From: Acidobacteriota bacterium
Lineage (GTDB): Bacteria; Acidobacteriota; Thermoanaerobaculia; Multivoradales; JBCCEF01
Length of the DNA stretch: 64,000 nucleotides
Assembly (NCBI GenBank): GCA_039030395.1
Contig: JBCCEF010000015.1
Coordinates: 47,018 to 111,017, forward strand
Reading direction: 5' to 3'
The position numbers and the translations under genes are program-made. The first letter of the stretch is position 1; each line of letters opens with the position of its first letter. This document shows positions 1 to 64,000 of this stretch, one piece after another. The notes beneath the pieces were generated by a model. The model had not been told where the DNA came from. It did not search any database and worked only from the letters and a program-made list of their open reading frames with translations.

Positions 1-1
1 G

Positions 2-157
2 TCCATCCGCCAGCTCAAAAAGGCGTCACTGGACGAGGAGGCGAGCCGCGAGTACTGGCAAGCAGGCAAGAGCGCCGATGGCGTGCGCGAGATCGAGCCG
101 GCGGGGGAGATCGTTCAGCGGTTTGCGGGGGCGGCGAAGGGGGTCGCTTCCGACTGA
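2..157 (+). CDS. 3' end of an unidentified protein (partial, runs off the left edge)
   Basis: In-frame translation ...SIRQLKKASLDEEASREYWQAGKSADGVREIEPAGEIVQRFAGAAKGVASD* with a strong GC3 codon bias; no family recognised. Confidence 0.35.
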   Translation, partial: SIRQLKKASLDEEASREYWQAGKSADGVREIEPAGEIVQRFAGAAKGVASD

Positions 158-403
158 CGGCGAATGAACACCGGTCAGCGGTCGAGGGGTGCGCCCGCGG
201 ACGGTGCTCGAACTCGCCGGATCCTCACCTCGCCGAAGGGCGCTGTCGTGAGTCCGGCGAGATCGACCGATTCTCAGCTCTTCTCAGCTCGGACAGGCTG
301 CGCTCCGCTCGCGGGCGCACCCCCTGACCTTGGTGAGCGGCGGCGGCCGGGTAGGCCCAAAAATCAGAGTCAAGAATCAGGACAAGGATTGGCAGAACCG
401 CCG

Positions 404-589
404 TCACGAAATACCCAGGGACAGGCTCTGGAATCGAAAACCGACAAGCGGATTCCGAACTCGTAAATCGGGTAACCTTCCGAAGTCGCGGTCAGCGCTC
501 CAAAGTTCTCGAACACCGTGGTGGATACACAGGGCAGCGATCCGGGCGTCGCGCACCTCCGGTCCGGTCAACTGGCCGGTGGCGAGGAC
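404..589 (-). pseudogene. VapC (PIN-domain toxin) C-terminal remnant, N-terminal ~2/3 missing
   Basis: The 61 codons directly in frame after the antitoxin stop read ...PEVRDARIAALCIHHGVRELWSADRDFGRLPDLRVRNPL. This matches the PIN/VapC C-terminal motif (D..IAA.A...T..D.DF.R.P.L.V.NP). No start codon is present and no PIN N-terminal acidic residues. Confidence 0.4.
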
Positions 590-838
590 TCATTCGAGCA
601 CGCGCCAGTAGTCGCTGGCATCGCGGTTCCGCTCCCAGATGCCTTCTCGAAACTCCGGAGCGAGCCCTTCACCGTCCACGCTGGCATCGCGCAGCTCGAA
701 TTCCGGAGAACGACGGCGGCCTTCGAGCACCTGCCTCAGACCTTGTTCGATAAGCGAGGGCAGCGTCGTCGGCTCGTCCTGCGCGGTCTCCTTGGCGCGG
801 TCAAAGAGTTCGCCGGAGATTTCCACAGTAGTTTTCAT
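590..838 (-). CDS. VapB-type type II antitoxin (RHH/DUF2191-like)
   Basis: MKTTVEISGELFDRAKETA...TLPSLIEQGLRQVLEGRR...EFELRDASVDGEGLAPE resembles mycobacterial-type VapB antitoxins, and a VapC remnant follows. The ORF track extends to a GTG at 868; the ATG at 838 gives the canonical MKTT start. Confidence 0.5.
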   Translation of the reverse strand: MKTTVEISGELFDRAKETAQDEPTTLPSLIEQGLRQVLEGRRRSPEFELRDASVDGEGLAPEFREGIWERNRDASDYWRVLE

Positions 839-956
839 CTGGGAGACCACAACATTAGAAATGAGCACCCATGATTACCATCCGATGATCGCCGAGAGCA
901 ACGACGGCGCCGCCCGCGCCGGCCGGTGCAGCGACGTCGTTGCAAGGTCGGCCGGT

Positions 957-2036
957 TCAGGGAGCCACTGTGCTCCAAGCGGACGTGTCGCCGCTCTCGA
1001 AGCCGTCGGCGAACAGGCTCAGGTCGACCAAAAAGCCATGAAACGCCTCGTTGCGAATGCCCCAGCCGGCGATGAAGCGTTTGTCCGGAGAAACCGCGAT
1101 GGGCGTATCCAACGACCAGGGCTGGAGCCCCTCGACGCCCTTCATCGTCAGGTAGTCGTCGAGTCGGACCATACCGTCCGTTGGGGTCCAGGCGAAGCCA
1201 GCGCGCTCGATGGGCGACCCGCCACTCCATCCTACGATCAGGTTGCCGTCCTCGCTGAGATCTCTTGCCCGCGCGCTACCGCCCAGGTCGGGGAGAACCC
1301 CGATCAGCTGCGTACCGGTGGTGCTGGTCCAGCGGTACGCCTGGTCGGATTGTTTCCCGCCGCGTCCGCCGACGATGATCGAACCGTCCGAATTGGTCGC
1401 CGTCGCTTCTCCCACGGCCTCGCCAGCGCTCAGAGGGCTTTCTATACCGTTAACCCAGCGAACACCTTCCCATATCCCCGTGTCGGGGTTCGCATCCCAT
1501 CCCACGATCGTTGTGCCACCCTCCGACACGCCGTTGGCTCGACTGTTTTGGCCCACGGCACCGAGGTCGACCATGCCGTCGACCTCGTCCCAGCGAAAAG
1601 CTCGAGCGCTGTCGCAGTCGTGCCAGGCCAAACCTACGATCACCGACCCGTCCCCGTTGATCCCCCAGACACTGGTGCTAAACGAGTCGCAAGGCGCCCC
1701 ACCAGGAACTTCGCCGAGCGGCTCCCAGTTTGTACCGCTCACCCACATCGCCGCCTTTTCGATCGCGCCATCCATGATGGTGCCACCGATCACCGAGCCG
1801 TCGCCGGACACGTAGGGCGTCGCGCTGCCGCCGATCATTTGCAGGCCGGAGGCCTGGGTCCAGCGAAAGGCAGAGCCGCCGAGCCCGAAGGAGCCGACGA
1901 CCACTTGGCCGTCGTCGCTCATCCCGGAAACGATCGCGTTTGGCCCCAGGTCGATGATCGTCTGGGCTTCGGCCTGCGCGGCCAGATGCACGATACACAA
2001 GAACAAGCTCCAAGCGATCCAGGTTCTTTTCTTCAC
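957..2036 (-). CDS. Secreted HAF-family extracellular repeat protein
   Basis: N-terminal signal peptide (MKKRTWIAWSLFLCIVHLAAQA). Repeated G-x-S-x-INDxGxVVG / A-F-R-W units are typical of the HAF repeat (TIGR02913-like). Confidence 0.6.
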   Translation of the reverse strand: MKKRTWIAWSLFLCIVHLAAQAEAQTIIDLGPNAIVSGMSDDGQVVVGSFGLGGSAFRWTQASGLQMIGGSATPYVSGDGSVIGGTIMDGAIEKAAMWVSGTNWEPLGEVPGGAPCDSFSTSVWGINGDGSVIVGLAWHDCDSARAFRWDEVDGMVDLGAVGQNSRANGVSEGGTTIVGWDANPDTGIWEGVRWVNGIESPLSAGEAVGEATATNSDGSIIVGGRGGKQSDQAYRWTSTTGTQLIGVLPDLGGSARARDLSEDGNLIVGWSGGSPIERAGFAWTPTDGMVRLDDYLTMKGVEGLQPWSLDTPIAVSPDKRFIAGWGIRNEAFHGFLVDLSLFADGFESGDTSAWSTVAP

Positions 2037-2407
2037 GGTTTCCTCCTGCGTGGATTACGGCGTGCGATCCCGTCTCCATCGACATCGCCAGCATCACGCG
2101 GGTCGAGGTCGCTTGGCTGCACGGGTCCTTGGTAGCGCCGAAGGTCATTGGGGACGTCGGCTCTGAAAGAGAAACGACGTCCGCGGTTCCTTATTGCGTT
2201 CTGGGCTCGATTGTGGCTTCATGGGAGCCGCCGGGTCCTTCGCCTCCGCTTCGCGATTCCTCCGCGGTTTCTTCGCCCGACCTTCGCGCCTTGCTTCGCC
2301 CTCTGCCGGGGTCCCGGGCAGCGAATAGATCCTTCGAGATATCCTAGGATCGACGTCGACACTGTCCACCAAACCAGGCGAGGCCCGCGAATCGTCGTTC
2401 GAACCTC

Positions 2408-5341
2408 ATGTCTGCGCTCGTAACGAAAAAACCGCTGTTAGCGAGTGATTTCACCGTCGGTGACTGGTCCGTAGAACCGCGCGAGCTGCGCATTCGACGC
2501 GGAAGTGAGGATCGGGCCTTGAGCCCCATGCAGATGGATCTGCTGGTGTTCCTTTGCGCCCGTCCAGGTGCGCTGGTGAGCAAGGCTGAGTTGCTGGCAG
2601 CGGTTTGGCGAGGTGCGGAGGTCGAAGAAGGGGCTCTGGCGCGTTGCGTCTCCGAGCTGCGCCAGCTCCTGGGCGACAGCGCAAAGAATCCGGAGTACAT
2701 CGCGACAGTGCGGCGCCGCGGCTATCGCCTGGTCGCCGTCGTCGAGAGCCCCGCGGCCCTCGAGGCGCCATCCGAGGAGCGAAGGCCACGGCGGTCTCCC
2801 TGGGTCGCGGCGCTGCTGGCGCTGCTCGTCCTGGTAGGCGCCTGGGGCGTCATCGGACTGCTGAAGAGAGGCGCTCCGTTCATCCCGGCAACGGAAAACG
2901 GACGGGCCGCGGTGTCCACCGAAGTCTCGAACGAGCCGATGGCAGCGCGACGAACGGTTGCGGTGCTGGGATTCGAGAACTTGACCGGTGCTGCGGAGCA
3001 TGACTGGATGACCACCGGGCTCGCGGAGAGCCTGTCGGCCGAGTTGGCGGCGGCTCCGGAGTTGCGGGTCGTGCCGACGGCGGCGGTGCGCAGCGTCGAA
3101 CGAAAGCTGTCGGCCGATCCCTCGAACGAGGAGCGAGGGCATCGCTATCTGTCAGCAGCTTTGGGCGTGGATCTCGTGGTCTTCGGCTCGTTCTTGGCCG
3201 ACGGCCAAGGGGAGCAGGAAGCTCTCCGCATCAACGTGTGGGTCAAGGACACCTCGGCGCCGGGCGGTTTGCAGGAGGTGTTGATCGAAGAACGCCCCGC
3301 TGATGAGCTGCTCGAGACGCTGGCCCTGGTCGGCGCTCGGCTGCGGGCCAGCTTGGGGCTGGGTGGCGAAACGATCCGACGGCCGCTCGGCGACGAACAC
3401 GCTCGCTCCCGTTCCTCCATGGCCGCGCGCCTGTTTCACGAGGGTCAGTGGCTGCTGCAGCGTCATCGAGCCGCGGCGGCCCGCGTCAAGCTGGAAACGT
3501 CGATCGCCGAAGACCCGTCCCAACCGTTGGCATACCTGGCGCTGTCCGAAGCCTGGTCGGAGCTCGGCGACTACCACGAGGCGCGGCGAGCCGCGGCAAC
3601 CGCGCTCGAGCTCGCCCCGGGCCTGCCCAACGAGCAACGTCTCTGGGTCGAGGCCGGCGCTTCCCGGGCGGCGCGCTCATGGGCAGCGGCTCTCGAACGA
3701 TATCGGGCGCTCTGGTTGCTGTCGCCGGAGAGTCTCGAGTACGGCTTGCGAACCGCCGAGGCCGAGCTGCGCGCCGGGATGCTCGAGGCTTCGCTCAACA
3801 GCGTCGAGCGCCTGCGCAGCAACCCTGCAGCCCAGCAGGACCCCCGGATCGAGCTGATCGCCGCTGCCTCCGCCGAACAGATGGGGCGGCACGAGGCGGC
3901 GGCGAAAGCTGCCCGCAAGGCAACGAGCTTGGCTTCGGCGCTCGGCGCTACCCACCTGGCGGGGCGAGCACATCAAGCCGAAGCGTATTCGCTGCTCTCG
4001 GCCGGGCGCCTGCCCGAGGCGTTGGTCGCCGCCGAAAACGCACGCCAGCTGTTTGCCGAGTCCGGTGATCTGGTCAGCACCGGTCGGGTCTTGGCACGAT
4101 TTGCCGTCAAGCTGGTAGAGCGCCGCGAAGTCGACTTGGCGCAGGGCCTGCTCGACGAAACCCGCTCGATCGTCCGGGATTACCCGGATCCGGCCTTCGA
4201 GGCAGACATCGCGATGGCGCGGGGATTGTTGGCGCGAGCCAGTGGCGATCGTGCCGAGTTTTCTCGGTATTTGGAGCAAGCTCGTCAGACATTCTCCCGA
4301 CTTGGCGATGTCGCGGGTAATGCCCGCGTCGACACGTGCTTGGGCGTGCGCGCGGCGAGAAATGGCGAGAGCGCGCTGGCGACACGTCTCTGGGCGGACG
4401 CAGCGGCGGGGTTTCACGAGGTGGGGGATGGCCTCTCAGCCTCGATGGTCGAGGAGAACCTGGCATGGCTGGCGCTCAATCTTGGCCACGTCACCGAGGC
4501 GCAGACCCGCTTCCAGACTTTGGCAGCGCAAGCGCAAGCCATCGGACGCTACGCCCAGGCGGTACGTGTCCTGGTCGGCCTCGCCTGGTCGGCCTGGCAA
4601 GCCGGCGATCTCGCAGTGGTCGAGACGGCGCTGCGGCAGTTCGAGGACGCCTCCGTCGGCAGGAGCTCTCAGGATTTGGAGATGGCAGCCTACTCCCTGC
4701 AGGTCTTGGCGCAGCAGGAGCGAGGCAACGTACCAGGCGCCCACGGCGCGGTGGAGAAGCTGGCTGAGCTCGCCGCCAAGCAAGGGGATGGAGACCTGAT
4801 GAGCCGTGTTTGGGCCTTGCGGTCGTGGCTGGACCTTCAGTCCGGCGACTTTGCGTCGGCGGAGCTGAAGGCTCGGCGGGCGGTTCAGGCGGAGAACGCG
4901 GCCGACGACCACTGGCTCCTGCTGGCCGAAATTCTCTATCGACAAGGTGCGCTCGATGACGCGAGCCAAGCGCTGCAACGAGGGGCGGCTGTCGAAGCTC
5001 TCGTCGCCGGTGGGAAAGAACTCAAGGCGCGCGAAGTGCAGAACCTCGAGATGTTGATCGCAGGGGCCGGCGGCAAGATCGAGAGCGCTCGGTCGAGGTT
5101 GCTGGCCAACGAAGCATGGGCGGTCGAGCGCGGCGGGTGGCGAATGGTTGCGGAGACCCGCCTGGCCCTGGGAGAGCTAGAAGCATCCGCGGCATCGTGT
5201 CCGTCCCACATGGCCATGGCGATGACCACCCTCACCCTGGATGCCCGAACACGTGGTTGGTCCCGGACGGCCGAGAAGGCCGAGGCCCTGGCTGCCAAGT
5301 GCTCCGGCGAGGCGATGGCCGCGATCGTCCTCCATCGCTAG
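2408..5341 (+). CDS. Membrane-anchored winged-helix (OmpR/CadC-type) transcriptional regulator with a large TPR-like sensor region
   Basis: N-terminal trans_reg_C-like wHTH (EPRELRIRRG...LSPMQMDLLVFLCARPGALVSKAELLAAVW...RRRGYRLV), one TM helix (WVAALLALLVLVGAWGVIGLL), then ~800 aa of Ala/Leu-rich TPR-like repeats. Confidence 0.75.
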   Translation: MSALVTKKPLLASDFTVGDWSVEPRELRIRRGSEDRALSPMQMDLLVFLCARPGALVSKAELLAAVWRGAEVEEGALARCVSELRQLLGDSAKNPEYIATVRRRGYRLVAVVESPAALEAPSEERRPRRSPWVAALLALLVLVGAWGVIGLLKRGAPFIPATENGRAAVSTEVSNEPMAARRTVAVLGFENLTGAAEHDWMTTGLAESLSAELAAAPELRVVPTAAVRSVERKLSADPSNEERGHRYLSAALGVDLVVFGSFLADGQGEQEALRINVWVKDTSAPGGLQEVLIEERPADELLETLALVGARLRASLGLGGETIRRPLGDEHARSRSSMAARLFHEGQWLLQRHRAAAARVKLETSIAEDPSQPLAYLALSEAWSELGDYHEARRAAATALELAPGLPNEQRLWVEAGASRAARSWAAALERYRALWLLSPESLEYGLRTAEAELRAGMLEASLNSVERLRSNPAAQQDPRIELIAAASAEQMGRHEAAAKAARKATSLASALGATHLAGRAHQAEAYSLLSAGRLPEALVAAENARQLFAESGDLVSTGRVLARFAVKLVERREVDLAQGLLDETRSIVRDYPDPAFEADIAMARGLLARASGDRAEFSRYLEQARQTFSRLGDVAGNARVDTCLGVRAARNGESALATRLWADAAAGFHEVGDGLSASMVEENLAWLALNLGHVTEAQTRFQTLAAQAQAIGRYAQAVRVLVGLAWSAWQAGDLAVVETALRQFEDASVGRSSQDLEMAAYSLQVLAQQERGNVPGAHGAVEKLAELAAKQGDGDLMSRVWALRSWLDLQSGDFASAELKARRAVQAENAADDHWLLLAEILYRQGALDDASQALQRGAAVEALVAGGKELKAREVQNLEMLIAGAGGKIESARSRLLANEAWAVERGGWRMVAETRLALGELEASAASCPSHMAMAMTTLTLDARTRGWSRTAEKAEALAAKCSGEAMAAIVLHR

Positions 5342-5488
5342 CGTTCTACGGCCACAACCCGGGGCCGCCTCCTCGGCTTCTCCGGCATGACCTCGATCCA
5401 CGGGAGGACGCCCCTACGATACGATGCCGAGAACCCGGAAGACCGTCCGCCGAGGTGCCGACCTTGTCGATCTCTACCCGGAGCCACC

Positions 5489-5920
5489 ATGCTCGAAATC
5501 CTCCACGATCTCCCGATCCAAGCCCCGCTCTCGCGGGTCTTCCGGGCCATCAGCACCCCCGAGGGTCTCGATCTCTGGTGGACGAAGGCATCCACCGGCA
5601 TGCCCACCGTAGGTTCCGAGTACGAACTGGATTTCGGACCGGGCTATCTCTGGACCGCGAGGGTCACGCGCTCAGTCGCTGATTCCGAGTTCGAGCTGGA
5701 GATGGTGCAAGCCGACGACGACTGGGCCGGCACGCGGGTGGGTTTTGGGCTGGAGGACCGAGGCGGCAAGACGTGGCTCAGGTTTCACCACACCGGTTGG
5801 CCCGAGGTGAACGAGCACTACCGGATTTCCTGCAACTGCTGGGCGATGTACCTGAGAATCCTGCGACGGAATTTGGAATACGGCGAGGTCGTACCCTACG
5901 AGGATCGCCTGGACGCCTGA
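5489..5920 (+). CDS. SRPBCC / AHSA1 (activator of Hsp90 ATPase homolog)-like domain protein
   Basis: MLEILHDLPIQAPLSRVFRAISTPEGLDLWWT...YELDFGPGY...ELEMVQADDDWAGTRVGFGLEDRGGKTWLRFHHTGW is the typical AHSA1/SRPBCC layout. The ATG at 5489 is in frame within the longer ORF. Confidence 0.65.
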   Translation: MLEILHDLPIQAPLSRVFRAISTPEGLDLWWTKASTGMPTVGSEYELDFGPGYLWTARVTRSVADSEFELEMVQADDDWAGTRVGFGLEDRGGKTWLRFHHTGWPEVNEHYRISCNCWAMYLRILRRNLEYGEVVPYEDRLDA

Positions 5921-5989
5921 GCGAGTTCATCGGCCTGTGGATCCAATCAGGGTGAAACGACTCACCCACCCCACCGACTGTTACTCACG

Positions 5990-6382
5990 ATGAAACAGTA
6001 CATCGTCTACGCGCATCCGCACGGCGGAGTCCAAGCGGTGAAGAGTGGCTGGAACTGGCCGGCCTTTCTCTTCGGCCTGGCGTGGGCGTTGGTCAAGCGC
6101 ATGTGGCTCCTCGCGCTGGGTCTGTTCCTCTTCGCCGTATTGATGGGCCTCTTCGTGGCGGGGATCCGAGAGACGTCCGATCCGGATGTTCTGCTCGCGG
6201 TCAGGGTGATCTTCAATCTGATCGGCCTGGGAATCGGCATCTGGCTGGGCCTCAACGGCAACCGGCTGCGCGAAGAGCGCCTCAAGAGCCTCGGTTTCGG
6301 TTTCCAAGAAGTGTCCACCGCGACCAGCGCCCAGGACGCCGAGAAGGCTTTTCGACTGCGCAACAACTGGCCCATCGAATAG
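5990..6382 (+). CDS. DUF2628-like small membrane protein
   Basis: MKQYIVYAHPHGG...SGWNWPAFLFGLAWALVKRMWLLALGLFLFAVL pattern with two TM helices. Confidence 0.55.
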   Translation: MKQYIVYAHPHGGVQAVKSGWNWPAFLFGLAWALVKRMWLLALGLFLFAVLMGLFVAGIRETSDPDVLLAVRVIFNLIGLGIGIWLGLNGNRLREERLKSLGFGFQEVSTATSAQDAEKAFRLRNNWPIE

Positions 6383-6405
6383 CCCGGGCGCCCGAGACAC
6401 GCTCT

Positions 6406-6780
6406 ATGGAACCCTTGCTTTCGATCGCCGGCATTTTGGCCCTTGGCCTCGGTATCGTGCACTCGGCGCTGGGTGAGGTCTTGTTGTTCCGGCGCATGCG
6501 CCGCGGCCGGCTCGTTCCCTCGGACGGCGGGACGGTGCTACGAGCGCGACATGTGCGCATTCTGTGGGCCACCTGGCACGGTCTGACGGTCTTCGGCTGG
6601 GCCTTCGGCGCGATTCTTTTCCGGCTCGCGACGCCCGGTGGCGCCTCACAGGGATTCGTCGAAACGGTTATCGCCTTCGCCATGCTCGCCACTTCCCTGC
6701 TGGTCCTCTACGGGACCAAGGGGCGGCACCCGGGGTGGATCGTTCTGCTCGCCATCGCCTTCCTGGTGTGGGTCCACTAG
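6406..6780 (+). CDS. Hypothetical small integral membrane protein
   Basis: MEPLLSIAGILALGLGIVHSALGEVLLF... 3-4 predicted TM helices; in-frame ATG at 6406 within the longer ORF. Confidence 0.45.
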   Translation: MEPLLSIAGILALGLGIVHSALGEVLLFRRMRRGRLVPSDGGTVLRARHVRILWATWHGLTVFGWAFGAILFRLATPGGASQGFVETVIAFAMLATSLLVLYGTKGRHPGWIVLLAIAFLVWVH

Positions 6781-6789
6781 CCGGCCTCG

Positions 6790-7293
6790 TCAGGGCGCGG
6801 GCACCGAACCGGCCAGGATCTCTGCCAGACGGCTCGCATCGAGGTTGCCTCCGGAGAGCACCACCGCGACCCGCCTACCGGCAACGCGATCACGGTCCTT
6901 CAGGAGAGCGGCCAAGCTCGCCGCGCCCGCTCCCTCGGAGAGGTTGTGGGTATCGGCGACGTACACGCGGACGGCCTCCGCGATCTCCCTCTCGCTGACC
7001 GTCACGATACGCCCCACACCTTTCCAGATCGCCGCCATGGCCTCCGGATGCGGAACTCGACCGGACATGCCGTCGGCAAAGGTGTCGGCCGTGGGAGTCG
7101 AAATCATCTCGCCCTGTGCGAAGGACATGGCGTAGGCCGGAGCCTGATCCGCCACCACCCCTACAATCTCGGTACTCAGACCGAGCGCGTCCCGCGCCGC
7201 GATCATGCCGCAAATGCCCGAACCCAGACCGACCGGAACGTACACCGCGTCGATTCCCTCCACCGCACGGAAGAGTTCGAGATCCTTCGCCGA
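6790..7293 (-). pseudogene. Truncated threonine/serine dehydratase-like PLP-enzyme gene (C-terminal ~165 aa only)
   Basis: LELFRAVEGIDAVYVPVGLGSGICGMIAARDALGLSTEIVGVVADQAPAYAMSF...VAVVLSGGNLD matches the C-terminal half of fold-type-II PLP dehydratases (IlvA/TdcB/EutB-like). The N-terminal PLP-lysine half is absent. The upstream ORF extension is non-homologous and overlaps the PadR gene and operator on the other strand. Confidence 0.5.
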
Positions 7294-7301
7294 AGGCCTT
7301 G

Positions 7302-7350
7302 TTGTTGACAATCGACAACAAGATTGTCTACAGTTGTTGTCGACGGTCGT
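7302..7350. promoter_or_regulatory. Nested palindromes with a TTGACA-like -35 element upstream of padR; probable PadR operator/promoter
   Basis: TTGTTGACAATCGACAACAA (imperfect palindrome) followed by ACAACAAgattgtctacagTTGTTGT and GTCGAC; TTGACA at 7305-7310 lies ~80 bp upstream of the PadR ATG. Confidence 0.4.
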
Positions 7351-7391
7351 CATCAACCGTGCAAAAGTCTTCCAGGGAAAGGGAAAGAGCG

Positions 7392-7715
7392 ATGGGCAAT
7401 GATCGCCTCCAGGGCACTCTCGACATGTTGATCCTCCGTACCCTCCATCCCCGGCCGATGCACGGCTGGGCGATTGCGCAGCGGTTGCAGGAACTCTCCG
7501 AGGATTACCTGAGGATCGGCCAAGGGTCGCTGTACCCGGCCCTCCACCGACTGGAGTCCGCCGGCTGGCTGGATGCCGAGTGGGGAGTGTCGGAGGCCGG
7601 ACGCAAAGCAAAGTTCTACCGCCTGTCGAAGGCGGGTCGGCTACAGCTTGAGCGCGAGGTGTCGGACTGGGAAGGATTCACCGCCGCCGTCGGGCGAGTA
7701 CTTCAGGAAGCTTAG
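7392..7715 (+). CDS. PadR-family transcriptional regulator
   Basis: LDMLILRTLHPRPMHGWAIAQRLQELSEDYLRIGQGSLYPALHRLESAGWL...KFYRLSKAGRLQLERE is the canonical PadR wHTH. RBS gggaaagag precedes the ATG. Confidence 0.8.
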   Translation: MGNDRLQGTLDMLILRTLHPRPMHGWAIAQRLQELSEDYLRIGQGSLYPALHRLESAGWLDAEWGVSEAGRKAKFYRLSKAGRLQLEREVSDWEGFTAAVGRVLQEA

Positions 7716-7726
7716 GAGGTACCGAT

Positions 7727-10357
7727 ATGCCCCTGCAACGGCTAGCGCGGCTGATCCGAACCCTCTTCACCCGTCGCCGGATCCATGACGAGCTGGACGA
7801 TGAAATACGGTTCCATCTCGCAATGGAGGTCGACAAGCTTCGTCGGCTCGGCCTAGGCGAGGACGAAGCCCGGCGCCGAGCACACGTAGCCTTTGGTGCC
7901 CAGGAGCGAGTTCGCGAAGAGTGCCGGGACACCTGGGGTACGCGCCACGTTGACGACCTGATGCGCGACACTCGTCTCGGCTTTCGAAGCCTCGCTCGGC
8001 AGCCCCTCTTTACCGGCATGGTCCTGGTGATTCTCGGGCTCAGCGTCGGTGCCGCGTCGGCGATGTTCGGCACAGTGGAGGGAATTCTTCTCACTCCTCT
8101 GCCGGTCCCCGATGCCGGGCGCGTCATGGCCGTGATGCAGAACGACCTCGCACACTCCGCTCTCGAAGAGGTGTCGCCGGCTAACTTCCTCGACTGGCGT
8201 GAGCGCAGCCAATCCTTCGAACCGCTGGCGGCCATGGAACCCGTCGGGCTCGACTGGCAGAGCCCAAACGGGCCGATCTACCTTTCCACCGGCCTGGTCA
8301 GCGAAGGGTTTTTCGATGTCTTCGGCGCAATTCCCCTCCACGGCCGAACCTTCTTCGAGGAAGAGCACACCGCCGGGCAGGCAGCGGTCGTCGTGATCGG
8401 CCATCAGCTTTGGCAGGAGCGCTTCGCCGGCGACCCCGCCATCGTCGGCCAGACCCTGATCCTCGACGCGCAGCCCTTCCGGGTGGTCGGGATCATGGCC
8501 GAGGGCTTCGCGTTCCCCAGCGACAACATGCTCTGGGCACCCAAAGTGTGGACAGGCTGGGAGAGAAGGGCACGGAGCGGCGGCTTCTACGCGGTCTTCG
8601 GCCGCCTCGCCCCAGGGATTTCTCGCGAACGCGCCCAAGCGGAAATGACCGCCATCGCCGGCCAGCTCGCCACGGAGCACCCGGCCACCAACGCACGTAC
8701 GGATATCGCCCTCGTCCCCCTGAGGGAGCAGATGGTTGGAAAGATCCGAAAGAGCCTTCTACTGCTGCTGGGCGCGGTGGCCTTGGTTCTCGCCATCGCC
8801 GCCGCGAACATCGCCAGCCTGCAGCTCGCCCGCACCACCAGTCGCAGGATGGAGTTTCAGGTGCGCGGAGCCCTCGGCGCCGGCCGGGGCCGTTTGGTCC
8901 GCCAGTTGTTCGCCGAGAATTTTCTGCTGGGACTCGGCGGAGCGGCTCTTGGAGTCGGGGTTGCGGTGCTCTTGATGGAAGGCCTTCGAATCCTTGCGCC
9001 AGCCGACCTTCCTCGACTCGAGAAGCTCCAGATCAATGGCCAGGTCATGCTTCTCGCCGCCGCCGTCAGCCTGGTGGTCGCTCTCGTGACAGGCCTGGCG
9101 CCGCTGTTCTTCACCAAGCTACGAAGTTCCCTCGTTCCGACCGAGGCGCGGGCGACCGGCGGGCGGCTCGTCTCCCGTTCGCAGGGTGGGCTGATCGTCG
9201 CGCAGGCGGGCATCTCGCTCGTGCTGCTGGTCGCGGCCTGCCTCCTGTTGCGCAGCTTCCTCTCGGTGATGGGCGAGGACCGCGGCTTCCGGACGGAGGG
9301 TGTGGTGGTGCTGGCCGTTCAAAGCTGGAACCTGAAGCCGGAGCCCCATGAGAAGGTGGCCTTCGTCGAGCGGACGGTCGAGCGTCTCTCCGCGCTCCCC
9401 GGAGTCCGCGCCGTCGGGATGACGTCGTCGGTTCCCCTGATGGAGAGCTTCGGCGCCGACCATCGCCCTCTCGTCGTCCAAGGCCAGCCGCCGCCCTCGG
9501 GAGTGGAAGCTCCCGAGACCCACTTCTCCATCGTGACCCCCGGCGTGTTCGAGGCACTGGGTATCGGTCTGCGAAGCGGCCGCCGGTTCGATACCCGCGA
9601 TCACGCCGACGCCCCCGCCGTGGCGATGGTCAATGAAGCGCTGGCCCGCCGCTACTGGCCGCAGGAGAACGCCATCGGCCAGCGCATCACCCTGCAGTTT
9701 TGGGGGAGCGCTCCGGTGACCCGCGAGGTCGTCGGCGTCGTCAGCAACGTTCGTCACTTCGCGCTTCACCAATCCGCAGTGCCAGGAGTGTTCCTGCCGC
9801 ACATGCAGGCACCCACCGGCACCAATGCCTTCGTGATCTGGGGGGAGGGGAAACCGGCGGACCTACTCGAGTCCGGCCGGAAGGCGATCTGGGAAGCCAA
9901 CCCCACCATGGCGATCTACAGCGAGCGGACGATGGCTGAACTCGTCGGCGCCGAAGTCCTGGACCGCCGGTTCCTGCTCGCACTGCTCGGCGCCTTCGCG
10001 TTGACCGCTCTGATCCTCACCGCCGCGGGAATCTTCGCCATGATGAGCTACGTGGCCGGCCAGCGAACTCGCGAGATCGGCGTTCGAATGGCATTTGGCG
10101 CCCGCCGTGTCGACGTGGTCACGATGATCCTTCGCTTCAGTGCCCGAGTGGCGACGATCGGCATTGGGCTGGGACTTCTCGGCGCCATCGCAGCGACCCG
10201 GACCCTGGCGGGAGCGCTTCACGAAGTGGCTCCGCTCGACCCCATCGCGTTCTCCGCCGGAGCACTCCTGCTCCTGGTCACAGCGCTGGTCGCTAGCTGG
10301 CTACCGGCCCAGCGCGCCGCCAGCATGGATCCGATGGCTGCCCTCCGGGCGGAATGA
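7727..10357 (+). CDS. ADOP-family duplicated FtsX/MacB-type permease
   Basis: 876 aa with N-terminal RIHDELDDEIRFHLAMEVDKLRRLGLGEDEARRRAHVAFG...LARQPLFTGMVLVILGLSVGA and two FtsX-like four-TM permease halves. The PadR-ADOP pairing is typical of Acidobacteria. Confidence 0.8.
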   Translation: MPLQRLARLIRTLFTRRRIHDELDDEIRFHLAMEVDKLRRLGLGEDEARRRAHVAFGAQERVREECRDTWGTRHVDDLMRDTRLGFRSLARQPLFTGMVLVILGLSVGAASAMFGTVEGILLTPLPVPDAGRVMAVMQNDLAHSALEEVSPANFLDWRERSQSFEPLAAMEPVGLDWQSPNGPIYLSTGLVSEGFFDVFGAIPLHGRTFFEEEHTAGQAAVVVIGHQLWQERFAGDPAIVGQTLILDAQPFRVVGIMAEGFAFPSDNMLWAPKVWTGWERRARSGGFYAVFGRLAPGISRERAQAEMTAIAGQLATEHPATNARTDIALVPLREQMVGKIRKSLLLLLGAVALVLAIAAANIASLQLARTTSRRMEFQVRGALGAGRGRLVRQLFAENFLLGLGGAALGVGVAVLLMEGLRILAPADLPRLEKLQINGQVMLLAAAVSLVVALVTGLAPLFFTKLRSSLVPTEARATGGRLVSRSQGGLIVAQAGISLVLLVAACLLLRSFLSVMGEDRGFRTEGVVVLAVQSWNLKPEPHEKVAFVERTVERLSALPGVRAVGMTSSVPLMESFGADHRPLVVQGQPPPSGVEAPETHFSIVTPGVFEALGIGLRSGRRFDTRDHADAPAVAMVNEALARRYWPQENAIGQRITLQFWGSAPVTREVVGVVSNVRHFALHQSAVPGVFLPHMQAPTGTNAFVIWGEGKPADLLESGRKAIWEANPTMAIYSERTMAELVGAEVLDRRFLLALLGAFALTALILTAAGIFAMMSYVAGQRTREIGVRMAFGARRVDVVTMILRFSARVATIGIGLGLLGAIAATRTLAGALHEVAPLDPIAFSAGALLLLVTALVASWLPAQRAASMDPMAALRAE

Positions 10358-10650
10358 GGGACGGCTCGATCGGCGATTCTCCTCCACTCAAACTCCGTCC
10401 CGACTCAAAGGCCGCCAGCCCTTGCGAAAGCGGCGTCCCGGCGTCGATCCTCGCCTTTGCGGATCCGGGCCACCCCACCATCGCTCCTAAAGCGAACCCT
10501 CGCCCCGGCTTCGCAGTGGCGCGAACTCGCCCGCTGAGCCGGCAATCCCTACACGGTCAGCTTCGTACCCTCTAAACTAGGCACCACCGGCCCCATCAGC
10601 AAGCCGGTAGACCACGTTGCGACACCCATCGCGAGTTCAGGAGGTGATAC

Positions 10651-11439
10651 ATGCTGCGAACGATTCTGCTGATCGGAATTCTGGTTCTGTTAGCCCAACC
10701 GGCCTTCGGTTTCGACCTCGAAAGCGCCCGCATGGTCGACCTGACCCATACCTTGGACGAGGACACCCTCTACTGGCCCACCTCGCCGAGCCGCTTCGAG
10801 AAACAGGAACTCGCCTACGGGCCGACCGCCGCCGGCTGGTTCTACTCCGCCTTCAAAGTGTGCACGCCGGAGCACGGCGGAACGCACCTCGATGCGCCTC
10901 TCCATTTCGCCGAGAACGGTCTGCCGACAGACCGCATACCGCTGTCGCAGCTCATCGCTCCGGCGGTGGTGATCGACGTCGCTGAGAAAGCGGCGAAGGC
11001 TCCGGAATTCGTCCTCAGCCGAAAGGACGTGCAGGCCTTTGAGAAGGCGCACGGCAAGGTACCGGAGGGAGCCATCGTGCTGCTGCGTACCGGCTGGAGC
11101 CGCCACTGGCCGAAAGCCAAGGCCTACCTCGGCGACGACACACCAGGAGATGCCAGCAAGCTGCGATTCCCCAGCTACGGAGCCGAAGCCGCCCGGCTGT
11201 TGGTGGAGGAGCGCAGGGTCGCCCTGCTCGGAGTGGACACCGCCTCCATCGACGTGGGTAGTTCGAAAGACTTCCCGGTCCACCGCATCGCCGCCGCCCG
11301 CGATGTAGGGGGCCTTGAAAACCTTACCGCCCTCGATCAGCTACCCGCCACCGGCGCCTGGGTTCTCGCCTTGCCCCTCAAGATCGGCGGCGGCTCCGGC
11401 GGTCCGGCGCGAGTGGTGGCGCTGGTCCCGGAGTCGTGA
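10651..11439 (+). CDS. Secreted putative cyclase / kynurenine formamidase-like protein
   Basis: Signal peptide MLRTILLIGILVLLAQPAFG. The motif HxGTHxDAPxH (EHGGTHLDAPLHF) is characteristic of the cyclase family (PF04199). Confidence 0.7.
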   Translation: MLRTILLIGILVLLAQPAFGFDLESARMVDLTHTLDEDTLYWPTSPSRFEKQELAYGPTAAGWFYSAFKVCTPEHGGTHLDAPLHFAENGLPTDRIPLSQLIAPAVVIDVAEKAAKAPEFVLSRKDVQAFEKAHGKVPEGAIVLLRTGWSRHWPKAKAYLGDDTPGDASKLRFPSYGAEAARLLVEERRVALLGVDTASIDVGSSKDFPVHRIAAARDVGGLENLTALDQLPATGAWVLALPLKIGGGSGGPARVVALVPES

Positions 11440-11440
11440 A

Positions 11441-11765
11441 CCACGGCAACCCAATGCCCGTTGATCTTGGGAAGAGGGCCGAGCGATCCGCGATGCGCCG
11501 GTGGTGACCGACCACCTCGAAGAGAAGGGCTCGAAATCCGTTGTCACCGGCAGGCCCCGGCCCTGGTCAAGGAAATCCCGGTCGAGCCCGGGCAATCTTC
11601 CGTCGACCCGGCCACCGTCGACTTCACCACCGAGGACGAACAGGCACGAGCCATGGCCGTGATCCGTGCCGCCGGATCCCTTCTCTGCAGCGGAATGCCC
11701 GAATTCGAGGCCGGCATCGGAGTTGATCAGAAAGGCGATCTGCTGCATGGCGCGCCTCAGACTCC
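11441..11765 (-). pseudogene. DUF1501 gene fragment: partial, internally deleted duplicate of the 3' end of the DUF1501 gene at 13493-14797
   Basis: ~85% nucleotide identity to 13493-13990 with a ~130-bp internal deletion. Encodes ...QQIAFLINSDAGLEF...GSGGTDHGHGSCLFVLGGEVDGGRV...LPVTTDF then loses frame. No N-terminal 3/4 of the protein. Confidence 0.55.
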
Positions 11766-11781
11766 GTTAAGCGGCCCTCCG

Positions 11782-12372
11782 TCAATCGGCTGGCACCTTT
11801 TCCGGCAGCATCTCGGGAACCACGGGATCGACCTGCACCACTAAGCAGATCAGTGCTTCCGATGGTCCGCCATCGTTCACCAACATCGCTCGCTCGCCGA
11901 GAAGGGCGAGAACCATCGGCGCGAAGAGAAGATTTTCCTGTCGAAAAAACTTAAACGCGAATCGAGCCACCCGGAGGGCCTCCCGAGAATCTTCTCTCGA
12001 TTCGATCACGACAGAGCCTTCAATCCTGATCCGGTTCGCTCCCTTGCCAACCGTTATCGAGAAATCGTCTTCCGCGCCGGAGATCCTGTGTACGCCCTGC
12101 TGCAGCGTCTCCACAGAGGCCAACCGGAAGATCTCGATCAACTCGCGATCGTCTCGCCGAAAGTCCCAGTCGAGCAGCTCCTCTCCCCCTGGGTTGGAGG
12201 CAGGCTCGTTCGATTCAGCGAGATCTCTTTGGCCCTGCAGCAGTGCCCAGCGGAGAATGTATTTCCCCACCGAAGGCGACCCTTCGACCGCAGCGAGTGG
12301 CTCCTGTCCCCAGGCCGACCCCGACAACAGCATCAAAACGAAAATCCACGAGCTAAAAAGTTTCTTGGCCAT
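11782..12372 (-). CDS. Secreted hypothetical protein
   Basis: Signal peptide MAKKLFSSWIFVLMLLSGSAWG. Non-biased composition; last gene of the ECF sigma operon. Confidence 0.5.
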   Translation of the reverse strand: MAKKLFSSWIFVLMLLSGSAWGQEPLAAVEGSPSVGKYILRWALLQGQRDLAESNEPASNPGGEELLDWDFRRDDRELIEIFRLASVETLQQGVHRISGAEDDFSITVGKGANRIRIEGSVVIESREDSREALRVARFAFKFFRQENLLFAPMVLALLGERAMLVNDGGPSEALICLVVQVDPVVPEMLPEKVPAD

Positions 12373-12739
12373 CCGCCTCTCCTTGTAGATGGGGACTGAA
12401 GTAAAGGGTGGTACCGGAATCCAAAGTCATCACCACCACCGTGCTTTCGGTATCCGGCGCCGAAGGCATCGAGCCCGACGCCCTACCCGATGGAACATCG
12501 TTGCCCAATCGGTCAACCGGTCGGCTCAACCAGAGGGCAACTCCGATCAAAGCGGCTGCAGACCACCACCAAAGTGAACGACGTTGCGGCCTGCGTGGGG
12601 AACGGCCGGGCGGCAAGCGCTGCAGCACCCGCTGCGCCGCTTCCTGAGCTGACATCGAGGGCGCAACCTCACTCCACCGACGCAGGTGTTCAAGAGGATC
12701 CTCTGACCGTTTCTGGTCCACCATTCTTGTGGCCTCCAT
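12353..12739 (-). CDS. Putative membrane-anchored anti-sigma factor (single TM)
   Basis: Immediately downstream of, and overlapping, the ECF sigma gene. One TM helix (SLWWWSAAALIGVALWL). No zinc motif; assignment by position only. Start uncertain (alternative ATG at 12655). Confidence 0.4.
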   Translation of the reverse strand: MEATRMVDQKRSEDPLEHLRRWSEVAPSMSAQEAAQRVLQRLPPGRSPRRPQRRSLWWWSAAALIGVALWLSRPVDRLGNDVPSGRASGSMPSAPDTESTVVVMTLDSGTTLYFSPHLQGEADGQETF

Positions 12740-13235
12740 CCAGCAGTTGGCGTAACCGGAGCCTCCCCCGCTGCCGGTGAACTCGTACCGTGCTCACTCC
12801 GATCCCGAGAGAGGCTGCAATCGCCCGGTCCGATAGCCCTCGAATTTCTCCGAGGTAAAGCACCGCTCGCTGGCGCGGAGCCAGCTCACCGAGGGCCCTT
12901 TCCAAGTCTCCATCGCACTGGTTTGGCGACGCTACCGGGGCTTCGACATTCGCATTGCGAGGCGGCTCCTTGCTCAGGTACCGCAAGGCTCGTCGCACCG
13001 TAATACGCTGCAACCAACCATGAAAAGCGCCAGGGTTGCGCAATCGCGGTAGGGCAATCCACGCCTGGTGATAGGCGTCCTGCACAACATCCTCTGCCTC
13101 ACCAGAGCGCTCGGCCAGAGTCACTCGCGCCAAGGCCACCAAGGATTCCCAGGTCGCCAGGACAAGCTCCCCAAAAGCCTCAGGATCGCCTGCCTGCGCC
13201 TCCTCCACCCTCTTGGATAGCTGTTCATGGTCCAT
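12690..13235 (-). CDS. ECF (sigma-70 family, RpoE-like) RNA polymerase sigma factor
   Basis: Region 2 (DVVQDAYHQAWIALPRLRNPGAFHGWLQRITVRRALRYL) and region 4 HTH (LGELAPRQRAVLYLGEIRGLSDRAIAASLGIGVSTVRVHRQRGRLRLRQ). Confidence 0.8.
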   Translation of the reverse strand: MDHEQLSKRVEEAQAGDPEAFGELVLATWESLVALARVTLAERSGEAEDVVQDAYHQAWIALPRLRNPGAFHGWLQRITVRRALRYLSKEPPRNANVEAPVASPNQCDGDLERALGELAPRQRAVLYLGEIRGLSDRAIAASLGIGVSTVRVHRQRGRLRLRQLLDGGHKNGGPETVRGSS

Positions 13236-13492
13236 TGCAGTGAAGAGACGCCAGCGGTTGGTTCTGTTTACTTTGGTTCTCTGTCAGATCTCGAGAGCGG
13301 ACGTTGCAACAACGTAGCAGTTCGGAGACCCAGCCCTCCCCAGTCGCCAAGGAATCGCCGCCCAGCCATCGGGGGTTGCTGCGATCTGCGACGGCTTCGA
13401 GCCGAAAGAGCCCTGATCTAGGTTAGATGCGTCAGGCTCGCTGGCAGAGGATCTGCCGGCGAGCGTGCGTTCCGACGACACCCTCGGCCGAA

Positions 13493-14797
13493 CTACCCCC
13501 GCAAAAACAGAGGCAATCCCTTCCCCGACCAGCCTGGAAAGAGAGTCGAGCGATCGGCGATGCGCAGGTGGTGACCGGCCACCTCGGAGAAAACGGCTCG
13601 AAAATCCGTTGTTACCGGCAGGTCCCGACCCTCGTAGAGGGAATCCCGATCGAGTCCCGGGAATGTTCCGTGCACCCGGCCACCGTCGACTTCGCCGCCG
13701 AGGATGAACAGGCACGAGCCATGGCCGTGATCCGTGCCGCCGGATCCATTCTCTGCAACGGTACGCCCAAATTCGGTCATGGTCATCAGAGTGACGTCGT
13801 CCCGGTAGGTTCCCAGATCGGTCCAAAAGGCGTGGATCGACTGCGCGAGATCCCCGGCTCGGCGTGCGAAGGAACCCTGCGCCGTCCCTTGTTGGACGTG
13901 AGTATCCCAACCGCCTGATTCGGCAAAGGCCACTTCGAGGCCGACATCGGACTTGATCAAGAAGGCGATCTGCTGCAAGGCGCGCCCCAGCGGGCTGCGC
14001 GGATATCGCGCCTGGCGGGCCGGCCGGTAGCGCGAGACATCGAGTTTGTCGAGGGTCTCCATCGCCTCAAAGGTGTCTTGGGCAGTGTCCTGGAGGAGAC
14101 GTTGGGAGGTTTCCGCGTAGAGCGACTCGAAGCCTCGACTGGCCACCTCACCAACCCCGGCAGTTTCCGGCAAGTCGACCCGAAAGCGGCGCAAATCCGC
14201 CACCGCCAACGCCGGCTCGTCCCCATAGAGGGAACGCGGCATGGCGTTGGTCAGCGACACGGCGCGGAAAGGGGAAGCCTCATGGCCGAGTTGTCCGACC
14301 ACCCGATTGAGCCAACCGTCGGGCGTTCCTTTGCGGCCCGGCGTACCGGACTCCATGTAGTCCTGGGCATCGAAATGGGAGCGGGTCGCGTCCGGAGAAC
14401 CTACCGCGTGGACGATCGCCAAGCGACGATCCTTCCAGTAGGACTCGAGCGGAGCCAACGCCGGATGGAGACCGAACCCTACCCCGAGATCGAGGGCTCC
14501 CTCCGGCCCAGCGTTCCGTGCCAGCGACATCGCGAGGCGCGGACGTAGCCGGCGCAGATTGGCATCTTCCGCCGGCGGAACCGCCATCAAGCCATCCATG
14601 GCACCGCGCTGGAAGATGGTCACCAACACCTTGCGGCGCCGGAACGCTTGCGCTCCGGCCGCCCCCCAAGCAGCTCGATGCAAGAAACTCGGACCGACGC
14701 CAAGGGAGACCAAAGCCAATCCGCCGGCCTTCAGGAAGGCCCTCCGCTTCAGGCCTTCACGCTCGGACATCACGTTGTCGTCTGGCAGCTTACGCAT
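13493..14797 (-). CDS. DUF1501 domain protein (Tat-secreted sulfatase-fold protein)
   Basis: Twin-arginine signal (RRAFLKAGGLALV). Conserved GGWDTH / GSGGTDHGHG motifs of DUF1501. Paired with DUF1800 upstream. Confidence 0.8.
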   Translation of the reverse strand: MRKLPDDNVMSEREGLKRRAFLKAGGLALVSLGVGPSFLHRAAWGAAGAQAFRRRKVLVTIFQRGAMDGLMAVPPAEDANLRRLRPRLAMSLARNAGPEGALDLGVGFGLHPALAPLESYWKDRRLAIVHAVGSPDATRSHFDAQDYMESGTPGRKGTPDGWLNRVVGQLGHEASPFRAVSLTNAMPRSLYGDEPALAVADLRRFRVDLPETAGVGEVASRGFESLYAETSQRLLQDTAQDTFEAMETLDKLDVSRYRPARQARYPRSPLGRALQQIAFLIKSDVGLEVAFAESGGWDTHVQQGTAQGSFARRAGDLAQSIHAFWTDLGTYRDDVTLMTMTEFGRTVAENGSGGTDHGHGSCLFILGGEVDGGRVHGTFPGLDRDSLYEGRDLPVTTDFRAVFSEVAGHHLRIADRSTLFPGWSGKGLPLFLRG

Positions 14798-14803
14798 CGA
14801 ATT

Positions 14804-16747
14804 TCATCGCCTTTGGAATTCCGGTGAGCCAAGAATCAAGCCCACCACGTAGGAAGTGGCATCAGGAGCCGAAGGAGTCGCCAGGGGGCGCGAAGACGAG
14901 GAACGGGGCTCGACCCAATCCATCGTCATGCCTCCACGGGCCGGCGAGCCTTCGGCCGCCTGCGCCACCTTGTCGGCGAAGGACGGATCCCGCACCACCG
15001 GCAGCAGGTGATCGAGGGTCGAAGCCCCTTCGCGCTCTGGCAGCAGCAGGGGGAGATAGGCCACCAACGCCTCCTCCGCGGACGCCGGCTCACGATGATC
15101 GAGGAGCGCCCCGAGATCGAATTGGACTCCCGGAATTCGACCGCCCGCCAAGTCCAGTCCAAAGCTCATGCGGGCCAGCAGCGAACCGGTGTTGACCCAG
15201 TGCTCCGCCCGATCCGGGAATCCCGTTGGAGCCTGGTAGGCATAGATGGGATGACCGCTCTCGACCACCCATTGAAGCGCCCCGCGGGGATCCTCGATCT
15301 CGGCGTCGAGTATTCGCAAGGCCGACGCCGCCAGCTCGAAGGGAGACTTGATCTTGCGCTGCCGAGCCTCCGGAGACCAGAAGCTCGGGTGATAGACCAG
15401 GTCGCGCATCACCGCCGCGAGCTCGCCTTCGGTGCGGCCAAAGGTTGCCGCGAGATCCGCCACCAGTTCTTCCGGAGGCTCGTCGGCGACGAACCGGACC
15501 GCGACCTTGTGGGCCAGGTGGCGCGCCGTCGCCGGGTGCGCGACGAGCAGGTCCAGAACGGCGAGCCCATCCTCGATACCGCGCCCGGCCGGGAGCTTCT
15601 GACCCAGCACTCGCTTGCTACCGGCATCGTGAGCGTCGGCCCGGAAAAGGAACTCGCCCTCGAAGACAAAACCGGCATCGGGCGGCAGGCGCCGCGCCTG
15701 GGCAATGCGTTGACGGACACGATCGTCGGCCAGCCTTCCCTGGGGTAGAAGGGTCCAACCGGTGAAGGCGCGAGCGACCTCGACCACATCGTCCTGGTCG
15801 TAGCCGCCATCGACCCCCAGCGTGTGAAGCTCCAAGAGTTCGCGCGCGTAGTTCTCGTTGAGCCCTCGCGGCCTGCGGGCTGCAAGCTCCGGATCCTGGC
15901 GCATGGCGGCCGCCGGTCCACCGGACCGAAGACGACCGGCTCCGCGCCGCCCGCCGCCGGCCCCTCGGCGCCCGCCGCGAAGCCGATGGCGATAGCGCTC
16001 GGCACTGAAAGTCGTGCGCGCCCCTTCCGGCGCCACCGAACGCGCATTGTCGAGGTACAGCAGCATCGCGGGATGTTTGGCGGTCGCTTCCAACATATCG
16101 CGGAATTCACCCACCACATGAGGCCGGATGGCGTCGCGTTCGTAGGTCATGACAAAGGAGCGAACGTCATTGTCGGCCAGCGAAACATTGAAATGGTTGA
16201 ACCAAAATTCGGTCAACACCTCGTGCAATTGGTTCTCGCCATAGACCGCGCGGTAGAGCTTCTGGCGATACAGATCTGCCACCAATTCACGCTGGGAACG
16301 CAACCCCTCCTCACGCAGGGCGTTGCGGTACTCGCGCCGAAGGATCTCCCGTTCACCGGCATCCGGGGAGTCCTCATCCATCTTGCCGTCGCGCAGGCGC
16401 TGACGCAGCAAAGAACCGGGGTTCGGATAGCGCTCGAGGATCTCGCCTTGGGCCAGGGACAGACTTTCCAAATCGGCGAGCAGCGACGGCAGCTTGGTTT
16501 CCGAGACGGTTCCCGCAAGCTGTTGCTCGAACCAGCGTTCGAGCCCCATTTCCACCAGCCGGTCAATATCGCCGGGGCGCGCGCCAAAAGCGAATCGGTC
16601 CAGCAGATGCGCCGCCGCCTGTCGTTCGGTCAGCCCGGCTTCCTGCCAGGGAAAAGCCCGAACCTGCGACTCAGCCGTGAGCGGTAGCGCCAACAGGAGA
16701 ACTAGCGAGAGAGAAAGAGCCCGGAGCTTGTCGAGTTTCAGTGCCAT
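14804..16747 (-). CDS. DUF1800 domain protein
   Basis: HTLGVDGGYDQDDV signature and overall DUF1800 layout. Likely start at ATG 16747 (signal-peptide-like MALKLDKLRALSLSLVLLLALPLTAES); the ORF track extends to 16864. Confidence 0.8.
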   Translation of the reverse strand: MALKLDKLRALSLSLVLLLALPLTAESQVRAFPWQEAGLTERQAAAHLLDRFAFGARPGDIDRLVEMGLERWFEQQLAGTVSETKLPSLLADLESLSLAQGEILERYPNPGSLLRQRLRDGKMDEDSPDAGEREILRREYRNALREEGLRSQRELVADLYRQKLYRAVYGENQLHEVLTEFWFNHFNVSLADNDVRSFVMTYERDAIRPHVVGEFRDMLEATAKHPAMLLYLDNARSVAPEGARTTFSAERYRHRLRGGRRGAGGGRRGAGRLRSGGPAAAMRQDPELAARRPRGLNENYARELLELHTLGVDGGYDQDDVVEVARAFTGWTLLPQGRLADDRVRQRIAQARRLPPDAGFVFEGEFLFRADAHDAGSKRVLGQKLPAGRGIEDGLAVLDLLVAHPATARHLAHKVAVRFVADEPPEELVADLAATFGRTEGELAAVMRDLVYHPSFWSPEARQRKIKSPFELAASALRILDAEIEDPRGALQWVVESGHPIYAYQAPTGFPDRAEHWVNTGSLLARMSFGLDLAGGRIPGVQFDLGALLDHREPASAEEALVAYLPLLLPEREGASTLDHLLPVVRDPSFADKVAQAAEGSPARGGMTMDWVEPRSSSSRPLATPSAPDATSYVVGLILGSPEFQRR

Positions 16748-16970
16748 TCGGATTGCCTTTCTACCCGGAGAAACACGGCACGCGACAAATACTTGCGCTC
16801 GGTCGAGCACTTTCTCGAATCGAGCGACAGTCGCCGGCGGGACGACAGCCTGGGTGGTACCCACGGTTGCCCGCCGCCACGGGGACGGCGAGAATCAGGG
16901 TCATGGATCGCAGCGATTCGTGCTACCTCCTGCCCGCCGCGGAGCATCTCGACGGCGGAACCTTCCGCCG

Positions 16971-18041
16971 ATGATCACCATCCTCGGTCTCCTTGGCGCT
17001 CTCCAGGGCTTCATCTTGGCGGGCGCAATCCTGTCGCTGCGGGGAGCCCGGCAATCGCCCAACCGACTGATCGGCTTGGGACTTCTCATTCTCTCGACGG
17101 CCGTTCTCACCATCACCGGCCAACACGGCGGCCTGTTCGGAGATTCGATCTTCCCCATCCTGGTGGAGTACACAGCCACCCTCTTGCTCCCTCCGGTTCT
17201 CTGGAAGTACGCGACGACGGTGCTCGGAGCCAAACGGCGAGTTCCCTGGTGGATCCACTTCCTGCCGGTGTCCGCCTGGGTGGCCTACCTGCTGGCCTTC
17301 ACTCTAGGCTGGACCTCCTGGCGATGGCTACCACCCATCTTGAGCCTGATGATCTACGGTGCGGCCTACACCACGGCGGTCGCCTTGAGGGTGTGGAGCC
17401 GACGAAGCGAGGGCCGGGCGCTGGTCTTCCACCGCCGCGTTCTGAAGGCTCTCGTCCTGGCTCTCATGGTCATCCACATCGCCCAGGTCATCCGTTTTCT
17501 GTTCCGCGACGTTCCGTGGCTGGTCGATCTCGTGCCGCTCACCGCGACGCTGTTGCTCTGCGTCTTTTCCGTGGTCGCCTTCCGTCAGTCGAGGCTGTTC
17601 GCTGGCTATGAACCCCGCTCGACCCGCACCAAATACGCGACCTCGACCCTGACCCCGCAAAGTGCCGAGGAGATTCAGGAACGACTCCTGGGAACCATGG
17701 AGCGAGACCGGCCCTACCTCAACGAGAACCTGACCCTCGCTGACCTGGCCGCCCGCCTGAAGGTGCCGCGGGCGCACCTCTCGCAGGTCGTCAACGACAA
17801 GCTGGGCAGCAATTTCCCGGAACTCCTGACCCAGTACCGGCTGGTCGAGGCCGAGCGGCTGTTCACCGATCCCGGCAAACGGCACCTGACCCTCGAAGAC
17901 ATCGCCTATGAGGTCGGATTCCGTTCGAGGTCCGCTTTCCACAGCGCCTTCAAGGGCCAGAGAGGCATCACTCCGGGCCAGGCGCGGCGCGAAATGTCGC
18001 AGAAAACGTTTGGAGACATCTTGGCCAAGACGGAGGAGTAG
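16971..18041 (+). CDS. AraC-family transcriptional regulator with N-terminal multi-TM membrane domain
   Basis: C-terminal HTH_AraC (LTLADLAARLKVPRAHLSQVVNDKLGSNFPELLTQYRLVEAERLF...IAYEVGFRSRSAFHSAFK) preceded by ~6 hydrophobic helices. In-frame ATG at 16971. Confidence 0.7.
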   Translation: MITILGLLGALQGFILAGAILSLRGARQSPNRLIGLGLLILSTAVLTITGQHGGLFGDSIFPILVEYTATLLLPPVLWKYATTVLGAKRRVPWWIHFLPVSAWVAYLLAFTLGWTSWRWLPPILSLMIYGAAYTTAVALRVWSRRSEGRALVFHRRVLKALVLALMVIHIAQVIRFLFRDVPWLVDLVPLTATLLLCVFSVVAFRQSRLFAGYEPRSTRTKYATSTLTPQSAEEIQERLLGTMERDRPYLNENLTLADLAARLKVPRAHLSQVVNDKLGSNFPELLTQYRLVEAERLFTDPGKRHLTLEDIAYEVGFRSRSAFHSAFKGQRGITPGQARREMSQKTFGDILAKTEE

Positions 18042-18093
18042 CTTCGAGATCAGGCGATGCCGCCATCACCCAATCACCTCAGGGAGGCACCGA

Positions 18094-19368
18094 ATGATCC
18101 GCAGACTGTCCACTCTCCTCGTCCTCGCCGCGCTCGCGGCCTGCACCAACTTCTCGGAACAGAACCAGGCGGGCTCATGGGGCGGCGGCTCTCCGCCGCG
18201 ATCCGGCTCCACCGTGGCGATCGTTGACGTCTCGGTGCTGCCGATGGACCGCGAAGTTGTGCTGCCCCATCAAACCGTTCTCATCGTCGGCCAGCGAATC
18301 ACCGCCCTCGGACCCAGCGACTCCGTCGATATTCCCGAAGACGCCCTGCAGATCGACGGCAGCGGCCGCTTCCTGATGCCTGGGTTGTCCGACATGCATG
18401 CCCACCTGCGGCGGAAGGACGGCCACCTGCCGCAGGACTACCTGCACCAGGGCATCACCGTCATCCGCAACATGGCGGGCGACCCAGACCATCTGAGACT
18501 GCGCGAGGCGCTCGAGGCCGGGGAGCACTCCGGGCCGCTCTTCTACACCACCGGACGGCCCCTCACCAGCAGCGACCTGTTCCCCTCCCACCGCTTGGTC
18601 GAAACCGCCGCCGAAGGCCGGGCCGCGGTCCGCGAACAGTCGGCCGCGGGATTTGACTACGTGAAGGTCTATAGCCTGCTCTCCAAGGACGCCTTCGACG
18701 GGATCGCCGCCGAGGCCGCGGCTCTCGGCATGCCGGTCATCGGCCATGTCAGCGACCTGGTCCGTCTGCACCACTCCATCGAGCGGGGCATGTCCTCGGT
18801 CGAACACTTCTACGGTTACTTCTGGGAACTCGAATCGGAGACCTCGAGCCTCGCCGGTGAGTGGGCGCCACAACCGCTGTTCCACGCCGTCGAGATCGAT
18901 CCGGCCAAGCTCAGGGAGCTGGCCGAGCTGACCGCCGAAGCCGGGGTTTGGAACTGCCCCACCCTGTGGCGCAAGAACCACTATTTGACCGCGCCGGTCG
19001 CCCAAGAAGCCTGGAACGACCCCGCCCTGCGAGCCCTGGGGGAGGCCAACCGTCTCGCCCTGGTCAAGGCCCTGCACGATGCCGGCGCCGGCCTCCTCAC
19101 CGGCACCGACGACCGCGCCGAAGTGATCCACGAAGAACTGGCGCTGTTTGTCGAAGCGGGACTCACCCCCTACGAGACCCTCCGCGCCGCCACCGTCAAT
19201 GCCGCCACCTACTTCGCGGCAGCGGACGATTTCGGAACCGTAGCGGTCGGCCGCCGCGCCAACCTGGTGCTGCTCGACGCCAATCCGCTGGCGGACATCC
19301 GCCACACGCGGGCGATCCACGGAGTGCTGATCAACGGGGACTGGATGCCGCTGACCACCACCGGCTAG
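18094..19368 (+). CDS. Amidohydrolase-family lipoprotein (metal-dependent hydrolase)
   Basis: Lipoprotein-like signal (MIRRLSTLLVLAALAAC). MPGLSDMHAHL metal-binding motif of the amidohydrolase superfamily. RBS agggagg. Confidence 0.7.
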   Translation: MIRRLSTLLVLAALAACTNFSEQNQAGSWGGGSPPRSGSTVAIVDVSVLPMDREVVLPHQTVLIVGQRITALGPSDSVDIPEDALQIDGSGRFLMPGLSDMHAHLRRKDGHLPQDYLHQGITVIRNMAGDPDHLRLREALEAGEHSGPLFYTTGRPLTSSDLFPSHRLVETAAEGRAAVREQSAAGFDYVKVYSLLSKDAFDGIAAEAAALGMPVIGHVSDLVRLHHSIERGMSSVEHFYGYFWELESETSSLAGEWAPQPLFHAVEIDPAKLRELAELTAEAGVWNCPTLWRKNHYLTAPVAQEAWNDPALRALGEANRLALVKALHDAGAGLLTGTDDRAEVIHEELALFVEAGLTPYETLRAATVNAATYFAAADDFGTVAVGRRANLVLLDANPLADIRHTRAIHGVLINGDWMPLTTTG

Positions 19369-19548
19369 AGCACTCTCAACGTCGACTCCAACAAGCGGTC
19401 CCCATCGTTGACCTACCGCAGGCCGTCGGTCCATACTGGGGTCGCCATGCAGCGCTACATCCAGGAGAACGCGACCACGGTCCATCCGAACGCCACTTTC
19501 AAGAGGGCGCGCGGCCGCTCCTGATCGCTGAGTAGCGAAAACAGTCCA

Positions 19549-19584
19549 AACGGCCCGCGCATTACCGCGGGCCGTTGCCGTTTC
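19549..19584 (+). terminator. GC-rich perfect hairpin (11-bp stem, 6-nt loop), possible terminator or REP-like element
   Basis: AACGGCCCGCG cattac CGCGGGCCGTT followed by gccgTTTCT. Lies 180 bp past the amidohydrolase stop, so its role is uncertain. Confidence 0.3.
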
Positions 19585-19624
19585 TAGGGTCCGCGGGCGA
19601 AGGGTCGGACACGGAGGTTCGAAC

Positions 19625-21313
19625 ATGTGCTCCATCCTCGGCATCCTCGACATTCGCAAAGACCCAGAGTCTCTGCGCAGACTCGCCCTCGAGCTGTCCC
19701 TTCGGCAGCGGCACCGCGGCCCCGATTGGAGCGGCATCTACGCCGACGACCGCGCCGTGCTGGCCCACGAACGGTTGGCGATCGTAGACCCACTCGGCGG
19801 CGCCCAGCCCCTGTTGTCGCCAGACGGGCGCTACGTGCTAGCGGTCAACGGCGAAATCTACAACCACCAGGAATTGCGTCGCGACCTGCCCCACCACGAG
19901 TTCCAAACGGCTTCGGACTGCGAGCCGATTCTGGCTCTGCACGCCGCATCGCCGGCGGATCCAGTGCGCTGGCTGGAGACCCTCAACGGGATCTTCGCTT
20001 TCGTGCTTCACGATCGCGAGTCGGGTCGCTGGCTGGCCGCCAGGGATCCGGTGGGTGTGGTACCGCTTTACACGGGCCAGGATGCGGACGGTCAGCGTTT
20101 CTTTGCGTCGGAGATGAAGGCCCTGACCGGCGTCTGCCACCACATCGAGCAGTTTCCACCGGGCTCCTTTCAGACCCGCGAGATGGCCGCGCCGACCCGG
20201 TACTACGCACCCTCGTGGCGTGAGTTCACTGCGGTCGAAGGCCGGCCCTACGAGGCAGCCTCGCTCCGTTCGGCCCTCGATGCCGCGGTGGAGCGGCAGA
20301 TGATGTGCGACGTTCCCTACGGCGTCCTCCTCTCCGGAGGGCTCGATTCATCGCTCATCGCCGCCTTAGCAGCGCGCCATGCTCGGCACCGGATCGAGAC
20401 GGGTGGACGGGAGGAAGCCTGGTGGCCGCAACTCCACTCCTTCGCCATCGGCCTCGCAGGGTCTCCGGATCTCGAAGCCGCCCAGCTCGCGGCGGATGCG
20501 ATCGAAACGGTCCATCATCCATTCACCTTCACCCTTCAGGAAGGCCTCGATGCGTTGCGCTCGGTCATCTACCACCTGGAGACCTTCGACGTCACGACGG
20601 TGCGTGCCTCGACTCCGATGTTCCTGCTGGCGCGGCGCATCAAGGCCATGGGAATCAAGATGGTCCTGTCGGGAGAGGGGGCCGACGAGATCTTCGGCGG
20701 CTATCTCTACTTCCACAAAGCGCCGGACGCCCGCGCCTTCCACGAAGAGACCGTGCGCAAGCTCGATGCCCTCCACATGTTCGATTGTCTTCGCGCCAAC
20801 AAAGCGATGGCCGCTTGGGGAGTGGAGGCACGGGTGCCCTATCTCGATCGCAAGTTTCTCGATATGGCCATGGCCTTCGACCCGATCGAGAAGATGGTTC
20901 GCACGGGACGGATGGAAAAGCACCTCCTTCGCGCCGCCTTCGATGGGGTCCTGCCAGAATCGATCCTCTGGCGACAAAAAGAGCAGTTTTCCGACGGCGT
21001 GGGCTATGGCTGGATCGACGGGCTGCGGGACCATGCCGCGCGGGTGGTGGACGAGAGAGATCTCGCCGCAGCAGCCGAGCGCTTCAACCATGCACCGCCG
21101 ACCACCGCCGAGGGATACCTGTACCGCTCGACCTTCGAAGAGCTCTTCCCCGGCCCAGCACCGGCCGCAACGGTCCCAGGAGGTAAATCGATCGCCTGCT
21201 CGACGCCGGCGGCATTGGAATGGGACGCCTCCTTCGCCGCTGCCGCCGACCCTTCCGGTCGCGCGGTCGATGGGGTGCACAAGGCGTCCTATGGCGGGCC
21301 GAAGGCGAGCTGA
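19625..21313 (+). CDS. asnB: Asparagine synthetase B (glutamine-hydrolysing)
   Basis: N-terminal MCSILGIL (Cys2 nucleophile), GATase-II domain, SGGLDSS PP-loop and full-length collinearity with AsnB. Confidence 0.9.
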   Translation: MCSILGILDIRKDPESLRRLALELSLRQRHRGPDWSGIYADDRAVLAHERLAIVDPLGGAQPLLSPDGRYVLAVNGEIYNHQELRRDLPHHEFQTASDCEPILALHAASPADPVRWLETLNGIFAFVLHDRESGRWLAARDPVGVVPLYTGQDADGQRFFASEMKALTGVCHHIEQFPPGSFQTREMAAPTRYYAPSWREFTAVEGRPYEAASLRSALDAAVERQMMCDVPYGVLLSGGLDSSLIAALAARHARHRIETGGREEAWWPQLHSFAIGLAGSPDLEAAQLAADAIETVHHPFTFTLQEGLDALRSVIYHLETFDVTTVRASTPMFLLARRIKAMGIKMVLSGEGADEIFGGYLYFHKAPDARAFHEETVRKLDALHMFDCLRANKAMAAWGVEARVPYLDRKFLDMAMAFDPIEKMVRTGRMEKHLLRAAFDGVLPESILWRQKEQFSDGVGYGWIDGLRDHAARVVDERDLAAAAERFNHAPPTTAEGYLYRSTFEELFPGPAPAATVPGGKSIACSTPAALEWDASFAAAADPSGRAVDGVHKASYGGPKAS

Positions 21314-21636
21314 CGCGGGACGCGTCAGTACGCCGGCTGGCTGGTCCTCGGCGACCTTCCCTCACAAGTCACCCTCATTGGCGGCGGACTTCCAGTCCTG
21401 GAGATGAACGTAAGCCAACGGACGGGCAAGAGTGTACCCACTCCCCGAGCCTCCCTCCGCTCTGGGTAGCTCTTCCACCGTCAGGCCGTGCGGAGCCTGC
21501 CGAACATCCCGCCTATCGCTTCCAGACTTCTCGCAAGCCAAACGGAGATCCAGCCCCATCCAACCGGGGCGCGGTTATCCTTGCAAGATTCATCGCTACA
21601 TACCTATATCTTACTGAAACTTGCGGAGGGCGCTCA

Positions 21637-22599
21637 ATGCATCTACAGGAAGCGGTAAACCAATTCCTCGCAGGGTACTTTTCGACTCACGCCCGCAGTC
21701 CGAGGACCATCGCGGCCTACAGCAGCGATCTCGACCAATTCGCAGCTCACGTCGAACCGGTCCGCCCCCTGCACTCCATCGGCCCGGTCGACGCGGAATC
21801 GTGGGCGAGCGATCTCAAGTCCCTGGGACTGGCCCCGGCATCGATTCGCCGCAAACTCGCGGTGCTCAAAGTGTTTTTCAACTACTGGGTCCGGCGAGGC
21901 GAGCTGGAGCGCTCGCCCCTCTGGCTGGTGCGTTTCGACATCGGCAAGGTGAAGCCCTTGACCCGAACTCTGACGGTGCGGGAAATGTCCTCTCTCCTCC
22001 ACCAGGCGCGCGCCAGAGCCGAGCCCATCCCGCAGCGTCTCCTGCCTGAAATCGACAAGCGATTCCTCGCCCTGAGGAACTGGGCCATCGTGGAACTCCT
22101 CTTCGCCACCGGAATCCGCGTCGGCGAGGCCACCAGCATCCTCCTCGGCGACCTGATCCTCGACCAGCGAACCATCCTCATCCGCGGCAAAGGAGGGCGC
22201 CAGCGCCTCGCACTCCTGACCGAGAAAACCAGCTATCGGGCCATCACCGCCTACCACCGACAGCGTGTGGCGCAAAGCGCCAGCACCGAGGCGCTCTTCC
22301 TCAACCGCCGCCGCAATCCGCTCTCCACCCAGGGAGTCGCGGGAATGCTCAGCGCCCTGTGCCGCGAGACCGGCATCACCCGCCGGGTGACACCGCACAT
22401 GCTGCGCCACACCGCCGCGACCTTCCTCCTCCACAACGGCGCCGACCTCCGCATCGTGCAGGAGTTCCTCGGCCACGCCTCCATCACGACCACCCAGCGA
22501 TACACGCATGTCAGCCCGTCACACCTGAAAGCCGCACTACTTCGGTTTCATCCTCGTACCGGACTCTGCGCCTGGAAGAAGTCCGAAGCGAACCCGTAG
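21637..22599 (+). CDS. Tyrosine site-specific recombinase (XerC/XerD-like integrase)
   Basis: C-terminal catalytic signature HMLRHTAATFLLHNGADLRIVQEFLGHASITTTQRYTHV (R..H..R..Y) and N-terminal SAM-like domain. RBS ggaggg. Confidence 0.8.
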   Translation: MHLQEAVNQFLAGYFSTHARSPRTIAAYSSDLDQFAAHVEPVRPLHSIGPVDAESWASDLKSLGLAPASIRRKLAVLKVFFNYWVRRGELERSPLWLVRFDIGKVKPLTRTLTVREMSSLLHQARARAEPIPQRLLPEIDKRFLALRNWAIVELLFATGIRVGEATSILLGDLILDQRTILIRGKGGRQRLALLTEKTSYRAITAYHRQRVAQSASTEALFLNRRRNPLSTQGVAGMLSALCRETGITRRVTPHMLRHTAATFLLHNGADLRIVQEFLGHASITTTQRYTHVSPSHLKAALLRFHPRTGLCAWKKSEANP

Positions 22600-22679
22600 C
22601 TCGCCCCACCCATGGAGAGAAGGTCTCAACCAGATTGCTGTGAAAAACATAACTAGAGATTATCGAGCAACAGCAATCC

Positions 22680-23507
22680 ATGATTCCGGTCCCAAAGCCC
22701 CTAGAGCTGGCCTCTCTCGAATGGTTGCTTGCCCATCACGGTGCCAAGGAACTTGACCGCATTGGAGTTGTCAATGACCTAGGAATTGCACCAGACAGTG
22801 ATGTCCTCGACGTCGCTTGTGGTCCCTGTCTATGGACGAATTTACTAGCCGACAAGATCGGACCTTCAGGACGTCTCTACTCCTTGGACCTAAGCATGGA
22901 GTTGCTCGCCTACGGAAAGGGAAGGCTTCGCGAGAGGCCACCTCGAGCGCCAACGACTGTTGTCAGGGCCAATTTTCAAGAACTGCCGTTTCCATCAGCA
23001 TCGTTCGATTGCATATTCTTTAGCAATGGACTCGCCTACGCCGCCAACCCCTTGAAGGCCCTCTACGAACAGAAGCGAGTCGCCCGACCGGGAGGAAGGG
23101 TCGTAGCGAGGCATTGGAACAACTCAGTGACGATCTTTCACCCAGTGCCCGTAGACTTGCTTTTCGAGGTTCAACTAGGGGTTGCCCGATCACTCGAGTC
23201 TCAGGTCGGCACGCCCCTTCGAAATTTTTTTGGCCAAAGGCTTCACGGCCTCTTTCTTGCTGCTGACTTTCAAAGGATCTCGACCAAGACGAGCGCCGTC
23301 CAGTTCCTGGCACCCTTGAGTTCTGATGCCAGAAACTACCTAACAGAAAAAGCTGAATGGATGGGACGCCGAGCCCGACCCTTGATGTCCAGTGGAAATC
23401 ACTCCCGCTGGCTCTCCTATTTCCAGGAAGGTTCGCCCAACTTCATCCTTGATCGGGATGACTTCTATTTCTGCACCATCGAGATCCAGACAACAGGGAG
23501 AACATAG
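22680..23507 (+). CDS. Class I SAM-dependent methyltransferase
   Basis: Motif I VLDVACGPC and motif-II-like SFDCIFFSNGL in low-GC island DNA. Confidence 0.65.
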   Translation: MIPVPKPLELASLEWLLAHHGAKELDRIGVVNDLGIAPDSDVLDVACGPCLWTNLLADKIGPSGRLYSLDLSMELLAYGKGRLRERPPRAPTTVVRANFQELPFPSASFDCIFFSNGLAYAANPLKALYEQKRVARPGGRVVARHWNNSVTIFHPVPVDLLFEVQLGVARSLESQVGTPLRNFFGQRLHGLFLAADFQRISTKTSAVQFLAPLSSDARNYLTEKAEWMGRRARPLMSSGNHSRWLSYFQEGSPNFILDRDDFYFCTIEIQTTGRT

Positions 23508-23508
23508 A

Positions 23509-24474
23509 GTGAGCAGGAAATTCGATCTGGTTCTAACTCCTGAGGAAAGAAAGGAAATTGAGACGAAAGTAAAGGAGATAACGTCAAGAATAACTCAATG
23601 GAAAAGAGATGACTGGATGGATGAAGTCGCGGTCGCTTCCGGAAGTCTACCCGAGAGGATCCGGAGAGCCTTGCGTCGGTTCAAGCGTGAAGAAACCGCG
23701 CCCTGGATTCGGTTGCGCAACCTTCCCTACGAGCCAGGCCAGATACCGCCGACTCCGGTCGAAATCCCGGCCAAGCCACAATCCAAAGAGGTGAGAGCCG
23801 TCGAAGTGATCCAGTGCCTACTGGCTTGTCTCGTTGGAGAACTATTTGGTTGGAGCAGTCACCAGGGGGGATCTGTCATCACAGACATCCTCCCCCAAAA
23901 GGACAAGCTGTCGGAGGCGTCAGGATCGGGCTCTGGAATCGACTTTAGCTTACATACCGAGGACGCCTTTCACCCCAATGCACCTGAGTACCTCGGGCTC
24001 ATCTGTCTACGCAACCATGGCTTGGTACCCACCGTTGTCTCCACCATACTGGATGTAGAACTTAACGAGCACGAGAAAGATATTCTATTCGAACACCGCT
24101 TCATCGTGGGCGTCAATGTCGCGCACGATGCTCCACAACCGTCTGCCCCGACGAGCATCCTTTTCGGAGACCGAAAGCAGCCCTACTTCAGATTCAATGC
24201 CAACCGACAATCAGCGGTACCAGGTGATCAAGCGGCCGCTGAGGCCTTGAAGAAGCTTGAAGCTAGCCTCTGTAATGCCCAGATTGGGATAGCACTCGAA
24301 TCCGGTGACGCTCTATTCATTGACAACTACCGAGTGGCGCATGGCCGCCCCCGATTCAAACCTAGATTTGATGGGACTGACCGCTGGCTAAAGAGGGTCT
24401 TTCTAACCGGTTCTCTTCGCTCATCAAGGGGGTTGAGAGCCAGTTCCTTGAGCCGAGTCATCCTCGCCAGTTGA
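23509..24474 (+). CDS. Clavaminate-synthase-like (TauD/TfdA superfamily) Fe(II)/2-oxoglutarate-dependent oxygenase
   Basis: H-x-E facial-triad motif (LHTEDAFH) and distal DNYRVAHGR motif as in VioC/AsnO-type amino-acid hydroxylases. The GTG start at 23509 sits 2 nt after the methyltransferase stop (assumed). Confidence 0.5.
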   Translation: MSRKFDLVLTPEERKEIETKVKEITSRITQWKRDDWMDEVAVASGSLPERIRRALRRFKREETAPWIRLRNLPYEPGQIPPTPVEIPAKPQSKEVRAVEVIQCLLACLVGELFGWSSHQGGSVITDILPQKDKLSEASGSGSGIDFSLHTEDAFHPNAPEYLGLICLRNHGLVPTVVSTILDVELNEHEKDILFEHRFIVGVNVAHDAPQPSAPTSILFGDRKQPYFRFNANRQSAVPGDQAAAEALKKLEASLCNAQIGIALESGDALFIDNYRVAHGRPRFKPRFDGTDRWLKRVFLTGSLRSSRGLRASSLSRVILAS

Positions 24475-24475
24475 T

Positions 24476-27400
24476 CTACTCCTCGCTCGTCGCGCCGAGC
24501 GCATAGAGCACAGATTGTTGCCCTCTCGTGAGGCCCTTGCTGCCCTTGAGCCTCAGTCCCTCGTAAGGCCTTGGAGCGATCATCGTCTTAACTAGGTTGC
24601 CGGTCTCTAGTTCGAAAATGTCGAGTTCCCCTGTCGCCGTACTCGCGCACAGCGAATCGCCATTTCCGACTGGGCAGACTGCTTGATAGACGTTCCGTGG
24701 GGATCGAATCACAAGATCCACCTCGCCACTTGTCAGATCCCACGCCTCAAGGGTGCCCGAGGAGGTGCAAAGAAAAAGCTTCTTCCCCAGGGCATCGAAC
24801 ATGACGGCAGTTGGGACTCCGGAAACCGGAGAAATCGTAAGGCTTTCAATGCGCCGAACGACATCCCAGATCGCGAGCCCTGACGAAGTCGCGACCGCAA
24901 AGAGTCTGCTGCTCTTAGCCACTGCGAATGGCGAGAGCTTTCCCCTAACGCCGTCAAAGTCGAGTTCAACTCTGAAAACCTCGGATCGCTCGTCCATAGA
25001 CCAGAAGCGAACGGATGAGTCGTCACCGGAGCTGACCAAGAGGCCTTCCTTCTCGAAAACAGCGACACCATGCACTCTGTCTTCGTGACCATGAAAGGCG
25101 CTAACGAGCTTCCCGGTGTGAGTGCTCCACAGTTTGACAACGGGATCTCTGTTGGAACTCCCGGTGGCCAGCAACTTTCCGCTGGTGCTCAGATCGACCG
25201 ATAGAATCCAGTCGTCGTGTGCCCTTATTCGAGCGACCTCGACGACATCAGTTTCGGTCCAGATCTTCAAGCGCTTGTCGCTACCGCCGCTGACAACAAG
25301 GCCGTGAGTTGCTGAAAGAGCCCAAATGCGTCCACGGTGCGATCCTCGACTCTCTAGGCAGGCCCCAGTATCAATATTCCACTTTCGCACGATCCCATCG
25401 TCACCTCCGCTCAGGATGCAACCGCTCTCTGTTCCAGGCACGATAGACCAAATAGAGTTGGAGTACCCGCGCAGTGAGCCAATCTTGGAACCGTCGTGCA
25501 CATCCCAGATCTTAAGGGCCTGATCTTGGCCGACGGATGCGAGCCTATCTCCATTGGGGAAGAATTTCAGGGCGCGTACCGTTCCGTCGTGCGCATTGCC
25601 AATGGTGTTCACGCAGTCGCCGCTACTCGTGGACCAGATTTTGACGGTTCTGTCTCTACTAGCAGTCGCCAAGAGATCTCGATCAGGGCTAAGAGTCACG
25701 TCCCAGATCCAACTCGAATGCCCCCTAAACTCGCAAACCAATCGGGACGAGCTAAGTTCCCAGAGGCGAGCACAGCAATCAAAACCTGCAGTGGCAAGAG
25801 TGGCGCCCTCCTTATCCAGATCTATGGAAGAGATCCAGTCAGAATGACCCTCAATATGGCGCTCAACCTGCCCGGTTTGAAGGTCGATCACCCGTATCGT
25901 GCCGTCACTGCTTCCTGAAATCACTTTAGACGCTCCGGGGATTACCTGGACCGCCCTGGTCCTACTTCCGAAGGGGCCGAACTCCTTTAAACATGTACCC
26001 GTTCGCCACTCCCAAACTCGAACCGTTCCATCCTCTCCTCCACTGACAACATGTCTTCCGCTCGTATCGAAGACAGCGGAGTTGACCCAGCTCTGATGCC
26101 CAATCAGAGTGGCTTCGCAGAAATAGTCCCTCAGTGCCCAGACTCGGACGGTTTGATCCTCACTGGCGCTGACTAGGAATCGACCATCAGGCGAAAACTC
26201 TACCGACCGGATCCAGCCGACATGGCCTTCGAGCATCGCCAGTGGCTCTTGGTCTTCGACCTTCCAGAGATGGATCACGCCCTTCGTGTCGCCGCAGGCT
26301 AGAGTCTGACCGTCCAATGTCATTGCGACGCAGTGAATGTGTCCAAACTGGCTCCGAAAGCGAACCTGTCTCAGCGTTGAGTAAGCAAGAGAGGTATTCC
26401 GCAGGTCAACCGATTGGAAGTCAACCTGCCGCACCACCAGATGGGACAGATCAAGATTCGACAGGTCGCCAAGAATCTCGATTAAGAGAGAGATCAGATT
26501 CCCGGCCACATAATCCTCTCTCGTTTCTTCTCGGCATTGACCCAACAAGTCTACAAGCAGGCTGGACAATTCATCGCGGAGAAGACCTTGCTCCTCGAAC
26601 CACTCAACAATGGGGCGCAGAATGAGCCGGCGCTGACTTCGTCGAACATAGCTCTTACTAGTCGATTTGATCAAGGCAAACCTTCGGAGCAAGTCGAATG
26701 ATGAGTCGTCGGCAAATTCTCTCTTGACTTCACTGGCCAACTTCCGGCCGATGAAGCGACCTACCCAAGATGGACTGAGCCGAATTTCATCGCCAATCTG
26801 CTGGACAAACCTACGCGTGAGATAGTCGAGTAGAACCGGCTGGAGCCCAATCCGAAGCCGCTTTCTTTCCAGGGGCATGAGTCGTTGAAGGGTATGAACC
26901 GTGCTCGCCAGTTGCTTCCTTGCATCCGATGAGAGAAGATCATCTCGAAGCTCTGGCAGAGCAACCGGCTCACGATCAATCGCAAGCCAATAAAGAACCT
27001 CCAGCTCCATCTTCGAAAGGCGCGATACATGCCAATTCAAGAGTGACTCCAGGTCCAGTATGGTCAACTCTGCTTGGTTGAGAAACTCTCGTATGTCGCC
27101 CCGATAGACAGACTGGATATGACGCGCGGCGAGCTCCAAAGCAAGGGGGTTTCCATCATAGAACTCAATCAACTTCCTCCACTCTTGGTCGCTGGCGGAG
27201 AACTTTCCGATCTCTTCGAAGATTTTCTTTCCGTTATAGACATCCAACCCCCTGAGCAATAGCGTCCGCACCGGTCTGTTATCTCCCTCCAACTTCTCAA
27301 TCTGCCTGGGCTTCTCCCTGCTGGTGAGAATCACGCAGCCCCTATGCTCAAGTTGGCCCAGGGTTAGAATCAGACGAGAGAAGGAGCTGGACGAGGCCCC

Positions 27401-28420
27401 GGTAGTCTCAACGTCACCGGAAGACATGACGGATTCAAAGTTGTCGAGGATCAGCAGTATTTTTTCGGACTTCAAGCAGTCGGCAAGGTCTTCCACAGAG
27501 CTGCGACTCCTTGAAGTCTCGTCGGCTTCCGGACTCCAGTGGTTTACACCGGCCAGGATGCTCTCCACTAATTCCTCTACTGTGGGTGCGCCGACCAAGG
27601 ACCGCCAGATGACCTTGTCGAAACTATACTGGGCGTTTTTCGCGTAGGTTCTTGCAAGACTTGTCTTGCCCAGTCCTCCCCTACCGAATCGGGCCGATAG
27701 CCTTGTTTTGCCTATTCCCCCGAACCCCAGAACCAGCAGGAGTCGTACGTCGTCTTCATGAACCCAACGCTCAAGAATTCTCAGTTCTTGGTCGCGACCG
27801 AATAACTGTCCATTCTCCGGGATACTGGGCCAGTCTTGGTACTGGCCCGTTGTTCGTTGTCGGTGCAGAGTGAATAGGTCGGCGTTCCCCGCTCCTTCAA
27901 GAGCGACAGCGGTTCTTCCTAGTTCAAAAGCAAATCCAATGTCTTTGTTGTTAGCGATCGCATCGTAAAATGCCACCGAGAATGCACTGGCTGTTCGATC
28001 TCGGACAGCGCTGGTCGTCCCGATGACATATTTTATCGATTGAGCTATGGCAGACGCTTGGTCTGCCGAGTAACACGAGTTCAGTAGAACGCACCTGAGA
28101 CCTGGCGAGAAGAGAGAAAAGAGATCAGCGAGCGCGTCACGATCGACGAGTTTCGCAACTCCATCGTCGTCCTCCAACACAAGGCCGTCGTCATTGCCAT
28201 GCGCGGAGATGTGCAAGTACTCGGGTTGATGCTCCAGAAGCGCGCGCCTTAGATCCATCGTTCGAGTAGCCCATCTCTGTTGGAGGCGCAATCGGCTTCT
28301 TGTGCGAGTCAGACTCTCTTGGATTTCTCGAAATTCTACATCCAAACGCAGGCTCTCTGGACCCGTCGGATTCGCTGCGACGTACAGAATGGTAGGTCGT
28401 TCTTCGTACGACGAAGACAT
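24476..28420 (-). CDS. STAND NTPase: N-terminal CHAT (caspase-like His-Cys protease) domain, NB-ARC/NACHT-type ATPase, C-terminal WD40 beta-propeller array (~14 repeats)
   Basis: CHAT dyad motifs LHISAHGNDDG and CVLLNSCYSADQA. P-loop GFGGIGKT followed by a second GRGGLGKT. Walker B LLILDNFE, then GCVILTSRE and GNPLALE (NB-ARC hhhTSR and GxP motifs). Many WD repeats (...HxxxVxSVxFSPDGxxLxSxSxDxTVRVW...). Confidence 0.8.
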   Translation of the reverse strand: MSSSYEERPTILYVAANPTGPESLRLDVEFREIQESLTRTRSRLRLQQRWATRTMDLRRALLEHQPEYLHISAHGNDDGLVLEDDDGVAKLVDRDALADLFSLFSPGLRCVLLNSCYSADQASAIAQSIKYVIGTTSAVRDRTASAFSVAFYDAIANNKDIGFAFELGRTAVALEGAGNADLFTLHRQRTTGQYQDWPSIPENGQLFGRDQELRILERWVHEDDVRLLLVLGFGGIGKTRLSARFGRGGLGKTSLARTYAKNAQYSFDKVIWRSLVGAPTVEELVESILAGVNHWSPEADETSRSRSSVEDLADCLKSEKILLILDNFESVMSSGDVETTGASSSSFSRLILTLGQLEHRGCVILTSREKPRQIEKLEGDNRPVRTLLLRGLDVYNGKKIFEEIGKFSASDQEWRKLIEFYDGNPLALELAARHIQSVYRGDIREFLNQAELTILDLESLLNWHVSRLSKMELEVLYWLAIDREPVALPELRDDLLSSDARKQLASTVHTLQRLMPLERKRLRIGLQPVLLDYLTRRFVQQIGDEIRLSPSWVGRFIGRKLASEVKREFADDSSFDLLRRFALIKSTSKSYVRRSQRRLILRPIVEWFEEQGLLRDELSSLLVDLLGQCREETREDYVAGNLISLLIEILGDLSNLDLSHLVVRQVDFQSVDLRNTSLAYSTLRQVRFRSQFGHIHCVAMTLDGQTLACGDTKGVIHLWKVEDQEPLAMLEGHVGWIRSVEFSPDGRFLVSASEDQTVRVWALRDYFCEATLIGHQSWVNSAVFDTSGRHVVSGGEDGTVRVWEWRTGTCLKEFGPFGSRTRAVQVIPGASKVISGSSDGTIRVIDLQTGQVERHIEGHSDWISSIDLDKEGATLATAGFDCCARLWELSSSRLVCEFRGHSSWIWDVTLSPDRDLLATASRDRTVKIWSTSSGDCVNTIGNAHDGTVRALKFFPNGDRLASVGQDQALKIWDVHDGSKIGSLRGYSNSIWSIVPGTESGCILSGGDDGIVRKWNIDTGACLESRGSHRGRIWALSATHGLVVSGGSDKRLKIWTETDVVEVARIRAHDDWILSVDLSTSGKLLATGSSNRDPVVKLWSTHTGKLVSAFHGHEDRVHGVAVFEKEGLLVSSGDDSSVRFWSMDERSEVFRVELDFDGVRGKLSPFAVAKSSRLFAVATSSGLAIWDVVRRIESLTISPVSGVPTAVMFDALGKKLFLCTSSGTLEAWDLTSGEVDLVIRSPRNVYQAVCPVGNGDSLCASTATGELDIFELETGNLVKTMIAPRPYEGLRLKGSKGLTRGQQSVLYALGATSEE

Positions 28421-29158
28421 ACTGATAATCTCTAGTTATCGGTGTGACGCGTGAGGAGCCCTATGCGCGCCGCACACTTATCGTCTTAATTGAATTGAAG
28501 AATTAGGAGCGCACTAAAGATTATGCAGCCTCGGTGGCCACCTCGTCAAGATACAGATTCTCAAAGCTCAGGACCTTCGCCAGGAATCACCTTCCCCGAT
28601 CGTTGAACACCGCCCTTCCGACGGCCTCAATCCCACTCGAGTGGATTGCCTTATATTGATAAACTACAGATATTCTGTGAAATATATTATATGGATCAAT
28701 CTGCGAGGAGATTGTCTTCCCACTGACTGGTACTCGGCGAACTGCTCGCATACCGCCCTCGCTCCGGCGAGTTCGCGCTCCTGGGGGCAATCGTCCACCT
28801 GAAGGCCGGAGGGGCAGCCGATGCATCCATCCCGGCGTCCCTGCGTCGTGACGCCGACCTGACCGTAACCCCTCCCCCCTGGACTTCTCGCATCCGCCCA
28901 TTCACTTCCGCTTCGACCCACGGCTCTCCCGCTCCGCTGCGCCTATCTATTTGAGTCCGCTGGGTTAGCAGGCTGAGCTGGGTGTTCGGCCGACAAAAAC
29001 TCGACGCCAGGATCCTCTACAGGCGCCTTGCCTCGGCTGACGAGATCTGCTAAGTTGCTGGGAGTAATTACTTTAAGTCTGCCTCGCACCGTTTCCTCGA
29101 AGTCGACGACGGTTTCCGAAGCAGCGGCTTGGCGGACCGCCTGAAAGAGAGGGACCCG

Positions 29159-31006
29159 ATGTCTCTTCGTTCGCCGCGCCTATGGATGGTCGCCGCCCTG
29201 GCCATGCCAGGGATCTTGATCGCCTTCGGCAGTCCGCAGGTGAGCGCCCGCGCCACCCCGCAGGAACCCAGCTCCGAGATTGAGTCCCCAACCGTAGGGG
29301 AGGTCCCGCCGGAATCCGGCGAGGCTGCCTCCTTGAGCGCCGATGAGGAGCACGCGGCGCTGTTCCTGGAGAACCGCTTTCCGGCAGCCACCACCTGCGC
29401 AACGTGCCACCCGGATCACTACCGCGAGTGGTCCGTTTCGCCACATGCCTATGCCCAGATGAGCCCGGTGTTCAACGCCATGCACGGCACCATCCTGAAG
29501 CTCACCAACGGCACCAACGGCGACTTCTGCATCCGCTGCCACACGCCGGTGGGCATGAATTTGGGCGAACCGGAGTTCATCAGCAACCTGGACCGCCACC
29601 CAACCTCCCGCGAGGGAGTGACCTGCGTGGTGTGCCATCGCATCAACCAGCCCTACGGCAAGCTCTCCGGCCGGCTGGCGATCGTCGAGGGCGATCTTTT
29701 CGAACCGGTCTACGGCCCGAGCGGCAACGACGAGCTCCAGCGGGTGATCGAGAGCGACCAGTTCCGGGTCAACACCGAACGGGGGCGCGCCGGGCGGGCG
29801 ATCCACACCCGGTCGGAGAAGTTCTTCCAAATTTCGACTTCCGGCCTATGCGCCACCTGCCACGATGTGAATCTGGTCAACGGATTCCGCCTGGAGGAGG
29901 CGTTCAGCGAATTCAAGACCTCGCCGGCGGCGGAGAACGGCACCTCCTGCCAGGACTGCCACATGAGCACCGTACCGGGAGTCGATTCGGGCTATGCCCA
30001 GGGACCGGCGGCGGTGGTTGGCGGCAAGGCGACGGCGATCCGCAAGCGGACCGATCATATGTTCATCGGCCCGGACTATTCGGTGGTCCACCCGGGGATC
30101 TTCCCGCACAACCCACAGGCTTCGGAGCTGGCGACGTTGCGCGAGTGGCTGACCTTCGATCACGAAGCCGGTTGGGGCACCGATGCCTTCGAAGCGGAAC
30201 TGCCGGAGGCCTACGAGTTCCCGGACCGCTGGCGGGCCGCCGACGACCGCTATGACGCCCGCGACATCTTGAACGACAACCAGGCGCTGTTGGCCGAGGC
30301 CCACGAACAACGTCGCGAGATCTTGCGCGCCGGCTACCAGCTCGGCAAGCTGGTGGTCGACAGGGCCGACGCGAAGGGCCTGGCTTTCCGGGTGGAAGTG
30401 AAGAACGGCACCGACGGCCACGGCGTGCCCACCGGATTCGACGCCGAACGACTGGTGTTCCTGCACACCACCGTGCGCGACGCCGACGGCCGGGTGGTCT
30501 TCGAGTCCGGCGACCTCGACCCCAACGGCGACGTGCGCGACAGTCACTCGCTGTACGTCCACAACGGAGAGCTGCCGCTCGATCGGCAGCTGTTCAGCCT
30601 GCAGTCGAAGTTCATCACCCGCATGGTGCGGGGGGGCGAACGGGAGCAGGTGCTGGCGGTCAACTATTCGCCGGATCCGCTGCCCTTCCTGCGCCCTTCC
30701 ACCTCCTCCACCATTCTCACCGGCCGGCCGCGGGGCGCCCGCAAGCACAAGCAGAACATCGAACCCTTGGGTAGCCGCTGGGCCGAGTACAAGGTGCCGG
30801 CGTCAGCCCTCGACGGTCGCGGTCCATACACCGTCCACGTCGAGATCAAGGCCGGCATGATCCCGGTGAATCTGATCCACGAGATCAAGGACGTGGGCTT
30901 CGACTACGGCTTGAGCGCCCGGGAAGTGGCCGAGCGGGTGGTCGACGGGCATCTCACCCTGTGGGAGCGCGAACACACCATCGAACTCGACCGACCGGGC
31001 GGCTGA
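29159..31006 (+). CDS. Secreted multiheme c-type cytochrome (5 CxxCH)
   Basis: Signal peptide MSLRSPRLWMVAALAMPGILIAFG. Heme motifs CATCH, CIRCH, CVVCH, CATCH, CQDCH. RBS agagaggga. Confidence 0.8.
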   Translation: MSLRSPRLWMVAALAMPGILIAFGSPQVSARATPQEPSSEIESPTVGEVPPESGEAASLSADEEHAALFLENRFPAATTCATCHPDHYREWSVSPHAYAQMSPVFNAMHGTILKLTNGTNGDFCIRCHTPVGMNLGEPEFISNLDRHPTSREGVTCVVCHRINQPYGKLSGRLAIVEGDLFEPVYGPSGNDELQRVIESDQFRVNTERGRAGRAIHTRSEKFFQISTSGLCATCHDVNLVNGFRLEEAFSEFKTSPAAENGTSCQDCHMSTVPGVDSGYAQGPAAVVGGKATAIRKRTDHMFIGPDYSVVHPGIFPHNPQASELATLREWLTFDHEAGWGTDAFEAELPEAYEFPDRWRAADDRYDARDILNDNQALLAEAHEQRREILRAGYQLGKLVVDRADAKGLAFRVEVKNGTDGHGVPTGFDAERLVFLHTTVRDADGRVVFESGDLDPNGDVRDSHSLYVHNGELPLDRQLFSLQSKFITRMVRGGEREQVLAVNYSPDPLPFLRPSTSSTILTGRPRGARKHKQNIEPLGSRWAEYKVPASALDGRGPYTVHVEIKAGMIPVNLIHEIKDVGFDYGLSAREVAERVVDGHLTLWEREHTIELDRPGG

Positions 31007-32607
31007 CGCACTTGAAAGCGCTGCGCCCCCTGTTTCTCCCAGCGCTTGCGGCGCTGCTCCTTGCGGTCCCCATGGCGGCGGACGGCGTGGGTGCGGCCGG
31101 CGGCGAGAGGAAAACCGATCCCCCGAAGGAAGACTCCGCCGCGGAGCATCCCTCCGAGATGGAAGGCAGCGAGGAAGGCAGCCATGGGGAAGACGCCCAT
31201 GGCGAGGACGGGCATGGTGCCGAAGCGCACGGAGAAGATGCCCATCACGGCAAGAAAGGCGGACACCACAGTAGTCGGCTGACCGACGAGCGCATTCCTC
31301 TGCGGGTCGAGAATGTGCCGGAGCGGCCCAAACCGCTGCTCGAACTGGGCGAGCCGTTCCTCGGCTCCGGCACCTTGAAGCCGGGCTTCCGCTTGCCCAC
31401 CGGCGCCGTTTGGCAGCCTTCGCTGCTGGTGTTCGGAACCTTGCGCACCGCCGCCCAGACCTTCGAGAACCCGGCCGGTCGGGTGAGCGAGGTCGCCACC
31501 CGGCTCGATCTCTTCGCCAACCTCCAGCTCTCCGGCACGGAGCGGCTGGTGGTGGGCTTCCGGCCTTTGGACCAGGACGGCCGATTCACCTCCTACGTCT
31601 TCGAATCGGATCTGCCGGGGGTCGACGAGAGCGACTTCTCGGACGAATTCAACGGCGAGATCACCAGCTTGTTCTTCGAGGGCGACTTCGGCGAGATCTT
31701 TCCCAACCTGTCGCGCGACGACTTTTCGCCGACGGACGTCGGCTTCTCCGTCGGCCGCCAGCCGCTGCTGTTCCAGGAGGGGCTGTTGATCAACGACGCC
31801 ATCGACGGCGTGGGCGTCACCCGCAACACCCTGCAGCCGGCCAGGTCCTCGAACTTCCGGGCGACGCTTTTCTGGGGCTGGAACGATGTCGGGCGCCCTG
31901 GGGTGGGCGGCAATCCGGAGGACGACGACGCGCAGCTCGTCGCCCTGCTGACCTCCGCCGACCTACGCCGTTCGACCATCGACGCGGATCTCGCCTGGGT
32001 GCTGTCGGACACCCGGGGCAACGGGGCTCTGCGCTCCGGCGGCGATCTGATCGCCGGCGGCGTCAGCTTCACCCAGCGCATCGGCCTGTTCAACACGTCT
32101 TTTCGCCTCCTCGGGTCCCTCGCCGACGAAGAGACGGTGAGCGCCGGTGAGGGCTTGCTGCTGTTCTCGGAGGTTTCCCGCACGCCCCATCACACCCACG
32201 ACCTTTTGTACTTCAACACCTTTCTGGCGGTGGACCGCTTCACCTCCGCCGCCCGCGGGCCGGCCACCGGCGGGCCGTTGGGGCGCGCCGGCATTAACTT
32301 CGCCGCCGTCGGCCTGGGGCGCTACGGCGCCGCCCTATCGAGCCAGGCCCAGGACGTGGCCGGCGGCGCCGTGGGCTATCAACGCTTCTTCGACCACACC
32401 CGCAAGCAGCTCATCGTCGAGGTCGGGGCACGAGTGGGGACGGATTCCTCCATCGCCGATGCGATCGCCGCCACCGGCCGCTACCAAGCCGCCGTCGGTC
32501 GCCGTTTCGTCCTGCGGACGGAGGCTTTCGCCGGCCTGCGCCGCGACCCCGGCGGCTCCGACGAGGAACTCTTCGGCGGTCGCTTCGAGGTGCTTCTCAA
32601 GTTTTGA
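30961..32607 (+). CDS. Predicted outer-membrane beta-barrel (porin-like) protein with N-terminal His/acidic repeat region
   Basis: Signal-like LKALRPLFLPALAALLLAVPMAADG. HGED-type His-rich repeats. Amphipathic alternating pattern, and it ends in ...RFEVLLKF (a terminal aromatic residue is typical of outer-membrane barrels). Start ambiguous (GTG 30961 overlapping the upstream gene, or TTG 31012). Confidence 0.55.
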   Translation: MGARTHHRTRPTGRLTHLKALRPLFLPALAALLLAVPMAADGVGAAGGERKTDPPKEDSAAEHPSEMEGSEEGSHGEDAHGEDGHGAEAHGEDAHHGKKGGHHSSRLTDERIPLRVENVPERPKPLLELGEPFLGSGTLKPGFRLPTGAVWQPSLLVFGTLRTAAQTFENPAGRVSEVATRLDLFANLQLSGTERLVVGFRPLDQDGRFTSYVFESDLPGVDESDFSDEFNGEITSLFFEGDFGEIFPNLSRDDFSPTDVGFSVGRQPLLFQEGLLINDAIDGVGVTRNTLQPARSSNFRATLFWGWNDVGRPGVGGNPEDDDAQLVALLTSADLRRSTIDADLAWVLSDTRGNGALRSGGDLIAGGVSFTQRIGLFNTSFRLLGSLADEETVSAGEGLLLFSEVSRTPHHTHDLLYFNTFLAVDRFTSAARGPATGGPLGRAGINFAAVGLGRYGAALSSQAQDVAGGAVGYQRFFDHTRKQLIVEVGARVGTDSSIADAIAATGRYQAAVGRRFVLRTEAFAGLRRDPGGSDEELFGGRFEVLLKF

Positions 32608-34736
32608 TCAGCCAGGCGCTCGTGCCCCCTTCAGCCCGCCGGAAATCCCACCGGCGGGGATCTCCGTGGTTGCGAGGTGCAGGCGTTTTAGTCGCCCTTG
32701 GGACGCCCATTGCGCTGTGGGGCCAGGTCACCGGCGACGAGGAGTTCACCCGCGAACCGCCGGAGAAGATCGTCACCGCCGAGGCCTGCGGCGAATGCCA
32801 CATCTCGGAGTTCGAGGTGTGGAAGAAGACCCCCCACGCCACCGGCTTCAAGACCCTGCACCGCACCGAAGCCGCCGAGGCGATCGCCCAGAAGATGGGA
32901 TTCCGACTGATGAAGCGCGACAGCCTGTGCCTCCAGTGCCACTACACGCCAGAGGTGCGGAACGATCAACTGCGGGCCGTCTCCGGAGTGTCCTGTGAGT
33001 CCTGCCACGGCGCCGGCCGCGACTGGATTGACCTCCACAACGACTACGGTTCGGGGTTCGACCACGCCACGGAACCGGCCGAACACCGCCTAGAGCGCAT
33101 CGCCGCCAGCCGCGCCGCCGGCATGCGCCGACCGTCGGATCTCTACGGCGTCGCAACGAGCTGCATGGGCTGCCACACGGTGCCGAACGAAAAGCTGGTG
33201 AACATCGGCGGCCACACCACCGGCAGCTCCGGCTTTGAGCTGGTTGAGTGGTCCCAGGGCGACATCCGCCACAATTTCTTGCAGTCCTTCTTGACTGGCG
33301 ACGGCACCGAGAACCGCGAGCACACGGCGCCGGAGAAGCGGCCGATGTATGTCCTAGGCCGGCTGGTCGAACTCGAATACGCACTGCGCGCCGCAGCGGA
33401 AGCGTCGGAGCCCGGCACCTACGCCCGCGCCGTCGGCCGACGGGTCAAGACCTCGACTCTCGAGCTGCGGAAGATCGGCCAGATCGCCGAGATCCCGGAG
33501 ATCGGCGCGGCGGTGGCGGTGGTGCGCGGAGTCCAGGTAGTGCCCGGCAACGGCACGGCGCTGCGGGCGGCGGCGGACGAACTGGGCGCCATCGCCCGGC
33601 GCTTCGCCGACGACCGCGAGCCGGCGGTCCAGTTGGCGAGTCTCGATCCGCTGATCCGGGGCGAGGCGATCGCGCTTCCGGAGCCCGAGGTGCAAGTGGC
33701 GGCGGCGACCACGTCGGGGGAAGGCGATCCCGGCACGGTGGCCACGGCGACTTCGGACCCGGGCGATGGCTCCGGCGGCGCTACATCCACAACCGCCACC
33801 GCCAACACCGTCACCGTCAACCCCGGCCGGCCGGTGGTGGGCGAGGCGCGGCGTACCATCCGCCCGTCGGCGCGCCACCGCACCCTCGGCCCCGGCGCTT
33901 GTAGCGGCTGCCACGGCGAGGCCAACGACTGGTGGGCCGGCGACGCCCACTACCGCTCGGCCGAACCTTTCTTCAGCCGCTCGCCGGAGGCGGTACGCAT
34001 CGCCACCCTCTACGGTGTTCCCTTGAACCGTATGGTCACCGGCACCGCCCTGTGCATGAACTGTCACGGCACGGTGGTCTCCGGCAGCGAGAGTTTCGAG
34101 GTGTTCGACGGAGCGAGCTGCGAGAGCTGCCATGGACCGGCGGCAGACTACATCGAAGCCCACAAGGAGGGCGACAAGGCGCTCGGCACCGCGCGGCCCG
34201 GCTACCGCAACGCACTGCGGCTCGGGATGACGGAGCTCCAGAACCTCACCACCCGCGCTGAAACGTGTACGAGCTGCCACTACATCACCGATCGCAGGCT
34301 GCTCTCGTCGGGCCATCCTTCCGGCGAGGGTTTCGACTACGTCGCCGCCATGAACAAGATTCGACACTGGCCGGACCCCGCCGGCGCCGGCACCATCCGT
34401 CCGGCCTTCAACAGCGTCTTGGCGAAGCGCGGGCCGGTGCCGGAGGTGCCCTTGGGCGAGCTGCCGGAAACGGTGCTGGCGGAGGCCACCGCCGCGGCCG
34501 CTTCCACCGTCAACAGCCGCCCCACCGGTGGCAGCTGGAACCGCCCGCGGCCGGCCGGCCCTGCCGCCCGCGGCGCCACCGTTGTCCCCCCGATCACCAG
34601 CCGGAGCCGTGCCCCCGGTACTCCCGTGGAACTGCCGCCCTTCCCCACCATCGATGCGTCGACGACGATCGAAGACACTCTGCTGCTGATCAAGCAGCGG
34701 CTGGAGCTGGTCTACGACGCGGTGCGGCCCCAATAA
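32604..34736 (+). CDS. Multiheme c-type cytochrome (8 CxxCH) with internal Thr/Ser/Gly-rich linker
   Basis: CGECH, CLQCH, CESCH, CMGCH, CSGCH, CMNCH, CESCH, CTSCH. Low-complexity linker at ~33700-33830. TTG start overlapping the upstream stop (TTGA); start uncertain. Confidence 0.8.
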   Translation: MISQALVPPSARRKSHRRGSPWLRGAGVLVALGTPIALWGQVTGDEEFTREPPEKIVTAEACGECHISEFEVWKKTPHATGFKTLHRTEAAEAIAQKMGFRLMKRDSLCLQCHYTPEVRNDQLRAVSGVSCESCHGAGRDWIDLHNDYGSGFDHATEPAEHRLERIAASRAAGMRRPSDLYGVATSCMGCHTVPNEKLVNIGGHTTGSSGFELVEWSQGDIRHNFLQSFLTGDGTENREHTAPEKRPMYVLGRLVELEYALRAAAEASEPGTYARAVGRRVKTSTLELRKIGQIAEIPEIGAAVAVVRGVQVVPGNGTALRAAADELGAIARRFADDREPAVQLASLDPLIRGEAIALPEPEVQVAAATTSGEGDPGTVATATSDPGDGSGGATSTTATANTVTVNPGRPVVGEARRTIRPSARHRTLGPGACSGCHGEANDWWAGDAHYRSAEPFFSRSPEAVRIATLYGVPLNRMVTGTALCMNCHGTVVSGSESFEVFDGASCESCHGPAADYIEAHKEGDKALGTARPGYRNALRLGMTELQNLTTRAETCTSCHYITDRRLLSSGHPSGEGFDYVAAMNKIRHWPDPAGAGTIRPAFNSVLAKRGPVPEVPLGELPETVLAEATAAAASTVNSRPTGGSWNRPRPAGPAARGATVVPPITSRSRAPGTPVELPPFPTIDASTTIEDTLLLIKQRLELVYDAVRPQ

Positions 34737-34796
34737 GAAAACGCAGGGAGAAGACTCGAGCCGTGAGAGGACCCAGGCAGCGATGAGGATCGAGAG

Positions 34797-36479
34797 ATGA
34801 GCGACGCCGACCGCACCCCCGATCTGCCCCCGGGCGACTTCGGCAAGACCATGCTCAAGCGCATGGAGCAGTACCGCGACCGCTGGACCTCGCGCGGCGC
34901 CAACACCGGTCTCGAGTCGCTGTCGGACAAGCTCACGGCGAGAGAACTGCGGCAACTCGAACTCTTCGCCGACTACGACGACCGTTTCCTCGAGCGCATC
35001 AGCCCGGATATCTCGATCGCCCAGTGGAAGGCGGGTTCGGTGCTGTTCGAGGCCGGCGCCTACATCGACCTGGCGTTCTTCATCCTCGACGGCCGGGTGG
35101 AGGTAGCGGTCGAGGAGCTGGTCGCCGGCGCCTCCCAATCGATGCCGATCTTCGACCTGTCGCGGACGGTGATCGGCGATTTGCCGAGCCCGCTGCCGCC
35201 GGCCGACGGCACCACCGTCTTCCGACCGGCGACGGAAGACCGCGAGCCCGGCACCTCGGCACCCACCAAGAGCGAGATCACGTTCCTCGCCAGCATGGAC
35301 TTCGATCTGCCCACCGGCACCGGCGCCGGCCTCGGGACGGGAGAACTCTTCGGGGAGATCGGCGCGATGAGCGGCTGGCCGCAGTCGGTCACCGCCCGCT
35401 GCGCCAGCGATTGTCGATTGATCCAGATCCGAGTGCCGGCGCTGCGTCTGATGAAGCGCAAGTCGAAGGCCCTGGCGGCGCGCCTGGACCGCCTGTACCG
35501 GGAGCGCTCGCTGTCGTCGCAACTGGAGACCACACCGCTCTTTCGCCACTGCAGCCGGAGCTTTCTCCAGCAGCTAGAGCAGAGCGTCGAGCTGGTCTCC
35601 TGCAACCCGGACGAGGTGGTCGTCCGACAGGGCCAGGGGGTGGATGCACTCTTCCTGGTGCGCTCCGGGTTCCTGCGCCTGTCGCAGCGCCTGGGGGAAG
35701 GGGACATCGTGGTCTCCTATCTCTCGAAGGGCATGACCCTGGGCGAGGTGGAACTGCTGACGGAGGGCATCGAAGGCTGGGAGGTGACGGCCTCGTCCGT
35801 CGAGTTTGCGGAGCTGGTGAAGATCCCCCGTGCCACCTTCGACGAGTTGCTCGCGGCCCATCCGGGATTGCAGGACGATCTCTGGCGCAGCGCCACGGAA
35901 CGGATCAAAGAAGCCGGACGGGCGCGCCGGCACATCGGCCGGTCTTCTTTTACCGAGGCGGCGCTGGACAGCGGCCTGGTGCAGGGTTCGAGCATCCTGG
36001 TGATCGATCTCGACACCTGCACCCGCTGCGACGACTGCGTGCGCGCCTGCGCCGACACCCACGGCGGCCGGCCGCGCTTCGTGCGCGAAGGCAGCAAGCA
36101 GAAGAATCTGCTGATCGCCCGCTCCTGCTATCACTGCCGCGACCCGGTGTGCCTGGTGGGCTGTCCCACCGGCGCCATCCACCGGGCCGGAGTGGGCGAC
36201 GTGGTGGCGATCGGCGACGAGCTGTGCATCGGCTGCTCGACCTGTGCCAACAACTGCCCCTACGACGCCATCGTGATGCACGAGACCGGCGAGACCTGGC
36301 CGGAAGACATGGTGCCCACCGGCCTGCGCGGCCAGCCACGGGACGTAGCGAGCAAGTGCGACCTGTGCGTCGACACCGGCCACGACCCGGCCTGCGTCAG
36401 CAATTGCCCCCAGGGCTGCGCCTTCCGGGTGGGTTCCGTGGCGGAGTTGGAAACGCTGCTGGCGGAGGATGATCGGTGA
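34797..36479 (+). CDS. Tandem cyclic-nucleotide-binding (CAP-like) domains fused to a C-terminal multi-cluster 4Fe-4S ferredoxin domain
   Basis: Two cNMP-binding folds (ELFGEIGAMSG... and GMTLGEVELLTEG...). Cys clusters CTRCDDCVRAC, CYHCRDPVCLVGCP, CIGCSTCANNCP, CDLCVDTGHDPACVSNCP. Confidence 0.75.
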   Translation: MSDADRTPDLPPGDFGKTMLKRMEQYRDRWTSRGANTGLESLSDKLTARELRQLELFADYDDRFLERISPDISIAQWKAGSVLFEAGAYIDLAFFILDGRVEVAVEELVAGASQSMPIFDLSRTVIGDLPSPLPPADGTTVFRPATEDREPGTSAPTKSEITFLASMDFDLPTGTGAGLGTGELFGEIGAMSGWPQSVTARCASDCRLIQIRVPALRLMKRKSKALAARLDRLYRERSLSSQLETTPLFRHCSRSFLQQLEQSVELVSCNPDEVVVRQGQGVDALFLVRSGFLRLSQRLGEGDIVVSYLSKGMTLGEVELLTEGIEGWEVTASSVEFAELVKIPRATFDELLAAHPGLQDDLWRSATERIKEAGRARRHIGRSSFTEAALDSGLVQGSSILVIDLDTCTRCDDCVRACADTHGGRPRFVREGSKQKNLLIARSCYHCRDPVCLVGCPTGAIHRAGVGDVVAIGDELCIGCSTCANNCPYDAIVMHETGETWPEDMVPTGLRGQPRDVASKCDLCVDTGHDPACVSNCPQGCAFRVGSVAELETLLAEDDR

Positions 36480-37324
36480 CCGCCGCCAACCGCAGTTCCC
36501 TGGCGCCCAGGCGCGCCGCCGGCCGTCGCTGGCGTCGCGCGTTCGCGGTGGTGGCGGGACTGTGCCTGCTGGTCTTCGCCGTCAACGCTCAGTTCTTCGA
36601 GGTGAACCCCGGCAACCCTTGGGGCCTGGGCTACGGCATCGCCGCGGCGCTGCTGCTGCTGGTGACGGCGCTCTATTCGCTCCGCCGGCGCTTCCCCCGC
36701 TGGGCCACCCGCCGGCGCCTGGGGAGCGCCCGCACCTGGCTCTACCTCCACCTCTACGGCGGCGCCCTGTTCGCTTTGTTGATGCTGATGCACAGCGGTT
36801 TTTCAGTACCCACCGGAGCGGTGACCTGGTGGCTCTGGCTGCTCAGCCTGTGGACCGTGGCGAGCGGCCTCGCCGGCCTCGCCCTCCAGCAGTGGATCCC
36901 CCGGGTGCTCGGCTCGTCCCTCGAAGTGGAGGCGATCTACGAGCGCATTCCCGAGTTGGTCCACGAGCTGAGCGCCGAGGCCGACGCCCTCGCCACCACC
37001 TGTGTGGAACCGGTGCAAACCCTCTACAGCCGCCGCCTAGCGCCGGCCCTGGCGTCGCCGCAGCCGCGTTTGCGCTTCTACTTCGACGCCACCGGCGGCC
37101 GCGACACGGCGCTCAAGGAGGTCGAAGTGCTGCACCCGCTATTGCCGCCGGAAGAGCAGGCGAAGCTGGCCGGGCTGTCCAAGATGTACCGCACCAAAAC
37201 CCAGCTCGACGCCCAGTTCACCCTGCAGCGGGGCCTGCGGTTGTGGCTGTGGGCGCACGTGCCGGTGTCGACGGCGGTGCTGGTGCTGCTGGCGGTGCAC
37301 CTGTTCGCTGTTTGGTACTACTGA
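36476..37324 (+). CDS. Integral membrane protein (4-5 TM) with conserved intramembrane His pairs; candidate b-type heme / ferric-reductase-like subunit
   Basis: GTGA start overlap with the upstream gene. TM helices contain HLYGGALFALLMLMH and WAHVPVSTAVLVLLAVHLF. The function is inference only. Confidence 0.55.
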   Translation: MTAANRSSLAPRRAAGRRWRRAFAVVAGLCLLVFAVNAQFFEVNPGNPWGLGYGIAAALLLLVTALYSLRRRFPRWATRRRLGSARTWLYLHLYGGALFALLMLMHSGFSVPTGAVTWWLWLLSLWTVASGLAGLALQQWIPRVLGSSLEVEAIYERIPELVHELSAEADALATTCVEPVQTLYSRRLAPALASPQPRLRFYFDATGGRDTALKEVEVLHPLLPPEEQAKLAGLSKMYRTKTQLDAQFTLQRGLRLWLWAHVPVSTAVLVLLAVHLFAVWYY

Positions 37325-37349
37325 TCGCTGATCTCGTGGGGAGAGGGAT

Positions 37350-38957
37350 TTGACGAGGAAGGACAGAACGGGCAAAGGCACTTTGGGGGACTCCGGTCTA
37401 CCGGTTGCCAGCAAGTATGTTCAGCCGCCGCATCGGCGTGAACTCCTGTGGGTTGGAGCGGCGGCTCTCGTGATCGTGGCGCTGTTGGCCGCCTGGAGCC
37501 TGCTCCGCCGCGACGGTCGGATGGTTTCGAACGGTCCGCTGTCATCGAACCACGCCAATCTAGAGAACAACTGCGCCGCCTGCCACTCGGGCTTCGCTCC
37601 GGTGAGCAACGAGGCCTGCTCCACCTGCCACGAGAAGCACGGCGACGAACTTGGCGTCTACACCTTTGCCTCGCACTATCTCTACCGGTCCGACGACTTC
37701 CAGCGGGTGGTGCCCTCGCCGGACGAAGAGCCCTGCATCGCCTGCCACACGGAGCACCAGGGCCGCACCGCCGAGATCACCCGGGTGGCGGACGCCCGGT
37801 GCCAAGCCTGCCACGAGTTCTCCCCGTTCAGTGACCACCATCCGGAATTCGCCTTCGCCCAAGCGACGGAGCCGGACTCGAACCCCGGCGACCGTGCCCT
37901 CGCCTTCGCGCACATCCAGCACGTCAAAGAGCTGATTATCCGGCAGAGCCTCGACGCCTCGAATCCCGACGAGGTGGAGCGAACCTGCCTCGCCTGCCAC
38001 AACCCCGAACCGGCCGGCCGTTCCTTCCAGCCGATCGACTTCGACCGCCACTGCGACGCCTGCCACCTCGCCGCCACCGACCGCACGCCGCCGCTGCCGG
38101 TGGCCGGCGAATCCCCTGGGGTGCAAACGCTGCAGGCGATCCAGCTCGCCGGTTTGCCGGGCAGCCGTTGGGCGGACTACGTCAACCCCGGTGAGTTCCG
38201 GCAGCAGGGCGAGCGCATCGTCAAGAGCCCGCTCTACCACCGCGACCCGTGGGTGCTCCACAACCTGCGGCGGCTGCGCCAGCAACTGCTGGGCGACGGC
38301 GGCCTGGCGGACTTGTTGACCGCCTCACCGGACGTGCGGCCGGCCGAGCTGCGCTCGCTCTACGAAGAGGCCATCGCCACCCTCGAAGCCCAGGCCCTCG
38401 ACCTGCGCTCGATTCCCGACCGGGCGGTGCAGCGGGAACTCGAACAGATCGACACGGTCCTCGCCGCCCTCAAGCGACGGTTGGAGGATCCCCACGCGCC
38501 GCTCGACGAAACCGGCTTCCTCCTCGCCCTGACCCCGCCGGCAGATCCGGAATCCGCCGATGCGGAACGCATCCGCACCGTCGCCGAGGCGCTCACCGAA
38601 CCGTGCCGCAATTGCCACACGGTGGAAGACGCCACCATCGTGCGGGTGGAAAACGATCTCGGTACCCTCAAGCGGGCGGAGTTCAACCACCGTGCCCACA
38701 TGCTGCAGCGCGGCTGCCTCGACTGCCACACGGAAATCCCCTTCGCCGAGTTCCTGAATTCGGATGGAGCAGTGGTGCCCGCCGAACTGGACCGGGCGGA
38801 GATCCAGAACCTGCCCAAGATCGCCGTCTGTGGCGAGTGCCACAACGAGAACCTCGCCTCCCAGACCTGTGTCACCTGTCATCTCTTCCACCCGGACACC
38901 GACCGCCGCTCGGAGCTGATCCAATTCGTCAACCCGGAGACCGCCAATGCAGGCTAG
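37350..38957 (+). CDS. Membrane-anchored decaheme c-type cytochrome (10 CxxCH)
   Basis: N-terminal TM anchor (LLWVGAAALVIVALLAAWSLL) then CAACH, CSTCH, CIACH, CQACH, CLACH, CDACH, CRNCH, CLDCH, CGECH, CVTCH. TTG start preceded by ggagaggga. Confidence 0.8.
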   Translation: MTRKDRTGKGTLGDSGLPVASKYVQPPHRRELLWVGAAALVIVALLAAWSLLRRDGRMVSNGPLSSNHANLENNCAACHSGFAPVSNEACSTCHEKHGDELGVYTFASHYLYRSDDFQRVVPSPDEEPCIACHTEHQGRTAEITRVADARCQACHEFSPFSDHHPEFAFAQATEPDSNPGDRALAFAHIQHVKELIIRQSLDASNPDEVERTCLACHNPEPAGRSFQPIDFDRHCDACHLAATDRTPPLPVAGESPGVQTLQAIQLAGLPGSRWADYVNPGEFRQQGERIVKSPLYHRDPWVLHNLRRLRQQLLGDGGLADLLTASPDVRPAELRSLYEEAIATLEAQALDLRSIPDRAVQRELEQIDTVLAALKRRLEDPHAPLDETGFLLALTPPADPESADAERIRTVAEALTEPCRNCHTVEDATIVRVENDLGTLKRAEFNHRAHMLQRGCLDCHTEIPFAEFLNSDGAVVPAELDRAEIQNLPKIAVCGECHNENLASQTCVTCHLFHPDTDRRSELIQFVNPETANAG

Positions 38958-39795
38958 GCCCGCCCGCCTGCTCTGTCAGCGAGGAGCTGCCGGTGGCACT
39001 CGCTTCGACTTCACCGGCCAGGCGACCCTCGGTCGCGCCCCGGAGTGCACGGTGGTGCTGGAGGCCAGCGAGATCTCCAGCCGTCATGCTCGTATCTCCT
39101 GGGACGAGGAAGCCGGGCGCTACCTGCTCGAAGATCTCGGCAGTCTCAACGGCACCGAACTCGACGGCGAACCGGTGAGCGGCGGCGAGACCCTATCCCG
39201 CATGCACGTGATCACCCTAGGCGGGGCCGTCGAGGTCATCTACCAGGGTCCGGAGCTGGTGGCCGCCGCGCCGCCGACGGCTCCCTCAGAGGACTCAGGG
39301 CCGCTCGGCGACACTACCGACAGCCACACGGTGATCAGCGCTGAGCCGCTGGTGCTGCCGGGAAGCTTCGACGGCGACGACACCGGAATGGGCACCCGCA
39401 TCGAAAGCCAGATGGCGCCGCTGCCCTCGGCCTTCGGCACCGCACCACCGATCGAGCACGCGGTACCGGAGCCGACCTGGCGGCTGCGCATCCCCGAGCA
39501 AGGTCCGCAGGACGGTTTCGTCCTCCAGCCGGGAGCGAACCGGGTCGGGCGGCTGCCGAGCTGCGAGATCATGATCGACGGCGCCACCATCTCCCGGCTG
39601 CACGCGGTACTCACAGTGCATCGCGGACGCCTGCGGGTGCGCGACGACGGCAGCCGCAACGGCACTTGGCTCGACGACCAGAGAGTGACCGGGGACGTCG
39701 AAGTCTCCGCCGGTGCCGCCCTGCGGTTCGGCGAGGTCTCGGCGATTCCCCTGGTGGACCTTCCCAATGATTCCGGCCCAACGAATTCGGAGTAG
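38947..39795 (+). CDS. Tandem FHA-domain protein
   Basis: Two FHA cores: FTGQATLGRAPECTVVLEASEISSRHARISWDEEAGRYLLEDLGSLNGTELDGEPV and ANRVGRLPSCEIMIDGATISRLHAVLTVHRGRLRVRDDGSRNGTWLDDQRV. Confidence 0.7.
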   Translation: MQARPARLLCQRGAAGGTRFDFTGQATLGRAPECTVVLEASEISSRHARISWDEEAGRYLLEDLGSLNGTELDGEPVSGGETLSRMHVITLGGAVEVIYQGPELVAAAPPTAPSEDSGPLGDTTDSHTVISAEPLVLPGSFDGDDTGMGTRIESQMAPLPSAFGTAPPIEHAVPEPTWRLRIPEQGPQDGFVLQPGANRVGRLPSCEIMIDGATISRLHAVLTVHRGRLRVRDDGSRNGTWLDDQRVTGDVEVSAGAALRFGEVSAIPLVDLPNDSGPTNSE

Positions 39796-39802
39796 ATCCG
39801 CA

Positions 39803-42079
39803 ATGAACCCGTCCCCCGAAGTGCTCGATCTGCTGGTAGTGGGTGGCGGCCCCGGCGGCACCGCCGCCGCCTTCCGCGCCGCTGAACACGGCCTCAAGGT
39901 GGTGGTCGTCGACTACGACGATCTGATGAAACGCATCCGCGATTACTCGAAGGACAAGTTGATCCTGCCGGGCTTCGGCGGCGGCGACACGATGGCCTTT
40001 CCCAAGGGCGGCCGGCTGATCTCGTCCCTCGCCTTCGAGCCGATCGACAAAGACGAGATGTGTGCCCGCTGGAAGGGCCTCTACCAGGAGCACGGCGTGA
40101 CCGCCCGCACCGGCGTCGAACTGACCGGCCTCGAACGGCGCGACGACGGCAGTTGGCTGGCGCAGGGGTGGGACCATCGCGGTCGCTGCGACGCCACCTT
40201 CACCGCCCGGAATGTCGTTCTCGCCCTCGGTCGTGGGGTACCGCGGCGCTTCGACATTCCCGGCAACACCGACGGCATCGCCTTCCGCCTGGACGACCCC
40301 AACGACTTCGTGGACCGCTCCGCCTGCGTGATCGGCGGCGGCACCTCGGCGGCGGAGGCGGTGATCGCCCTGTCCAACGCCAAGGCGGCGGCCGGCGACC
40401 CGACGGGGGTGTACTGGTCCTACCGCGGCGACCGGATGCCGCGGGTGTCCAAAGCTCTGGCGGAGGTGTTCTTCTCGGCCTACATCGGCAACGGCAACAT
40501 CCGCTACTTCCCGCAGAGCGAGCCGGCCGGGGTGGTGACCGCCGCCGACCGCCGGGAGTACCTGGCGATCCGCACCGACCGGCGGGTGATCGACGGCCGG
40601 CCCAACGAGACCACCCACCTCGAATTCCCCAAGGAGTCCTGCGTCGCCTGCATCGGCGAGGACATTCCGGAACCGCTGCTCGCAGGCATCGGCTGCCCGT
40701 TGATCTGTGGCGGACCGAAGGGGCGGAAAAGAGTGGTCGTCAACCGCTATCTCGAAACCCGTTTGTCCGGCGTCTACGTGGTCGGCGACTTGCTCAGCCA
40801 AGCCTACTTCGAGACCGATGACTTCGACGCCGATCCCGCCGGCTTCCGGGAGGTCAAACACCGCGGCAACATCAAGTCCGCCCTGCGCGACGGCGTGCTG
40901 GTGGCGGACGTGCTGCGGGCGAGGCTCGCCGGCGAGGATCCCGCTGGGATCGCCGTCGAAGATGCGGCGCCGGCGGCCGGCGGCGAGGCGGCGAGAATCG
41001 CCGTCGCCGTCGCCAGCCAAAGGGATAGCCTGGATGACGGCCCGCCGGAAGCCAGTCTCGGGGCGGACCGCGCCGCCGCCGAGGGAGGCGCCATGCTGAT
41101 TCGGATCCTGCCCGGCGGCGTCGAAGGGGAGGAGTTTCCGCTGCCGGAAGGCCAGGTGACCACCCTCGGCCGCGCCGGCTGTGACGCCAACTTCCCGGAC
41201 GACTCCGCCCTGTCCCCGCAGCACGCCTCGATCGTCCACGGCGAGAATGGCTTCTCCCTGCGCGACGACGGCAGCGCCACCGGCCTGTTCCTCGAGCTCC
41301 AGGCGGCGGACAAGCGAGACGTCCGCCCCGGCGACCTGATCCGCTGCGGCCAGCAATTCCTGCGCCTCGACGATGTCGAGGGCGAAGGCGGCGAGGGGAC
41401 GGGGCCCGGCTTCACCCACTTCGACGCCCGCGGTCAGGTGGTCGGTCGCCACCGGCTGGCGGAAGGCACCTCCATCATCGGCCGGCGGGCGCCGGACGTC
41501 ACCCTCGACCGCAAGGACCGCACCCTGTCGCGCCGGCAGCTCGCCCTCACGGTCACCGGCGGCCGCATCCAGATCAAGGACCTGAAGAGCGCCAACGGCT
41601 CCTTCCTGCGAGTGCGCGACGCGGTAGCGATCGACCACGGCGACCGCTTCCGCGCCGGGCAGCAGCGTTTCCTGGTCAGCCTGCGGGACGACCCGGCGCT
41701 GTCCGCCGGAGTCGATCCGGCGAATTCGACCCATGCCTCGCTGCGGCCGGCCGAGGTGGCCGCTGTCGCACCGGCCGCAGGCGCCGGGAACGGCCCGTCG
41801 GTCACCTTTGAAGGCCTCGGCAAGACCATCGCCGTGGCGGCCGGCCAGACCCTCTGCGAGGCAGCCGAAGCGGCCGGCATCCCGATCGTCGCCGAGTGCC
41901 ACTCGGGGATCTGCGGCAGTGACCCGATTCGCATCGTCACCGGCCGGGAGAACCTCGACGCGGAACCGGACGACCAGGAGATCGAGACCCTCGAAGAACT
42001 GTGCGAAGTCGAGCCCGGCCCTTGCCGGCTGGCCTGCAAACTGCGGGTGACGGGACCGGTCACCGTCAAGCTCCTCTAG
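39803..42079 (+). CDS. Fusion protein: FAD/NAD(P)-binding pyridine-nucleotide-disulfide-type oxidoreductase + two FHA domains + C-terminal 2Fe-2S ferredoxin-like domain
   Basis: Dinucleotide fold LLVVGGGPGGTAAAFRAAEHGLKVVVVD and a second CVIGGGTSAAEAV motif. FHA cores (TTLGRAGCDANFPDDSALSPQHASIVHGENGFSLRDDGSATGLFL and TSIIGRRAPDVTLDRKDRTLSRRQLALTVTGGRIQIKDLKSANGSFL). C-terminal Cys-rich ...AECHSGICGSD...PCRLAC. The ferredoxin assignment is tentative. Confidence 0.7.
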   Translation: MNPSPEVLDLLVVGGGPGGTAAAFRAAEHGLKVVVVDYDDLMKRIRDYSKDKLILPGFGGGDTMAFPKGGRLISSLAFEPIDKDEMCARWKGLYQEHGVTARTGVELTGLERRDDGSWLAQGWDHRGRCDATFTARNVVLALGRGVPRRFDIPGNTDGIAFRLDDPNDFVDRSACVIGGGTSAAEAVIALSNAKAAAGDPTGVYWSYRGDRMPRVSKALAEVFFSAYIGNGNIRYFPQSEPAGVVTAADRREYLAIRTDRRVIDGRPNETTHLEFPKESCVACIGEDIPEPLLAGIGCPLICGGPKGRKRVVVNRYLETRLSGVYVVGDLLSQAYFETDDFDADPAGFREVKHRGNIKSALRDGVLVADVLRARLAGEDPAGIAVEDAAPAAGGEAARIAVAVASQRDSLDDGPPEASLGADRAAAEGGAMLIRILPGGVEGEEFPLPEGQVTTLGRAGCDANFPDDSALSPQHASIVHGENGFSLRDDGSATGLFLELQAADKRDVRPGDLIRCGQQFLRLDDVEGEGGEGTGPGFTHFDARGQVVGRHRLAEGTSIIGRRAPDVTLDRKDRTLSRRQLALTVTGGRIQIKDLKSANGSFLRVRDAVAIDHGDRFRAGQQRFLVSLRDDPALSAGVDPANSTHASLRPAEVAAVAPAAGAGNGPSVTFEGLGKTIAVAAGQTLCEAAEAAGIPIVAECHSGICGSDPIRIVTGRENLDAEPDDQEIETLEELCEVEPGPCRLACKLRVTGPVTVKLL

Positions 42080-42099
42080 CAGGCGGCCGAAAGAGCACG

Positions 42100-42245
42100 T
42101 CGCCATGATTTCAGCACGCCGGCTAGAGCTCATTTTCAGGGGGCTCGGCGCCCCCTCAGTCGAGAAGGCCAGCCTTCTCGACTTCACCCCATCCTCGGCA
42201 GCTTCGCTGCCGCCTCGCCCTGTGGGCTCGGAACCCGGGTGGTAC
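42100..42245 (+). repeat. Intergenic structured repeat, copy A (diverged, lacks terminal hairpin)
   Basis: Shares ATGATTTCAGC...TTTCAGGGGGCTCGGCGCCCCCTCA...CTTCACCCCATCCTCGGC...GCCGCCTCGCC...GGCTCGGAAC blocks with copies at 46205, 50752 (reverse) and 49191 (partial). Confidence 0.5.
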
Positions 42246-42292
42246 CATTCGTTGCCTCCCATCGCCACAGCATGTATTTCTCGGAGACCTAG

Positions 42293-43752
42293 ATGAGTTC
42301 CGAACACACCCTTCTCGTCGTCGACGACGAGGAGATGAACCGCGATCTCCTGTCGCGCCGACTGGAGCGCAAAGGCTACCGGGTGGCGGTCGCCAAGGGC
42401 GGGCAGGAAGCCCTCGACGCGGTCGCCGCACAGGACATCGACCTCATCCTGCTCGACATTATGATGCCGGGCATCGACGGTATCGAGGTGCTCAAGAGAC
42501 TGCGCCAGAGCCATTCCCAGACACAGTTGCCGATCATCATGGCGACCGCCAAGGGCGACAGCGAAGACGTCGTGCAGGCGCTCGAACTGGGAGCCAACGA
42601 CTACGTGGTCAAGCCGCTCGACTTCCCCATCGTGCTGGCTCGGGTGCAGGCTCAACTCCGCACCAAGGACAGCGCCTCCCAGGGGACCCCGGCGAGCGAC
42701 GAGCCGACCGCCGGCGAGATCGAACCGGGGGTGGTAGTGGCCGGAAAGTACCGGCTGGAGTCGCTCCTCGGCTCCGGCACCTTCGGCAGCGTGTTCCGCG
42801 CCCGGCACCTCGATCTCGATACCGACGTGGCCTTGAAGGTGTTGCGCACCGGCCTCGCATCGGACACCGAATCCCTCCGCCGCTTCCGCCAGGAGGGGGC
42901 CGCCGCCTGCCGCCTCAAGCACCCCAACGCGGTGGCGGTGCACGATTTCGCCGTCACCGAAACGGGGGTCGCTTACCTGGTGATGGAGCTGCTCGAAGGC
43001 TGTTCCCTCGACCGTGAGATCGGCGCCGGCCGAGCCCTATCGCCGCGCCGCTGCGCCGAGCTGATGGTGCCGATCTGCCACGCCCTGGCGGAAGCCCACG
43101 AAGCCGGTATGGTGCACCGCGATATCAAGCCCGCCAACATCTTTTTGCACCTTGAGAAGGGCCGTGAGGTGGTCAAGGTGCTGGACTTCGGAATCGCCAA
43201 GCTGATGGGCGAAACGGTGACCTCGCAGCAACTCACCCAGGACGGCATGTTGCTCGGCACCCCCACCTACATGGCCCCGGAGCGTCTCGAAAATCAGGAC
43301 TACGACGGCCGATCGGACGTCTACAGCCTGGGCGTCATGTTGTTCCAGATGCTCACCGGGAAGCTGCCCTTCGTCGCCAAGAAGGGCGACTTGATGGCGC
43401 TGATGATGCTCCACATCAAGGCACCGATTCCGTCCATCCGGGAGCACCGACCGGACCTCTCCGAAGAGCTGGCCGAGCTAGTGTCGCGCAGCCTTGCCAA
43501 GGCTGCCGCCGAGCGGCCGGACGCCGCCGGCCTGGCCCGCGAACTAGCGAGCGCCGTCGGCATCGTACAGAGCCCTCCGGAGCCCGAGGCACCGCGCCGC
43601 AAAGCCACCGGCAAGTCGCCCCTGGGAGAGCCGCAGAACACCGACGAGTTGCTCGCCGACCTGGCGCCCACGGTGGCCATCGACCAACCGCCCCGAGGGG
43701 GTCGAGGGGGTTGGTTCCGTCGCTTCTTCTCTTCCCGGGGATCGAAAGACTG

Positions 43753-43753
<1 letters not shown>
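42293..43753 (+). CDS. Response-regulator receiver domain fused to a Hanks-type Ser/Thr protein kinase
   Basis: REC (LLVVDDEEMNRDLL...DLILLDIMMPGIDG...YVVKPLD) then kinase subdomains (GSGTFGSVFRA, ALKVL, HRDIKPANIFL, DFGIAK, APE). Confidence 0.85.
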
Positions 43754-46185
<2,432 letters not shown>

Positions 46186-46204
46186 CAGGTTGCCGAACAA
46201 AGGC

Positions 46205-46390
46205 TTCGCCTTATGATTTCAGCTGCCCTGCTAGCCTTTCTCTCTTTGAGGGGGCTTGGCGCCCCCTCACCTGAAATGAAACGTCTTTTCAGGTTCACCC
46301 CATCCTCGGCGCCTACGGCGCCGCCTCGCCTTTCAGGCTCGGAGCAGGGCACTGAACGGCCATGCTGAGTTTGTCGGTGCCCTGCTAGGA
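46205..46390 (+). repeat. Intergenic structured repeat, copy B (full length, with terminal hairpin)
   Basis: Near-identical, as reverse complement, to 50752-50920. Internal palindrome GGGGGCTTGGCGCCCCCTC and terminal hairpin CAGGGCAC...GTGCCCTG. Confidence 0.55.
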
Positions 46391-46401
46391 GGCTCCAAAA
46401 A

Positions 46402-46761
<360 letters not shown>

Positions 46762-46764
46762 AGG

Positions 46765-47478
46765 CTAACCACCGACCAGGGTGGCTTTGACCTTCTCCAA
46801 CGCCTCTTCTTTCTTCTTGAGTTCCGCTTCCGCCGCGGCCAGCCGCGCGCGCAGTTGCCTCACCTCGGCCTGCATCGCCGCGCTCTCCTCGGAGCCCGTC
46901 TCCTGCTGTTCGGCAAGGTTCGCCAGCTCAGTGCTACAGGCTTCCGCCTCGCCCTGGTGAAGGGCGACCTGCGCCTGCAGATCCGCCACCTCCTGAGCGT
47001 GGCCGGCGGCCGCCGCGCGCGACGCAGCCTGCGCCCGCAGGCCAGCGGCCAGTAGCTTCACCTCGGCAAGGCGCTCGAACTTGGGGTACGAATCTTCGAG
47101 TTCCTCCAAGGCCTGGGTGGCGCGCTCCAAGTTACCGGCAACGGCGGGCCGGAACAACGAGGCGACGGCCAGCGAGTAGAGGGCACCGGCGCGGCGCGGA
47201 TCCTGGGCCGGAAAGGTCGCCACCAGGCGCTCGAACTGGGTAATCGCGGTAGAAAAATCGCCGGCGGCGAGGGCGCCGGCGGCTTCCCTCTGGACCCGCT
47301 TCACATCGCGCCGATTGAGCGGTGCCGGTGCTTCGCCAGCGGCAGCGGATGCCCCTTCGGAAGGCTGAGCCGCCACCCCGGCGGCGGGCTCCGAGAGCGC
47401 CAAACCCGGCAGTAGACAGAGGACGAGCGCGCGCTTCGAAAACCGCGCCAACACCGATTGAATTCGCCAGCCAGCCAT
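46765..47478 (-). CDS. Secreted TPR-like / coiled-coil protein
   Basis: Signal peptide MAGWRIQSVLARFSKRALVLCLLPGLALS with a strong RBS (aagggaggaagg). C-terminal Ala/Glu/Gln-rich coiled coil. Start chosen at the in-frame ATG 47478. Confidence 0.5.
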   Translation of the reverse strand: MAGWRIQSVLARFSKRALVLCLLPGLALSEPAAGVAAQPSEGASAAAGEAPAPLNRRDVKRVQREAAGALAAGDFSTAITQFERLVATFPAQDPRRAGALYSLAVASLFRPAVAGNLERATQALEELEDSYPKFERLAEVKLLAAGLRAQAASRAAAAGHAQEVADLQAQVALHQGEAEACSTELANLAEQQETGSEESAAMQAEVRQLRARLAAAEAELKKKEEALEKVKATLVGG

Positions 47479-47738
47479 AGACCTTCCTCCCTTTACCCCT
47501 AACAGGTGGTGACGCGGCGCAATCCGTTTCACCACCGCCGTCCACCCCAGACTTTAGCAGCCCTTCGCAGTCCGGAAGTGGGCTCCCGAGGCCAACCATC
47601 CGCAGGGTGAAATCCGGACCTTCTCAAGTAGTGGACCGAACGGCGAATTCCTAGGCTACGCCCATGGATTGCAGGTTTTCATGTGACGCCGACCCCCGGC
47701 ACGATTCACACCGTCAACGGACTATAGGGAGGATCCAC

Positions 47739-48677
47739 ATGCAAGTTGTCAGCAGCCCTTCGATGCCGCCGCCGGAGAGCCGTCCGGAACGGCTCGGCAG
47801 CCAACGGGTCGACGTCTTCGTCACCGCCAACCTGGGAATCTTCGGTTTCGTTCAGCCGAACGGTTTCTCCGGGGCGGCCCTCGGAGACAAGACCACCGAG
47901 GCCCTGTCGGCCGTTCTCAAGAACTTCTCATTCCCATCCCTCAACCTGGCCTTCGCCGCCAGTGCCCGCCTGCGACCGAGGAGCAGTACCTCGATGGTGA
48001 CCGGCACCAAGCTGCAAGAGATGGAGCTTCGAGTGATCCTCGAAGCCCTGGAGCAGACGGACGGGCCGGCGCCGCCGGATGGCGAACCGCTGATCAAGAT
48101 CCTGGGACTGGAGCCCTCGGAGACGCTGGCCAGGGTCATCGAGGAACGCCCGGAGGACGGCTTCCGGCCGTCCAGCACCTCCTTGGGCTACTCCAGCAAG
48201 GGGCGAAGCTACAACCTGAGCTACACCTACGTACCCCGCCGCCGAACGATCCAACTCGAGAAGGCGACTCTGGCCGCGCCGGACGAATTCGGCTGGTACC
48301 TGCGCTCTTCCGGCGCGGAACAGAAGGAGGGGCTGCACTACGGTACCGCCTTCCTGCAGCTCAGCCGCAAGGTCAAGCGGCTGCGGGTAAAGGTGGGGCT
48401 GGCGTCCGACTGGACCAACGGAGTCCCCAATCAAATCGAGGACTTCACCATCGACCTCGGAGTGCACCATCCGCCGATCCCGAAGACCCCGCAGCTCACC
48501 GACGTCACCGACATGCGATCCCTGCCGATCGTCATTCCGCGGGACGACATCAAAACCCTGCTGGCGATCACCGACGAGGAACTCAGCCGGTTGATCTCCA
48601 ACAAGGATCTCCGAGCCTTCGGCAGCGAAGGAAAGCTCATCACCAAGGGCTCGCTGAGCCGCCTGCTCGGCCTGTAG
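47739..48677 (+). CDS. Hypothetical protein
   Basis: Strong RBS agggagg and non-biased, protein-like composition. No recognisable domain. Confidence 0.45.
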   Translation: MQVVSSPSMPPPESRPERLGSQRVDVFVTANLGIFGFVQPNGFSGAALGDKTTEALSAVLKNFSFPSLNLAFAASARLRPRSSTSMVTGTKLQEMELRVILEALEQTDGPAPPDGEPLIKILGLEPSETLARVIEERPEDGFRPSSTSLGYSSKGRSYNLSYTYVPRRRTIQLEKATLAAPDEFGWYLRSSGAEQKEGLHYGTAFLQLSRKVKRLRVKVGLASDWTNGVPNQIEDFTIDLGVHHPPIPKTPQLTDVTDMRSLPIVIPRDDIKTLLAITDEELSRLISNKDLRAFGSEGKLITKGSLSRLLGL

Positions 48678-48742
48678 TCATTCCGTTCAATTCACCCGAA
48701 CCGATCACCAGGCGAGTCACCTCACTCAAAAGGAGCAACATC

Positions 48743-48997
48743 ATGTCCAGGCCCCCCCTTCGCATCACTTCAGTCCGCACCGACAAGGCCTCCGGCACCG
48801 CCGTCATCAACGGCGAAGGCGGCAGCGTCGAGGCCGGCATCTTCGTCGAGCTGGATCCCAACCACGGTCAGGGAATGGCCGAGGCCTTGGGAGACAACTG
48901 GTTCAAGGAGTTTCCGAACCTAGAGCCCCGCGAGTACACCGTGCGGGTCAACTGCCAAGGCGAGGACGACCGCGAGATCTTCGACATGAGGGACTGA
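48743..48997 (+). CDS. Small hypothetical protein (84 aa)
   Basis: Good RBS aaaaggag 7 nt upstream of the ATG. Plausible composition; no family recognised. Confidence 0.35.
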   Translation: MSRPPLRITSVRTDKASGTAVINGEGGSVEAGIFVELDPNHGQGMAEALGDNWFKEFPNLEPREYTVRVNCQGEDDREIFDMRD

Positions 48998-49026
48998 CGG
49001 TCGGCCCCGCGTTCCGGCGCGCAGCG

Positions 49027-49050
49027 CCCGGGAGCCTCACGGCTCCCGGG
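49027..49050 (+). terminator. Perfect GC-rich hairpin downstream of the 48743-48997 ORF (terminator-like, no U-tract)
   Basis: CCCGGGAGCC tcac GGCTCCCGGG. Confidence 0.3.
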
Positions 49051-49190
49051 CCTCCCGTCGCAAGGAAATCCAATGGTCCCGTCGCCCACTCGATCGTTGG
49101 TTCTGGTCGCCGTCAGATCCGGCTGCCCCCACAGGGGAGAAGCCGCAAAGACCGGGAACATCGAGAGAGCGAAGGGAGTGAAAAGACTCC

Positions 49191-49255
49191 TGGCAGGGTG
49201 TTGAAAAACTCGCCAGCACCCTGTTCCGAGCCTACACGGCGAGGCGGCAGCGGCG
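49191..49255 (-). repeat. Partial copy (D) of the intergenic structured repeat (hairpin end only)
   Basis: TGGCAGGGTGttgaaaaactcgCCAGCACCCTGTTCCGAGCCTacacGGCGAGGCGGC matches the start of copy C at 50752. Confidence 0.4.
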
Positions 49256-49306
49256 GCGCACTCAACGAGCCCGACGACCGACCTTGCGGCACGATAGAGT
49301 CGTCCC

Positions 49307-50749
49307 ATGAACGAGCCACAAACTCCTACCGTTCAATTGTCTTTTCGACCGTCTCGCCTCGTAAGCTGTTCCCTGGCCGGGATTCTCGTCTCTCTCGGAG
49401 CACTGGCGCAGGAATGGCCCCAGTTTCGCGGCCAGGGCGCACGCGGCGTCGACGACTCCACTCCCCTGCCCGTTCGGTGGGACAGTGAGAGCGGCGAGGG
49501 CATCCTGTGGCGTACCGCCATCCCCGGCCTCGGCCATTCGAGCCCGGTGATCTGGGGCGACAAGGTGTTCCTCACCACCGCCGTCAGCGAGAAAGACGAC
49601 GCCGGAATCCGCACCGGCCTCTACGGCGACATCGACCCGGTGAAGGACGATTCGAGCCATCGCTTCGTCGTCTACTGCCTGGACCGCAACACCGGGGAAG
49701 TGCGGTGGCAGAAGACCGCCGTCGAGACGGTGCCGCAGGTCAAGAGGCACCTGAAGTCCACCCATGCCAACCCGACCGTCGCCACCGACGGCAAACACCT
49801 GGTGGCCTTCTTCGGGTCCGAAGGACTCTATGTCTACGACCTGAACGGCAACTTGTTGTGGAAGAAGAACCTCGGCCTGCTCGACTCCGGCTTCTTCTTG
49901 GTACCAAGCGCCCAGTGGGGTTTCGGTTCTTCGCCGGTGCTCGAAGCTGGGAGGATCATCGTGCAGGCAGATGTCCAGAAAGGATCCTTCCTCGCCGCAC
50001 TCGACGTGAAGGACGGCAAAGAACTTTGGCGGACTTCCCGCGACGAGGTACCCACCTGGTCCACCCCCACGGTGCATGACGACGGTCGCCGCAAGCAGGT
50101 GATCGTCAACGGCTTCCGCCACATCGGCGGCTACGATTTCAACACCGGCGCCGAGCTGTGGAGGATGGCCGGCACCGGCGACATCCCCACGCCGACGCCC
50201 TTCGTGGTGGACGATCTGATCTACCTCACCAGCTCTCACGGCGGCGGCAGCCCGATCTACGTTATCCCAACGAACGCCAGCGGGACCCTCGAGCCGGAAC
50301 AGCTCGCCTGGAGCCGCGAACGCGGTGGCTCCTACCTGCCCACCACCATTGTCTACGACGGTCTCTACTACGTCGGGCGGGACAACGGCGTATTGGGCGT
50401 GTACGACGCCAAGAGCGGCAAGCGGCACTACGAAGCCCGCGTCGGCGGCGGCAGCTACAGCTTTGTGGCCTCGCCGGTGGCCGGTGACGGCAAGCTCTAC
50501 TACTCCTCCGAAGACGGCGTGATCTTCGTTCTCGCCGCCGGCAAGGAACTGAACATCCTGGCCGAGAACGACATCGGCGGGCGCATCCTCGCCTCCCCGG
50601 CGATCGCCGACGGCACCCTCTACCTGCGCACCTTGAACGAGCTGGTGGCGGTGCGCGGAGCCGCCGCGCCGCCTCCGGCGGCCGGCGAGGAAGGCGACGA
50701 GGAAACCGGCGAAGGCGAGACGGACTCAGCCGAATCCGAGACCAAATAG
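49307..50749 (+). CDS. PQQ-like / BamB-like beta-propeller repeat protein with acidic C-terminal tail
   Basis: N-terminal signal. EWPQFRGQGARG start typical of PQQ-repeat propellers. Repeated hydrophobic-G-x-x-DG blades. C-terminal EEGDEETGEGETDSAESE tail. Confidence 0.7.
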   Translation: MNEPQTPTVQLSFRPSRLVSCSLAGILVSLGALAQEWPQFRGQGARGVDDSTPLPVRWDSESGEGILWRTAIPGLGHSSPVIWGDKVFLTTAVSEKDDAGIRTGLYGDIDPVKDDSSHRFVVYCLDRNTGEVRWQKTAVETVPQVKRHLKSTHANPTVATDGKHLVAFFGSEGLYVYDLNGNLLWKKNLGLLDSGFFLVPSAQWGFGSSPVLEAGRIIVQADVQKGSFLAALDVKDGKELWRTSRDEVPTWSTPTVHDDGRRKQVIVNGFRHIGGYDFNTGAELWRMAGTGDIPTPTPFVVDDLIYLTSSHGGGSPIYVIPTNASGTLEPEQLAWSRERGGSYLPTTIVYDGLYYVGRDNGVLGVYDAKSGKRHYEARVGGGSYSFVASPVAGDGKLYYSSEDGVIFVLAAGKELNILAENDIGGRILASPAIADGTLYLRTLNELVAVRGAAAPPPAAGEEGDEETGEGETDSAESETK

Positions 50750-50751
50750 GG

Positions 50752-50920
50752 CCCTAGCAGGGTGCTGATTAACTCGTCAGCACCCTGTTCCGAGCCTGAA
50801 AGGCGAGGCGGCGCCGTAGGCGTCGTGGACGGGGTGAGCCGGAAAACACTGGTGTTTTCGGGCGAGGGGGCGCCCAGCCCCCTGGAAAAGAAAGCTGGCA
50901 GGGCAGCTGAAATCATAGGC
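50752..50920 (-). repeat. Intergenic structured repeat, copy C (full length, reverse orientation)
   Basis: The reverse complement aligns along the full length of copy B (46205-46390), including ATGATTTCAGCTGCCCTGC, GGGGGCTGGGCGCCCCCTC, GCCGCCTCGCCTTTCAGGCTCGGAACAGGG and the terminal hairpin CAGGGTGCTGA/TCAGCACCCTG. Confidence 0.55.
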
Positions 50921-51053
50921 CGAAGGCCTTTTTCAGCAACCTGCTAGCCCGAGCGCGCCCTGGCACCGGTTGTCTATACTGACTTTTGATATCCCTGATC
51001 GAAGACTGCCCAGCATTGGGCCGTTCCACAGAGATTCTCCCAGGAGGTTTCTC

Positions 51054-52763
51054 ATGAACGCACTCCGTCTCGCGCTCCCCACTGCGCTTTTGTTGCTGGC
51101 CGCTGCCTGCTCACCGCCGACCGCGATAGACGCCTCGGCACCCCCTCCGCCCCTTTCGGAAGCCGACAAGGCGGCGCTGGTCGAGGAGGCCCAGGCGCCG
51201 CTCTTCGAAGGCATGGGGGAGCACCACCACCCCATCGCCACCGACCACCCCGGCGCCCAGCGCTACTTCAACCAGGGGCTGGTGCTGGCCTTCGCCTTCA
51301 ACCACGCCGAATCGATCCGCGCCTTCCGGGCGGCCCAGCGCCTGGACGACACCTGCGCCATGTGCTTCTGGGGCGAAGCGCTGGCGACCGGGCCGAACAT
51401 CAACGTCACCAGCAACGGCAAGGCGGTGATGTCCGAAGACGAACGAACGGCCGCCTTCGCGGCGCTCCAGGAGGCGATCGCCCGGCGCGACCAGGCCGCC
51501 GACGCCGAGCGCGATTACATCGACGCCCTCGCCACCCGCTACAACGGCGACCCCGCGACCGCTCGCGAACCGCTCGACCTGGCCTATGCCGACGCCATGC
51601 GCCAACTGGCGGCGAAGTACCCGCAAGACGACGACGCCCAGTCCCTCTTCGCCGAGGCGGTGATGAACACCATGCCCTGGGACTACTGGTTGGACGGCGA
51701 GAACCCCAAGCCCGAAGCGGCGGAAGTGATCTCCACCCTGGAGACGGTGCTCGAACGGTCGCCGGAGCATCCCCTCGCCCTCCATCTCTACATCCACGCC
51801 GTGGAAGCCTCGTCCAACCCCGGCCGGGCCGAAGCCGCCGCCGATCGCCTGGCCGACCTGGTGCCCGGCGCCGGCCACCTCGTCCACATGCCGGCCCACA
51901 TCTACTGGCGGGTTGGGCGCTACAACGACGCTTCGGAAGCCAACGTCCGGGCGGCGGCAGTGGACGAGGAGTACATCGCCCAGTGCAACGCCCAGGGCTT
52001 CTACCCGGCCCTCTACTACCCGCACAACATTCACTTTCTGTGGGCCGCATCGAGCATGGAGGGGCGGAGCGACGTGGCCATCGAAGCCGCCCGCAAGGTG
52101 GCCGCCAACGTTCGACTGGAGATGATCGAAGCGTTTCCGCAGGTGGAGTTCTTCCACACCATTCCGCTGCTGGCCCTGACCCAGTTCGGCAAGTGGGACG
52201 ACCTGCTGGCGGAAGAAGCGCCGCGGGAAGACCTCCACTTCTCGAATGCCATCTGGCACTACGCGCGGGCGACGGCCCAGGCGCGCAAGGGCGACATCGC
52301 GGCGGCGCGGGCGGAACGCGACGCCCTCGTGCCGCTCCTTGAAACGGACAAGATTCTCCTCCTCGACGGCAACGACTATCCGGCGAGCATGGTCCTCGAC
52401 ATCGCGCACTCGCTGGTCGAAGGCGAAATCGCCATGGCCGCCGGTGACCTGAACGGCGCGATCGGGCACTTCGAAACGGCGGTCGCCACCCAAGACACCC
52501 TGCCCTACATGGAACCGCCCTTCTGGTACTACCCCACCCGCCAGTCCCTCGGCGCGGCGCTCCTCAAGGCGGGTCAGAACGCCGAGGCCGAAGCGGTCTA
52601 CCGGCGCGACCTGGAGGACTACCCGCGCAACGGCTGGTCCCTTTCCGGCTTGGTCCAAAGCCTCGAAGCCCAGGGCAAGGCCGAGGAGGCCGAGGCCGCC
52701 CGAGAGCGCTTCGAATCGGCATGGTCCCGGGCGGATGTCGAGCTGACCGGCTCGCGGATCTAG
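51054..52763 (+). CDS. Lipoprotein with TPR-like helical repeats (hypothetical)
   Basis: Lipoprotein signal MNALRLALPTALLLLAAAC. RBS caggagg. Ala/Leu-rich helical-repeat composition; no specific family recognised. Confidence 0.5.
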   Translation: MNALRLALPTALLLLAAACSPPTAIDASAPPPPLSEADKAALVEEAQAPLFEGMGEHHHPIATDHPGAQRYFNQGLVLAFAFNHAESIRAFRAAQRLDDTCAMCFWGEALATGPNINVTSNGKAVMSEDERTAAFAALQEAIARRDQAADAERDYIDALATRYNGDPATAREPLDLAYADAMRQLAAKYPQDDDAQSLFAEAVMNTMPWDYWLDGENPKPEAAEVISTLETVLERSPEHPLALHLYIHAVEASSNPGRAEAAADRLADLVPGAGHLVHMPAHIYWRVGRYNDASEANVRAAAVDEEYIAQCNAQGFYPALYYPHNIHFLWAASSMEGRSDVAIEAARKVAANVRLEMIEAFPQVEFFHTIPLLALTQFGKWDDLLAEEAPREDLHFSNAIWHYARATAQARKGDIAAARAERDALVPLLETDKILLLDGNDYPASMVLDIAHSLVEGEIAMAAGDLNGAIGHFETAVATQDTLPYMEPPFWYYPTRQSLGAALLKAGQNAEAEAVYRRDLEDYPRNGWSLSGLVQSLEAQGKAEEAEAARERFESAWSRADVELTGSRI

Positions 52764-52771
52764 ACCGCGGG

Positions 52772-52797
52772 GAGCCCCTCCGTTCGGCGAGGGGCTT
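52772..52797 (+). terminator. Hairpin downstream of the lipoprotein gene (terminator-like)
   Basis: GAGCCCCTC cgttcggc GAGGGGCTT. Confidence 0.3.
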
Positions 52798-52882
52798 GCG
52801 CCCATGACACAATCCCGCCTCGCCGGGGCCATGGAGGCCCCGGCCAAGACTGCATTCAACGCAGGCTAGAGGGGCGAGCGCC

Positions 52883-54568
<1,686 letters not shown>

Positions 54569-54669
54569 CGAAGGCCCACGCCGCACCGAGCCGAGTCAGT
54601 ACTTGCGAAACATTTTACGTTTCGCTGTCACTCCCAGGCATCTACTGATGTTCTTTGGGAGGAACGGCG

Positions 54670-54864
54670 ATGAACGAACCCGTACACTGCGCGGACTGCG
54701 ACGGCACCGGCGACTGCCCGGCCTGTAGCGGCCAGGGAACGCCCAACTGCGACAACTGCCAGGGAGCGGGCTGCCTGATCTGCAAGGGCGAGGGCTGGGT
54801 GAACTGCGACCACTGCAACGCCAAGGGTGTCTGCCCGAACTGCAACGGCAAGGGCCAGGCCTGA
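54670..54864 (+). CDS. Small cysteine-rich protein with DnaJ-CR-like CxxCxGxG zinc-finger repeats (64 aa)
   Basis: MNEPVHCADCDGTGDCPACSGQGTPNCDNCQGAGCLICKGEGWVNCDHCNAKGVCPNCNGKGQA; 16 Cys; gggagg RBS before the ATG at 54670. Confidence 0.45.
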   Translation: MNEPVHCADCDGTGDCPACSGQGTPNCDNCQGAGCLICKGEGWVNCDHCNAKGVCPNCNGKGQA

Positions 54865-54880
54865 GGACCGGGACAGACGG

Positions 54881-54910
54881 ACCCGTGGGGTGACTCAGCG
54901 CCCCGCGGGT
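54881..54910. terminator. Hairpin between convergent genes (possible bidirectional terminator)
   Basis: ACCCGTGGGG tgactcagcg CCCCGCGGGT (10-bp stem, 1 mismatch), located between the stops at 54864 (+) and 54925 (-). Confidence 0.35.
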
Positions 54911-54924
54911 CACTCCCAGATCCC

Positions 54925-55626
54925 TCAGAAAGGATTCGTCGCAAACACCGAGAACTCTGGGATGAACCCCCGGTCGTCGATCGCCAAAGCGCCGACCAGG
55001 GCGTCGGCGATTTCCTGGGGGCGGAGCTTCTTGGGGGAAGCCTGCTGGTCGAAGCCGGCGGTGGTGGCGAAGTCGGTGAGGACTTCGCTCGGGTTGACCA
55101 GGATCACCCGAATGTCGTGGCGACGGAGTTCGTCGCGCCAGCACTCGGTCATGCCGCGCAGAGCGAACTTCGAGGAGCTGTAGGCGGTGGAGCCCCGACC
55201 GCCCTTCAAGCCCGAGGTGGACGAGATGTTGACGATGTTGCCGGAGCCCTGCGCGATCATCCGCTTGGCCGCCTCGCGGCCCATCACGAAGGCGCCGAAG
55301 ACGTTGGTACGGTAGACCGACTCCAGCGTCTCCAAGGACATCTCCACCAGCGACTGGAAGGTGCCGAAGCCGGCGTTATTGACCAGCAGGTCGATGCGGC
55401 CGTGGTGGTCGACGAACTCTTCGACGGAGCGAACGGCATCTTCCTCCGCGCCGACATCCGCGGTGATGGCGTGGGCACCGATCTCCTCGGCCGTCGCGCG
55501 CAGCTTGTGTTCGTCCCGCCCGGTGATGGTGACCGCGCCGCCTTTGGCGATCAACGCCGCCGCGATCGCCTTGCCGATACCTCCACTGCCGCCCGTGACG
55601 AGGGCCTTCGAACCTTCGATTTTCAT
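54925..55626 (-). CDS. SDR-family short-chain dehydrogenase/reductase
   Basis: TGGSGGIGKAIA Rossmann motif, NNAG, and catalytic YxxxK (Y-SSSK region). RBS caggagg before the ATG at 55626. Confidence 0.8.
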   Translation of the reverse strand: MKIEGSKALVTGGSGGIGKAIAAALIAKGGAVTITGRDEHKLRATAEEIGAHAITADVGAEEDAVRSVEEFVDHHGRIDLLVNNAGFGTFQSLVEMSLETLESVYRTNVFGAFVMGREAAKRMIAQGSGNIVNISSTSGLKGGRGSTAYSSSKFALRGMTECWRDELRRHDIRVILVNPSEVLTDFATTAGFDQQASPKKLRPQEIADALVGALAIDDRGFIPEFSVFATNPF

Positions 55627-55733
55627 ACTCGTTGCCTCCTGGATTGGTGACGGCACATTCCGAGCCGCCTCCCATGGGAGGATGAGCCTACCCCACCACG
55701 ACGCAGCCGGCCCGAACTTGGCGCGGCACTTCG

Positions 55734-57839
55734 TCAGTCGTCAATGGACGGCGTCTCGGTGCCGTAGACGTAGCGCTCGAACCAGGGCTGCCAGTCTTTG
55801 TTGGTCATCTGGTTGAGGATACCCACCAGGTGATGGGTCGCGCCGTACTGCACGGAAAAGTTGGTGGTGAAGGTGCGCAGCAGGGCGAAAAAGTAGCGGT
55901 CGCCCTGTTGCGCGCCGCCGAACTGGCGACCGAGTTCTTGTCGCAGGGCGTGGAGCACCAGCGGCCCCTTCGCATAGAGCAGGTAGACCCGGTCGCGGAA
56001 GTCCTTGTCGTCTTTCCCCGCCAGGCGATTGGCCAAGTAGATCGACCCGGTGTCGCTGATGTCCTGGGTGAGCCGCTTCCACTGGCGAAGCTCGCGGTCG
56101 AACTCCCGCTGGCCTTTCTTGCCGCCGCCGCGCATGGCCTGGAGCGCCAGCGCCGCCGAGTAGTCGGCGAAGCTTTCGGTGAGCCACTGTTCCTCATAGG
56201 AGTCCATCTTGATCACGTGCCCCCACCAGGTGTGGGCCACCTCATGGACGAAGCGGGCGTTGACCCCTTGCGAGAAAAAGCGGTTGACGACGTCGCCGAT
56301 CGGGTTGTAGGCCTCGCGGGTGATGAAGATGATGCCCGGCGGCGCCTGACCGAAACCCCAGGAGTTGATCTCGACGACGTTCATCTCGTCGAGCGGATAC
56401 GGCACGCCGAAGAGCTGGCCGTAGTAGTCCGCCGACGCAAAGAAGTTGCTGAGAAGTTGTTTGGCGGCTCGCTCCTTGCCGCCGGCGTAGGCCGCCACGG
56501 TGCCGGAGATGTCGTTCATCGAGTCCTTCACCTCCGAGTACTTGCCCGCCACCACTACCGGGAACTGCATCGGCTGGTCCAGGCGGGTCTTGACGCGATT
56601 GAATCCGTCGCCGGAACTGCGCTCGACGGTCTTGCCGGAGGCATAGGGAGTCAACGGCTCGGGTACCCGCACTTCGAATTCGAAGGTCGAGAACTGGCCG
56701 TTGAGGGCGGGCCTCGGGTACCAAGCCCAGGTTCCGAGGGACCAGAAGCTGTCCTTGTTCGGGCGGATGGCGATCTCGCCGTGGTGCTTCACCTCGATGA
56801 CGCGGTTCTCGCCCTTCGTCATCGGCGGATCGAGGATGACCAGCAGATCGTTTCGATCGTGCAAGAAGTCCACCTCTTTGCCATCTACCTTCACATGGTC
56901 GACCTCGATCGGGAAAAACTTGTCGCCGTCGGAAACCCGGTCACGCAGCGAGACCCTCCACACCCCCAGGTCGTCCCGCTGGGAGCGCACGGTGGAGCGC
57001 GCGGTAATTTCGACATACTGATCCCGCGGGTTGTTCACGGTGAAGGCCGTATGGGTGGTGACGCATTCCGCGGCCGGGCGATCCCACCAGTTTCGGCCGA
57101 TCGGCTGGGTGACCAGCTCGTAGGCAATGTAGTCGCCCTTGTACTCGCGCCCACCCTCGCTGCCGCTCAGGTCGTCGAGACGCAGCAGGGTCTCCTCCCG
57201 CAAGACCTCCGGATCAACGTCCAGGAACCACTTCTCGTCGCCCTCCAGCAGGGCGACCCGAGTGCCGTCCAGCTTCATGAGGTCGAAGGTCAAGGCGCGC
57301 AGGCCCGGCGACGAGAAGAGCGCTCGGTCGAGGAGTTCGGTGAACCAATCCGAGGAGAGCGCCGCCGCGCCCTCCGGCGGCCCGGTGGCGCCGATTTCGG
57401 CGGCCTTCGCCGCCGCCAAGTCCCGCGCCCAGATCACCGCCGAGGTCACCCGCTGGCTGGCGGTGGCGCCGTTCGGTCCGGCGGTGAGCTTGACCGACGA
57501 GGCGGTCTTGAAGTTGCGCTCGGCGACGGGTCGGCTGATCGGATCGTCCACCCGATAGCTGAAGGTCGCGCCGCCCCGCACCCACAAGCCCGCCGGTTGA
57601 CCGTTCGCCCACAGTAGGTGGGCCGAACCACCGGAGGACGGTTGCAGCACACCGCGGCCGATAGCGAGCGGTGCCTCCAACGGCATCGCCTCGCCCACCA
57701 GCGGCGCTTCGAAGGCCCGCAGCGAAGCCCTCAAGGTCGCGCCCTGTGCCGAAGCTGCGCCCAGGCAGAAGCCGGCGACAACGAAGATGGCGCAGAGAAA
57801 GGAAAGGGCTGCGGACGGTACCCGCTGGGGTCGGGGCAT
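55734..57839 (-). CDS. M1-family zinc aminopeptidase (secreted)
   Basis: HEVAHTWWGH...ESFADY (HEXXH-X18-E zinc site) and N-terminal signal peptide. Start at ATG 57839 with RBS ggagaag; the ORF track extends to 57965. Confidence 0.8.
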   Translation of the reverse strand: MPRPQRVPSAALSFLCAIFVVAGFCLGAASAQGATLRASLRAFEAPLVGEAMPLEAPLAIGRGVLQPSSGGSAHLLWANGQPAGLWVRGGATFSYRVDDPISRPVAERNFKTASSVKLTAGPNGATASQRVTSAVIWARDLAAAKAAEIGATGPPEGAAALSSDWFTELLDRALFSSPGLRALTFDLMKLDGTRVALLEGDEKWFLDVDPEVLREETLLRLDDLSGSEGGREYKGDYIAYELVTQPIGRNWWDRPAAECVTTHTAFTVNNPRDQYVEITARSTVRSQRDDLGVWRVSLRDRVSDGDKFFPIEVDHVKVDGKEVDFLHDRNDLLVILDPPMTKGENRVIEVKHHGEIAIRPNKDSFWSLGTWAWYPRPALNGQFSTFEFEVRVPEPLTPYASGKTVERSSGDGFNRVKTRLDQPMQFPVVVAGKYSEVKDSMNDISGTVAAYAGGKERAAKQLLSNFFASADYYGQLFGVPYPLDEMNVVEINSWGFGQAPPGIIFITREAYNPIGDVVNRFFSQGVNARFVHEVAHTWWGHVIKMDSYEEQWLTESFADYSAALALQAMRGGGKKGQREFDRELRQWKRLTQDISDTGSIYLANRLAGKDDKDFRDRVYLLYAKGPLVLHALRQELGRQFGGAQQGDRYFFALLRTFTTNFSVQYGATHHLVGILNQMTNKDWQPWFERYVYGTETPSIDD

Positions 57840-58038
57840 ACGTTCTTCTCCGTGGTGAATGAATGTCGAGCCGAATGCTCGTCGGCGGCGCCTCATGGAA
57901 AATCCAACCTTCCATTCAACCCTGCCAGCTTGCTGGATCCGTGGATTTCTATCACGCCCCGGCAAAATCCTTCACCGGAAGCGTCAGGCCGTGGGTACGC
58001 CCCGGAGTGCCCGAAGATTCCCCAACCCGCCGGGACGG

Positions 58039-58665
58039 CTACCTCTCGACCGCCGCCTGGGCCGCCAGTTCGAGCAGCCGTTCTCCCTCCATGAAGGTGG
58101 TGCGGTCGGCTTCGATCAGGAACTTGAGCACCGCGCGCTCGTAGCCTTCGTGGCGAATGAGAGTCGCCAACCGGGGGTGCAGTTCATCGGCCGGGTATTC
58201 CCATTCTTCGACCGTCACCTGGGTGACGTCGAAGGTCGGCGAGCGGGCCGGGGAGCGGGGCGACCAGGAGGGCGCCGTATGTTGGCTCAAGCGCAGAACC
58301 GAGGCAGCGCCGAAGAGGATCAGAGCACCCCCACGGGGGGTCATGCTGCCGCGCTTCCTACCCTGCCCGTAGAGCCGGTCGGCCGCCTCGAGGCGTTCCC
58401 AGAACTGCTCCTGGGCGGGGTTGATGGAATCCGACGGATCGGGATCCCGACGCTGCCAGAAGTCGATCAGAAATTGCGCCGCCTCCTCGTCCGTTCGCAC
58501 CGCCCGCAGGGCGCGCTTCTCCTCCGGCAGCATCAGCCAGTGTGCCGGGCCCCGGGCCCACTCGCGGAGGGTCTTCCGGGGATTGGCCGACGAGCTGGCG
58601 GGGAGCGAGAGGCTCCCCCCGACCAGCAGCGCGACGGCGATCCAGACGGGCGAACGTCTCATCAT
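58039..58665 (-). CDS. GWxTD-domain-like secreted protein
   Basis: Signal peptide MMRRSPVWIAVALLVGGSLSLPASS; FWQRRDPDP...RLYGQG...GALILFG resembles the GWxTD domain consensus. Confidence 0.45.
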   Translation of the reverse strand: MMRRSPVWIAVALLVGGSLSLPASSSANPRKTLREWARGPAHWLMLPEEKRALRAVRTDEEAAQFLIDFWQRRDPDPSDSINPAQEQFWERLEAADRLYGQGRKRGSMTPRGGALILFGAASVLRLSQHTAPSWSPRSPARSPTFDVTQVTVEEWEYPADELHPRLATLIRHEGYERAVLKFLIEADRTTFMEGERLLELAAQAAVER

Positions 58666-58741
58666 CCACGGACCTCGCGTAGCCCTGTCGGTACCCATCG
58701 CAACACCAGCGGCAGGCCAGGGAAGATGCGCTGCGGGGCAC

Positions 58742-59020
58742 TCAGTTGACGCTCCCGTCGTCCGGCGCCGGAGCCTCGCGGATGGGGCCGTGCTTCTCTT
58801 CGTACAGCTCCAGGTTCTTCTGGATGGCACTCAGAATGCGCTTGACGTGGCCGGGATTCGCCACCACCCGAGCGGTGACGATGCCCTGAGGCGGCACCAG
58901 ATTGATGAAGTCCAGGTAGAACTCTTCGCGCGTGTGGGTGATGCGGAGCAGATTCGAGTAGCGTCCTTTGAGCTCCTCATCGTCGATCTTGACGTTGACT
59001 CCGGCGGCGGGCTTGGCCAT
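58742..59020 (-). CDS. DUF3467 family protein
   Basis: VNVKIDDEELKGRYSNLLRITHTREEFYLDFINLVP...HVKRILSAIQKNLELYEEKHG matches the DUF3467 consensus closely. Confidence 0.6.
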   Translation of the reverse strand: MAKPAAGVNVKIDDEELKGRYSNLLRITHTREEFYLDFINLVPPQGIVTARVVANPGHVKRILSAIQKNLELYEEKHGPIREAPAPDDGSVN

Positions 59021-59090
59021 CCGACCTCCTTCTGATCTCGCTGTCGTGGCGGGTGAGCCGAGATGCATGCTATCGCACCGATGTAGCTCG

Positions 59091-60389
59091 CTACTCCGGC
59101 CCCTTGTCCCAGGAAACGGCAGGCGGAAACTCCCAACGGTGTTCGGGAAAATACACCCCGACGCCGCGTTCGCCGGCGGTCACGGTGAACGCCAACACCC
59201 GGCGGCGGTAGTCGTAGGGCACGCCGTCGCGGGTGTGGAGGGCAACGTCGACCAGATATTCGCCGGGCGCCAGGGAGAGCGCCGGGCAGGCGATGCGCAC
59301 CACCCCGTCGCCCTCCAGCCGGTCCGCCTCGAAGCCGGCGAGATCGGTGTTAGTGCCCCACACTTCCACTCCTCGCGGAGTGGAGATGGCGATGCCGAAA
59401 GCAAAGTCGTCCAAGGCCTTGGGCGCGTGCACTTCCAGCTCGAAGGCCGCCGCCTCGCCGGAGCGGAGAAGGTGGGTCTCCTCGCCGCTCGCGTTGCGCA
59501 ACCGTACCCGTGGGATCTCCGCCTCCCGGGAGCCCCAGCGTCGCGGGCTGTCGGCCGACCGTTCGGTGCCCTCCACCTCCGACGCTTCCGAGGCCTCATC
59601 TTCCTGCTCCTGCTGTTCACGGCGGTGCTCCTCCGCCTCTCCCTCGGCGACGGACTGACGATAGGCATCGATCATCCGGCGCGGTTCGCCGGTGCCCCGC
59701 GGCCGGCCGCCATCGAGCCACAGGATGCGGTCGCAGAGCTGCTCCATCAGGTCCAGCGAGTGGCTGACGAAGAGCAGCGTGCGGCCCTCCGCCAGGAACT
59801 CTTCGATCCGCCGCAAGCAGCGGTGGGAGAAGGCCTCGTCGCCAACGGACAGCACTTCGTCCACCAGCAGGATCTCCGGATCCGTGTGGATGGCGACGGC
59901 GAACCCCAGCCGCACATACATGCCCGACGAGTAGTTCTTGACCGGCTCTTCGATGAAGTTCGCCAGGCCGGAGAACTCGACGATGTCGTCGAAACGCTCC
60001 TCGATCTGCCGCCGCGAGAGACCGAGTACGGCGCCGTTGATGTAGATGTTTTCGCGCCCCGAGATCTCCGGATGGAAACCGGCGCCCAGCTCGATCAGGG
60101 CGGCGACGCGGCCGTTCACCTCGACGTTGCCGGCGGACGGCTGGAGGATGCCGGCGACGATCTTGAGTAAGGTGGACTTACCGGAGCCGTTGCCGCCGAT
60201 GATGCCGAAGGCCTGGCCCTTGGGCACCGAAAAGGACACCTCGTCGAGGGCGGCGATGGCTTCCTCCGGCCGCAGCCCGCCGATCAAGCTGCCGTCCAAC
60301 AGGGCGCTTTTCAGGGTCTTGAACTGGGCGCCGGGGGCCACCCGGCGATAGAGCTTGGAGAGCCCTTCGACTCGGATCGCGTCGCTCAC
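59091..60389 (-). CDS. ABC transporter ATP-binding protein, polysaccharide/teichoic-acid exporter type (Wzt/TagH/KpsT-like) with C-terminal substrate-binding extension
   Basis: Walker A GGNGSGKST, LSGGM-like YSSGMYVRL, Walker B LLVDE, and a C-terminal ~170-aa beta-rich extension. GTG start overlapping the upstream permease stop. Confidence 0.8.
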   Translation of the reverse strand: MSDAIRVEGLSKLYRRVAPGAQFKTLKSALLDGSLIGGLRPEEAIAALDEVSFSVPKGQAFGIIGGNGSGKSTLLKIVAGILQPSAGNVEVNGRVAALIELGAGFHPEISGRENIYINGAVLGLSRRQIEERFDDIVEFSGLANFIEEPVKNYSSGMYVRLGFAVAIHTDPEILLVDEVLSVGDEAFSHRCLRRIEEFLAEGRTLLFVSHSLDLMEQLCDRILWLDGGRPRGTGEPRRMIDAYRQSVAEGEAEEHRREQQEQEDEASEASEVEGTERSADSPRRWGSREAEIPRVRLRNASGEETHLLRSGEAAAFELEVHAPKALDDFAFGIAISTPRGVEVWGTNTDLAGFEADRLEGDGVVRIACPALSLAPGEYLVDVALHTRDGVPYDYRRRVLAFTVTAGERGVGVYFPEHRWEFPPAVSWDKGPE

Positions 60390-61189
60390 ACCGCCTCCAC
60401 CAGGGTGTTGCGCAGACGATCGAAGATCCAGGCGCCGACCACCCAGCAGAGCCAACTGATCACCGCCATGTGCAACCACAGGCTCCAGCCCGGCACGGTG
60501 CCGGCGAACAAGGTCTGCTGGTAGGCGAGGGTGAAGGGCGAAAAGGGGTTCGCCCACACCACCCAGGCGAGCGGGCGGATGGTCACCGCTTCCAGGGGAT
60601 AGAGGATCGGCGCCAGGAAGAACAGGAGCGTCAGCAGATTGGAGAGCAGGTCCCGGACGTCCTTGAAGTGCACATTGAGGGACGCCAACGCCAGCGCCAG
60701 GCCGGCCACCATCGGAATCTGCAGCAGGATCACCAGCGGCGCCAGCAGCATGCTCCAGCCACCGATCGGGTAGCCCATCGCCACCCCGACGGCCAGGGCG
60801 CCCAGCAGAATGGGGAGAGCGAAAAGGAAGTGAGCGAGGTTAGCGAACACCGAGACCATCGGCAGGATCTCGATCGGAAAGACCGCCTTGCGCAACAGAC
60901 CGGAGTTCGAGGCCAGCGACAGGGTGCCTTCGAGCATGGAACCGGAGGCCCAGATCCAGGGAAACAGGCCGGTCACCAGGAACAGCGCATAGGGCTCGAT
61001 GCTGCTGCCGAGGGGCCGCCGGAAAACGTAGCCGAAAACGAAGCTGTAGACCGCCAGCAACAGGAGCGGGTTGACCAGCGACCAGAAGAATCCCAGCAGG
61101 GAACCCCGGTAGCGGGCCTTGAGATCACGCACCGTCAGGGTGCCGAGGAGGCTGCGATGGCGAAAAAGCTGGAGGGCCGGGCGCAACAT
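60386..61189 (-). CDS. ABC-2 type transporter permease (Wzm/TagG/KpsM-like)
   Basis: Six predicted TM helices and an ABC-2 N-terminal motif (LTVRDLKARYRGSLLGFFWSLVNPLL). Coupled to the Wzt-like ATPase gene. Confidence 0.75.
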   Translation of the reverse strand: MLRPALQLFRHRSLLGTLTVRDLKARYRGSLLGFFWSLVNPLLLLAVYSFVFGYVFRRPLGSSIEPYALFLVTGLFPWIWASGSMLEGTLSLASNSGLLRKAVFPIEILPMVSVFANLAHFLFALPILLGALAVGVAMGYPIGGWSMLLAPLVILLQIPMVAGLALALASLNVHFKDVRDLLSNLLTLLFFLAPILYPLEAVTIRPLAWVVWANPFSPFTLAYQQTLFAGTVPGWSLWLHMAVISWLCWVVGAWIFDRLRNTLVEAV

Positions 61190-61402
61190 TTAGGGGGCTA
61201 GCCTGGATTTCTCACCGGCGACCGTAGCGAGAGGCCGTAGGTCGCTGGAGATGCAAGGCATCTGTGGGTTCTGCGCCGAAGGCGTCCTTTCGGTACGTCG
61301 AGAAGCAGGTTCCGCGGATAACGCAGCAGATTCAGTGGCATACGGACTCGCAGTAGGTGGACGGTGAGAAAGGCAGGCTCGGGATTCGAGGCGATGGCAA
61401 GC

Positions 61403-61434
61403 AAAGGAAAGGCCCGCGATGAAAATCGCGGGCC
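61403..61434 (-). terminator. Rho-independent-like terminator of the binding-protein gene
   Basis: On the minus strand: GGCCCGCGA ttttca TCGCGGGCC followed by TTTCCTTTGC. Confidence 0.5.
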
Positions 61435-61466
61435 GGGATCGGTCGGTGGGCGGGAAAGAAGGGCCG

Positions 61467-62684
61467 TCAGCCGCCCTGAGCGGCGGCGCGGGCCGCTTCG
61501 CGCTGACGACGTTTGAGTTCTTCCATCCGCTCCATCAGCTCCTTCTTCTTCTCCTCCATGCGCTTCTCGAAGTCCACCATGACGCCTTCCTCGACGCCGT
61601 AGACCCGCGGGAACTTGCCCACGTCGCCCTTCTCGTCGAACTGGATCGGGCCGCTCGCCCCGATGTAGTCCTGGAAGGCTCGAATTCCTTTGCGGAAATC
61701 GTTCGGCAAGCGGCTGTCCGCCTCCTTGAGGGCGACGCCGATCACACCGAAGGCGTCATAGGCCTGGGCCGCGAAGAGATTGGGCTCCTCGCCATAGGTT
61801 TCCCGGTAGGCCTCGACGAACTTCTTGACGTGGGGATCGTCGCTGTTCGGATCGAACAAACTCTGGGTCAACAGCACGCCCTCGGCATTCTCGCCGAGAC
61901 GCTCGATGACGTCGGCGGCGTTGAAGGCATGGGTGGTCAGAATGCGGCCATCGTAGTCGCGTTCGCGCAGGGTATCGATGATGCCGGCGATCTCGAAGGC
62001 GTAGTCCGCCACGTAGACCCCGTTCGGCTCCAGCTCCAGCACCTGGTCGATGAAGGGCTCGAAGTCCGTCGTACCGGTGGGGTACTCGATCACTCCCAGA
62101 ACCTCGCCGCCATAGCGCTCGAATTCGGTCTTGAAGACGTCCTGAATGCCGTTCGCATAGGGGGATTCCGCCGCCAAGATCACCACGGTTCCGAGCTCGA
62201 GCCCCTGGGCCGCGTAGTTGCCCATCTTCGCCCCCTCGCGGAAGTCCGACGGCGCGACCCGGAAGAAGTTCGAGGAAATGCCGGTCAGCCGTGGACTGGT
62301 GGCCGACGGCGAGATCATGATGCGGTCTTCCCGATCGAGCACCGGAACCATCTCCTCTGCCTCGGCAGAGGTGACGCCGCCGATGGCGACGAGGGAGCCT
62401 TCATCGTAGGTCGCCTCCAGCAGCTCGGCGGCGCGCTCGGCATTGCTCTCGGAATCGCGGATGTCGAGAGCGATGTCGAACCGCCGGTCGGAGTCTTCCG
62501 CCAGATGGGTCGCCGCCAATTCGATGCCCTGTTTGATGGGAACACCGTAGACGTCCCACTGGCCGGTCAACGGCAGGACGACGCCCACCTGCACCGGCCG
62601 ATCCGGATCGCACGCGCCGGCGGCCAGTGCGAGGATGCCCACTGCGAGAAAAGCCTTGTAATTGCGAGTCATAGCTCGATACAC
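61467..62684 (-). CDS. ABC transporter substrate-binding lipoprotein, branched-chain amino acid (LivJ/LivK, Peripla_BP_6) type, with C-terminal Lys/Glu-rich coiled-coil tail
   Basis: Lipobox ...LAAGAC. VGVVLPLTGQWDVYGVPIKQGIELA start typical of Leu/Ile/Val-binding protein folds. Unusual C-terminal ...EKRMEEKKKELMERMEELKRRQREAARAAAQGG. Confidence 0.75.
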   Translation of the reverse strand: MYRAMTRNYKAFLAVGILALAAGACDPDRPVQVGVVLPLTGQWDVYGVPIKQGIELAATHLAEDSDRRFDIALDIRDSESNAERAAELLEATYDEGSLVAIGGVTSAEAEEMVPVLDREDRIMISPSATSPRLTGISSNFFRVAPSDFREGAKMGNYAAQGLELGTVVILAAESPYANGIQDVFKTEFERYGGEVLGVIEYPTGTTDFEPFIDQVLELEPNGVYVADYAFEIAGIIDTLRERDYDGRILTTHAFNAADVIERLGENAEGVLLTQSLFDPNSDDPHVKKFVEAYRETYGEEPNLFAAQAYDAFGVIGVALKEADSRLPNDFRKGIRAFQDYIGASGPIQFDEKGDVGKFPRVYGVEEGVMVDFEKRMEEKKKELMERMEELKRRQREAARAAAQGG

Positions 62685-62867
62685 CCCAGTCTCTCGAGTT
62701 CGTGATCGGACGCCCCGGAGTTCTAACCCAGGCCTCCGACGAGTGTCAAGGAAGCCCTAGTCTACTGAACGGCCTCCAAATCGGCGCCGAAACCGGTCTC
62801 GGCGGCGGCAAATCCACCGCAATCGGACCCGTCTGCTGACGGATTAGACCCGCTCACCTCTAGAATA

Positions 62868-63182
62868 GTGCCCATGGGCGAAACGAAAAAACTCTCCGTG
62901 TCCTGCCCCGAATGTGGATGTGACCTGGTGATCGACGCCGCCACCGGAGAGATCCTCTCCCACCGATCCGCCGCCAAACCGATCGCCGGCGGCGCCTCCT
63001 TCGACGATCTACTGGCCGGCATCGACAAGGGCAAGGAGCGGGCCGAACAGGTCTTCGAGCGCGAACAAGCGGCGATGAAGGACCGCGACCGGCTGCTGGA
63101 AGAGAAGTTCAAAGAAGCCCTCAAGCGGGCCGAAGAAGACCCCGACGACACCCCCCCGAAGAGCCCCTTCGATTTCGACTGA
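62868..63182 (+). CDS. Small zinc-ribbon hypothetical protein
   Basis: CPECGC...(H) putative zinc-ribbon at the N-terminus, charged helical C-terminus; sits in the divergent promoter region. Confidence 0.4.
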   Translation: MPMGETKKLSVSCPECGCDLVIDAATGEILSHRSAAKPIAGGASFDDLLAGIDKGKERAEQVFEREQAAMKDRDRLLEEKFKEALKRAEEDPDDTPPKSPFDFD

Positions 63183-63310
63183 ACCCCCCTAGATTCGCGC
63201 AGCAGTCGAAAGGGGAGCGGCAGCGTCCCCGAAGAGCCCCTTCGATTTTGACTGCCCCCCCAGGGGTAAGCCACTAGGTCCAGCCACCAACTACAAGACA
63301 GAAGAGTTTC

Positions 63311-63344
63311 TTGACTCATAGATTCTATAATTCTAAAATCTATG
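63311..63344 (+). promoter_or_regulatory. Sigma70-like promoter (TTGACT-17-TAAAAT) overlapped by an 8-bp perfect inverted repeat (operator candidate)
   Basis: TTGACT at 63311-63316, TAAAAT at 63334-63339. CATAGATT (63317-24) and AATCTATG (63337-44) form an inverted repeat in a locally AT-rich island upstream of the RHH/XRE gene pair. Confidence 0.45.
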
Positions 63345-63474
63345 ATTGGTGACAGATGCGGCGGCAGCGTTCGCCTACGGCGGCGGGGACGAAAACCGAG
63401 CGACGCGGAGGAGTTGGTGATGCGGCTGGACGACTCGCCCGAGGGGCCGCTGAAAACGGACGAAGGAGCAAAGA

Positions 63475-63699
63475 ATGGCGGCACGCAAGAAGAGTGACGG
63501 CCCGAAGCTGGAGCAGTTCACGATGCGGCTGACGCCGGCCGCCAAAGAGCGGCTGATGGCGATCTCACAGCTCGAGGGCGAGACGGCCTACGCGATCCTG
63601 GAGCGCGCCTTCTGGTGCTGGTGGGAACGTGATCTGGATGGCAAGAAGCGAGAGGCGGTGGAGCGTTTCGCGACGGCGGTCGAGACTTTGCGTGACTGA
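63475..63699 (+). CDS. Small ribbon-helix-helix (CopG/Arc-like) protein
   Basis: KLEQFTMRLTPAAKERLMAISQLEG is a typical RHH beta-strand/helix start. RBS gaaggag 7 nt upstream. Confidence 0.45.
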   Translation: MAARKKSDGPKLEQFTMRLTPAAKERLMAISQLEGETAYAILERAFWCWWERDLDGKKREAVERFATAVETLRD

Positions 63700-63708
63700 G
63701 GGCGGAGC

Positions 63709-64000
63709 GTGAGCGTCAAGGACGGGATAGGAGAGGACCGCCGGTCGGCCTTCGAAGGGTTGCCGGCGGCGCTGCGCTGGCTGCGTCGTTGTCAAGGGCT
63801 AACGCAGGGCGAGGTCGCCCGGTCGGCGGGAATCGACGCCGCGATGGTGAGCCGGTACGAGCGCGGCGAAGCCATGCCGCAGCTCGCTACCCTCGGCCGG
63901 TTGCTCGAAGGCATGGAGGCTTCGTTGATCTTGCTGGGCCACGCCCTCCGGGTGGTACGCGGGGAGCCGGGGGAGAACGAGCCGCTGCGGCTGTCGGCGG
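63709..64000 (+). CDS. XRE-family helix-turn-helix transcriptional regulator (partial, runs off the right edge)
   Basis: LRRCQGLTQGEVARSAGIDAAMVSRYERGEAMPQLATLGRLLEGMEASL is a classic HTH_XRE. GTG start assumed. Confidence 0.6.
   Translation, partial: MSVKDGIGEDRRSAFEGLPAALRWLRRCQGLTQGEVARSAGIDAAMVSRYERGEAMPQLATLGRLLEGMEASLILLGHALRVVRGEPGENEPLRLSA

What the first reader, a model, noticed from the sequence alone, without database searches (positions are those of the whole stretch)
21637..28720. Compositionally distinct ~6 kb low-GC island bounded by a tyrosine recombinase
GC content drops visibly from ~68% to ~50% between ~22600 and ~28720. The boundary sits immediately after an XerC/D-like integrase gene. 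The island carries only three genes: a SAM methyltransferase, a Fe/2OG oxygenase and the STAND NTPase. A TTGCAA-17-CTATAT promoter-like element at 21581-21609 precedes the integrase. I could not find att direct repeats or a tRNA target by eye, so the integration mechanism and exact ends are unresolved.
Basis: seen in the sequence. Interest (0 to 1): 0.6.

Follow-up and report, generated by a model that had tools for sequence, protein, structure and literature searches.

The report
Xer-linked invertible two-armed gene cassette
The low-GC "island" is a 5.8-kb cassette bracketed by two inverted 17-bp recombinase sites next to a Xer-like recombinase, one example of a widespread and apparently undescribed design that can flip, and probably swap, pairs of opposing genes: here an NLR-like cell-death protein against two small-molecule enzymes.

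Summary
GC falls from about 0.65 to about 0.54 between 22.6 and 28.7 kb. The three genes and the adjacent tyrosine recombinase are as described, and there is no tRNA.

The interpretation needs changing. The recombinase is a Xer-like enzyme that is neither XerC, XerD nor IntI. Its likely sites are a perfect 16-nt inverted repeat (17-bp dif-like core GATAAC-N5-ATTATC) at 22648-22664 and 28424-28440. These sit 15 and 3 nt upstream of the start codons of the two convergent transcription units.

The same architecture recurs in 51 other loci from Acidobacteriota, Chloroflexota, Actinomycetota and Proteobacteria. That includes the Methylobacterium radiotolerans plasmid pMRAD01. Each has a Xer homolog, two inverted sites and two convergent promoterless arms whose start codons abut or lie inside the site. 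Cargo GC is usually below flank GC.

Identical cargo pairs occur in both orientations relative to Xer. Sister loci carry unrelated cargo. Independent k=31 assemblies break at the positions an inverted junction predicts.

Best reading: a site-specific inversion switch that probably also exchanges cassettes. It is closest to Acinetobacter dif modules and Mycoplasma Xer1/vpma, but has a dedicated recombinase and a site that doubles as a stop/start junction. Inversion itself is inferred, not read-verified.

The parts
21337..21364 (.). Candidate left outer direct repeat of the whole unit (CTGGCTGGTCCTCGGCGACCTTCCCTCA), 24 nt after the asnB stop.
   Evidence: D7. In one search it is the best 28-mer match between the two flanking intergenic regions, 22/28; 0 of 200 shuffles reach 22. 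Unverified.
21581..21609 (+). Weak promoter-like element upstream of the recombinase gene (TTGCAA-17-CTATAT).
   Evidence: Seen in the sequence. Not called by the consensus scan.
21637..22599 (+). Xer-like tyrosine recombinase, 320 aa, with host-like GC of 0.646.
   Evidence: Pfam Phage_integrase 1.3e-42 plus SAM_1. NCBIfam XerC 225.8 bits and XerD 225.6 bits, both below the cutoffs of 335 and 330; integron integrase 83.7 against 265. Catalytic residues R161, K185, H254, R257, H280 and Y289 are invariant in 12 clade members. Closest solved structures are XerA, XerD and XerH.
22648..22664 (+). Left dif-like recombination site, CATAACTAGAGATTATC. It lies 48 nt after the recombinase stop and 15 nt before the methyltransferase ATG.
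   Evidence: Perfect 16-nt inverted repeat with 28424-28439 (I18). Motif search gives 5 hits against 0.79 expected. The same core flanks cargo in 51 other Xer loci. The Logan contig with asnB and xer ends exactly at 22664.
22680..23507 (+). Class I SAM-dependent methyltransferase, 275 aa: first gene of the enzyme arm.
   Evidence: Methyltransf_11 1.1e-17, UbiE-like. Homologous methyltransferases are cargo in L055 and L152 (family F10).
23509..24474 (+). Fe(II)/2-oxoglutarate oxygenase of the VioC/NapI/GntD type, which acts on basic amino acids. 321 aa, GTG start 1 nt after the methyltransferase stop.
   Evidence: NCBIfam GntD 275.7 bits and VioC 214.9 bits, both below the equivalog cutoffs. 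PDB matches: 6DAW 3.6e-58, and VioC entries around 5e-44, with the HTED motif aligned. Gene call in L002 at 875-1840.
24476..28420 (-). NLR-like STAND protein, 1314 aa: N-terminal CHAT (caspase-like His/Cys), NB-ARC with a duplicated Walker A, a pentapeptide stretch, and about 14 WD40 repeats. Its stop is 1 nt from the oxygenase stop.
   Evidence: Pfam NB-ARC 7.6e-11, CHAT 1.6e-6, Pentapeptide, WD40 7.5e-74. PADLOC chat 1.6e-6 only. Sequence.
28424..28440 (-). Right dif-like recombination site, GATAACTAGAGATTATC on the minus strand, 3 nt before the STAND ATG.
   Evidence: The Logan cassette contig (window 22635-28439) ends at the outer edge of this repeat.
28441..28722 (-). AT-rich distal flank (GC about 0.49) with an inward-facing sigma-70-like promoter, TTGACG-18-CATAAT, at 28549-28520.
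   Evidence: Inward promoter-like hits are more frequent than outward ones in the distal flanks of related loci, 12/46 against 3/46.
28723..28750 (.). Candidate right outer direct repeat (CTGACTGGTACTCGGCGAACTGCTCGCA). It coincides with the return to host GC.

Best explanation
The region is a site-specific inversion module. The Xer-like tyrosine recombinase (21637-22599) acts on two 17-bp dif-like sites in inverted orientation (22648-22664 and 28424-28440), and strand exchange in the central CTAGAGA flips the 5,759-bp segment between them.

The segment holds two convergent, promoterless transcription units. One is methyltransferase plus oxygenase; the other is the CHAT-NB-ARC-WD40 protein. Their start codons lie 15 and 3 nt inside the sites, and their stop codons are 1 nt apart. 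Transcription must therefore enter from outside. On the left it would be read-through from the recombinase gene. On the right it would come from a promoter in the AT-rich flank.

Flipping exchanges which arm is joined to which external promoter. Because the arms converge with no terminator between them, the stronger promoter probably silences the other arm.

The same pair of sites also allows the cassette to be replaced by recombination with another molecule that carries such sites, as shown experimentally for Acinetobacter dif modules. That would explain the foreign GC.

What is shown: the sites, their conservation with this recombinase clade, the geometry, cargo in both orientations across loci, cargo turnover, and assembly breaks at the sites. 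What is inferred: catalysis by this enzyme, ongoing inversion in this population, the expression switch, and the exchange route.
For: 1. The inverted repeat is a perfect 16-mer (I18). My estimate of the chance expectation for such a repeat in 10 kb is about 0.01. A motif search of the window gives 5 hits against 0.79 expected, with 0 of 100 shuffles reaching 5.

2. 51 other Xer-homolog loci from a genome scan and a metagenome scan carry an inverted pair of the same core next to the recombinase. The 80 integrase loci from viral contigs act as a control and show no pairs.

3. Consensus over 106 arms is nTAys-GATAAC-TAGGA-ATTAT(C/G). The start codon lies a median of 1 nt after the core, and 81 of 104 are within 10 nt. 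In 29 arms the ATG is the last three bases of the site. On pMRAD01 the recombinase stop codon and the cargo start codon both lie inside the site.

4. The catalytic residues R, K, H, R, H and Y are invariant.

5. The same cargo pairs are found in both orientations relative to Xer. For the F1/F2 pair, compare L006, L107 and L113 with L007 and L147. For the STAND/enzyme pair, compare L008, L013, L056a and L102 with L090, L120 and L122. An 88%-identical gene sits at opposite ends in L114 and L117.

6. Independent k=31 Logan assemblies break as a single inverted junction (left flank, repeat, reversed STAND end) predicts. The contig with asnB and xer ends at 22664, and the cassette contig spans 22635-28439. 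L170 ends exactly 30 nt after the outer edge of the repeat in L169. Four of five samples for P0015 end 6 nt past the core. Overall, 12 of 216 contig ends lie within 60 nt of a site, against about 1 expected.

7. Cargo turnover. L087 and L088 share 86-91% identical flanks and Xer but have unrelated cargo. The closest Xer (72%, L084) carries a different cargo. Cargo GC is below flank GC in 40 of 52 loci.

8. No terminator is predicted between xer and the left site. The only promoter-like site in the scanned 8.5 kb (21000-29500) faces inward from the right flank.
Against: - No read-level evidence was available. The MAG and the Logan contigs show only one orientation of this cassette, and only one of the two expected inverted junctions is implied by the graph breaks.
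- All three long scaffolds of the P0050 locus have the same orientation. Two Logan contigs there end at the outer rather than the inner edge of the site, which simple inversion does not explain.
- The outward-extended repeats at contig starts (L090, L102, L122) could be genuine long inverted repeats rather than alternative junctions.
- Promoter predictions are weak consensus matches, and inward promoter-like hits occur on both flanks. The switch may therefore re-pair promoters rather than turn genes on and off.
- The left site has C instead of G at position 1, and the methyltransferase ATG is 15 nt from the site, further than the median.
- The functional relation between the enzyme arm and the STAND arm is unknown. 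PADLOC recognises no known defence system.
Confidence: 0.7

Rival explanations
1. Classical genomic island. The recombinase is an integrase that inserted the whole 7.4-kb unit (recombinase gene, three cargo genes, AT-rich flank) between asnB and the cytochrome gene by recombination at att sites. The inverted repeats would be incidental. This is not exclusive of the main explanation; it could describe how the platform arrived.
For: A 22/28 direct repeat at 21337-21364 / 28723-28750 brackets exactly this unit, and its right copy coincides with the return to host GC; 0 of 200 shuffles reach 22. L004 has a 24/28 direct repeat around its recombinase plus cassette. L084, the closest Xer, lies next to a tRNA-Phe and in a different neighbourhood.
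Against: Thirty-eight other loci show no such repeat. The recombinase gene has host GC (0.646) while the cargo does not. There is no tRNA in the window. The feature conserved with this recombinase clade is the inverted site pair inside the unit, not direct repeats. The repeat was found post hoc and is imperfect.
Confidence: 0.25
2. The inverted repeats are shared regulatory or translation-initiation elements (an operator or 5' UTR) of the two transcription units, and the neighbouring gene is an ordinary chromosomal XerC/XerD that merely happens to be adjacent. No DNA rearrangement takes place.
For: The sites overlap the stop, purine-rich stretch and start signals, and lie immediately upstream of both start codons. 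The protein's best family hits are XerC and XerD.
Against: Scores are about 100 bits below both equivalog cutoffs and are equal for XerC and XerD. The site follows this clade across four phyla, whether the cargo is upstream or downstream of the recombinase. Cargo pairs occur in both orientations and are replaced between sister loci. Contig ends are enriched about 12-fold at sites. The core has the ATAA...TTAT arms of Xer sites (Table 1 of PMC13141974).
Confidence: 0.05
3. A non-autonomous transposon or MITE-like element with 16-bp terminal inverted repeats, carrying passenger genes.
For: Perfect terminal inverted repeats bracket the low-GC cargo.
Against: There is no transposase in or near the segment. 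No target-site duplication adjoins the repeats: the flanking bases are aaaaaC/Gcggtg. The low GC continues 283 nt beyond the right repeat. The repeats are linked to a tyrosine recombinase in every related locus.
Confidence: 0.02
4. The GC dip is not foreign DNA but gene-intrinsic composition, for example from the repeat-rich WD40 protein. On this view the island is not an entity.
For: The STAND gene makes up 68% of the segment.
Against: The methyltransferase and oxygenase genes (GC 0.51-0.55) and the non-coding distal flank (0.49) are equally low. The boundaries are sharp, changing within 500 nt. The same GC deficit is seen with unrelated cargo in 40 of 52 loci.
Confidence: 0.03

Closest known systems
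Acinetobacter dif modules (pdif sites, XerC/XerD-dependent)
   Same: These are discrete gene modules bounded by inversely oriented Xer-type sites. Inversion of modules and replacement of single modules between molecules, through site-by-site recombination, have been shown experimentally and by comparison (PMC13141974, read; see also PMC6449649 and PMC9947245, listed). The half-sites end in ATAA and begin with TTAT, as they do here.
   Different: - pdif sites are 11-6-11 with distinct XerC and XerD arms and rely on the host's chromosomal XerC/D. Here each module has its own Xer-like gene, and the core is near-palindromic with a 7-nt purine-rich centre (counting between ATAA and TTAT).
- dif modules form alternating C/D arrays on Rep_3 plasmids of a single genus. 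These are single chromosomal or plasmid modules found across at least four phyla.
- Here the site overlaps stop and start codons and the cargo is always two convergent promoterless arms. dif modules carry their own expression signals and mostly hold resistance or toxin-antitoxin genes.
Mycoplasma agalactiae Xer1/vpma (and the related vsa/HvsR and vsp) promoter-capture inversions
   Same: A locus-encoded Xer-family recombinase inverts DNA between short sites in the 5' regions of alternative genes, so that a different gene becomes joined to a fixed external promoter (PMC2268961, listed; mechanistic detail from established knowledge).
   Different: The Mycoplasma system switches among paralogous surface lipoprotein genes with a single promoter. 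Here the two arms are unrelated: enzymes against a STAND or membrane protein. The sites have a different sequence, both flanks may carry promoters, the cargo is horizontally replaced, and the hosts are free-living soil and water bacteria.
Integrons (IntI, attI/attC, Pc)
   Same: A platform-encoded Xer-related tyrosine recombinase, promoterless cassettes expressed from outside, and cargo of deviating composition with high turnover.
   Different: The recombinase is not an IntI (NCBIfam integron integrase 83.7 bits against a cutoff of 265). There are no attC hairpin sites. Cassettes are two-ended and bounded by inverted double-stranded sites, which gives inversion rather than excision as circles. 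There is one cassette per platform.
Phage Mu G segment/Gin and the R64 shufflon/Rci
   Same: An invertible segment carrying opposed alternative coding units that are read from a fixed outside promoter, with the recombinase gene adjacent.
   Different: Those systems switch the C-terminal parts of one protein, so the sites lie inside the coding sequence. Gin is a serine recombinase. Here whole genes or operons are swapped at a site that sits in the translation-initiation region.
Bacterial NLR-like STAND proteins with CHAT/caspase effectors (Avs, bNACHT, and the 'conflict systems' of Kaur et al. 2020, PMC7159879)
   Same: The cargo protein has the tripartite layout of effector (CHAT), P-loop NB-ARC and repeat sensor (WD40). 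Related loci sit among TIR, CHAT and EAD1 genes.
   Different: There is no significant match to any curated defence family beyond the CHAT domain. None of the three Aravind-group papers I term-searched (PMC7159879, PMC8195603, PMC12419801) mentions a linked recombinase or inversion. A defence role is untested.

Membership tests
Integrative genomic island (tyrosine integrase plus att direct repeats) | Integrase gene at one edge of a compositionally deviant segment | tested here: met
   The recombinase at 21637-22599 abuts the low-GC segment.
Integrative genomic island (tyrosine integrase plus att direct repeats) | Direct repeats (attL/attR) at both ends, often the 3' end of a tRNA | tested here: inconclusive
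   No tRNA. There is one imperfect 22/28 direct repeat at 21337 / 28723, and 0 of 200 shuffles reach that score. Only L004 among about 40 related loci has an analogue.
Integrative genomic island (tyrosine integrase plus att direct repeats) | Empty site in close relatives | not testable with these tools
   The nearest Xer is 74% identical and the nearest AsnB 72%, with a different neighbourhood.
Site-specific DNA inversion switch | Segment bounded by inverted repeats, with a site-specific recombinase gene adjacent | tested here: met
   Perfect 16-nt inverted repeat at 22649-22664 / 28424-28439, beginning 50 nt after the recombinase stop. The arrangement recurs in 51 other loci.
Site-specific DNA inversion switch | Both orientations coexist in one population | tested here: inconclusive
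   The evidence is indirect only. k=31 contigs break where one inverted junction predicts, and contig ends are enriched at sites, 12 against about 1 expected. No reads were available.
Site-specific DNA inversion switch | Both orientations occur among related loci | tested here: met
   The same cargo pairs are found in either orientation relative to Xer. See also L114 against L117.
Site-specific DNA inversion switch | Inversion changes what is expressed (a promoter or coding sequence is re-joined) | not testable with these tools
   The geometry fits: start codons abut the sites, there is no internal promoter space, and the convergent stops are 1 nt apart. Promoters are only consensus matches.
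Acinetobacter-type dif module | Module bounded by inversely oriented Xer sites | tested here: met
   The arms end in ATAA and begin with TTAT, as in pdif sites.
Acinetobacter-type dif module | 28-bp site with distinct XerC and XerD arms and a 6-bp spacer, acted on by the host XerC/D | tested here: not met
   The core is near-palindromic with a 5-nt (N5), or by the other count 7-nt, centre. The inner arm is not conserved beyond TTATS. A dedicated Xer-like gene is adjacent in every locus.
Acinetobacter-type dif module | Alternating C/D arrays on Rep_3/OrfX plasmids of Acinetobacter | tested here: not met
   These are single modules on chromosomal MAG contigs and on one alphaproteobacterial plasmid. 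The hosts are Acidobacteriota, Chloroflexota, Actinomycetota and Proteobacteria.
Chromosomal XerC/XerD dimer-resolution recombinase | Score above the NCBIfam equivalog cutoffs | tested here: not met
   XerC 225.8 against 335.15 and XerD 225.6 against 329.6.
Integron integrase | IntI family score, attC-type cassettes | tested here: not met
   TIGR02249 83.7 against 265 and NF011946 60.1 against 435. The sites are simple inverted cores, not attC.
Known anti-phage defence systems (PADLOC 2.0) | Significant match of the cargo proteins to a system model | tested here: not met
   Window: only the chat domain at 1.6e-6, a WD40-driven HEAT-ARM hit, and mad2 for the methyltransferase domain. For ten cargo proteins of related loci there was nothing beyond a TIR domain at 1.4e-5 and weak IetA and mad8 P-loop hits.
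VioC/GntD arginine-type beta-hydroxylases | Equivalog score; 2-His-1-carboxylate HxE...H motif | tested here: inconclusive
   The HTED motif and the distal His are aligned to PDB 6DAW at 3.6e-58. However, GntD at 275.7 is below 345 and VioC at 214.9 is below 418.6. The fold and chemistry class are met; the substrate is unknown.

The most novel reading that the evidence does not exclude
The window shows one member of a previously unrecognised, cross-phylum genetic platform. It consists of a dedicated Xer-family recombinase and a nearly universal 17-bp site, GATAAC-TAGGA-ATTAT(C/G), that serves at once as crossover site, stop codon, purine-rich leader and start codon. The platform holds promoterless two-armed cassettes. 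It can flip them, giving bet-hedging between an NLR-like, membrane or CHAT 'death' arm and a small-molecule enzyme arm. It can also exchange them between genomes in the manner of recombinase-mediated cassette exchange. That would make it a chromosomal, inversion-type counterpart of integrons and dif modules, dedicated to conflict or immunity genes.
Probability: 0.45. Interest if true: 0.9.

Novelty: new variant of a known kind. Interest (0 to 1): 0.8.

Why it matters
If the reading is right, three consequences follow.

1. Many "tyrosine-type recombinase/integrase" annotations next to odd-GC genes in soil, freshwater and marine bacteria are not prophage or island markers. They would be the enzymes of a phase-variation and cassette-exchange system.
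2. NLR-like STAND proteins, CHAT proteases and unknown multi-pass membrane proteins would be under stochastic, heritable on/off or re-wiring control. This bears on the open question of how bacteria tolerate costly or suicidal immune genes.
3. A compact 17-bp site that combines crossover, stop and start functions, paired with a single small recombinase, would be a natural and portable analogue of engineered flip and cassette-exchange tools.

The consistent pairing of an enzyme arm with a STAND or membrane arm also defines a set of two-component systems of unknown function. These can now be studied in cultured hosts: Methylobacterium radiotolerans JCM 2831, Pelomonas aquatica KCTC 42961 and Alteromonas sp. 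a30.

Tried and rejected
- **Right-flank Logan contig.** I tried three times to retrieve it, to see where it starts, and all three failed. No gene with exactly those products is on record.
- **Empty site.** The genome-collection scan with Xer found nothing above 51% identity. The protein search found nothing above 74% for Xer or 72% for AsnB. The closest AsnB contig has no synteny.
- **Orientation variants in annotated plasmids.** pMRAD01 has no near-identical relative. The Rhizobium T1470/T1473 and Bradyrhizobium plasmid homologs are disrupted by insertion sequences and lack the architecture.
- **Phages as vehicles.** Only 1 of 80 viral-contig hits belongs to the clade, and it lacks a site.
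- **Known defence systems.** PADLOC gave no system-level match.
- **Literature.** Nine full-text searches and six papers opened, five of them term-searched for a linked recombinase or inversion, found no description of this recombinase, site and cargo design. Milman et al. 2023 required at least one repeat inside a coding sequence, so their screen would not have captured it.
- **Transposon reading.** Rejected: no transposase and no target duplication.
- **Outward-extended repeats at contig starts.** I considered those in L090, L102 and L122 as direct proof of alternative junctions. I downgraded them because a genuine long inverted repeat exists internally in L054.
- **SRA run.** The accession could not be traced in the paper library.

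Full report
**1. The observation**

Sliding-window composition confirms a sharp, unique GC trough. In 500-nt windows GC is 0.60-0.68 left of 22.5 kb, 0.49-0.56 between 22.5 and 28.75 kb, and 0.64 or more again from 28.75 kb. In 2-kb windows, GC is 0.53-0.55 only inside 23-29 kb; two transitional windows read 0.57 and 0.60, and everywhere else it is 0.615-0.709.

- A tyrosine recombinase, 21637-22599.
- A class I SAM methyltransferase, 22680-23507.
- An Fe/2OG oxygenase, 23509-24474, with a GTG start 1 nt after the methyltransferase stop.
- On the other strand, a 1314-aa CHAT-NB-ARC-pentapeptide-WD40 STAND protein, 24476-28420.

There is no tRNA in the window. The source is an Acidobacteriota MAG contig of 121.6 kb in NCBI.

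**2.

A perfect 16-nt inverted repeat, ATAACTAGAGATTATC, lies at 22649-22664 and 28424-28439 (I18). It brackets exactly the three cargo genes. The left copy begins 50 nt after the recombinase stop and ends 15 nt before the methyltransferase ATG. The right copy is 3 nt before the STAND ATG.

Written as a 17-bp core, GATAAC-N5-ATTATC, the motif gives 5 matches in the window at up to 2 mismatches, against 0.79 expected. None of 100 shuffles reaches 5. The two convergent units end 1 nt apart, at 24474 and 24476. The segment therefore has no room for internal promoters or terminators.

**3. The recombinase**

It scores 225.8 and 225.6 bits against the XerC and XerD equivalog models, whose cutoffs are 335 and 330. 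It scores 83.7 bits against the integron integrase model, whose cutoff is 265. It is therefore Xer-like but neither XerC, XerD nor IntI. The closest solved structures are XerA, XerD and XerH. In an alignment of 12 clade members the catalytic residues R161, K185, H254, R257, H280 and Y289 are invariant.

**4. The architecture recurs widely**

I scanned species-representative genomes with the recombinase and JGI metagenomes with the clade alignment. That gave 160 loci. In 51 of them, besides the window, an inverted pair of the same core lies next to the recombinase gene. The pair bounds a segment of 1.0-6.5 kb.

Among homologs at 43% identity or more, 64 of 91 have an adjacent site and 40 of 91 have a complete pair. 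Most of the others are short contigs. Hosts include Acidobacteriota, Chloroflexota, Actinomycetota (Solirubrobacterales), Burkholderiales, Alteromonas, Colwellia, Hyphomicrobium and Reyranella.

A complete, cultured example is Methylobacterium radiotolerans JCM 2831 plasmid pMRAD01. There the annotation reads only "tyrosine-type recombinase/integrase", "D-alanine--D-alanine ligase" and "ATP-binding protein". As a control, I fetched 80 integrase loci from viral contigs. None has a pair, and only one belongs to the clade.

**5. Anatomy of the site**

Over 106 arms the consensus is nTAys-GATAAC-TAGGA-ATTAT(C/G), read in the inward direction.
- The ATAA and TTAT positions are invariant.
- The 5-nt centre is purine-rich on the inward strand (mean 3.8 of 5) and usually begins with TAG, TAA or TGA.
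- The start codon of the inward gene lies a median of 1 nt after the core, and 81 of 104 are within 10 nt. In 29 arms the ATG is the last three bases of the site.

When the segment lies downstream of the recombinase gene, the recombinase stop is 14-56 nt before the site or inside it. On pMRAD01 the stop TAA is the TAA of GATAAT, and the cargo ATG is the end of ATTATG. The site is thus both a crossover core and a stop/start junction, and cargo must be transcribed from outside.

The arms resemble Xer sites. pdif sites read ...CGTATAA-6 nt-TTATGTT....

**6. Evidence that the segment flips**

(a) Across loci, the same cargo pair occurs in both orientations relative to the recombinase.
- The CDP-alcohol phosphatidyltransferase and 7-TM pair lies one way in L006, L107 and L113 and the other way in L007 and L147.
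- The STAND and glycosyltransferase type lies one way in L008, L013, L056a and L102 and the other way in L090, L120 and L122.
- An 88%-identical gene sits at opposite ends in L114 and L117.

(b) Independent Logan assemblies (k=31) of the run that contains this genome break at the repeat. The contig with asnB and the recombinase ends at window 22664, the inner end of the left repeat. The cassette contig is exactly 22635-28439, and so ends at the outer end of the right repeat.

A 16-nt repeat cannot by itself break a k=31 graph. One extra junction (left flank, repeat, reversed STAND end) predicts both break points. Cassette presence/absence alone, or a second genomic context alone, each predicts only one of the two breaks.

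In a second sample, the Logan contig L170 ends exactly 30 nt after the outer edge of the 24-nt repeat of L169. That is the other kind of branch an inverted junction creates. In four of five samples the contig carrying protein P0015 ends 6 nt past the core.

(c) Overall, 12 of 216 contig ends lie within 60 nt of a site, against about 1 expected.

None of this is read-level proof. Some breaks, such as L175 and L178 at the outer edge of the site, do not fit the simple model.

**7. Evidence that cargo is exchanged**

- L087 and L088 share 86-91% identical flanks and recombinase, but their cargo is unrelated. L087 has lost the proximal site.
- The closest recombinase (72%, L084) sits next to a tRNA-Phe and carries an ATP-grasp enzyme and a 781-aa TPR STAND instead.
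- The window's methyltransferase family is paired with a different partner in L055 and L152.
- Cargo GC is below flank GC in 40 of 52 loci, with a mean of -4.6 points, up to -18 in high-GC hosts, and Wilcoxon p=4e-6.

The window's 10-point deficit is therefore typical of the class. For Acinetobacter dif modules, inversion and replacement of single modules by recombination at inversely oriented Xer sites have been demonstrated (PMC13141974). The same route is geometrically available here, but it is an inference.

**8. Cargo**

Cargo falls into recurrent pairs.

| Arm | Contents |
|---|---|
| Enzyme arm | Small-molecule or envelope enzymes: CDP-alcohol phosphatidyltransferase, UbiA, an FAD oxidoreductase, a Ddl-like ATP-grasp with or without YbaK, GT2/GT4/carbamoyltransferase, methyltransferase, aminotransferase with or without PhyH, KAS III |
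| Partner arm | An NLR-like STAND (AAA_16 plus TPR, or here CHAT-NB-ARC-WD40), a pentapeptide and CHAT-like protein, a TIR-like and HEAT protein, or a 6-7-TM protein with no Pfam match |

PADLOC recognises no known system. The neighbourhoods of related loci are rich in TIR, CHAT, EAD1, nSTAND and restriction-type genes.

The window's oxygenase matches the NapI/VioC class of free basic-amino-acid oxygenases (6DAW 3.6e-58, HTED motif aligned). It falls below the equivalog cutoffs. How the two arms relate functionally is unknown.

**9. Expression**

No terminator is predicted between the recombinase gene and the left site. The only consensus promoter in 8.5 kb is TTGACG-18-CATAAT at 28549-28520. 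It faces inward from the AT-rich right flank.

In related loci, inward promoter-like matches outnumber outward ones. The counts are 12/46 against 3/46 on distal flanks, and 9/32 against 3/32 on recombinase-proximal flanks. A TTGTC-N17-GATAAT element is conserved 40-50 nt from the proximal site in several acidobacterial loci.

Both flanks may therefore fire. In that case flipping re-pairs arms with promoters, and the terminator-less convergence should make the arms interfere with each other. This step is inferred.

**10. Outer ends of the unit**

The best 28-mer direct match between the asnB-recombinase spacer and the distal flank is 22/28, at 21337-21364 and 28723-28750. None of 200 shuffles reaches 22. 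The right copy begins exactly where GC recovers. L004 has a 24/28 analogue, while 38 other loci show none.

The whole unit may therefore once have integrated.

**11. Comparison with known systems, and novelty**

The design works like an inversion switch of the promoter-capture type (Mycoplasma Xer1/vpma, PMC2268961). It also works like dif modules, which have inversely oriented Xer sites and show both inversion and module exchange. It shares with integrons a platform recombinase plus promoterless cassettes.

It fails the defining tests for membership in each of these (see the membership table):
- It has a dedicated recombinase that is neither XerC/D nor IntI.
- It has a near-palindromic core that overlaps translation signals.
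- It has a single two-armed cassette, spread across phyla, with NLR-like or enzyme cargo.

Nine full-text searches, and term searches in five of the six papers opened, found no description of it. I rate it a new variant of a known kind.

**12. Verdict**

- That this is a Xer and inverted-site cassette of a conserved class: about 0.85.
- That it actually inverts in the population: about 0.7.
- That inversion toggles expression: about 0.5.
- That the sites also mediate cassette exchange: about 0.45.

Interest is 0.8. A specialist would be surprised by the breadth, the dual-purpose site and the cargo theme. The hypothesis is directly testable in cultured strains and with existing reads.

Noticed in passing
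window 27644-27727 (minus strand; STAND residues about 232-259): The NB-ARC domain carries two tandem Walker A motifs, GFGGIGKTRLSARF and GRGGLGKTSLARTY. They are encoded by two 42-nt copies about 60% identical, which suggests an old in-frame duplication of the P-loop. Its effect on NTPase function is unknown.
   Followed up: partly
window 21337-21364 and 28723-28750: An imperfect 28-nt direct repeat (22/28) brackets the recombinase, the cassette and the AT-rich flank. The right copy coincides with the return to host GC. These are possible att-like ends of the whole unit.
   Followed up: partly
L004 9589-9616 and 14517-14544: An analogous 24/28 direct repeat surrounds the recombinase plus cassette in a related MAG (shuffle maximum 20). 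The low-GC zone there also spans recombinase to cassette.
   Followed up: partly
L164 (NC_010510.1, M. radiotolerans pMRAD01) 7001-11480: A complete example in a cultured type strain. The recombinase stop codon and the start codon of the 'D-Ala-D-Ala ligase' both lie inside the 17-bp site GATAATCGGGGATTATG. The opposing 816-aa 'ATP-binding protein' starts at the mirrored site. A TIR-domain gene lies 2.4 kb further on.
   Followed up: yes
L054 10828-10940 / 12620-12732 / 12767-12855: A Hyphomicrobium locus with three sites and a 113-nt inverted repeat that duplicates the 3' end of the recombinase gene. This is a shufflon-like multi-site variant.
   Followed up: no
L087 about 10897 compared with L088 10916-10932: In L087 the recombinase-proximal site is reduced to a half-site remnant (GGGGATTATC). 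Sister locus L088 keeps both sites and has unrelated cargo. L087 is probably a locked derivative.
   Followed up: partly
L171 7064-7813 and 9156-13379: An EAD1-TIR gene lies just outside the invertible segment, and the cargo STAND (1407 aa) begins with an EAD1 domain. This suggests the flipped arm recruits an effector encoded outside the cassette.
   Followed up: no
L175 and L178 ends (equivalent to L171 9102): Two Logan contigs end at the first base of the site (its outer edge) rather than at the inner edge. Simple inversion does not explain this. It may reflect another rearrangement or a site variant in those samples.
   Followed up: no
L084 234-309: The closest recombinase homolog (72%) lies about 320 nt downstream of a tRNA-Phe gene, unlike the window, where asnB is upstream. 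The platform is therefore not at a conserved chromosomal position.
   Followed up: partly
Cargo families F0, F2, F22, F28, F31 (for example L012 8705-9652, L006 6730-7752, L114 1241-2269): The recurrent partner-arm proteins of 314-384 aa have 4-7 predicted transmembrane segments (most have 6-7). The members scanned (F0, F2, F22) had no Pfam match, and those of F0 and F2 tested had no PADLOC match. Each is consistently paired with one enzyme family (UbiA, CDP-alcohol phosphatidyltransferase, FAD oxidoreductase or KAS III).
   Followed up: partly

Follow-up and report, generated by a model that had tools for sequence, protein, structure and literature searches.

A CHAT-NB-ARC-WD40 STAND protein in a candidate recombinase-inverted cassette of an Acidobacteriota bacterium

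Apaf-1 senses cytochrome c, and Kaur et al. are said to have described, in 2020 and 2021, EAD-CHAT effectors from NTP-dependent conflict systems. For bacterial Apaf-1 orthologues, WD40 sensors and caspase-like proteases at the N-terminus have already been described (PMC13581612, Nature 2026), and caspase genes are linked with AP-ATPase genes in bacterial operons (PMC8195603). In EAD-CHAT proteins, the CHAT module is tethered to a STAND NTPase via EAD10 or EAD11 adaptors (PMC8195603). Oligomerisation activates SAVED-CHAT, a type III CRISPR-associated protease from Haliangium ochraceum (bioRxiv 10.1101/2023.06.23.546230).

The setting of the gene studied here recalls, in addition, several systems built around a recombinase. 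In the phage Mu G segment with Gin, a serine recombinase, and the R64 shufflon with Rci, inverted repeats bound an invertible segment whose alternative coding units converge, and the recombinase gene is adjacent. Both swap C-terminal parts of one protein family (tail fibre, pilus tip), while the N-terminal part in front of them stays constant. Integron cassettes and Acinetobacter pdif modules are compositionally foreign, exchangeable and tied to a tyrosine recombinase site, the pdif modules being bounded by inverted Xer sites (the XerC/XerD site has 28 bp). In the Mycoplasma systems Xer1/vpma, Mbr/vsp and HvsR/vsa, inversions put alternative genes behind fixed expression signals (PMC2268961).

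Here we describe a STAND gene from a window of 64,000 nucleotides, the whole stretch of DNA that was analysed, which resembles the first group in its product and the second in its surroundings. The CHAT-NB-ARC-WD40 architecture is already described. The undescribed part, as far as we found, is the invertible-looking cassette context: no description of a cassette layout bounded by recombinase sites for such a STAND gene was found in the literature. Our preferred explanation, to which we give slightly better than even chances, is an Apaf-1-like STAND switch with a fused CHAT protease, placed in a recombinase-inverted cassette that makes its expression phase-variable.

Domains and motifs of the STAND protein

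The gene (24476..28420, minus strand, ATG start) encodes the 1314-aa protein that an earlier note on this DNA had claimed, and the Logan contig SRR22824298_78336 encodes an identical one. The three-part build proposed at that time was borne out, as the CHAT (PF12770), NB-ARC (PF00931) and WD40 models all matched above their Pfam cut-offs, and the motifs named then (SAHG, LNSCYS, Walker B, TSR and GxP) were all located.

The N-terminal CHAT (caspase-fold) protease domain (27860..28396, minus strand; residues ~9-187) matches PF12770 over residues 27-161 with 32.2 bits (cut-off 24, E 9.5e-8). Its predicted catalytic residues are His74, held in SAHG, and Cys116, held in LNSCYS. The AlphaFold2 model of residues 1-200 (pLDDT 93.1) has the caspase fold that the note had anticipated. 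Its top PDB match in Foldseek is SAVED-CHAT (8tl0; TM 0.81, rmsd 2.4, E 1.9e-15); caspases 11 and 4, CED-3, gingipain, MALT1 and separase come next. Furthermore, a profile built from 36 relatives detects 8tl0 (E 4.4e-33) and aligns GHG and NAC with the catalytic H375 and C422. His74 and Cys116 align with these two residues at a constant numbering offset of 20, and the 36 relatives all have Cys116 and at least 90% of them His74. The structural model confirms the N-terminal domain as a caspase-fold CHAT with an intact His74/Cys116 dyad, for which proteolysis itself is predicted. An effector role of the module is likely, because its nearest relatives (40-54% identity) are fusions with the effector-associated domains EAD10 and EAD11.

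SAVED-CHAT is the best N-terminal match in both structure and sequence, and its catalytic His/Cys are proven. It differs in its sensor, a cA3-binding SAVED domain, where the present protein has a STAND ATPase with WD40 repeats, and in its substrate PCaspase, which is encoded nearby, while this locus has no such partner. The EAD-CHAT effectors (PMC8195603) use the same short CHAT module as effector, but in the present protein protease and NTPase form a single polypeptide, so that no EAD adaptor would be needed.

The NB-ARC nucleotide-binding oligomerisation module (26741..27808, minus strand; residues ~205-560) matches PF00931 with 43.8 bits (cut-off 23.5) and carries the Walker B motif LLILDN (322-327), the sensor-1 motif ILTSRE (364-369) and GNPLAL (423-428). 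The label "NB-ARC/NACHT-type" given earlier to this ATPase held for NB-ARC and not for NACHT: PF05729 was not among the Pfam matches for residues 206-692 at E up to 1, where NB-ARC was best. The proposed likeness to bNACHT was lost with it, and bNACHT membership was rejected. The module has two anomalies. Walker A is present twice in tandem (27662..27727, minus strand; residues 232-253, GFGGIGKTRLSARFGRGGLGKT), as GFGGIGKT (232-239) and GRGGLGKT (246-253), and Walker B reads LDN. The tandem is kept in 55 of the 120 closest homologues; in the AlphaFold2 model, residues 234-250 of this region have a pLDDT below 50. Together, the duplicated Walker A and the LDN Walker B make the nucleotide cycle of the protein uncertain.

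Fourteen WD40 repeats of ~42 aa (24611..26350, minus strand; residues 691-1270) were counted, in agreement with the array of ~14 blades claimed before, and WD40 and beta-propeller models give many matches across residues ~690-1200. The array probably folds into a pair of seven-bladed propellers serving as the sensor. A pentapeptide-like linker sits N-terminal to it, and the conserved C-terminal tail RPYEGLRLKGSKGLTRGQQSVLYALGA (24479..24571, minus strand) is common to cyanobacterial NB-ARC-WD40 proteins (P0026, P0053, P0104). With Apaf-1/CED-4 and the bacterial Apaf-1 orthologues, the protein shares the order of NB-ARC (AP-ATPase) and then a WD40 beta-propeller sensor; it differs from Apaf-1 in the fused short CHAT, the tandem Walker A, the LDN Walker B and the pentapeptide-like linker. 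Judged by its sequence, the gene encodes a bacterial Apaf-1-like (AP-ATPase/NB-ARC) switch, in which the fused CHAT protease would replace the animal death-fold adaptor.

Genomic setting and possible roles

The low-GC setting proposed for the gene is real: windows 23001-29000 have 53-55% GC, compared with ~61-72% elsewhere in the window and ~65% for the genome. The claimed defence-island context, in contrast, failed. The flanking genes (asparagine synthase, amidohydrolase, AraC regulator, multihaem cytochromes) are housekeeping rather than defence genes, and PADLOC recognised no known defence system. For the STAND protein itself, the Avs likeness found no backing either, as PADLOC returned solely a weak chat match (1.6e-6), HEAT-ARM_XIII over the WD40 region and a faint mad8. 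Membership in the Avs/AVAST family was rejected, since no family model of the defence library was matched. Pfam, NCBIfam and PADLOC upheld the remark that no gasdermin or other recognisable substrate gene adjoins the STAND gene. A bacterial gasdermin system was also rejected, the cassette neighbours being a methyltransferase and a hydroxylase with no gasdermin match. A defence or cell-death role appears plausible from what is known of the protein family.

The nearest database protein has only 38% identity, and the homologues are mostly cyanobacterial NB-ARC-pentapeptide-WD40 proteins about 1190 aa long. Roles in developmental death, stress or kin discrimination have been discussed for the large families of NB-ARC-WD40 proteins in filamentous cyanobacteria. 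This kinship would suit a non-defensive regulated protease, active in developmental cell death, stress signalling or kin discrimination, and so would the JGI hits P0086 and P0103, two loci on one 9.3-Mb contig that would fit several copies in a genome, and the lack of phage-defence neighbours. We nevertheless consider this explanation quite improbable, given that the nearest CHAT relatives bear effector-associated domains typical of conflict systems and that the DNA around the gene is mobile, low in GC and linked to a recombinase.

The cassette, its recombinase and its relatives

The cassette is a low-GC segment of 5.8 kb that adjoins an Xer-like recombinase gene and holds exactly three genes, a methyltransferase and hydroxylase unit converging on the STAND gene. 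The tyrosine recombinase (21637..22599, plus strand, 320 aa) matches Phage_integrase (144.7 bits) and Phage_int_SAM_1, and its start agrees with the gene call on Logan contig L087, which encodes an identical product. With the NCBIfam models XerC and XerD it scores 224 bits, below the cut-offs of 335 and 330. An integron identity was rejected, as the IntI-type model TIGR02249 (integrase_gron) gave 81.6 bits against a cut-off of 265. Of the integrase said to lie next to the gene, the nearby tyrosine recombinase stands, and the conventional island integrase does not: the enzyme is Xer-like, and its site flanks the cassette.

The first gene of the plus-strand unit (22680..23507, 275 aa) encodes a class I SAM-dependent, UbiE/COQ5-like methyltransferase (Methyltransf_11, Methyltransf_25, Ubie_methyltran; all NCBIfam matches under cut-off). 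The second (23509..24474, 321 aa; start taken from the gene call on contig L001) encodes an Fe(II)/2-oxoglutarate hydroxylase of the VioC/GntD/clavaminate-synthase group (TauD, PF02668), with NCBIfam scores of 275.7 bits for GntD (cut-off 345) and 214.9 bits for VioC (cut-off 418.6). One base separates its end at 24474 from the end of the converging STAND ORF at 24476.

Two inverted repeat arms bound these genes and coincide exactly with the GC step. The left arm, ATAACTAGAGATTATC (22649..22664), begins about 50 nt past the recombinase stop and ends 15 nt before the methyltransferase ATG. The right arm (28424..28439; GATAATCTCTAGTTAT on the plus strand) is its perfect 16-nt inverted copy, carries a GAGA Shine-Dalgarno-like element and, in sense orientation, ends 3 nt before the STAND ATG. 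The repeat has only 2 matches in 64 kb with up to 3 mismatches, compared with 0.01 expected.

About 20 loci, spread over at least four phyla, share this plan: the recombinase gene has a site at its 3' end, an inverted copy follows downstream, and between them lie two convergent units, each starting right at an arm. The site consensus, CGATAAC-TAGGA-ATTATC, comes from 24 sites and is fitted by the left arm; sites are 15-18 bp long with a 7-nt centre and often contain the recombinase stop codon and the cassette ATG. Among 80 loci with recombinase homologues, the ATAA-N7-TTAT core lies at the recombinase stop codon in 28, and at least 16 have an inverted core copy 1.1-5.8 kb downstream. Wherever the inverted copy is present, the enclosed genes form two convergent units with starts abutting the arms. 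Two complete isolate plasmids display the plan as well, and the closest CHAT-NB-ARC homologues, picked by protein similarity alone, have the same site upstream of their ATG. The recombinase gene of loci L004 and L089 points away from the cassette.

Each cassette pairs one enzyme with one non-enzyme partner, and one such pairing, an ATP-grasp with an AAA_16/TPR ATPase, recurs in at least seven loci from distant taxa (L034, L040, L059, L086, L089, and by homology L023/L039/L094). Both observations would fit the idea that the two convergent units are one co-expressed system, whose enzyme makes, removes or mimics a small molecule or protein modification that the STAND protein senses, or acts as antidote or immunity partner. 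We hold this to be unlikely. Related CHAT-NB-ARC proteins have unrelated partners, namely the methyltransferase and hydroxylase in this cassette and, in L002 and L004, a GT4 glycosyltransferase, and convergent units with abutting stops are an unusual layout for co-expression.

The locus resembles the Mycoplasma systems in its adjacent Xer-like recombinase gene and in sites just upstream of start codons. Those systems comprise many paralogous lipoprotein genes, whereas here one cassette holds two unrelated convergent units, at a conserved 15-18-bp site that often includes the recombinase stop and the cassette ATG, and the layout extends across phyla. Unlike in the Mu G segment and the R64 shufflon, whole unrelated genes would be swapped. 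The recombinase is not IntI and there is no attC structure, in contrast to integrons, and the site, with its 7-nt centre, is not the 28-bp XerC/XerD site of pdif modules, from which the locus also differs in encoding its recombinase at the cassette.

Inversion and the proposed switch

An adjacent recombinase gene, inverted conserved sites and convergent units with starts at these sites were all found, from which we infer that the locus is a recombinase-driven invertible, possibly exchangeable, cassette. Homologous cassettes of YbaK and ATP-grasp with a large protein have one orientation relative to the recombinase in L094 and the opposite one in L023 and L039. Six assemblies, two of them from cultured Burkholderia and Ralstonia isolates, end inside the core or 0-9 nt past it. 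For this locus, the breaks between the SRR22824298 Logan contigs fall at the inner edge of the left arm and at the outer edge of the right one, with the contigs overlapping by 30 nt (k-1), as predicted if a junction of left flank, inverted repeat and STAND gene is present in the same sample; contig L001 begins exactly at the outer edge of the right arm. The reciprocal inverted junction was not seen in the Logan graph, the right-flank contig being absent from the contigs compared. Furthermore, the large gene is recombinase-distal in nine of the ten scorable STAND or large-ATPase cassettes, which indicates that any inversion equilibrium is strongly biased or that inversion is rare.

A sigma-70-like promoter match, TTGACG-18-CATAAT (28520..28549, minus strand), lies outside the cassette and points into the STAND gene. 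It is a consensus match only, the single one in 8 kb, where shuffles gave 3.3 expected, and the same search found none inside the cassette next to the arms. This predicted promoter could drive the STAND gene at present, so inversion need not be an on/off switch.

A stand-alone, constitutive Avs-like anti-phage STAND sensor would agree with such an external promoter-like site. In that case the repeats would be ends of a moved cassette or capture scars that never recombined here, in keeping with the low GC and exchangeable cassette-like content that point to mobility, the nearly constant STAND orientation across loci and the missing reciprocal junction in the Logan contigs of this locus. This seems doubtful to us, because start codons are embedded at both arms, with the recombinase stop inside the site in many loci, both orientations are known among homologous cassettes, and in seven independent assemblies the contigs end precisely at the site. 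Nor does the account of moved ends or scars sit easily with the fact that inverted-site recombination alone cannot insert or excise a cassette.

For the phase-variable, Apaf-1-like switch that we prefer, the following course may be envisaged. At rest, the double WD40 propeller and a bound nucleotide would hold the protein monomeric and its protease inactive. The propellers would then bind a ligand, most likely a foreign or stress-derived macromolecule, and binding would permit nucleotide exchange and NB-ARC oligomerisation, as the family suggests. Oligomerisation would cluster the CHAT domains and, by induced proximity, may switch on the His74/Cys116 dyad, a step borrowed from the oligomerisation model of SAVED-CHAT. 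The protease could then cut cellular targets encoded elsewhere, leading to growth arrest, death or signal release. The recombinase, for its part, would invert, and may exchange, the cassette, and would swap the flanking expression signals between the STAND gene and the methyltransferase and hydroxylase pair. If the inversion is true, this swap would place a potentially lethal sensor under phase-variable expression.

Architecture of the STAND protein and its CHAT domain

The minus-strand ORF at 24476-28420, encoding 1314 aa, is present as the earlier note described it, and an identical protein is found on an independent Logan contig from run SRR22824298. As WD40 and other beta-propeller models (residues ~690-1200) dominated the whole-protein Pfam matches, the N-terminal 692 residues were scanned separately, in two pieces. 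This recovered both modules proposed from the sequence, a CHAT domain at residues 27-161 (PF12770, 32.2 bits, cut-off 24) and an NB-ARC domain (PF00931, 43.8 bits, cut-off 23.5); the same scan gave no NACHT match, and by Pfam the ATPase is not of the NACHT type. All motifs read earlier are in place, namely SAHG (His74), LNSCYS (Cys116), LLILDN, ILTSRE and GNPLAL, and the array of ~14 blades amounts by count to 14 repeats of ~42 residues (residues 691-1270). Immediately N-terminal to it, Pfam gave a weak pentapeptide-repeat signal.

With residues 1-190 as query, 35 relatives of the CHAT domain were retrieved (37-54% identity), the majority of them short proteins of 160-330 aa. Several bear the effector-associated domains EAD10 or EAD11, or HEAT or pentapeptide modules. 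Asp56, His70, Asn114, Cys116 and an FxxxFY motif are invariant among these relatives, and His74 is kept in at least 90%. An AlphaFold2 model built on their alignment reached a pLDDT of 93.1 and a pTM of 0.88. Its top Foldseek match in the PDB was the filament of SAVED-CHAT, the type III CRISPR-associated protease of Haliangium ochraceum (8tl0; TM 0.81, rmsd 2.4 Å, 24% identity, E 1.9e-15), followed by caspase-11, caspase-4, CED-3, gingipain, MALT1 and separase. The alignment profile also matched 8tl0 (E 4.4e-33), with GHG and NAC aligned. Allowing for a shift of 20 in the numbering, which is constant, they correspond to H375 and C422 of SAVED-CHAT, and the H375A/C422A enzyme is catalytically dead (bioRxiv 10.1101/2023.06.23.546230). 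The caspase fold is present and the His-Cys dyad aligns with that of SAVED-CHAT, so that the earlier proposal stands on this point. As modelled, the N-terminal domain looks like a competent CHAT protease.

Searched with phmmer, the NB-ARC region (residues 201-700) had no match among the PDB sequences, and the NB-ARC assignment follows the Pfam model. The region carries a tandem Walker A (LVLGFGGIGKTRLSARFGRGGLGKTSLA; 27662-27727, residues 232-253), and its Walker B reads LDN instead of DD or DE. The duplication is no artefact, since it is kept in 55 of the 120 closest homologues, usually as GMGGIGKTxLSxKLGxGGIGKTDLSL; in more distant homologues the motif is single. In the AlphaFold2 model of residues 196-620 (pLDDT 78.7), residues 234-250 fall below a pLDDT of 50 and helix alpha-1 begins after the second GKT, leaving the first copy unplaced. 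We found no description of this duplication in the literature.

Five homologues also bear the CHAT domain (P0001, P0006, P0007, P0033, P0064; query coverage 64-100%), and the best of these with full coverage is a fragment of 38% identity. The other closest homologues are cyanobacterial NB-ARC-pentapeptide-WD40 proteins of ~1190 aa, lacking CHAT, with ~72% query coverage. They have in common with the window protein a C-terminal tail, RPYEGxxhxGxxGLT...LGA, here RPYEGLRLKGSKGLTRGQQSVLYALGA (24479-24571, residues 1284-1314). The architecture is already of a known kind, as shown by a 2026 survey of prokaryotic STAND NTPases, in which WD40 propeller sensors are common to bacterial Apaf-1 orthologues and caspase-like proteases are found at their N-terminus (PMC13581612), and by comparative work tying caspase-domain proteins to AP-ATPases in bacterial conflict systems, which also introduced the EAD adaptors present on the nearest CHAT relatives (PMC8195603). 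Judged by its sequence, the window protein is a divergent additional member. Our literature search found no experimental test of any member of this family.

A cassette between inverted repeats

The stretches 22649-22664 and 28424-28439 are the two arms of a perfect inverted repeat of 16 nt, ATAACTAGAGATTATC. A search of the 64 kb that tolerated up to three mismatches gave these two arms and nothing else (expected number of matches 0.01). The arms enclose precisely three genes and the low-GC DNA that the earlier note had already pointed out (53-55% GC at 23-29 kb, compared with ~65% for the genome). A UbiE-like SAM methyltransferase gene and, directly after it, a VioC/GntD-like Fe(II)/2OG hydroxylase gene (22680-24474) read rightward, and the STAND gene reads leftward; the ORFs end at 24474 and 24476, with one base between them. 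The hydroxylase is a homologue of arginine or enduracididine beta-hydroxylases (275.7 bits, below the equivalog cut-off). Read in sense, the arm stops 15 nt short of the methyltransferase ATG and 3 nt short of the STAND ATG, where it supplies a GAGA Shine-Dalgarno-like element.

The recombinase gene (21637-22599, plus strand) stops 49 nt before the left arm, and its product reaches 224 bits against the XerC model and likewise against the XerD model, each time under the cut-off. An integron integrase was considered and rejected, as the protein does not reach the IntI model. An integron, att sites of an integrative island and a dif site were rejected as well, because the two copies stand in inverted and not in direct orientation and the recombinase lies outside the bounded segment. 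No tRNA was detected in the window, and no Rfam family between 21000 and 29500.

Outside the cassette are genes for an asparagine synthase, an amidohydrolase, an AraC regulator and multihaem cytochromes. On the window protein, PADLOC returned a weak 'chat' match and a repeat-driven match, and no Avs, bNACHT or gasdermin system. With ordinary flanking genes and no known system recognised, the locus does not qualify as a defence island as usually understood, contrary to the earlier reading. To the right of the cassette, ~690 nt (28440-29128) with AT-rich stretches hold no convincing ORF. A multihaem c-type cytochrome cluster (29129-34736), directly right of the cassette, marks this flank as ordinary respiratory chromosome DNA.

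The same plan at other loci and the evidence for inversion

Among 80 fetched loci with homologues of the recombinase (30-51% identity), 28 show the core ATAA-N7-TTAT (in most cases ATAACTAGGAATTAT) at the stop codon of the recombinase gene or overlapping it. In 13 of the 28 this core recurs as an exact inverted copy 1.1-5.8 kb downstream, and variant cores add at least three more. Every locus with an inverted copy encloses two convergent gene units, whose 3' ends abut or overlap and whose starts abut the arms or fall inside them, and the enclosed DNA often has a lower GC than the flanks. Alignment of 24 sites gave the consensus CGATAAC-TAGGA-ATTATC, in which ATAA and ATTAT are invariant; the window arms belong to this family. 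Altogether, ~20 loci from at least four phyla show the Xer-like recombinase, the site, two convergent units and the inverted site (L006, L007, L023, L034, L039, L040, L051, L056-L059, L069, L073, L078, L079, L086, L094, L002, L004, L089). Their hosts are Acidobacteriota, Pseudomonadota (alpha, beta and gamma), Actinomycetota, Campylobacterota and a deltaproteobacterial MAG. Often the site takes in the stop codon of the recombinase gene and the ATGs of the cassette. The plan is also seen on two complete plasmids from cultured strains: on Methylobacterium radiotolerans pMRAD01 (401.1-405.6 kb) the repeat ATAATCGGGGATTATGG holds the recombinase TAA and both cassette ATGs, and Aliarcobacter cryaerophilus pACRY43158 carries a repeat of this type that is 19 nt long. 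The closest CHAT-NB-ARC homologues, picked by protein similarity alone, carry the same site just 5' of their start codons (L002, L004, L005), and two of these three loci also show the inverted copy and a recombinase gene.

Plasmid recombinases of the Roseobacter group and Bradyrhizobium (~35-38% identity) were set aside, as the cassette plan is absent there. The exact 18-mer had no match in IMG/VR. At L003 (6338-7678), a Candidatus Parabeggiatoa locus, a DUF1822/TRADD-N-like gene lies directly 5' of a CHAT-NB-ARC homologue; this locus has no recombinase site and represents another context for the same protein family. Cassette arrays or nested rearrangements seem to occur: in L056 a 113-nt inverted repeat (10828-10940 and 12620-12732) includes the 3' end of the recombinase gene, and in L089 (4911-12139) the cassette is upstream of the recombinase gene, with a further site after that gene.

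Elsewhere, too, the cassettes pair an enzyme (ATP-grasp with or without a YbaK-like protein, aminotransferase, FAD oxidoreductase, methyltransferase, PAP2 phosphatase or GT4 glycosyltransferase) with a second protein, often a large AAA_16/TPR or nSTAND-like ATPase, a membrane protein or a pentapeptide-CHAT protein. Such pairing speaks for a less favoured reading, a co-functional pair of enzyme and sensor, against which count the unrelated partners of related CHAT-NB-ARC proteins. One pair recurs in distant taxa (L023, L034, L039, L040, L059, L086, L089, L094), a D-Ala-D-Ala-ligase-like ATP-grasp, sometimes with a YbaK-like protein, and an AAA_16/TPR ATPase of ~820 aa. This pair escapes PADLOC and may be an undescribed two-gene system; among ten cassette proteins from other loci, PADLOC gave one faint mad8 match and recognised none of the others. 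A tblastn search of plasmids with the large Methylobacterium ATPase returned itself alone, and a metagenome scan with a two-sequence ATPase alignment gave three loci, among them L089.

Three indirect lines of evidence speak for inversion of the cassette. In L023 and L039, the enzymes of a homologous three-gene cassette (YbaK-like, ATP-grasp, ~810-aa protein) adjoin the recombinase, whereas on the Aliarcobacter plasmid the large protein does. Six assemblies end inside the core or 0-9 nt past it (L021, L024, L033, L045, L053, L077), two of them from cultured isolates, Burkholderia sp. WAC0059 (L033) and Ralstonia sp. A12 (L045). Together with the Logan contigs L087 and L001 of the window locus, this suggests structural heterogeneity in the sequenced populations. 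The Logan contig with asnB and the recombinase runs precisely up to the inner edge of the left arm; the cassette contig begins 30 nt (k-1) earlier, and its other end coincides with the outer edge of the right arm. For a k=31 graph, these break points match expectation if the junction of left flank, repeat and STAND gene is also in the reads, and they bear on this one inverted junction. Evidence for the reciprocal junction did not turn up in the Logan graph, where three look-ups of right-flank genes found no exact product.

A static mobile cassette, in which the gene order is fixed, is one alternative. It is favoured by the large ATPase or STAND gene being distal to the recombinase at nine of ten scorable loci. 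This counts against inversion, and so does the recombinase reading away from the cassette in L004 and L089. Weighing against it the opposite orientations, the contig ends at the site and the Logan break points, we infer that the cassette probably inverts. It is probably also exchanged between platforms, given its foreign composition. The sole sigma-70-like match in 8 kb (28549-28520, minus strand) lies outside the right arm and is directed into the STAND gene. It could drive this gene as it stands, and flipping may therefore swap promoters rather than act as a strict on/off switch.

A possible toggle between enzyme and sensor

Building on the domains, fold, dyad and motifs observed, we somewhat favour an Apaf-1-type switch for the steps from ligand to cell fate. 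Ligand binding to the WD40 propellers would permit nucleotide exchange and oligomerisation, and clustering would activate the fused CHAT protease, by analogy with filament formation in SAVED-CHAT. The protease would then cleave targets encoded elsewhere, leading to cell arrest or death. A cited precedent is type IV Thoeris, built on a caspase-like protease, in which EF-Tu is cleaved. A developmental role outside defence would fit the ordinary flanks and the PADLOC result; the effector-associated domains on the nearest CHAT relatives, typical of conflict systems, count against it. In our reading, the recombinase-bounded cassette would set the expression context of the STAND gene.

A logic close to that of such a cassette is found in the Mu G segment and in the R64 shufflon. 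The nearest documented one comes from Mycoplasma, in which Xer-like recombinases switch expression sites and the vpma recombination sites lie between -1 and -72 of each start codon (PMC2268961). In the literature, as far as it could be searched, there was no account of this conserved site, of swapping of unrelated whole genes or of STAND NTPases in such cassettes. The exact site motif had no mention, and nothing relevant was found on ATP-grasp with YbaK and a recombinase, or on invertible convergent STAND cassettes with a tyrosine recombinase. A systematic inversion survey considered repeats of 22 bp or longer, one of them within a CDS (PMC9881135), and would have missed these cassettes. It is possible, and we propose it tentatively, that recombinase, CGATAAC-TAGGA-ATTATC site and bipartite convergent cassette form an undescribed multi-phylum two-state toggle, serving as exchange platform, as bet-hedging of immunity and as a reservoir of conflict systems.

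By itself, the window protein adds a divergent non-cyanobacterial member to the Apaf-1-like bacterial proteins with their own caspase-like protease, and could be a compact model for an apoptosome-type switch activating a fused protease. The cassette context matters more than the protein alone, with a weight that depends on direct proof of inversion. Culturable carriers of the proposed platform are Methylobacterium radiotolerans JCM 2831, Aliarcobacter cryaerophilus ATCC 43158, Pelomonas aquatica KCTC 42961, Burkholderia sp. WAC0059 and Ralstonia sp. A12. If the cassette flips, the conserved site would mark a cross-phylum platform, findable by an 18-bp motif (CGATAACNNNNNATTATC) and carrying gene pairs that current defence-system libraries miss, and a potentially suicidal sensor would be under stochastic, recombinase-driven expression control. 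Should the toggle be real, one state would express a death or immune sensor of the STAND type (at this locus the caspase-fused Apaf-1 homologue) and the other an envelope- or metabolite-modifying enzyme. Costly immunity would then be bet-hedged at the population level, and the cassettes would harbour two-gene conflict systems that have gone unrecognised, for instance ATP-grasp with an AAA_16/TPR ATPase.

Follow-up and report, generated by a model that had tools for sequence, protein, structure and literature searches.

The gene at positions 34797-36479 of a 64,000-nucleotide stretch of an Acidobacteriota contig (here called the window) is, as judged from sequence and gene order, an orthologue of PtdE, a component of the already named ptdABCDEFG cluster. 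The interpretation of its product that we favor, with moderate confidence, is that PtdE acts as a wire of four [4Fe-4S] clusters leading from a cytoplasmic NAD(P)H dehydrogenase, by way of haems b in the membrane protein PtdF, to periplasmic haems c, and that it carries a non-canonical cyclic-nucleotide-binding (CNB) module with a regulatory or docking role. The cluster was named in a preprint that calls its function "completely unknown", lists it for abundant marine lineages, e.g., Alphaproteobacteria and Nitrospinota, and describes transcription of its genes in an oxygen-deficient zone (bioRxiv 10.1101/2023.11.21.568154).

The ptdE Gene and Its Conserved Cluster

The reading frame of ptdE is open throughout and encodes a 560-residue product that is 100% identical to an NCBI-annotated protein from an Acidobacteriota MAG (P0001). 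Its GC3 of 0.89 is in line with that of the adjoining genes, and neither a signal nor a Tat motif was found at the N-terminus, which was read directly from the sequence. The initial annotation had proposed that dual cNMP-binding domains are fused to a ferredoxin module, that the gene lies between cytochrome genes, and that it shares a GTGA overlap with the gene of a downstream membrane protein. The Pfam cNMP_binding/Fer4 scan that it recommended was run and bore out the architecture, in that the N-terminal half is a CNB fold, matched in two stretches, and the Cys motifs of the remainder align to 4Fe-4S ferredoxins of the Fer4 families. The position and the overlap likewise hold: an octahaem c-type cytochrome is encoded upstream, the membrane protein and then a decahaem c-type cytochrome are encoded downstream, and the GTG start of ptdF (36476-36478) overlaps the TGA stop of ptdE (36477-36479), with a GGAGGA Shine-Dalgarno sequence ahead of it at 36464-36469. 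The genes considered here, and the evidence for each, are as follows.

29129..31006, + strand: PtdA-like pentahaem c-type cytochrome with a signal peptide (5 CxxCH; Pfam Cytochrome_C554, NapC/NirT-like)
30961..32607, + strand: PtdB-like putative outer-membrane beta-barrel (porin) (signal peptide, His-rich stretch, C-terminal ...LLKF, synteny with PtdA)
32604..34736, + strand: PtdD-like periplasmic octahaem cytochrome made of two c554-like tetrahaem halves (8 CxxCH; two Cytochrome_C554 stretches)
34797..36479, + strand: ptdE orthologue, tandem CNB domains and four-cluster ferredoxin module, predicted cytoplasmic (Pfam, NCBIfam, PDB alignments, homologue searches)
36464..36479, + strand: GGAGGA Shine-Dalgarno sequence and GTGA start/stop overlap of ptdE and ptdF (read from sequence)
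36476..37324, + strand: PtdF-like membrane protein with five transmembrane helices, putative dihaem cytochrome b (four invariant His, helical model, structural neighbours)
37350..38957, + strand: PtdG-like decahaem cytochrome c, membrane-anchored at its N-terminus (10 CxxCH; N-terminal hydrophobic helix)
38947..39795, + strand: conserved protein with two FHA domains, unnamed in the ptd preprint (Pfam FHA, two stretches, E 6e-33)
39803..42079, + strand: PtdC-like FAD/NAD(P)H oxidoreductase, containing two FHA domains and, at its C-terminus, a 2Fe-2S domain (Pfam Pyr_redox_2, FHA twice, Fer2)
42293..43753, + strand: receiver-domain Ser/Thr protein kinase (Pfam Response_reg and Pkinase)
43711..46185, + strand: hybrid histidine kinase (Pfam HAMP, HisKA, HATPase_c, two receiver domains)

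Orthology to the published PtdE rests on a shared contig and on gene order. Table S7 of the preprint lists contig QQVD01000056 (Acidobacteriota LB_AC_1) with REK03315 as its PtdE (bioRxiv 10.1101/2023.11.21.568154). The same contig is one of the loci compared here (L028); its PtdE is 62% identical over residues 14-555, and the neighbouring genes are collinear. More broadly, the order octahaem cytochrome, PtdE, membrane protein, decahaem cytochrome, FHA protein and FAD/FHA/2Fe-2S oxidoreductase recurs in about ten phyla with PtdE identities of 50-72%, and synteny was found in Acidobacteriota, Ignavibacteria, Rhodothermales, Chitinophagales, KSB1, Zixibacteria, Calditrichota, Myxococcota and Nitrospirota. 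The octahaem gene ptdD lies directly upstream of ptdE in 46 of 47 loci and the membrane gene ptdF directly downstream in 51 of 53, while ptdG is present in 46 of 50 loci, an FHA-protein gene follows in 39 of 47, and ptdC is found near ptdE in 30 of 39 and is missing from the other 9. The suggestion that such a protein is unusual within a cytochrome operon was therefore mistaken, since this placement is a hallmark of a conserved and previously described cluster. Two Cytophagia loci (L027 and L033) lack PtdF and PtdG in their ORF lists. Cultured carriers of the system include Sulfidibacter corallicola, Roseibium aggregatum and Tistlia consotensis, the PtdE proteins of the first two being QTD51415 and CTQ45789, respectively.

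The locus in the window resembles the published cluster in the CNB plus 4Fe-4S architecture of PtdE and in its neighbours, which are a pentahaem cytochrome, a porin, a tetrahaem-type cytochrome, a ferric-reductase-like membrane protein, a decahaem cytochrome and an FAD oxidoreductase. It differs in several respects. PtdD is a tetrahaem protein in the preprint but an octahaem, or doubled tetrahaem, protein here; ptdC follows ptdG and is accompanied by an extra FHA gene; and PtdC itself contains two FHA domains and a 2Fe-2S domain. The preprint does not discuss the missing cassette Arg of PtdE, a dihaem PtdF, an FHA/kinase layer or the paralogous family described below. Beyond this preprint, a search of the full-text literature retrieved no relevant description of the system, and a 2026 peat preprint on Acidobacteriota cytochrome clusters makes no mention of a CNB, FHA or Fe-S component.

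Among the neighbours, the PtdA-like cytochrome shows 66-80% identity in many syntenic loci. The PtdB-like protein had no Pfam match and is assigned as a porin because Table S7 of the preprint gives that designation for the locus on QQVD01000056. The ORF of ptdC opens at 39713, with ATG 39803 as the likely start, and its GGGPGG and GGGTSA motifs are conserved, as are the four Cys residues of its Fer2 part. The receiver-domain kinase probably partners the FHA domains; it has a syntenic counterpart of 69% identity in one other locus (L001), and weaker kinase matches (31-43%) occur near many others. Synteny of the hybrid histidine kinase was found in L001 only, and its membership in the ptd system is uncertain.

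A Paralogous Family With Canonical Cassettes

A second family (loci L060-L139) shares the CNB-CNB-FeS core of PtdE at 33-37% identity. Downstream of this core, as in the Ptd system, come a homologue of PtdF (hhalign probability 99.9%) and an anchored multihaem cytochrome like PtdG. Its proteins begin with a NuoG-N-terminal-like module, followed by the two CNB domains and the four-cluster ferredoxin, and are encoded beside a NuoE/NuoF-like FMN dehydrogenase; this dehydrogenase and the fused NuoG-like module make up the input side in place of PtdC. The phosphate-binding cassettes of this family are canonical (PRSAT and RTA, with PRSAT in 79 of 80 sequences), in contrast to those of PtdE, and the idea of gating by cAMP or cGMP does suit these proteins. 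No FHA gene was noted among their scanned conserved neighbours. In two further related proteins (P0262 and P0284), FHA domains are fused straight onto the CNB-FeS core. CNB-FeS proteins as a whole make up at least 698 representative clusters, with R, Q, H or V as the cassette states.

The Ferredoxin Module of PtdE

35991..36431, + strand: four-cluster [4Fe-4S] ferredoxin module, residues 399-545 (16 invariant Cys; Pfam, NCBIfam, PDB alignments)

The C-terminal module matched Fer4_7, Fer4_9 and Fer4_11 in Pfam (E 3e-10 to 3e-8) and contains four Cys motifs, namely C408-x2-C-x2-C-x3-C, C444-x2-C-x4-C-x3-CP, C477-x2-C-x2-C-x3-CP and C521-x2-C-x8-C-x3-CP. Four Cys clusters had been predicted from the outset and all four are present, although the literal CxxCxxCxxxCP spacing ascribed to them occurs in just one. 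All 16 Cys residues are invariant both in a 55-sequence cross-phylum set and in 40 closer homologues. AF2 modelled this module poorly (pLDDT 40-68), yielding no geometry on which cluster-to-cluster distances or domain packing could be based, and the number of clusters is deduced from the sequence motifs. These motifs indicate that the module holds four [4Fe-4S] clusters rather than the two given in the ptd preprint.

The best PDB sequence matches were HycB4/HycB3 of the hydrogen-dependent CO2 reductase (7qv7), PsrB (2vpw_B) and FdnH (1kqf_B), the alignment to HycB3 spanning PtdE residues 401-540. With these and other four-cluster ferredoxins (HydN, NrfC, DmsB, NarH), the module shares the four Cys motifs, aligned over residues 401-542, and presumably the role of an intramolecular electron wire; HycB, HydN and NarH are cytoplasmic, as PtdE is predicted to be, and NarH and FdnH are paired with a dihaem b membrane subunit, as proposed here for PtdE. 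PtdE falls below the cut-off of every NCBIfam equivalog against which it was scored (DmsB, HydN, NrfC, DsrO, HybA and others); its best score, 60.2 bits for DmsB, compares with the 214.1 bits required, and the rest also lie far below their cut-offs. It has no Tat signal; domain scans of the cluster and its scanned neighbours found no molybdopterin oxidoreductase or hydrogenase subunit that could serve as a catalytic partner; and the 390-residue CNB tandem of PtdE is absent from these ferredoxins.

The Membrane Partner PtdF

PtdF is annotated by NCBI as the same 282-residue product (P0121). An alternative ORF that overlaps it (36469-37353, 294 residues, ATG start) had no family match and was rejected, the GTG frame at 36476 being both conserved and annotated. 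No Pfam family was matched above threshold, a faint similarity to DUF4405 (E 0.007) being the nearest. Two His pairs, H92/H106 and H261/H275, each with H-x13-H spacing and located on two helices, do not vary across 32 sequences with identities as low as 25%, and all four His residues are also kept in a paralogue (L082). A confident helical model, with structural neighbours of the dihaem b type, fits the assignment of PtdF as a dihaem b cytochrome.

The partnership of PtdE with PtdF is also reflected in a natural single-polypeptide fusion of the two (P0237), which is 50% identical to PtdF over 258 residues, and two further proteins (P0240 and P0247) have the length expected for such fusions. 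These come from metagenomic gene calls, and a one-base error at the 4-nucleotide overlap could in principle create them. Taken with the synteny and the four invariant His residues of PtdF, the fusions support the early proposal that PtdE is an electron-transfer subunit with a regulatory module, coupled to the downstream membrane protein.

The resemblance of PtdF to dihaem b proteins raises a second reading of the membrane step, in which PtdE and PtdF form a quinone-coupled module like NarHI or FdnHI, PtdG serves separately as a quinol dehydrogenase, and no direct wire connects haem b with haem c. The closest solved analogues of PtdF (CybB, FdnI and cytochrome b) all have quinone sites, the combination of a four-cluster ferredoxin with a dihaem b subunit is the classic design of quinone-coupled enzymes such as NarGHI and FdnGHI, and PtdG is like the anchored multihaem quinol dehydrogenases, though in its N-terminal anchor only. 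Nevertheless, PtdG had no NapC/NirT match in Pfam, and the adjacency of PtdF and PtdG is kept in both the Ptd and the NuoEF-fed families, which argues for one working unit. We consider the quinone-coupled arrangement improbable, though the strongest of the alternatives.

The Tandem CNB Domains

34932..35504, + strand: CNB-A, approximately residues 46-236 (Pfam and PDB alignments)
35115-35312, + strand: poorly conserved insertion in CNB-A, residues 107-172 (conservation profile, AF2)
35349..35396, + strand: CNB-A phosphate-binding cassette FGEIGAMSGWPQSVTA, with Gln196 for the canonical Arg (alignment to MlotiK1 FGEMALISGEPRSAT)
35520..35921, + strand: CNB-B, approximately residues 242-375, with the degenerate cassette LGEVELLTEGIEGWEVTA (alignment to MsPat and SthK)

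The N-terminal half of PtdE matched cNMP_binding (PF00027) in two stretches (E 7.7e-24), and AF2 modelled the CNB-A core and CNB-B with pLDDT values of 89-95 and 84-96, respectively, while the CNB-A insertion scored about 30. Foldseek aligned this half to the tandem CNB domains of PKA-R and PKG, with both domains covered by the best matches (E about 1e-15). Among these matches were kinetoplastid PKA-R proteins (6flo, 6hyq and 6hyi), cAMP-independent regulatory subunits that lack the cassette Arg, as PtdE does, and that were crystallised with guanosine or inosine. Sequence identity between PtdE and the PKA-R/PKG proteins is just 14-18%; in addition, PtdE differs from them in the large insertion within CNB-A and in its output, which is an Fe-S module rather than a kinase-inhibitor sequence.

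The CNB-A cassette is almost invariant in the cross-phylum set: G186, E187, P195 and Q196 are each found in 55 of 55 sequences, and G189, G193 and W194 in 54. Gln196 thus occupies the position of the cyclic-phosphate-binding Arg throughout. In CNB-B the Gly-Glu pair that contacts the ribose 2'-OH is retained (G316 in 55/55, E317 in 52/55), and the Arg position is Glu326 in the protein studied here and G, E, D, A or P across the family. An Arg residue shortly past the CNB-A cassette, Arg212, is invariant and could compensate for the missing one. Residues 1-390 contain no invariant Cys or His, which is why FNR-like or CooA-like sensing by an Fe-S cluster or haem in the CNB domains was rejected.

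One reading of these features is that the tandem is a ligand-free scaffold to which PtdC, the FHA protein or PtdF binds, with the conserved cassette as a protein-protein interface. The CNB-homology domains of the KCNH type function without a free ligand, and several properties of PtdE are in keeping with such a role, including the degenerate CNB-B, the long CNB-A insertion, in which the short conserved motifs PIFDL and ITFLxxMDFDLP flank a disordered loop, the four FHA domains encoded by adjoining genes, and the direct fusion of FHA domains to the core in P0262 and P0284. However, the near-complete conservation across phyla of the ribose-contacting Gly-Glu, the Pro and the hydrogen-bonding Gln of CNB-A is the pattern of a small-ligand pocket rather than of a flat interface, and the disordered loop contains no invariant Thr. 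FHA docking at a phospho-acceptor in this insertion was dropped as a candidate: although T124 of the PIFDLSRT motif does not vary among the 40 closer homologues, its conservation across the 55 sequences is no more than moderate, so no claim of an FHA-docking site is made. A pure scaffold is, in our estimation, unlikely.

The initial annotation instead pictured a redox subunit under allosteric control by cAMP or cGMP, which would be bound canonically in one or both CNB domains. Both domains lie well above the Pfam threshold, in a fold like that of the PKA-R/PKG tandem, and their retained Gly-Glu pairs and the nearby Arg212 suit this proposal, as do the paralogues of the same architecture, whose fully canonical cassettes point to a genuine cNMP sensor as the probable ancestor. 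Against it stand the replacement of the CNB-A Arg and the variability of its CNB-B counterpart. Mutation of the cassette Arg in CAP, PKA-R, HCN2 or MlotiK1 strongly weakens cNMP binding, and cAMP is not used by CNB domains without it, such as those of KCNH channels and kinetoplastid PKA-R; the missing Arg predicts loss of cNMP binding in PtdE as well. Furthermore, no nucleotide cyclase, including any class III cyclase domain, was found among the scanned ORFs of the window; a PF04199 "Putative cyclase" match at 10651-11439 is one that we take to represent the kynurenine-formamidase family. Canonical gating by cAMP or cGMP in the PtdE clade is accordingly not borne out, and we regard it as quite improbable. 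That PtdE is a CRP/FNR-type transcription factor sensing redox through its Fe-S clusters is effectively refuted by its domain content. In favor of it is a weak and partial NCBIfam match to CRP, confined to CNB-B (31.7 bits against a cut-off of 266); against it, no helix-turn-helix family was matched in Pfam or NCBIfam, the C-terminal half is a four-cluster ferredoxin, and synteny is strict with a membrane cytochrome to which PtdE is at times fused.

A Proposed Route for Electrons and Its Control

The ptd cluster probably moves electrons from the cytoplasm across both membranes. In the wire that we favor, electrons would enter through PtdC, a cytoplasmic NAD(P)H dehydrogenase with FAD and 2Fe-2S centers, which would feed PtdE; direct transfer between the two is suggested by their co-occurrence alone. 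The C-terminal module of PtdE may then act as an electron wire of about 40 Å that docks on PtdF, whose five helices would hold two haems b, each with bis-His ligation, in a stack that spans the membrane. From there, electrons are envisaged as passing to the anchored decahaem PtdG, the octahaem PtdD and finally the pentahaem PtdA with the barrel PtdB. This direction of flow is inferred, and the whole would constitute a NOX-like, quinone-independent route out of the cell.

The N-terminal CNB tandem would serve as a regulatory or docking module in a PKA-R/PKG-like arrangement whose cyclic-phosphate-binding Arg has been lost in the PtdE clade, and the near-invariant CNB-A pocket with Gln196 suggests that either a non-canonical ligand or another protein is contacted there. 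Given the four FHA domains encoded in the cluster and the adjacent receiver-kinase, Ser/Thr phosphorylation is likely to add a second layer of control.

Comparable transmembrane redox complexes include TmcABCD, HmcEF and DsrMK of sulfate reducers, in which a b-type cytochrome links periplasmic cytochromes c with Fe-S proteins of the cytoplasm, and the NOX/STEAP reductases. The Ptd system differs from these in its four-cluster ferredoxin, which takes the place of an HdrD-like CCG protein or a fused FNR-like domain, in the five helices of PtdF and its lack of a Pfam family above threshold, and in its regulatory CNB and FHA domains.

A broader proposal, which we offer tentatively and would not call probable, is that the trio of CNB-CNB-ferredoxin, PtdF and PtdG represents an unrecognised, widespread class of quinone-independent, NOX-like wire. 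Interchangeable cytoplasmic NAD(P)H dehydrogenases, either PtdC or NuoEF-like, would pass electrons through it straight to periplasmic multihaem cytochromes and then to porin-cytochrome conduits. A second messenger would gate this flow post-translationally, namely a cyclic nucleotide in the NuoEF-fed family, or another ligand at the Gln196 pocket together with FHA-read Ser/Thr phosphorylation in the Ptd clade.

Biological Implications

The result for the window is the more modest one: the gene is an unexceptional orthologue of a component that already had a name, and the PtdE that it encodes is a further member of a widespread, uncharacterised cluster. The exit of electrons from the cytoplasm to outer-membrane conduits is known in only a few model organisms, where it proceeds via quinol dehydrogenases such as CymA, ImcH and CbcL, and to our knowledge direct post-translational control of this exit is essentially undescribed. 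If PtdE, PtdF and PtdG form a regulated NAD(P)H-to-cytochrome wire, they would open a new way into extracellular electron transfer and would give cells a means to dump reductant on demand, a proposition that is open to experiment because cultured bacteria carry the system.

A predicted four-cluster ferredoxin fused to tandem CNB domains

The reading frame of ptdE is open over 560 codons, and its GC3 of 0.89 is in line with the adjoining genes. An NCBI protein of an Acidobacteriota MAG is 100% identical to its product and is annotated as a "cyclic nucleotide-binding domain-containing protein" (P0001). The gene lies among cytochrome genes, as follows.

32604-34736, octahaem gene, upstream of ptdE
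34797-36479 (+), ptdE
36476-37324, membrane-protein gene (ptdF), between ptdE and the decahaem gene
37350-38957, decahaem gene, after ptdF

A Pfam scan of PtdE matched cNMP_binding (CNB) in two places (E 7.7e-24), along with several Fer4 dicluster models, and NCBIfam and PDB sequence searches grouped residues ~400-545 with the four-cluster ferredoxins DmsB, HydN, NrfC, HycB3/HycB4, PsrB and FdnH. Four cysteine motifs occupy this region.

Cysteine motifs of PtdE
Motif 1: C408-x2-C411-x2-C414-x3-C418
Motif 2: C444-x2-C447-x4-C452-x3-C456-P
Motif 3: C477-x2-C480-x2-C483-x3-C487-P
Motif 4: C521-x2-C524-x8-C533-x3-C537-P

All 16 motif Cys residues are invariant among 55 cross-phylum homologues and also among 40 database homologues. 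The initial annotation had proposed dual cNMP domains with four Cys clusters, a location among cytochrome genes and a GTGA overlap with the downstream gene, each of which is confirmed; its interpretation of the protein as an electron-transfer subunit with a regulatory module also appears right. PtdE scored below every named NCBIfam equivalog threshold (best DmsB, 60 bits vs 214), and none of the catalytic partners typical of DmsB/HycB-type four-cluster ferredoxin enzymes accompanies it. The overlap at 36476-36479 is exact, with the ptdF GTG at 36476-36478 and the ptdE TGA at 36477-36479, and the GTG start is preceded by GGAGGA at 36464-36469. A 294-aa ATG ORF in another frame (36469-37353) covers nearly all of ptdF; it lacks a family match and any sign of conservation, and most likely it is an artefact of the high GC.

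Membership in the ptd system

A full-text literature search located a single paper with this arrangement, in which the operon is named ptdABCDEFG. [quoted passage not shown] Table S7 of that study lists, for contig QQVD01000056 of Acidobacteriota LB_AC_1, PtdA, B, D, E, F and G as REK03318 down to REK03313 and PtdC as REK03311. This contig is one of the loci compared here (L028); it is collinear with the window cluster, and its PtdE shares 62% identity with the protein of the window, whose gene is accordingly orthologous to ptdE. Tests of architecture, neighborhood and orthology agree in assigning it to the PtdE family, and it adds one member to an already named, widespread and functionally uncharacterised system.

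Sequence comparison shows the PtdE family to be large and highly conserved. A word-indexed search gave 1,959 matches, the best 120 of which are 61-100% identical, and an exhaustive search of 50%-identity representatives, cut at E ≤ 1e-30, gave 698 clusters. With one genome scanned per species, 59 loci were recovered at 41-72% identity, distributed within Acidobacteriota (Thermoanaerobaculia, Holophagales, Vicinamibacteria, Acanthopleuribacteraceae) and across Ignavibacteria, Rhodothermales, Chitinophagales/Cytophagia, KSB1, Zixibacteriota, Calditrichota, Myxococcota, Nitrospirota and others. The order of genes around ptdE is fixed across these loci.

Genes near ptdE (tblastn of window neighbor proteins against the 59 loci; counts take in loci with enough flanking sequence)
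Multihaem gene directly upstream: 46/47
Membrane gene directly downstream: 51/53
Decahaem gene nearby: 46/50
Two-FHA-domain gene nearby: 39/47
FAD/FHA/2Fe-2S oxidoreductase gene nearby: 30/39

Given the first two counts, the earlier description of this gene as unusual within a cytochrome operon was mistaken. Farther upstream there is usually a pentahaem gene, together with one encoding a signal-peptide protein whose C-terminal ...LLKF is a predicted outer-membrane-barrel signature. The haem counts of the window cluster are 5, 8 and 10, and its PtdD is a doubled tetrahaem protein with two c554-like halves. In two Cytophagia MAGs (L027 1023-2609, L033 1034-2635), a PtdE homologue of 56% identity is preceded by a cytochrome gene and followed by a 332-aa ORF and a Ser/Thr kinase in place of PtdF and PtdG.

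Directly upstream of the cluster, a low-GC island at 21220-28420 (GC 0.53-0.60 vs 0.64-0.71 elsewhere) looks like a horizontally acquired element.

21220-22599 (+), phage-type integrase
24476-28420 (-), STAND-type protein of 1314 aa with CHAT, NB-ARC and WD40 domains

The CNB domains

By Foldseek, PtdE residues ~45-375 match the CNB-A/B tandem found in PKG and in PKA regulatory subunits (E ~1e-15). In residue-level alignments with cNMP-bound structures, the phosphate-binding cassette of the first domain (CNB-A), FGEIGAMSGWPQSVTA, aligns to MlotiK1 FGEMALISGEPRSAT and thus carries Gln196 in place of Arg; that of the second (CNB-B), LGEVELLTEGIEGWEVTA, aligns to MsPat IGEIALLRDAPRTATV with Glu at the expected Arg position. 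The CNB-A cassette is almost frozen across the 55 homologues, with G186, E187, P195 and Q196 in 55/55 and G189, G193 and W194 in 54/55, and the Arg position of CNB-B is occupied by G, E, D, A or P. Since the defining Arg is missing from both domains, PtdE is not classed as a cAMP/cGMP receptor, though the fold is present, and the control by these nucleotides suggested initially is probably wrong for the Ptd clade. Conservation is low across an insertion in CNB-A (residues 107-172), for which disorder is predicted.

In distant superfamily members (33-37% identity) the CNB-A cassette reads PRSAT, the canonical form, and that of CNB-B often RTA; in the nearest sister groups the Arg position is occupied by His or Val. 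The Ptd clade therefore probably descends from genuine cNMP-type sensors and has changed or lost their specificity. The Foldseek matches include kinetoplastid PKA regulatory subunits, described in PDB titles as cAMP-independent and crystallised with guanosine or inosine, which show, by analogy, a precedent for a ligand switch. An FNR-like or CooA-like cofactor is unlikely because the 55-homologue alignment showed no invariant Cys or His in residues 1-390, and a CRP/FNR transcription factor was rejected on the absence of an HTH domain. An ORF at 10651-11439 matches PF04199, "Putative cyclase", a kynurenine-formamidase-like family rather than a nucleotide cyclase; it should not be read as a cNMP source for these domains.

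The membrane partner PtdF

PtdF (282 aa) stayed below threshold for every Pfam family, and each of its homologues carries the annotation "hypothetical". Among 32 aligned homologues, with identities as low as 25%, just 12 positions are invariant, four of which are His (H92, H106, H261, H275) in H-x13-H spacing on two transmembrane helices; the AF2 model is all-helical and confident (pLDDT 91.6). The positive-inside rule would put the Arg-rich N-terminus and the loop at 70-85 in the cytoplasm, which would place an H92/H261 haem toward the cytoplasm and an H106/H275 haem toward the periplasm. In one representative protein (P0237, 828 aa), PtdE continues in frame into PtdF, with residues 571-828 being 50% identical to window PtdF over 258 aa (E 4e-72), and two others (P0240, P0247) have the length expected of such a fusion. 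A genuine fusion argues for direct PtdE-PtdF contact and fixes the PtdF N-terminus in the cytoplasm; these three proteins may instead be frameshift artefacts at the 4-nt overlap.

FHA proteins and kinases

The two-FHA-domain gene of the window (38947-39795) lies between PtdG and PtdC. Its position coincides with the one accession, REK03312, passed over in Table S7 for QQVD01000056, and the table shows the same gap, at QTD51418, for Sulfidibacter corallicola, a cultured bacterium (bioRxiv 10.1101/2023.11.21.568154). With its presence in 39/47 loci, the gene is a conserved, unnamed eighth ptd component. Two representative proteins (P0262, P0284) have one or two FHA domains fused N-terminally onto the CNB-CNB-ferredoxin core, so this pairing recurs beyond the window; similar extensions precede the core in P0260 and P0275, in which a Pfam scan detected no FHA domain. 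Downstream, at 42293-46185, come two kinase genes that share 43 nt, the first for a receiver-domain Ser/Thr kinase and the second for a hybrid histidine kinase (HAMP, HisKA, HATPase, two receivers). Synteny with the cluster extends to both in L001, the closest relative, whose versions are 69% and 55% identical, respectively.

A paralogous NuoEF-fed family and the proposed electron path

A paralogous and apparently undescribed cluster was sampled at 80 loci (L060-L139) on JGI and other metagenome contigs. Its CNB-Fe-S protein bears a NuoG-like 2Fe-2S/4Fe-4S part N-terminal to the CNB-CNB-ferredoxin core, and it keeps canonical cassettes, with PRSAT at 79/80 loci and RTA at no fewer than 52/80. 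The order, as at L082 6133-12625, is NuoE/NuoF-like FMN dehydrogenase, CNB-Fe-S protein, PtdF homologue and anchored multihaem cytochrome; a 513-aa protein without a Pfam match lies upstream in 48/80 loci.

Neighbors of the paralogue
Fused NuoE/NuoF-like protein (thioredoxin-like 2Fe-2S, Nuo51 FMN domain, NADH_4Fe-4S): 74/80
PtdF homologue with four His: 78/80 (hhalign probability 99.9%, E 1.7e-36)
Membrane-anchored multihaem cytochrome related to PtdG: 66/80 (E 8e-15)

In PtdC the dinucleotide motifs for FAD and NAD(P)H are conserved, as are four Cys of a C-terminal 2Fe-2S domain, and the protein also contains two FHA domains; its start is likely ATG 39803. The occurrence of two different NAD(P)H dehydrogenases on one CNB-ferredoxin/PtdF/PtdG core is the strongest argument that this core joins cytoplasmic pyridine nucleotides to periplasmic haems c.

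The cofactor-binding motifs, synteny, putative fusions and cassette states are observations; beyond them, we infer an electron path in which NAD(P)H would reduce PtdC (FAD, 2Fe-2S), which would pass electrons to the four 4Fe-4S clusters of PtdE, the b haems of PtdF, then PtdG, PtdD and, as the last step, PtdA/PtdB at the outer membrane. The CNB tandem, with the FHA/kinase layer, would decide the coupling of dehydrogenase to wire. Functionally, PtdE/PtdF would most resemble NarH/NarI and FdnH/FdnI, as pairs of Fe-S protein and dihaem b protein, and the Tmc/Hmc/Dsr complexes, which connect cytochromes c of the periplasm with Fe-S proteins of the cytoplasm; the sensor tandem is PtdE's addition relative to all of these. 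New here are the predicted count of four clusters in PtdE, the invariant Gln cassette, the conserved FHA gene, two features of PtdF (a putative pair of haems and a putative fusion with PtdE), and the sister family that combines NuoEF-like dehydrogenase input with canonical cNMP cassettes. Electrons may instead run inward from an external donor, and PtdF may hold a quinone site. Outward flow from NAD(P)H would dissipate the membrane potential rather than build it, as in NOX, so the ptd system may act as an outlet for reductant or support respiration on extracellular acceptors.
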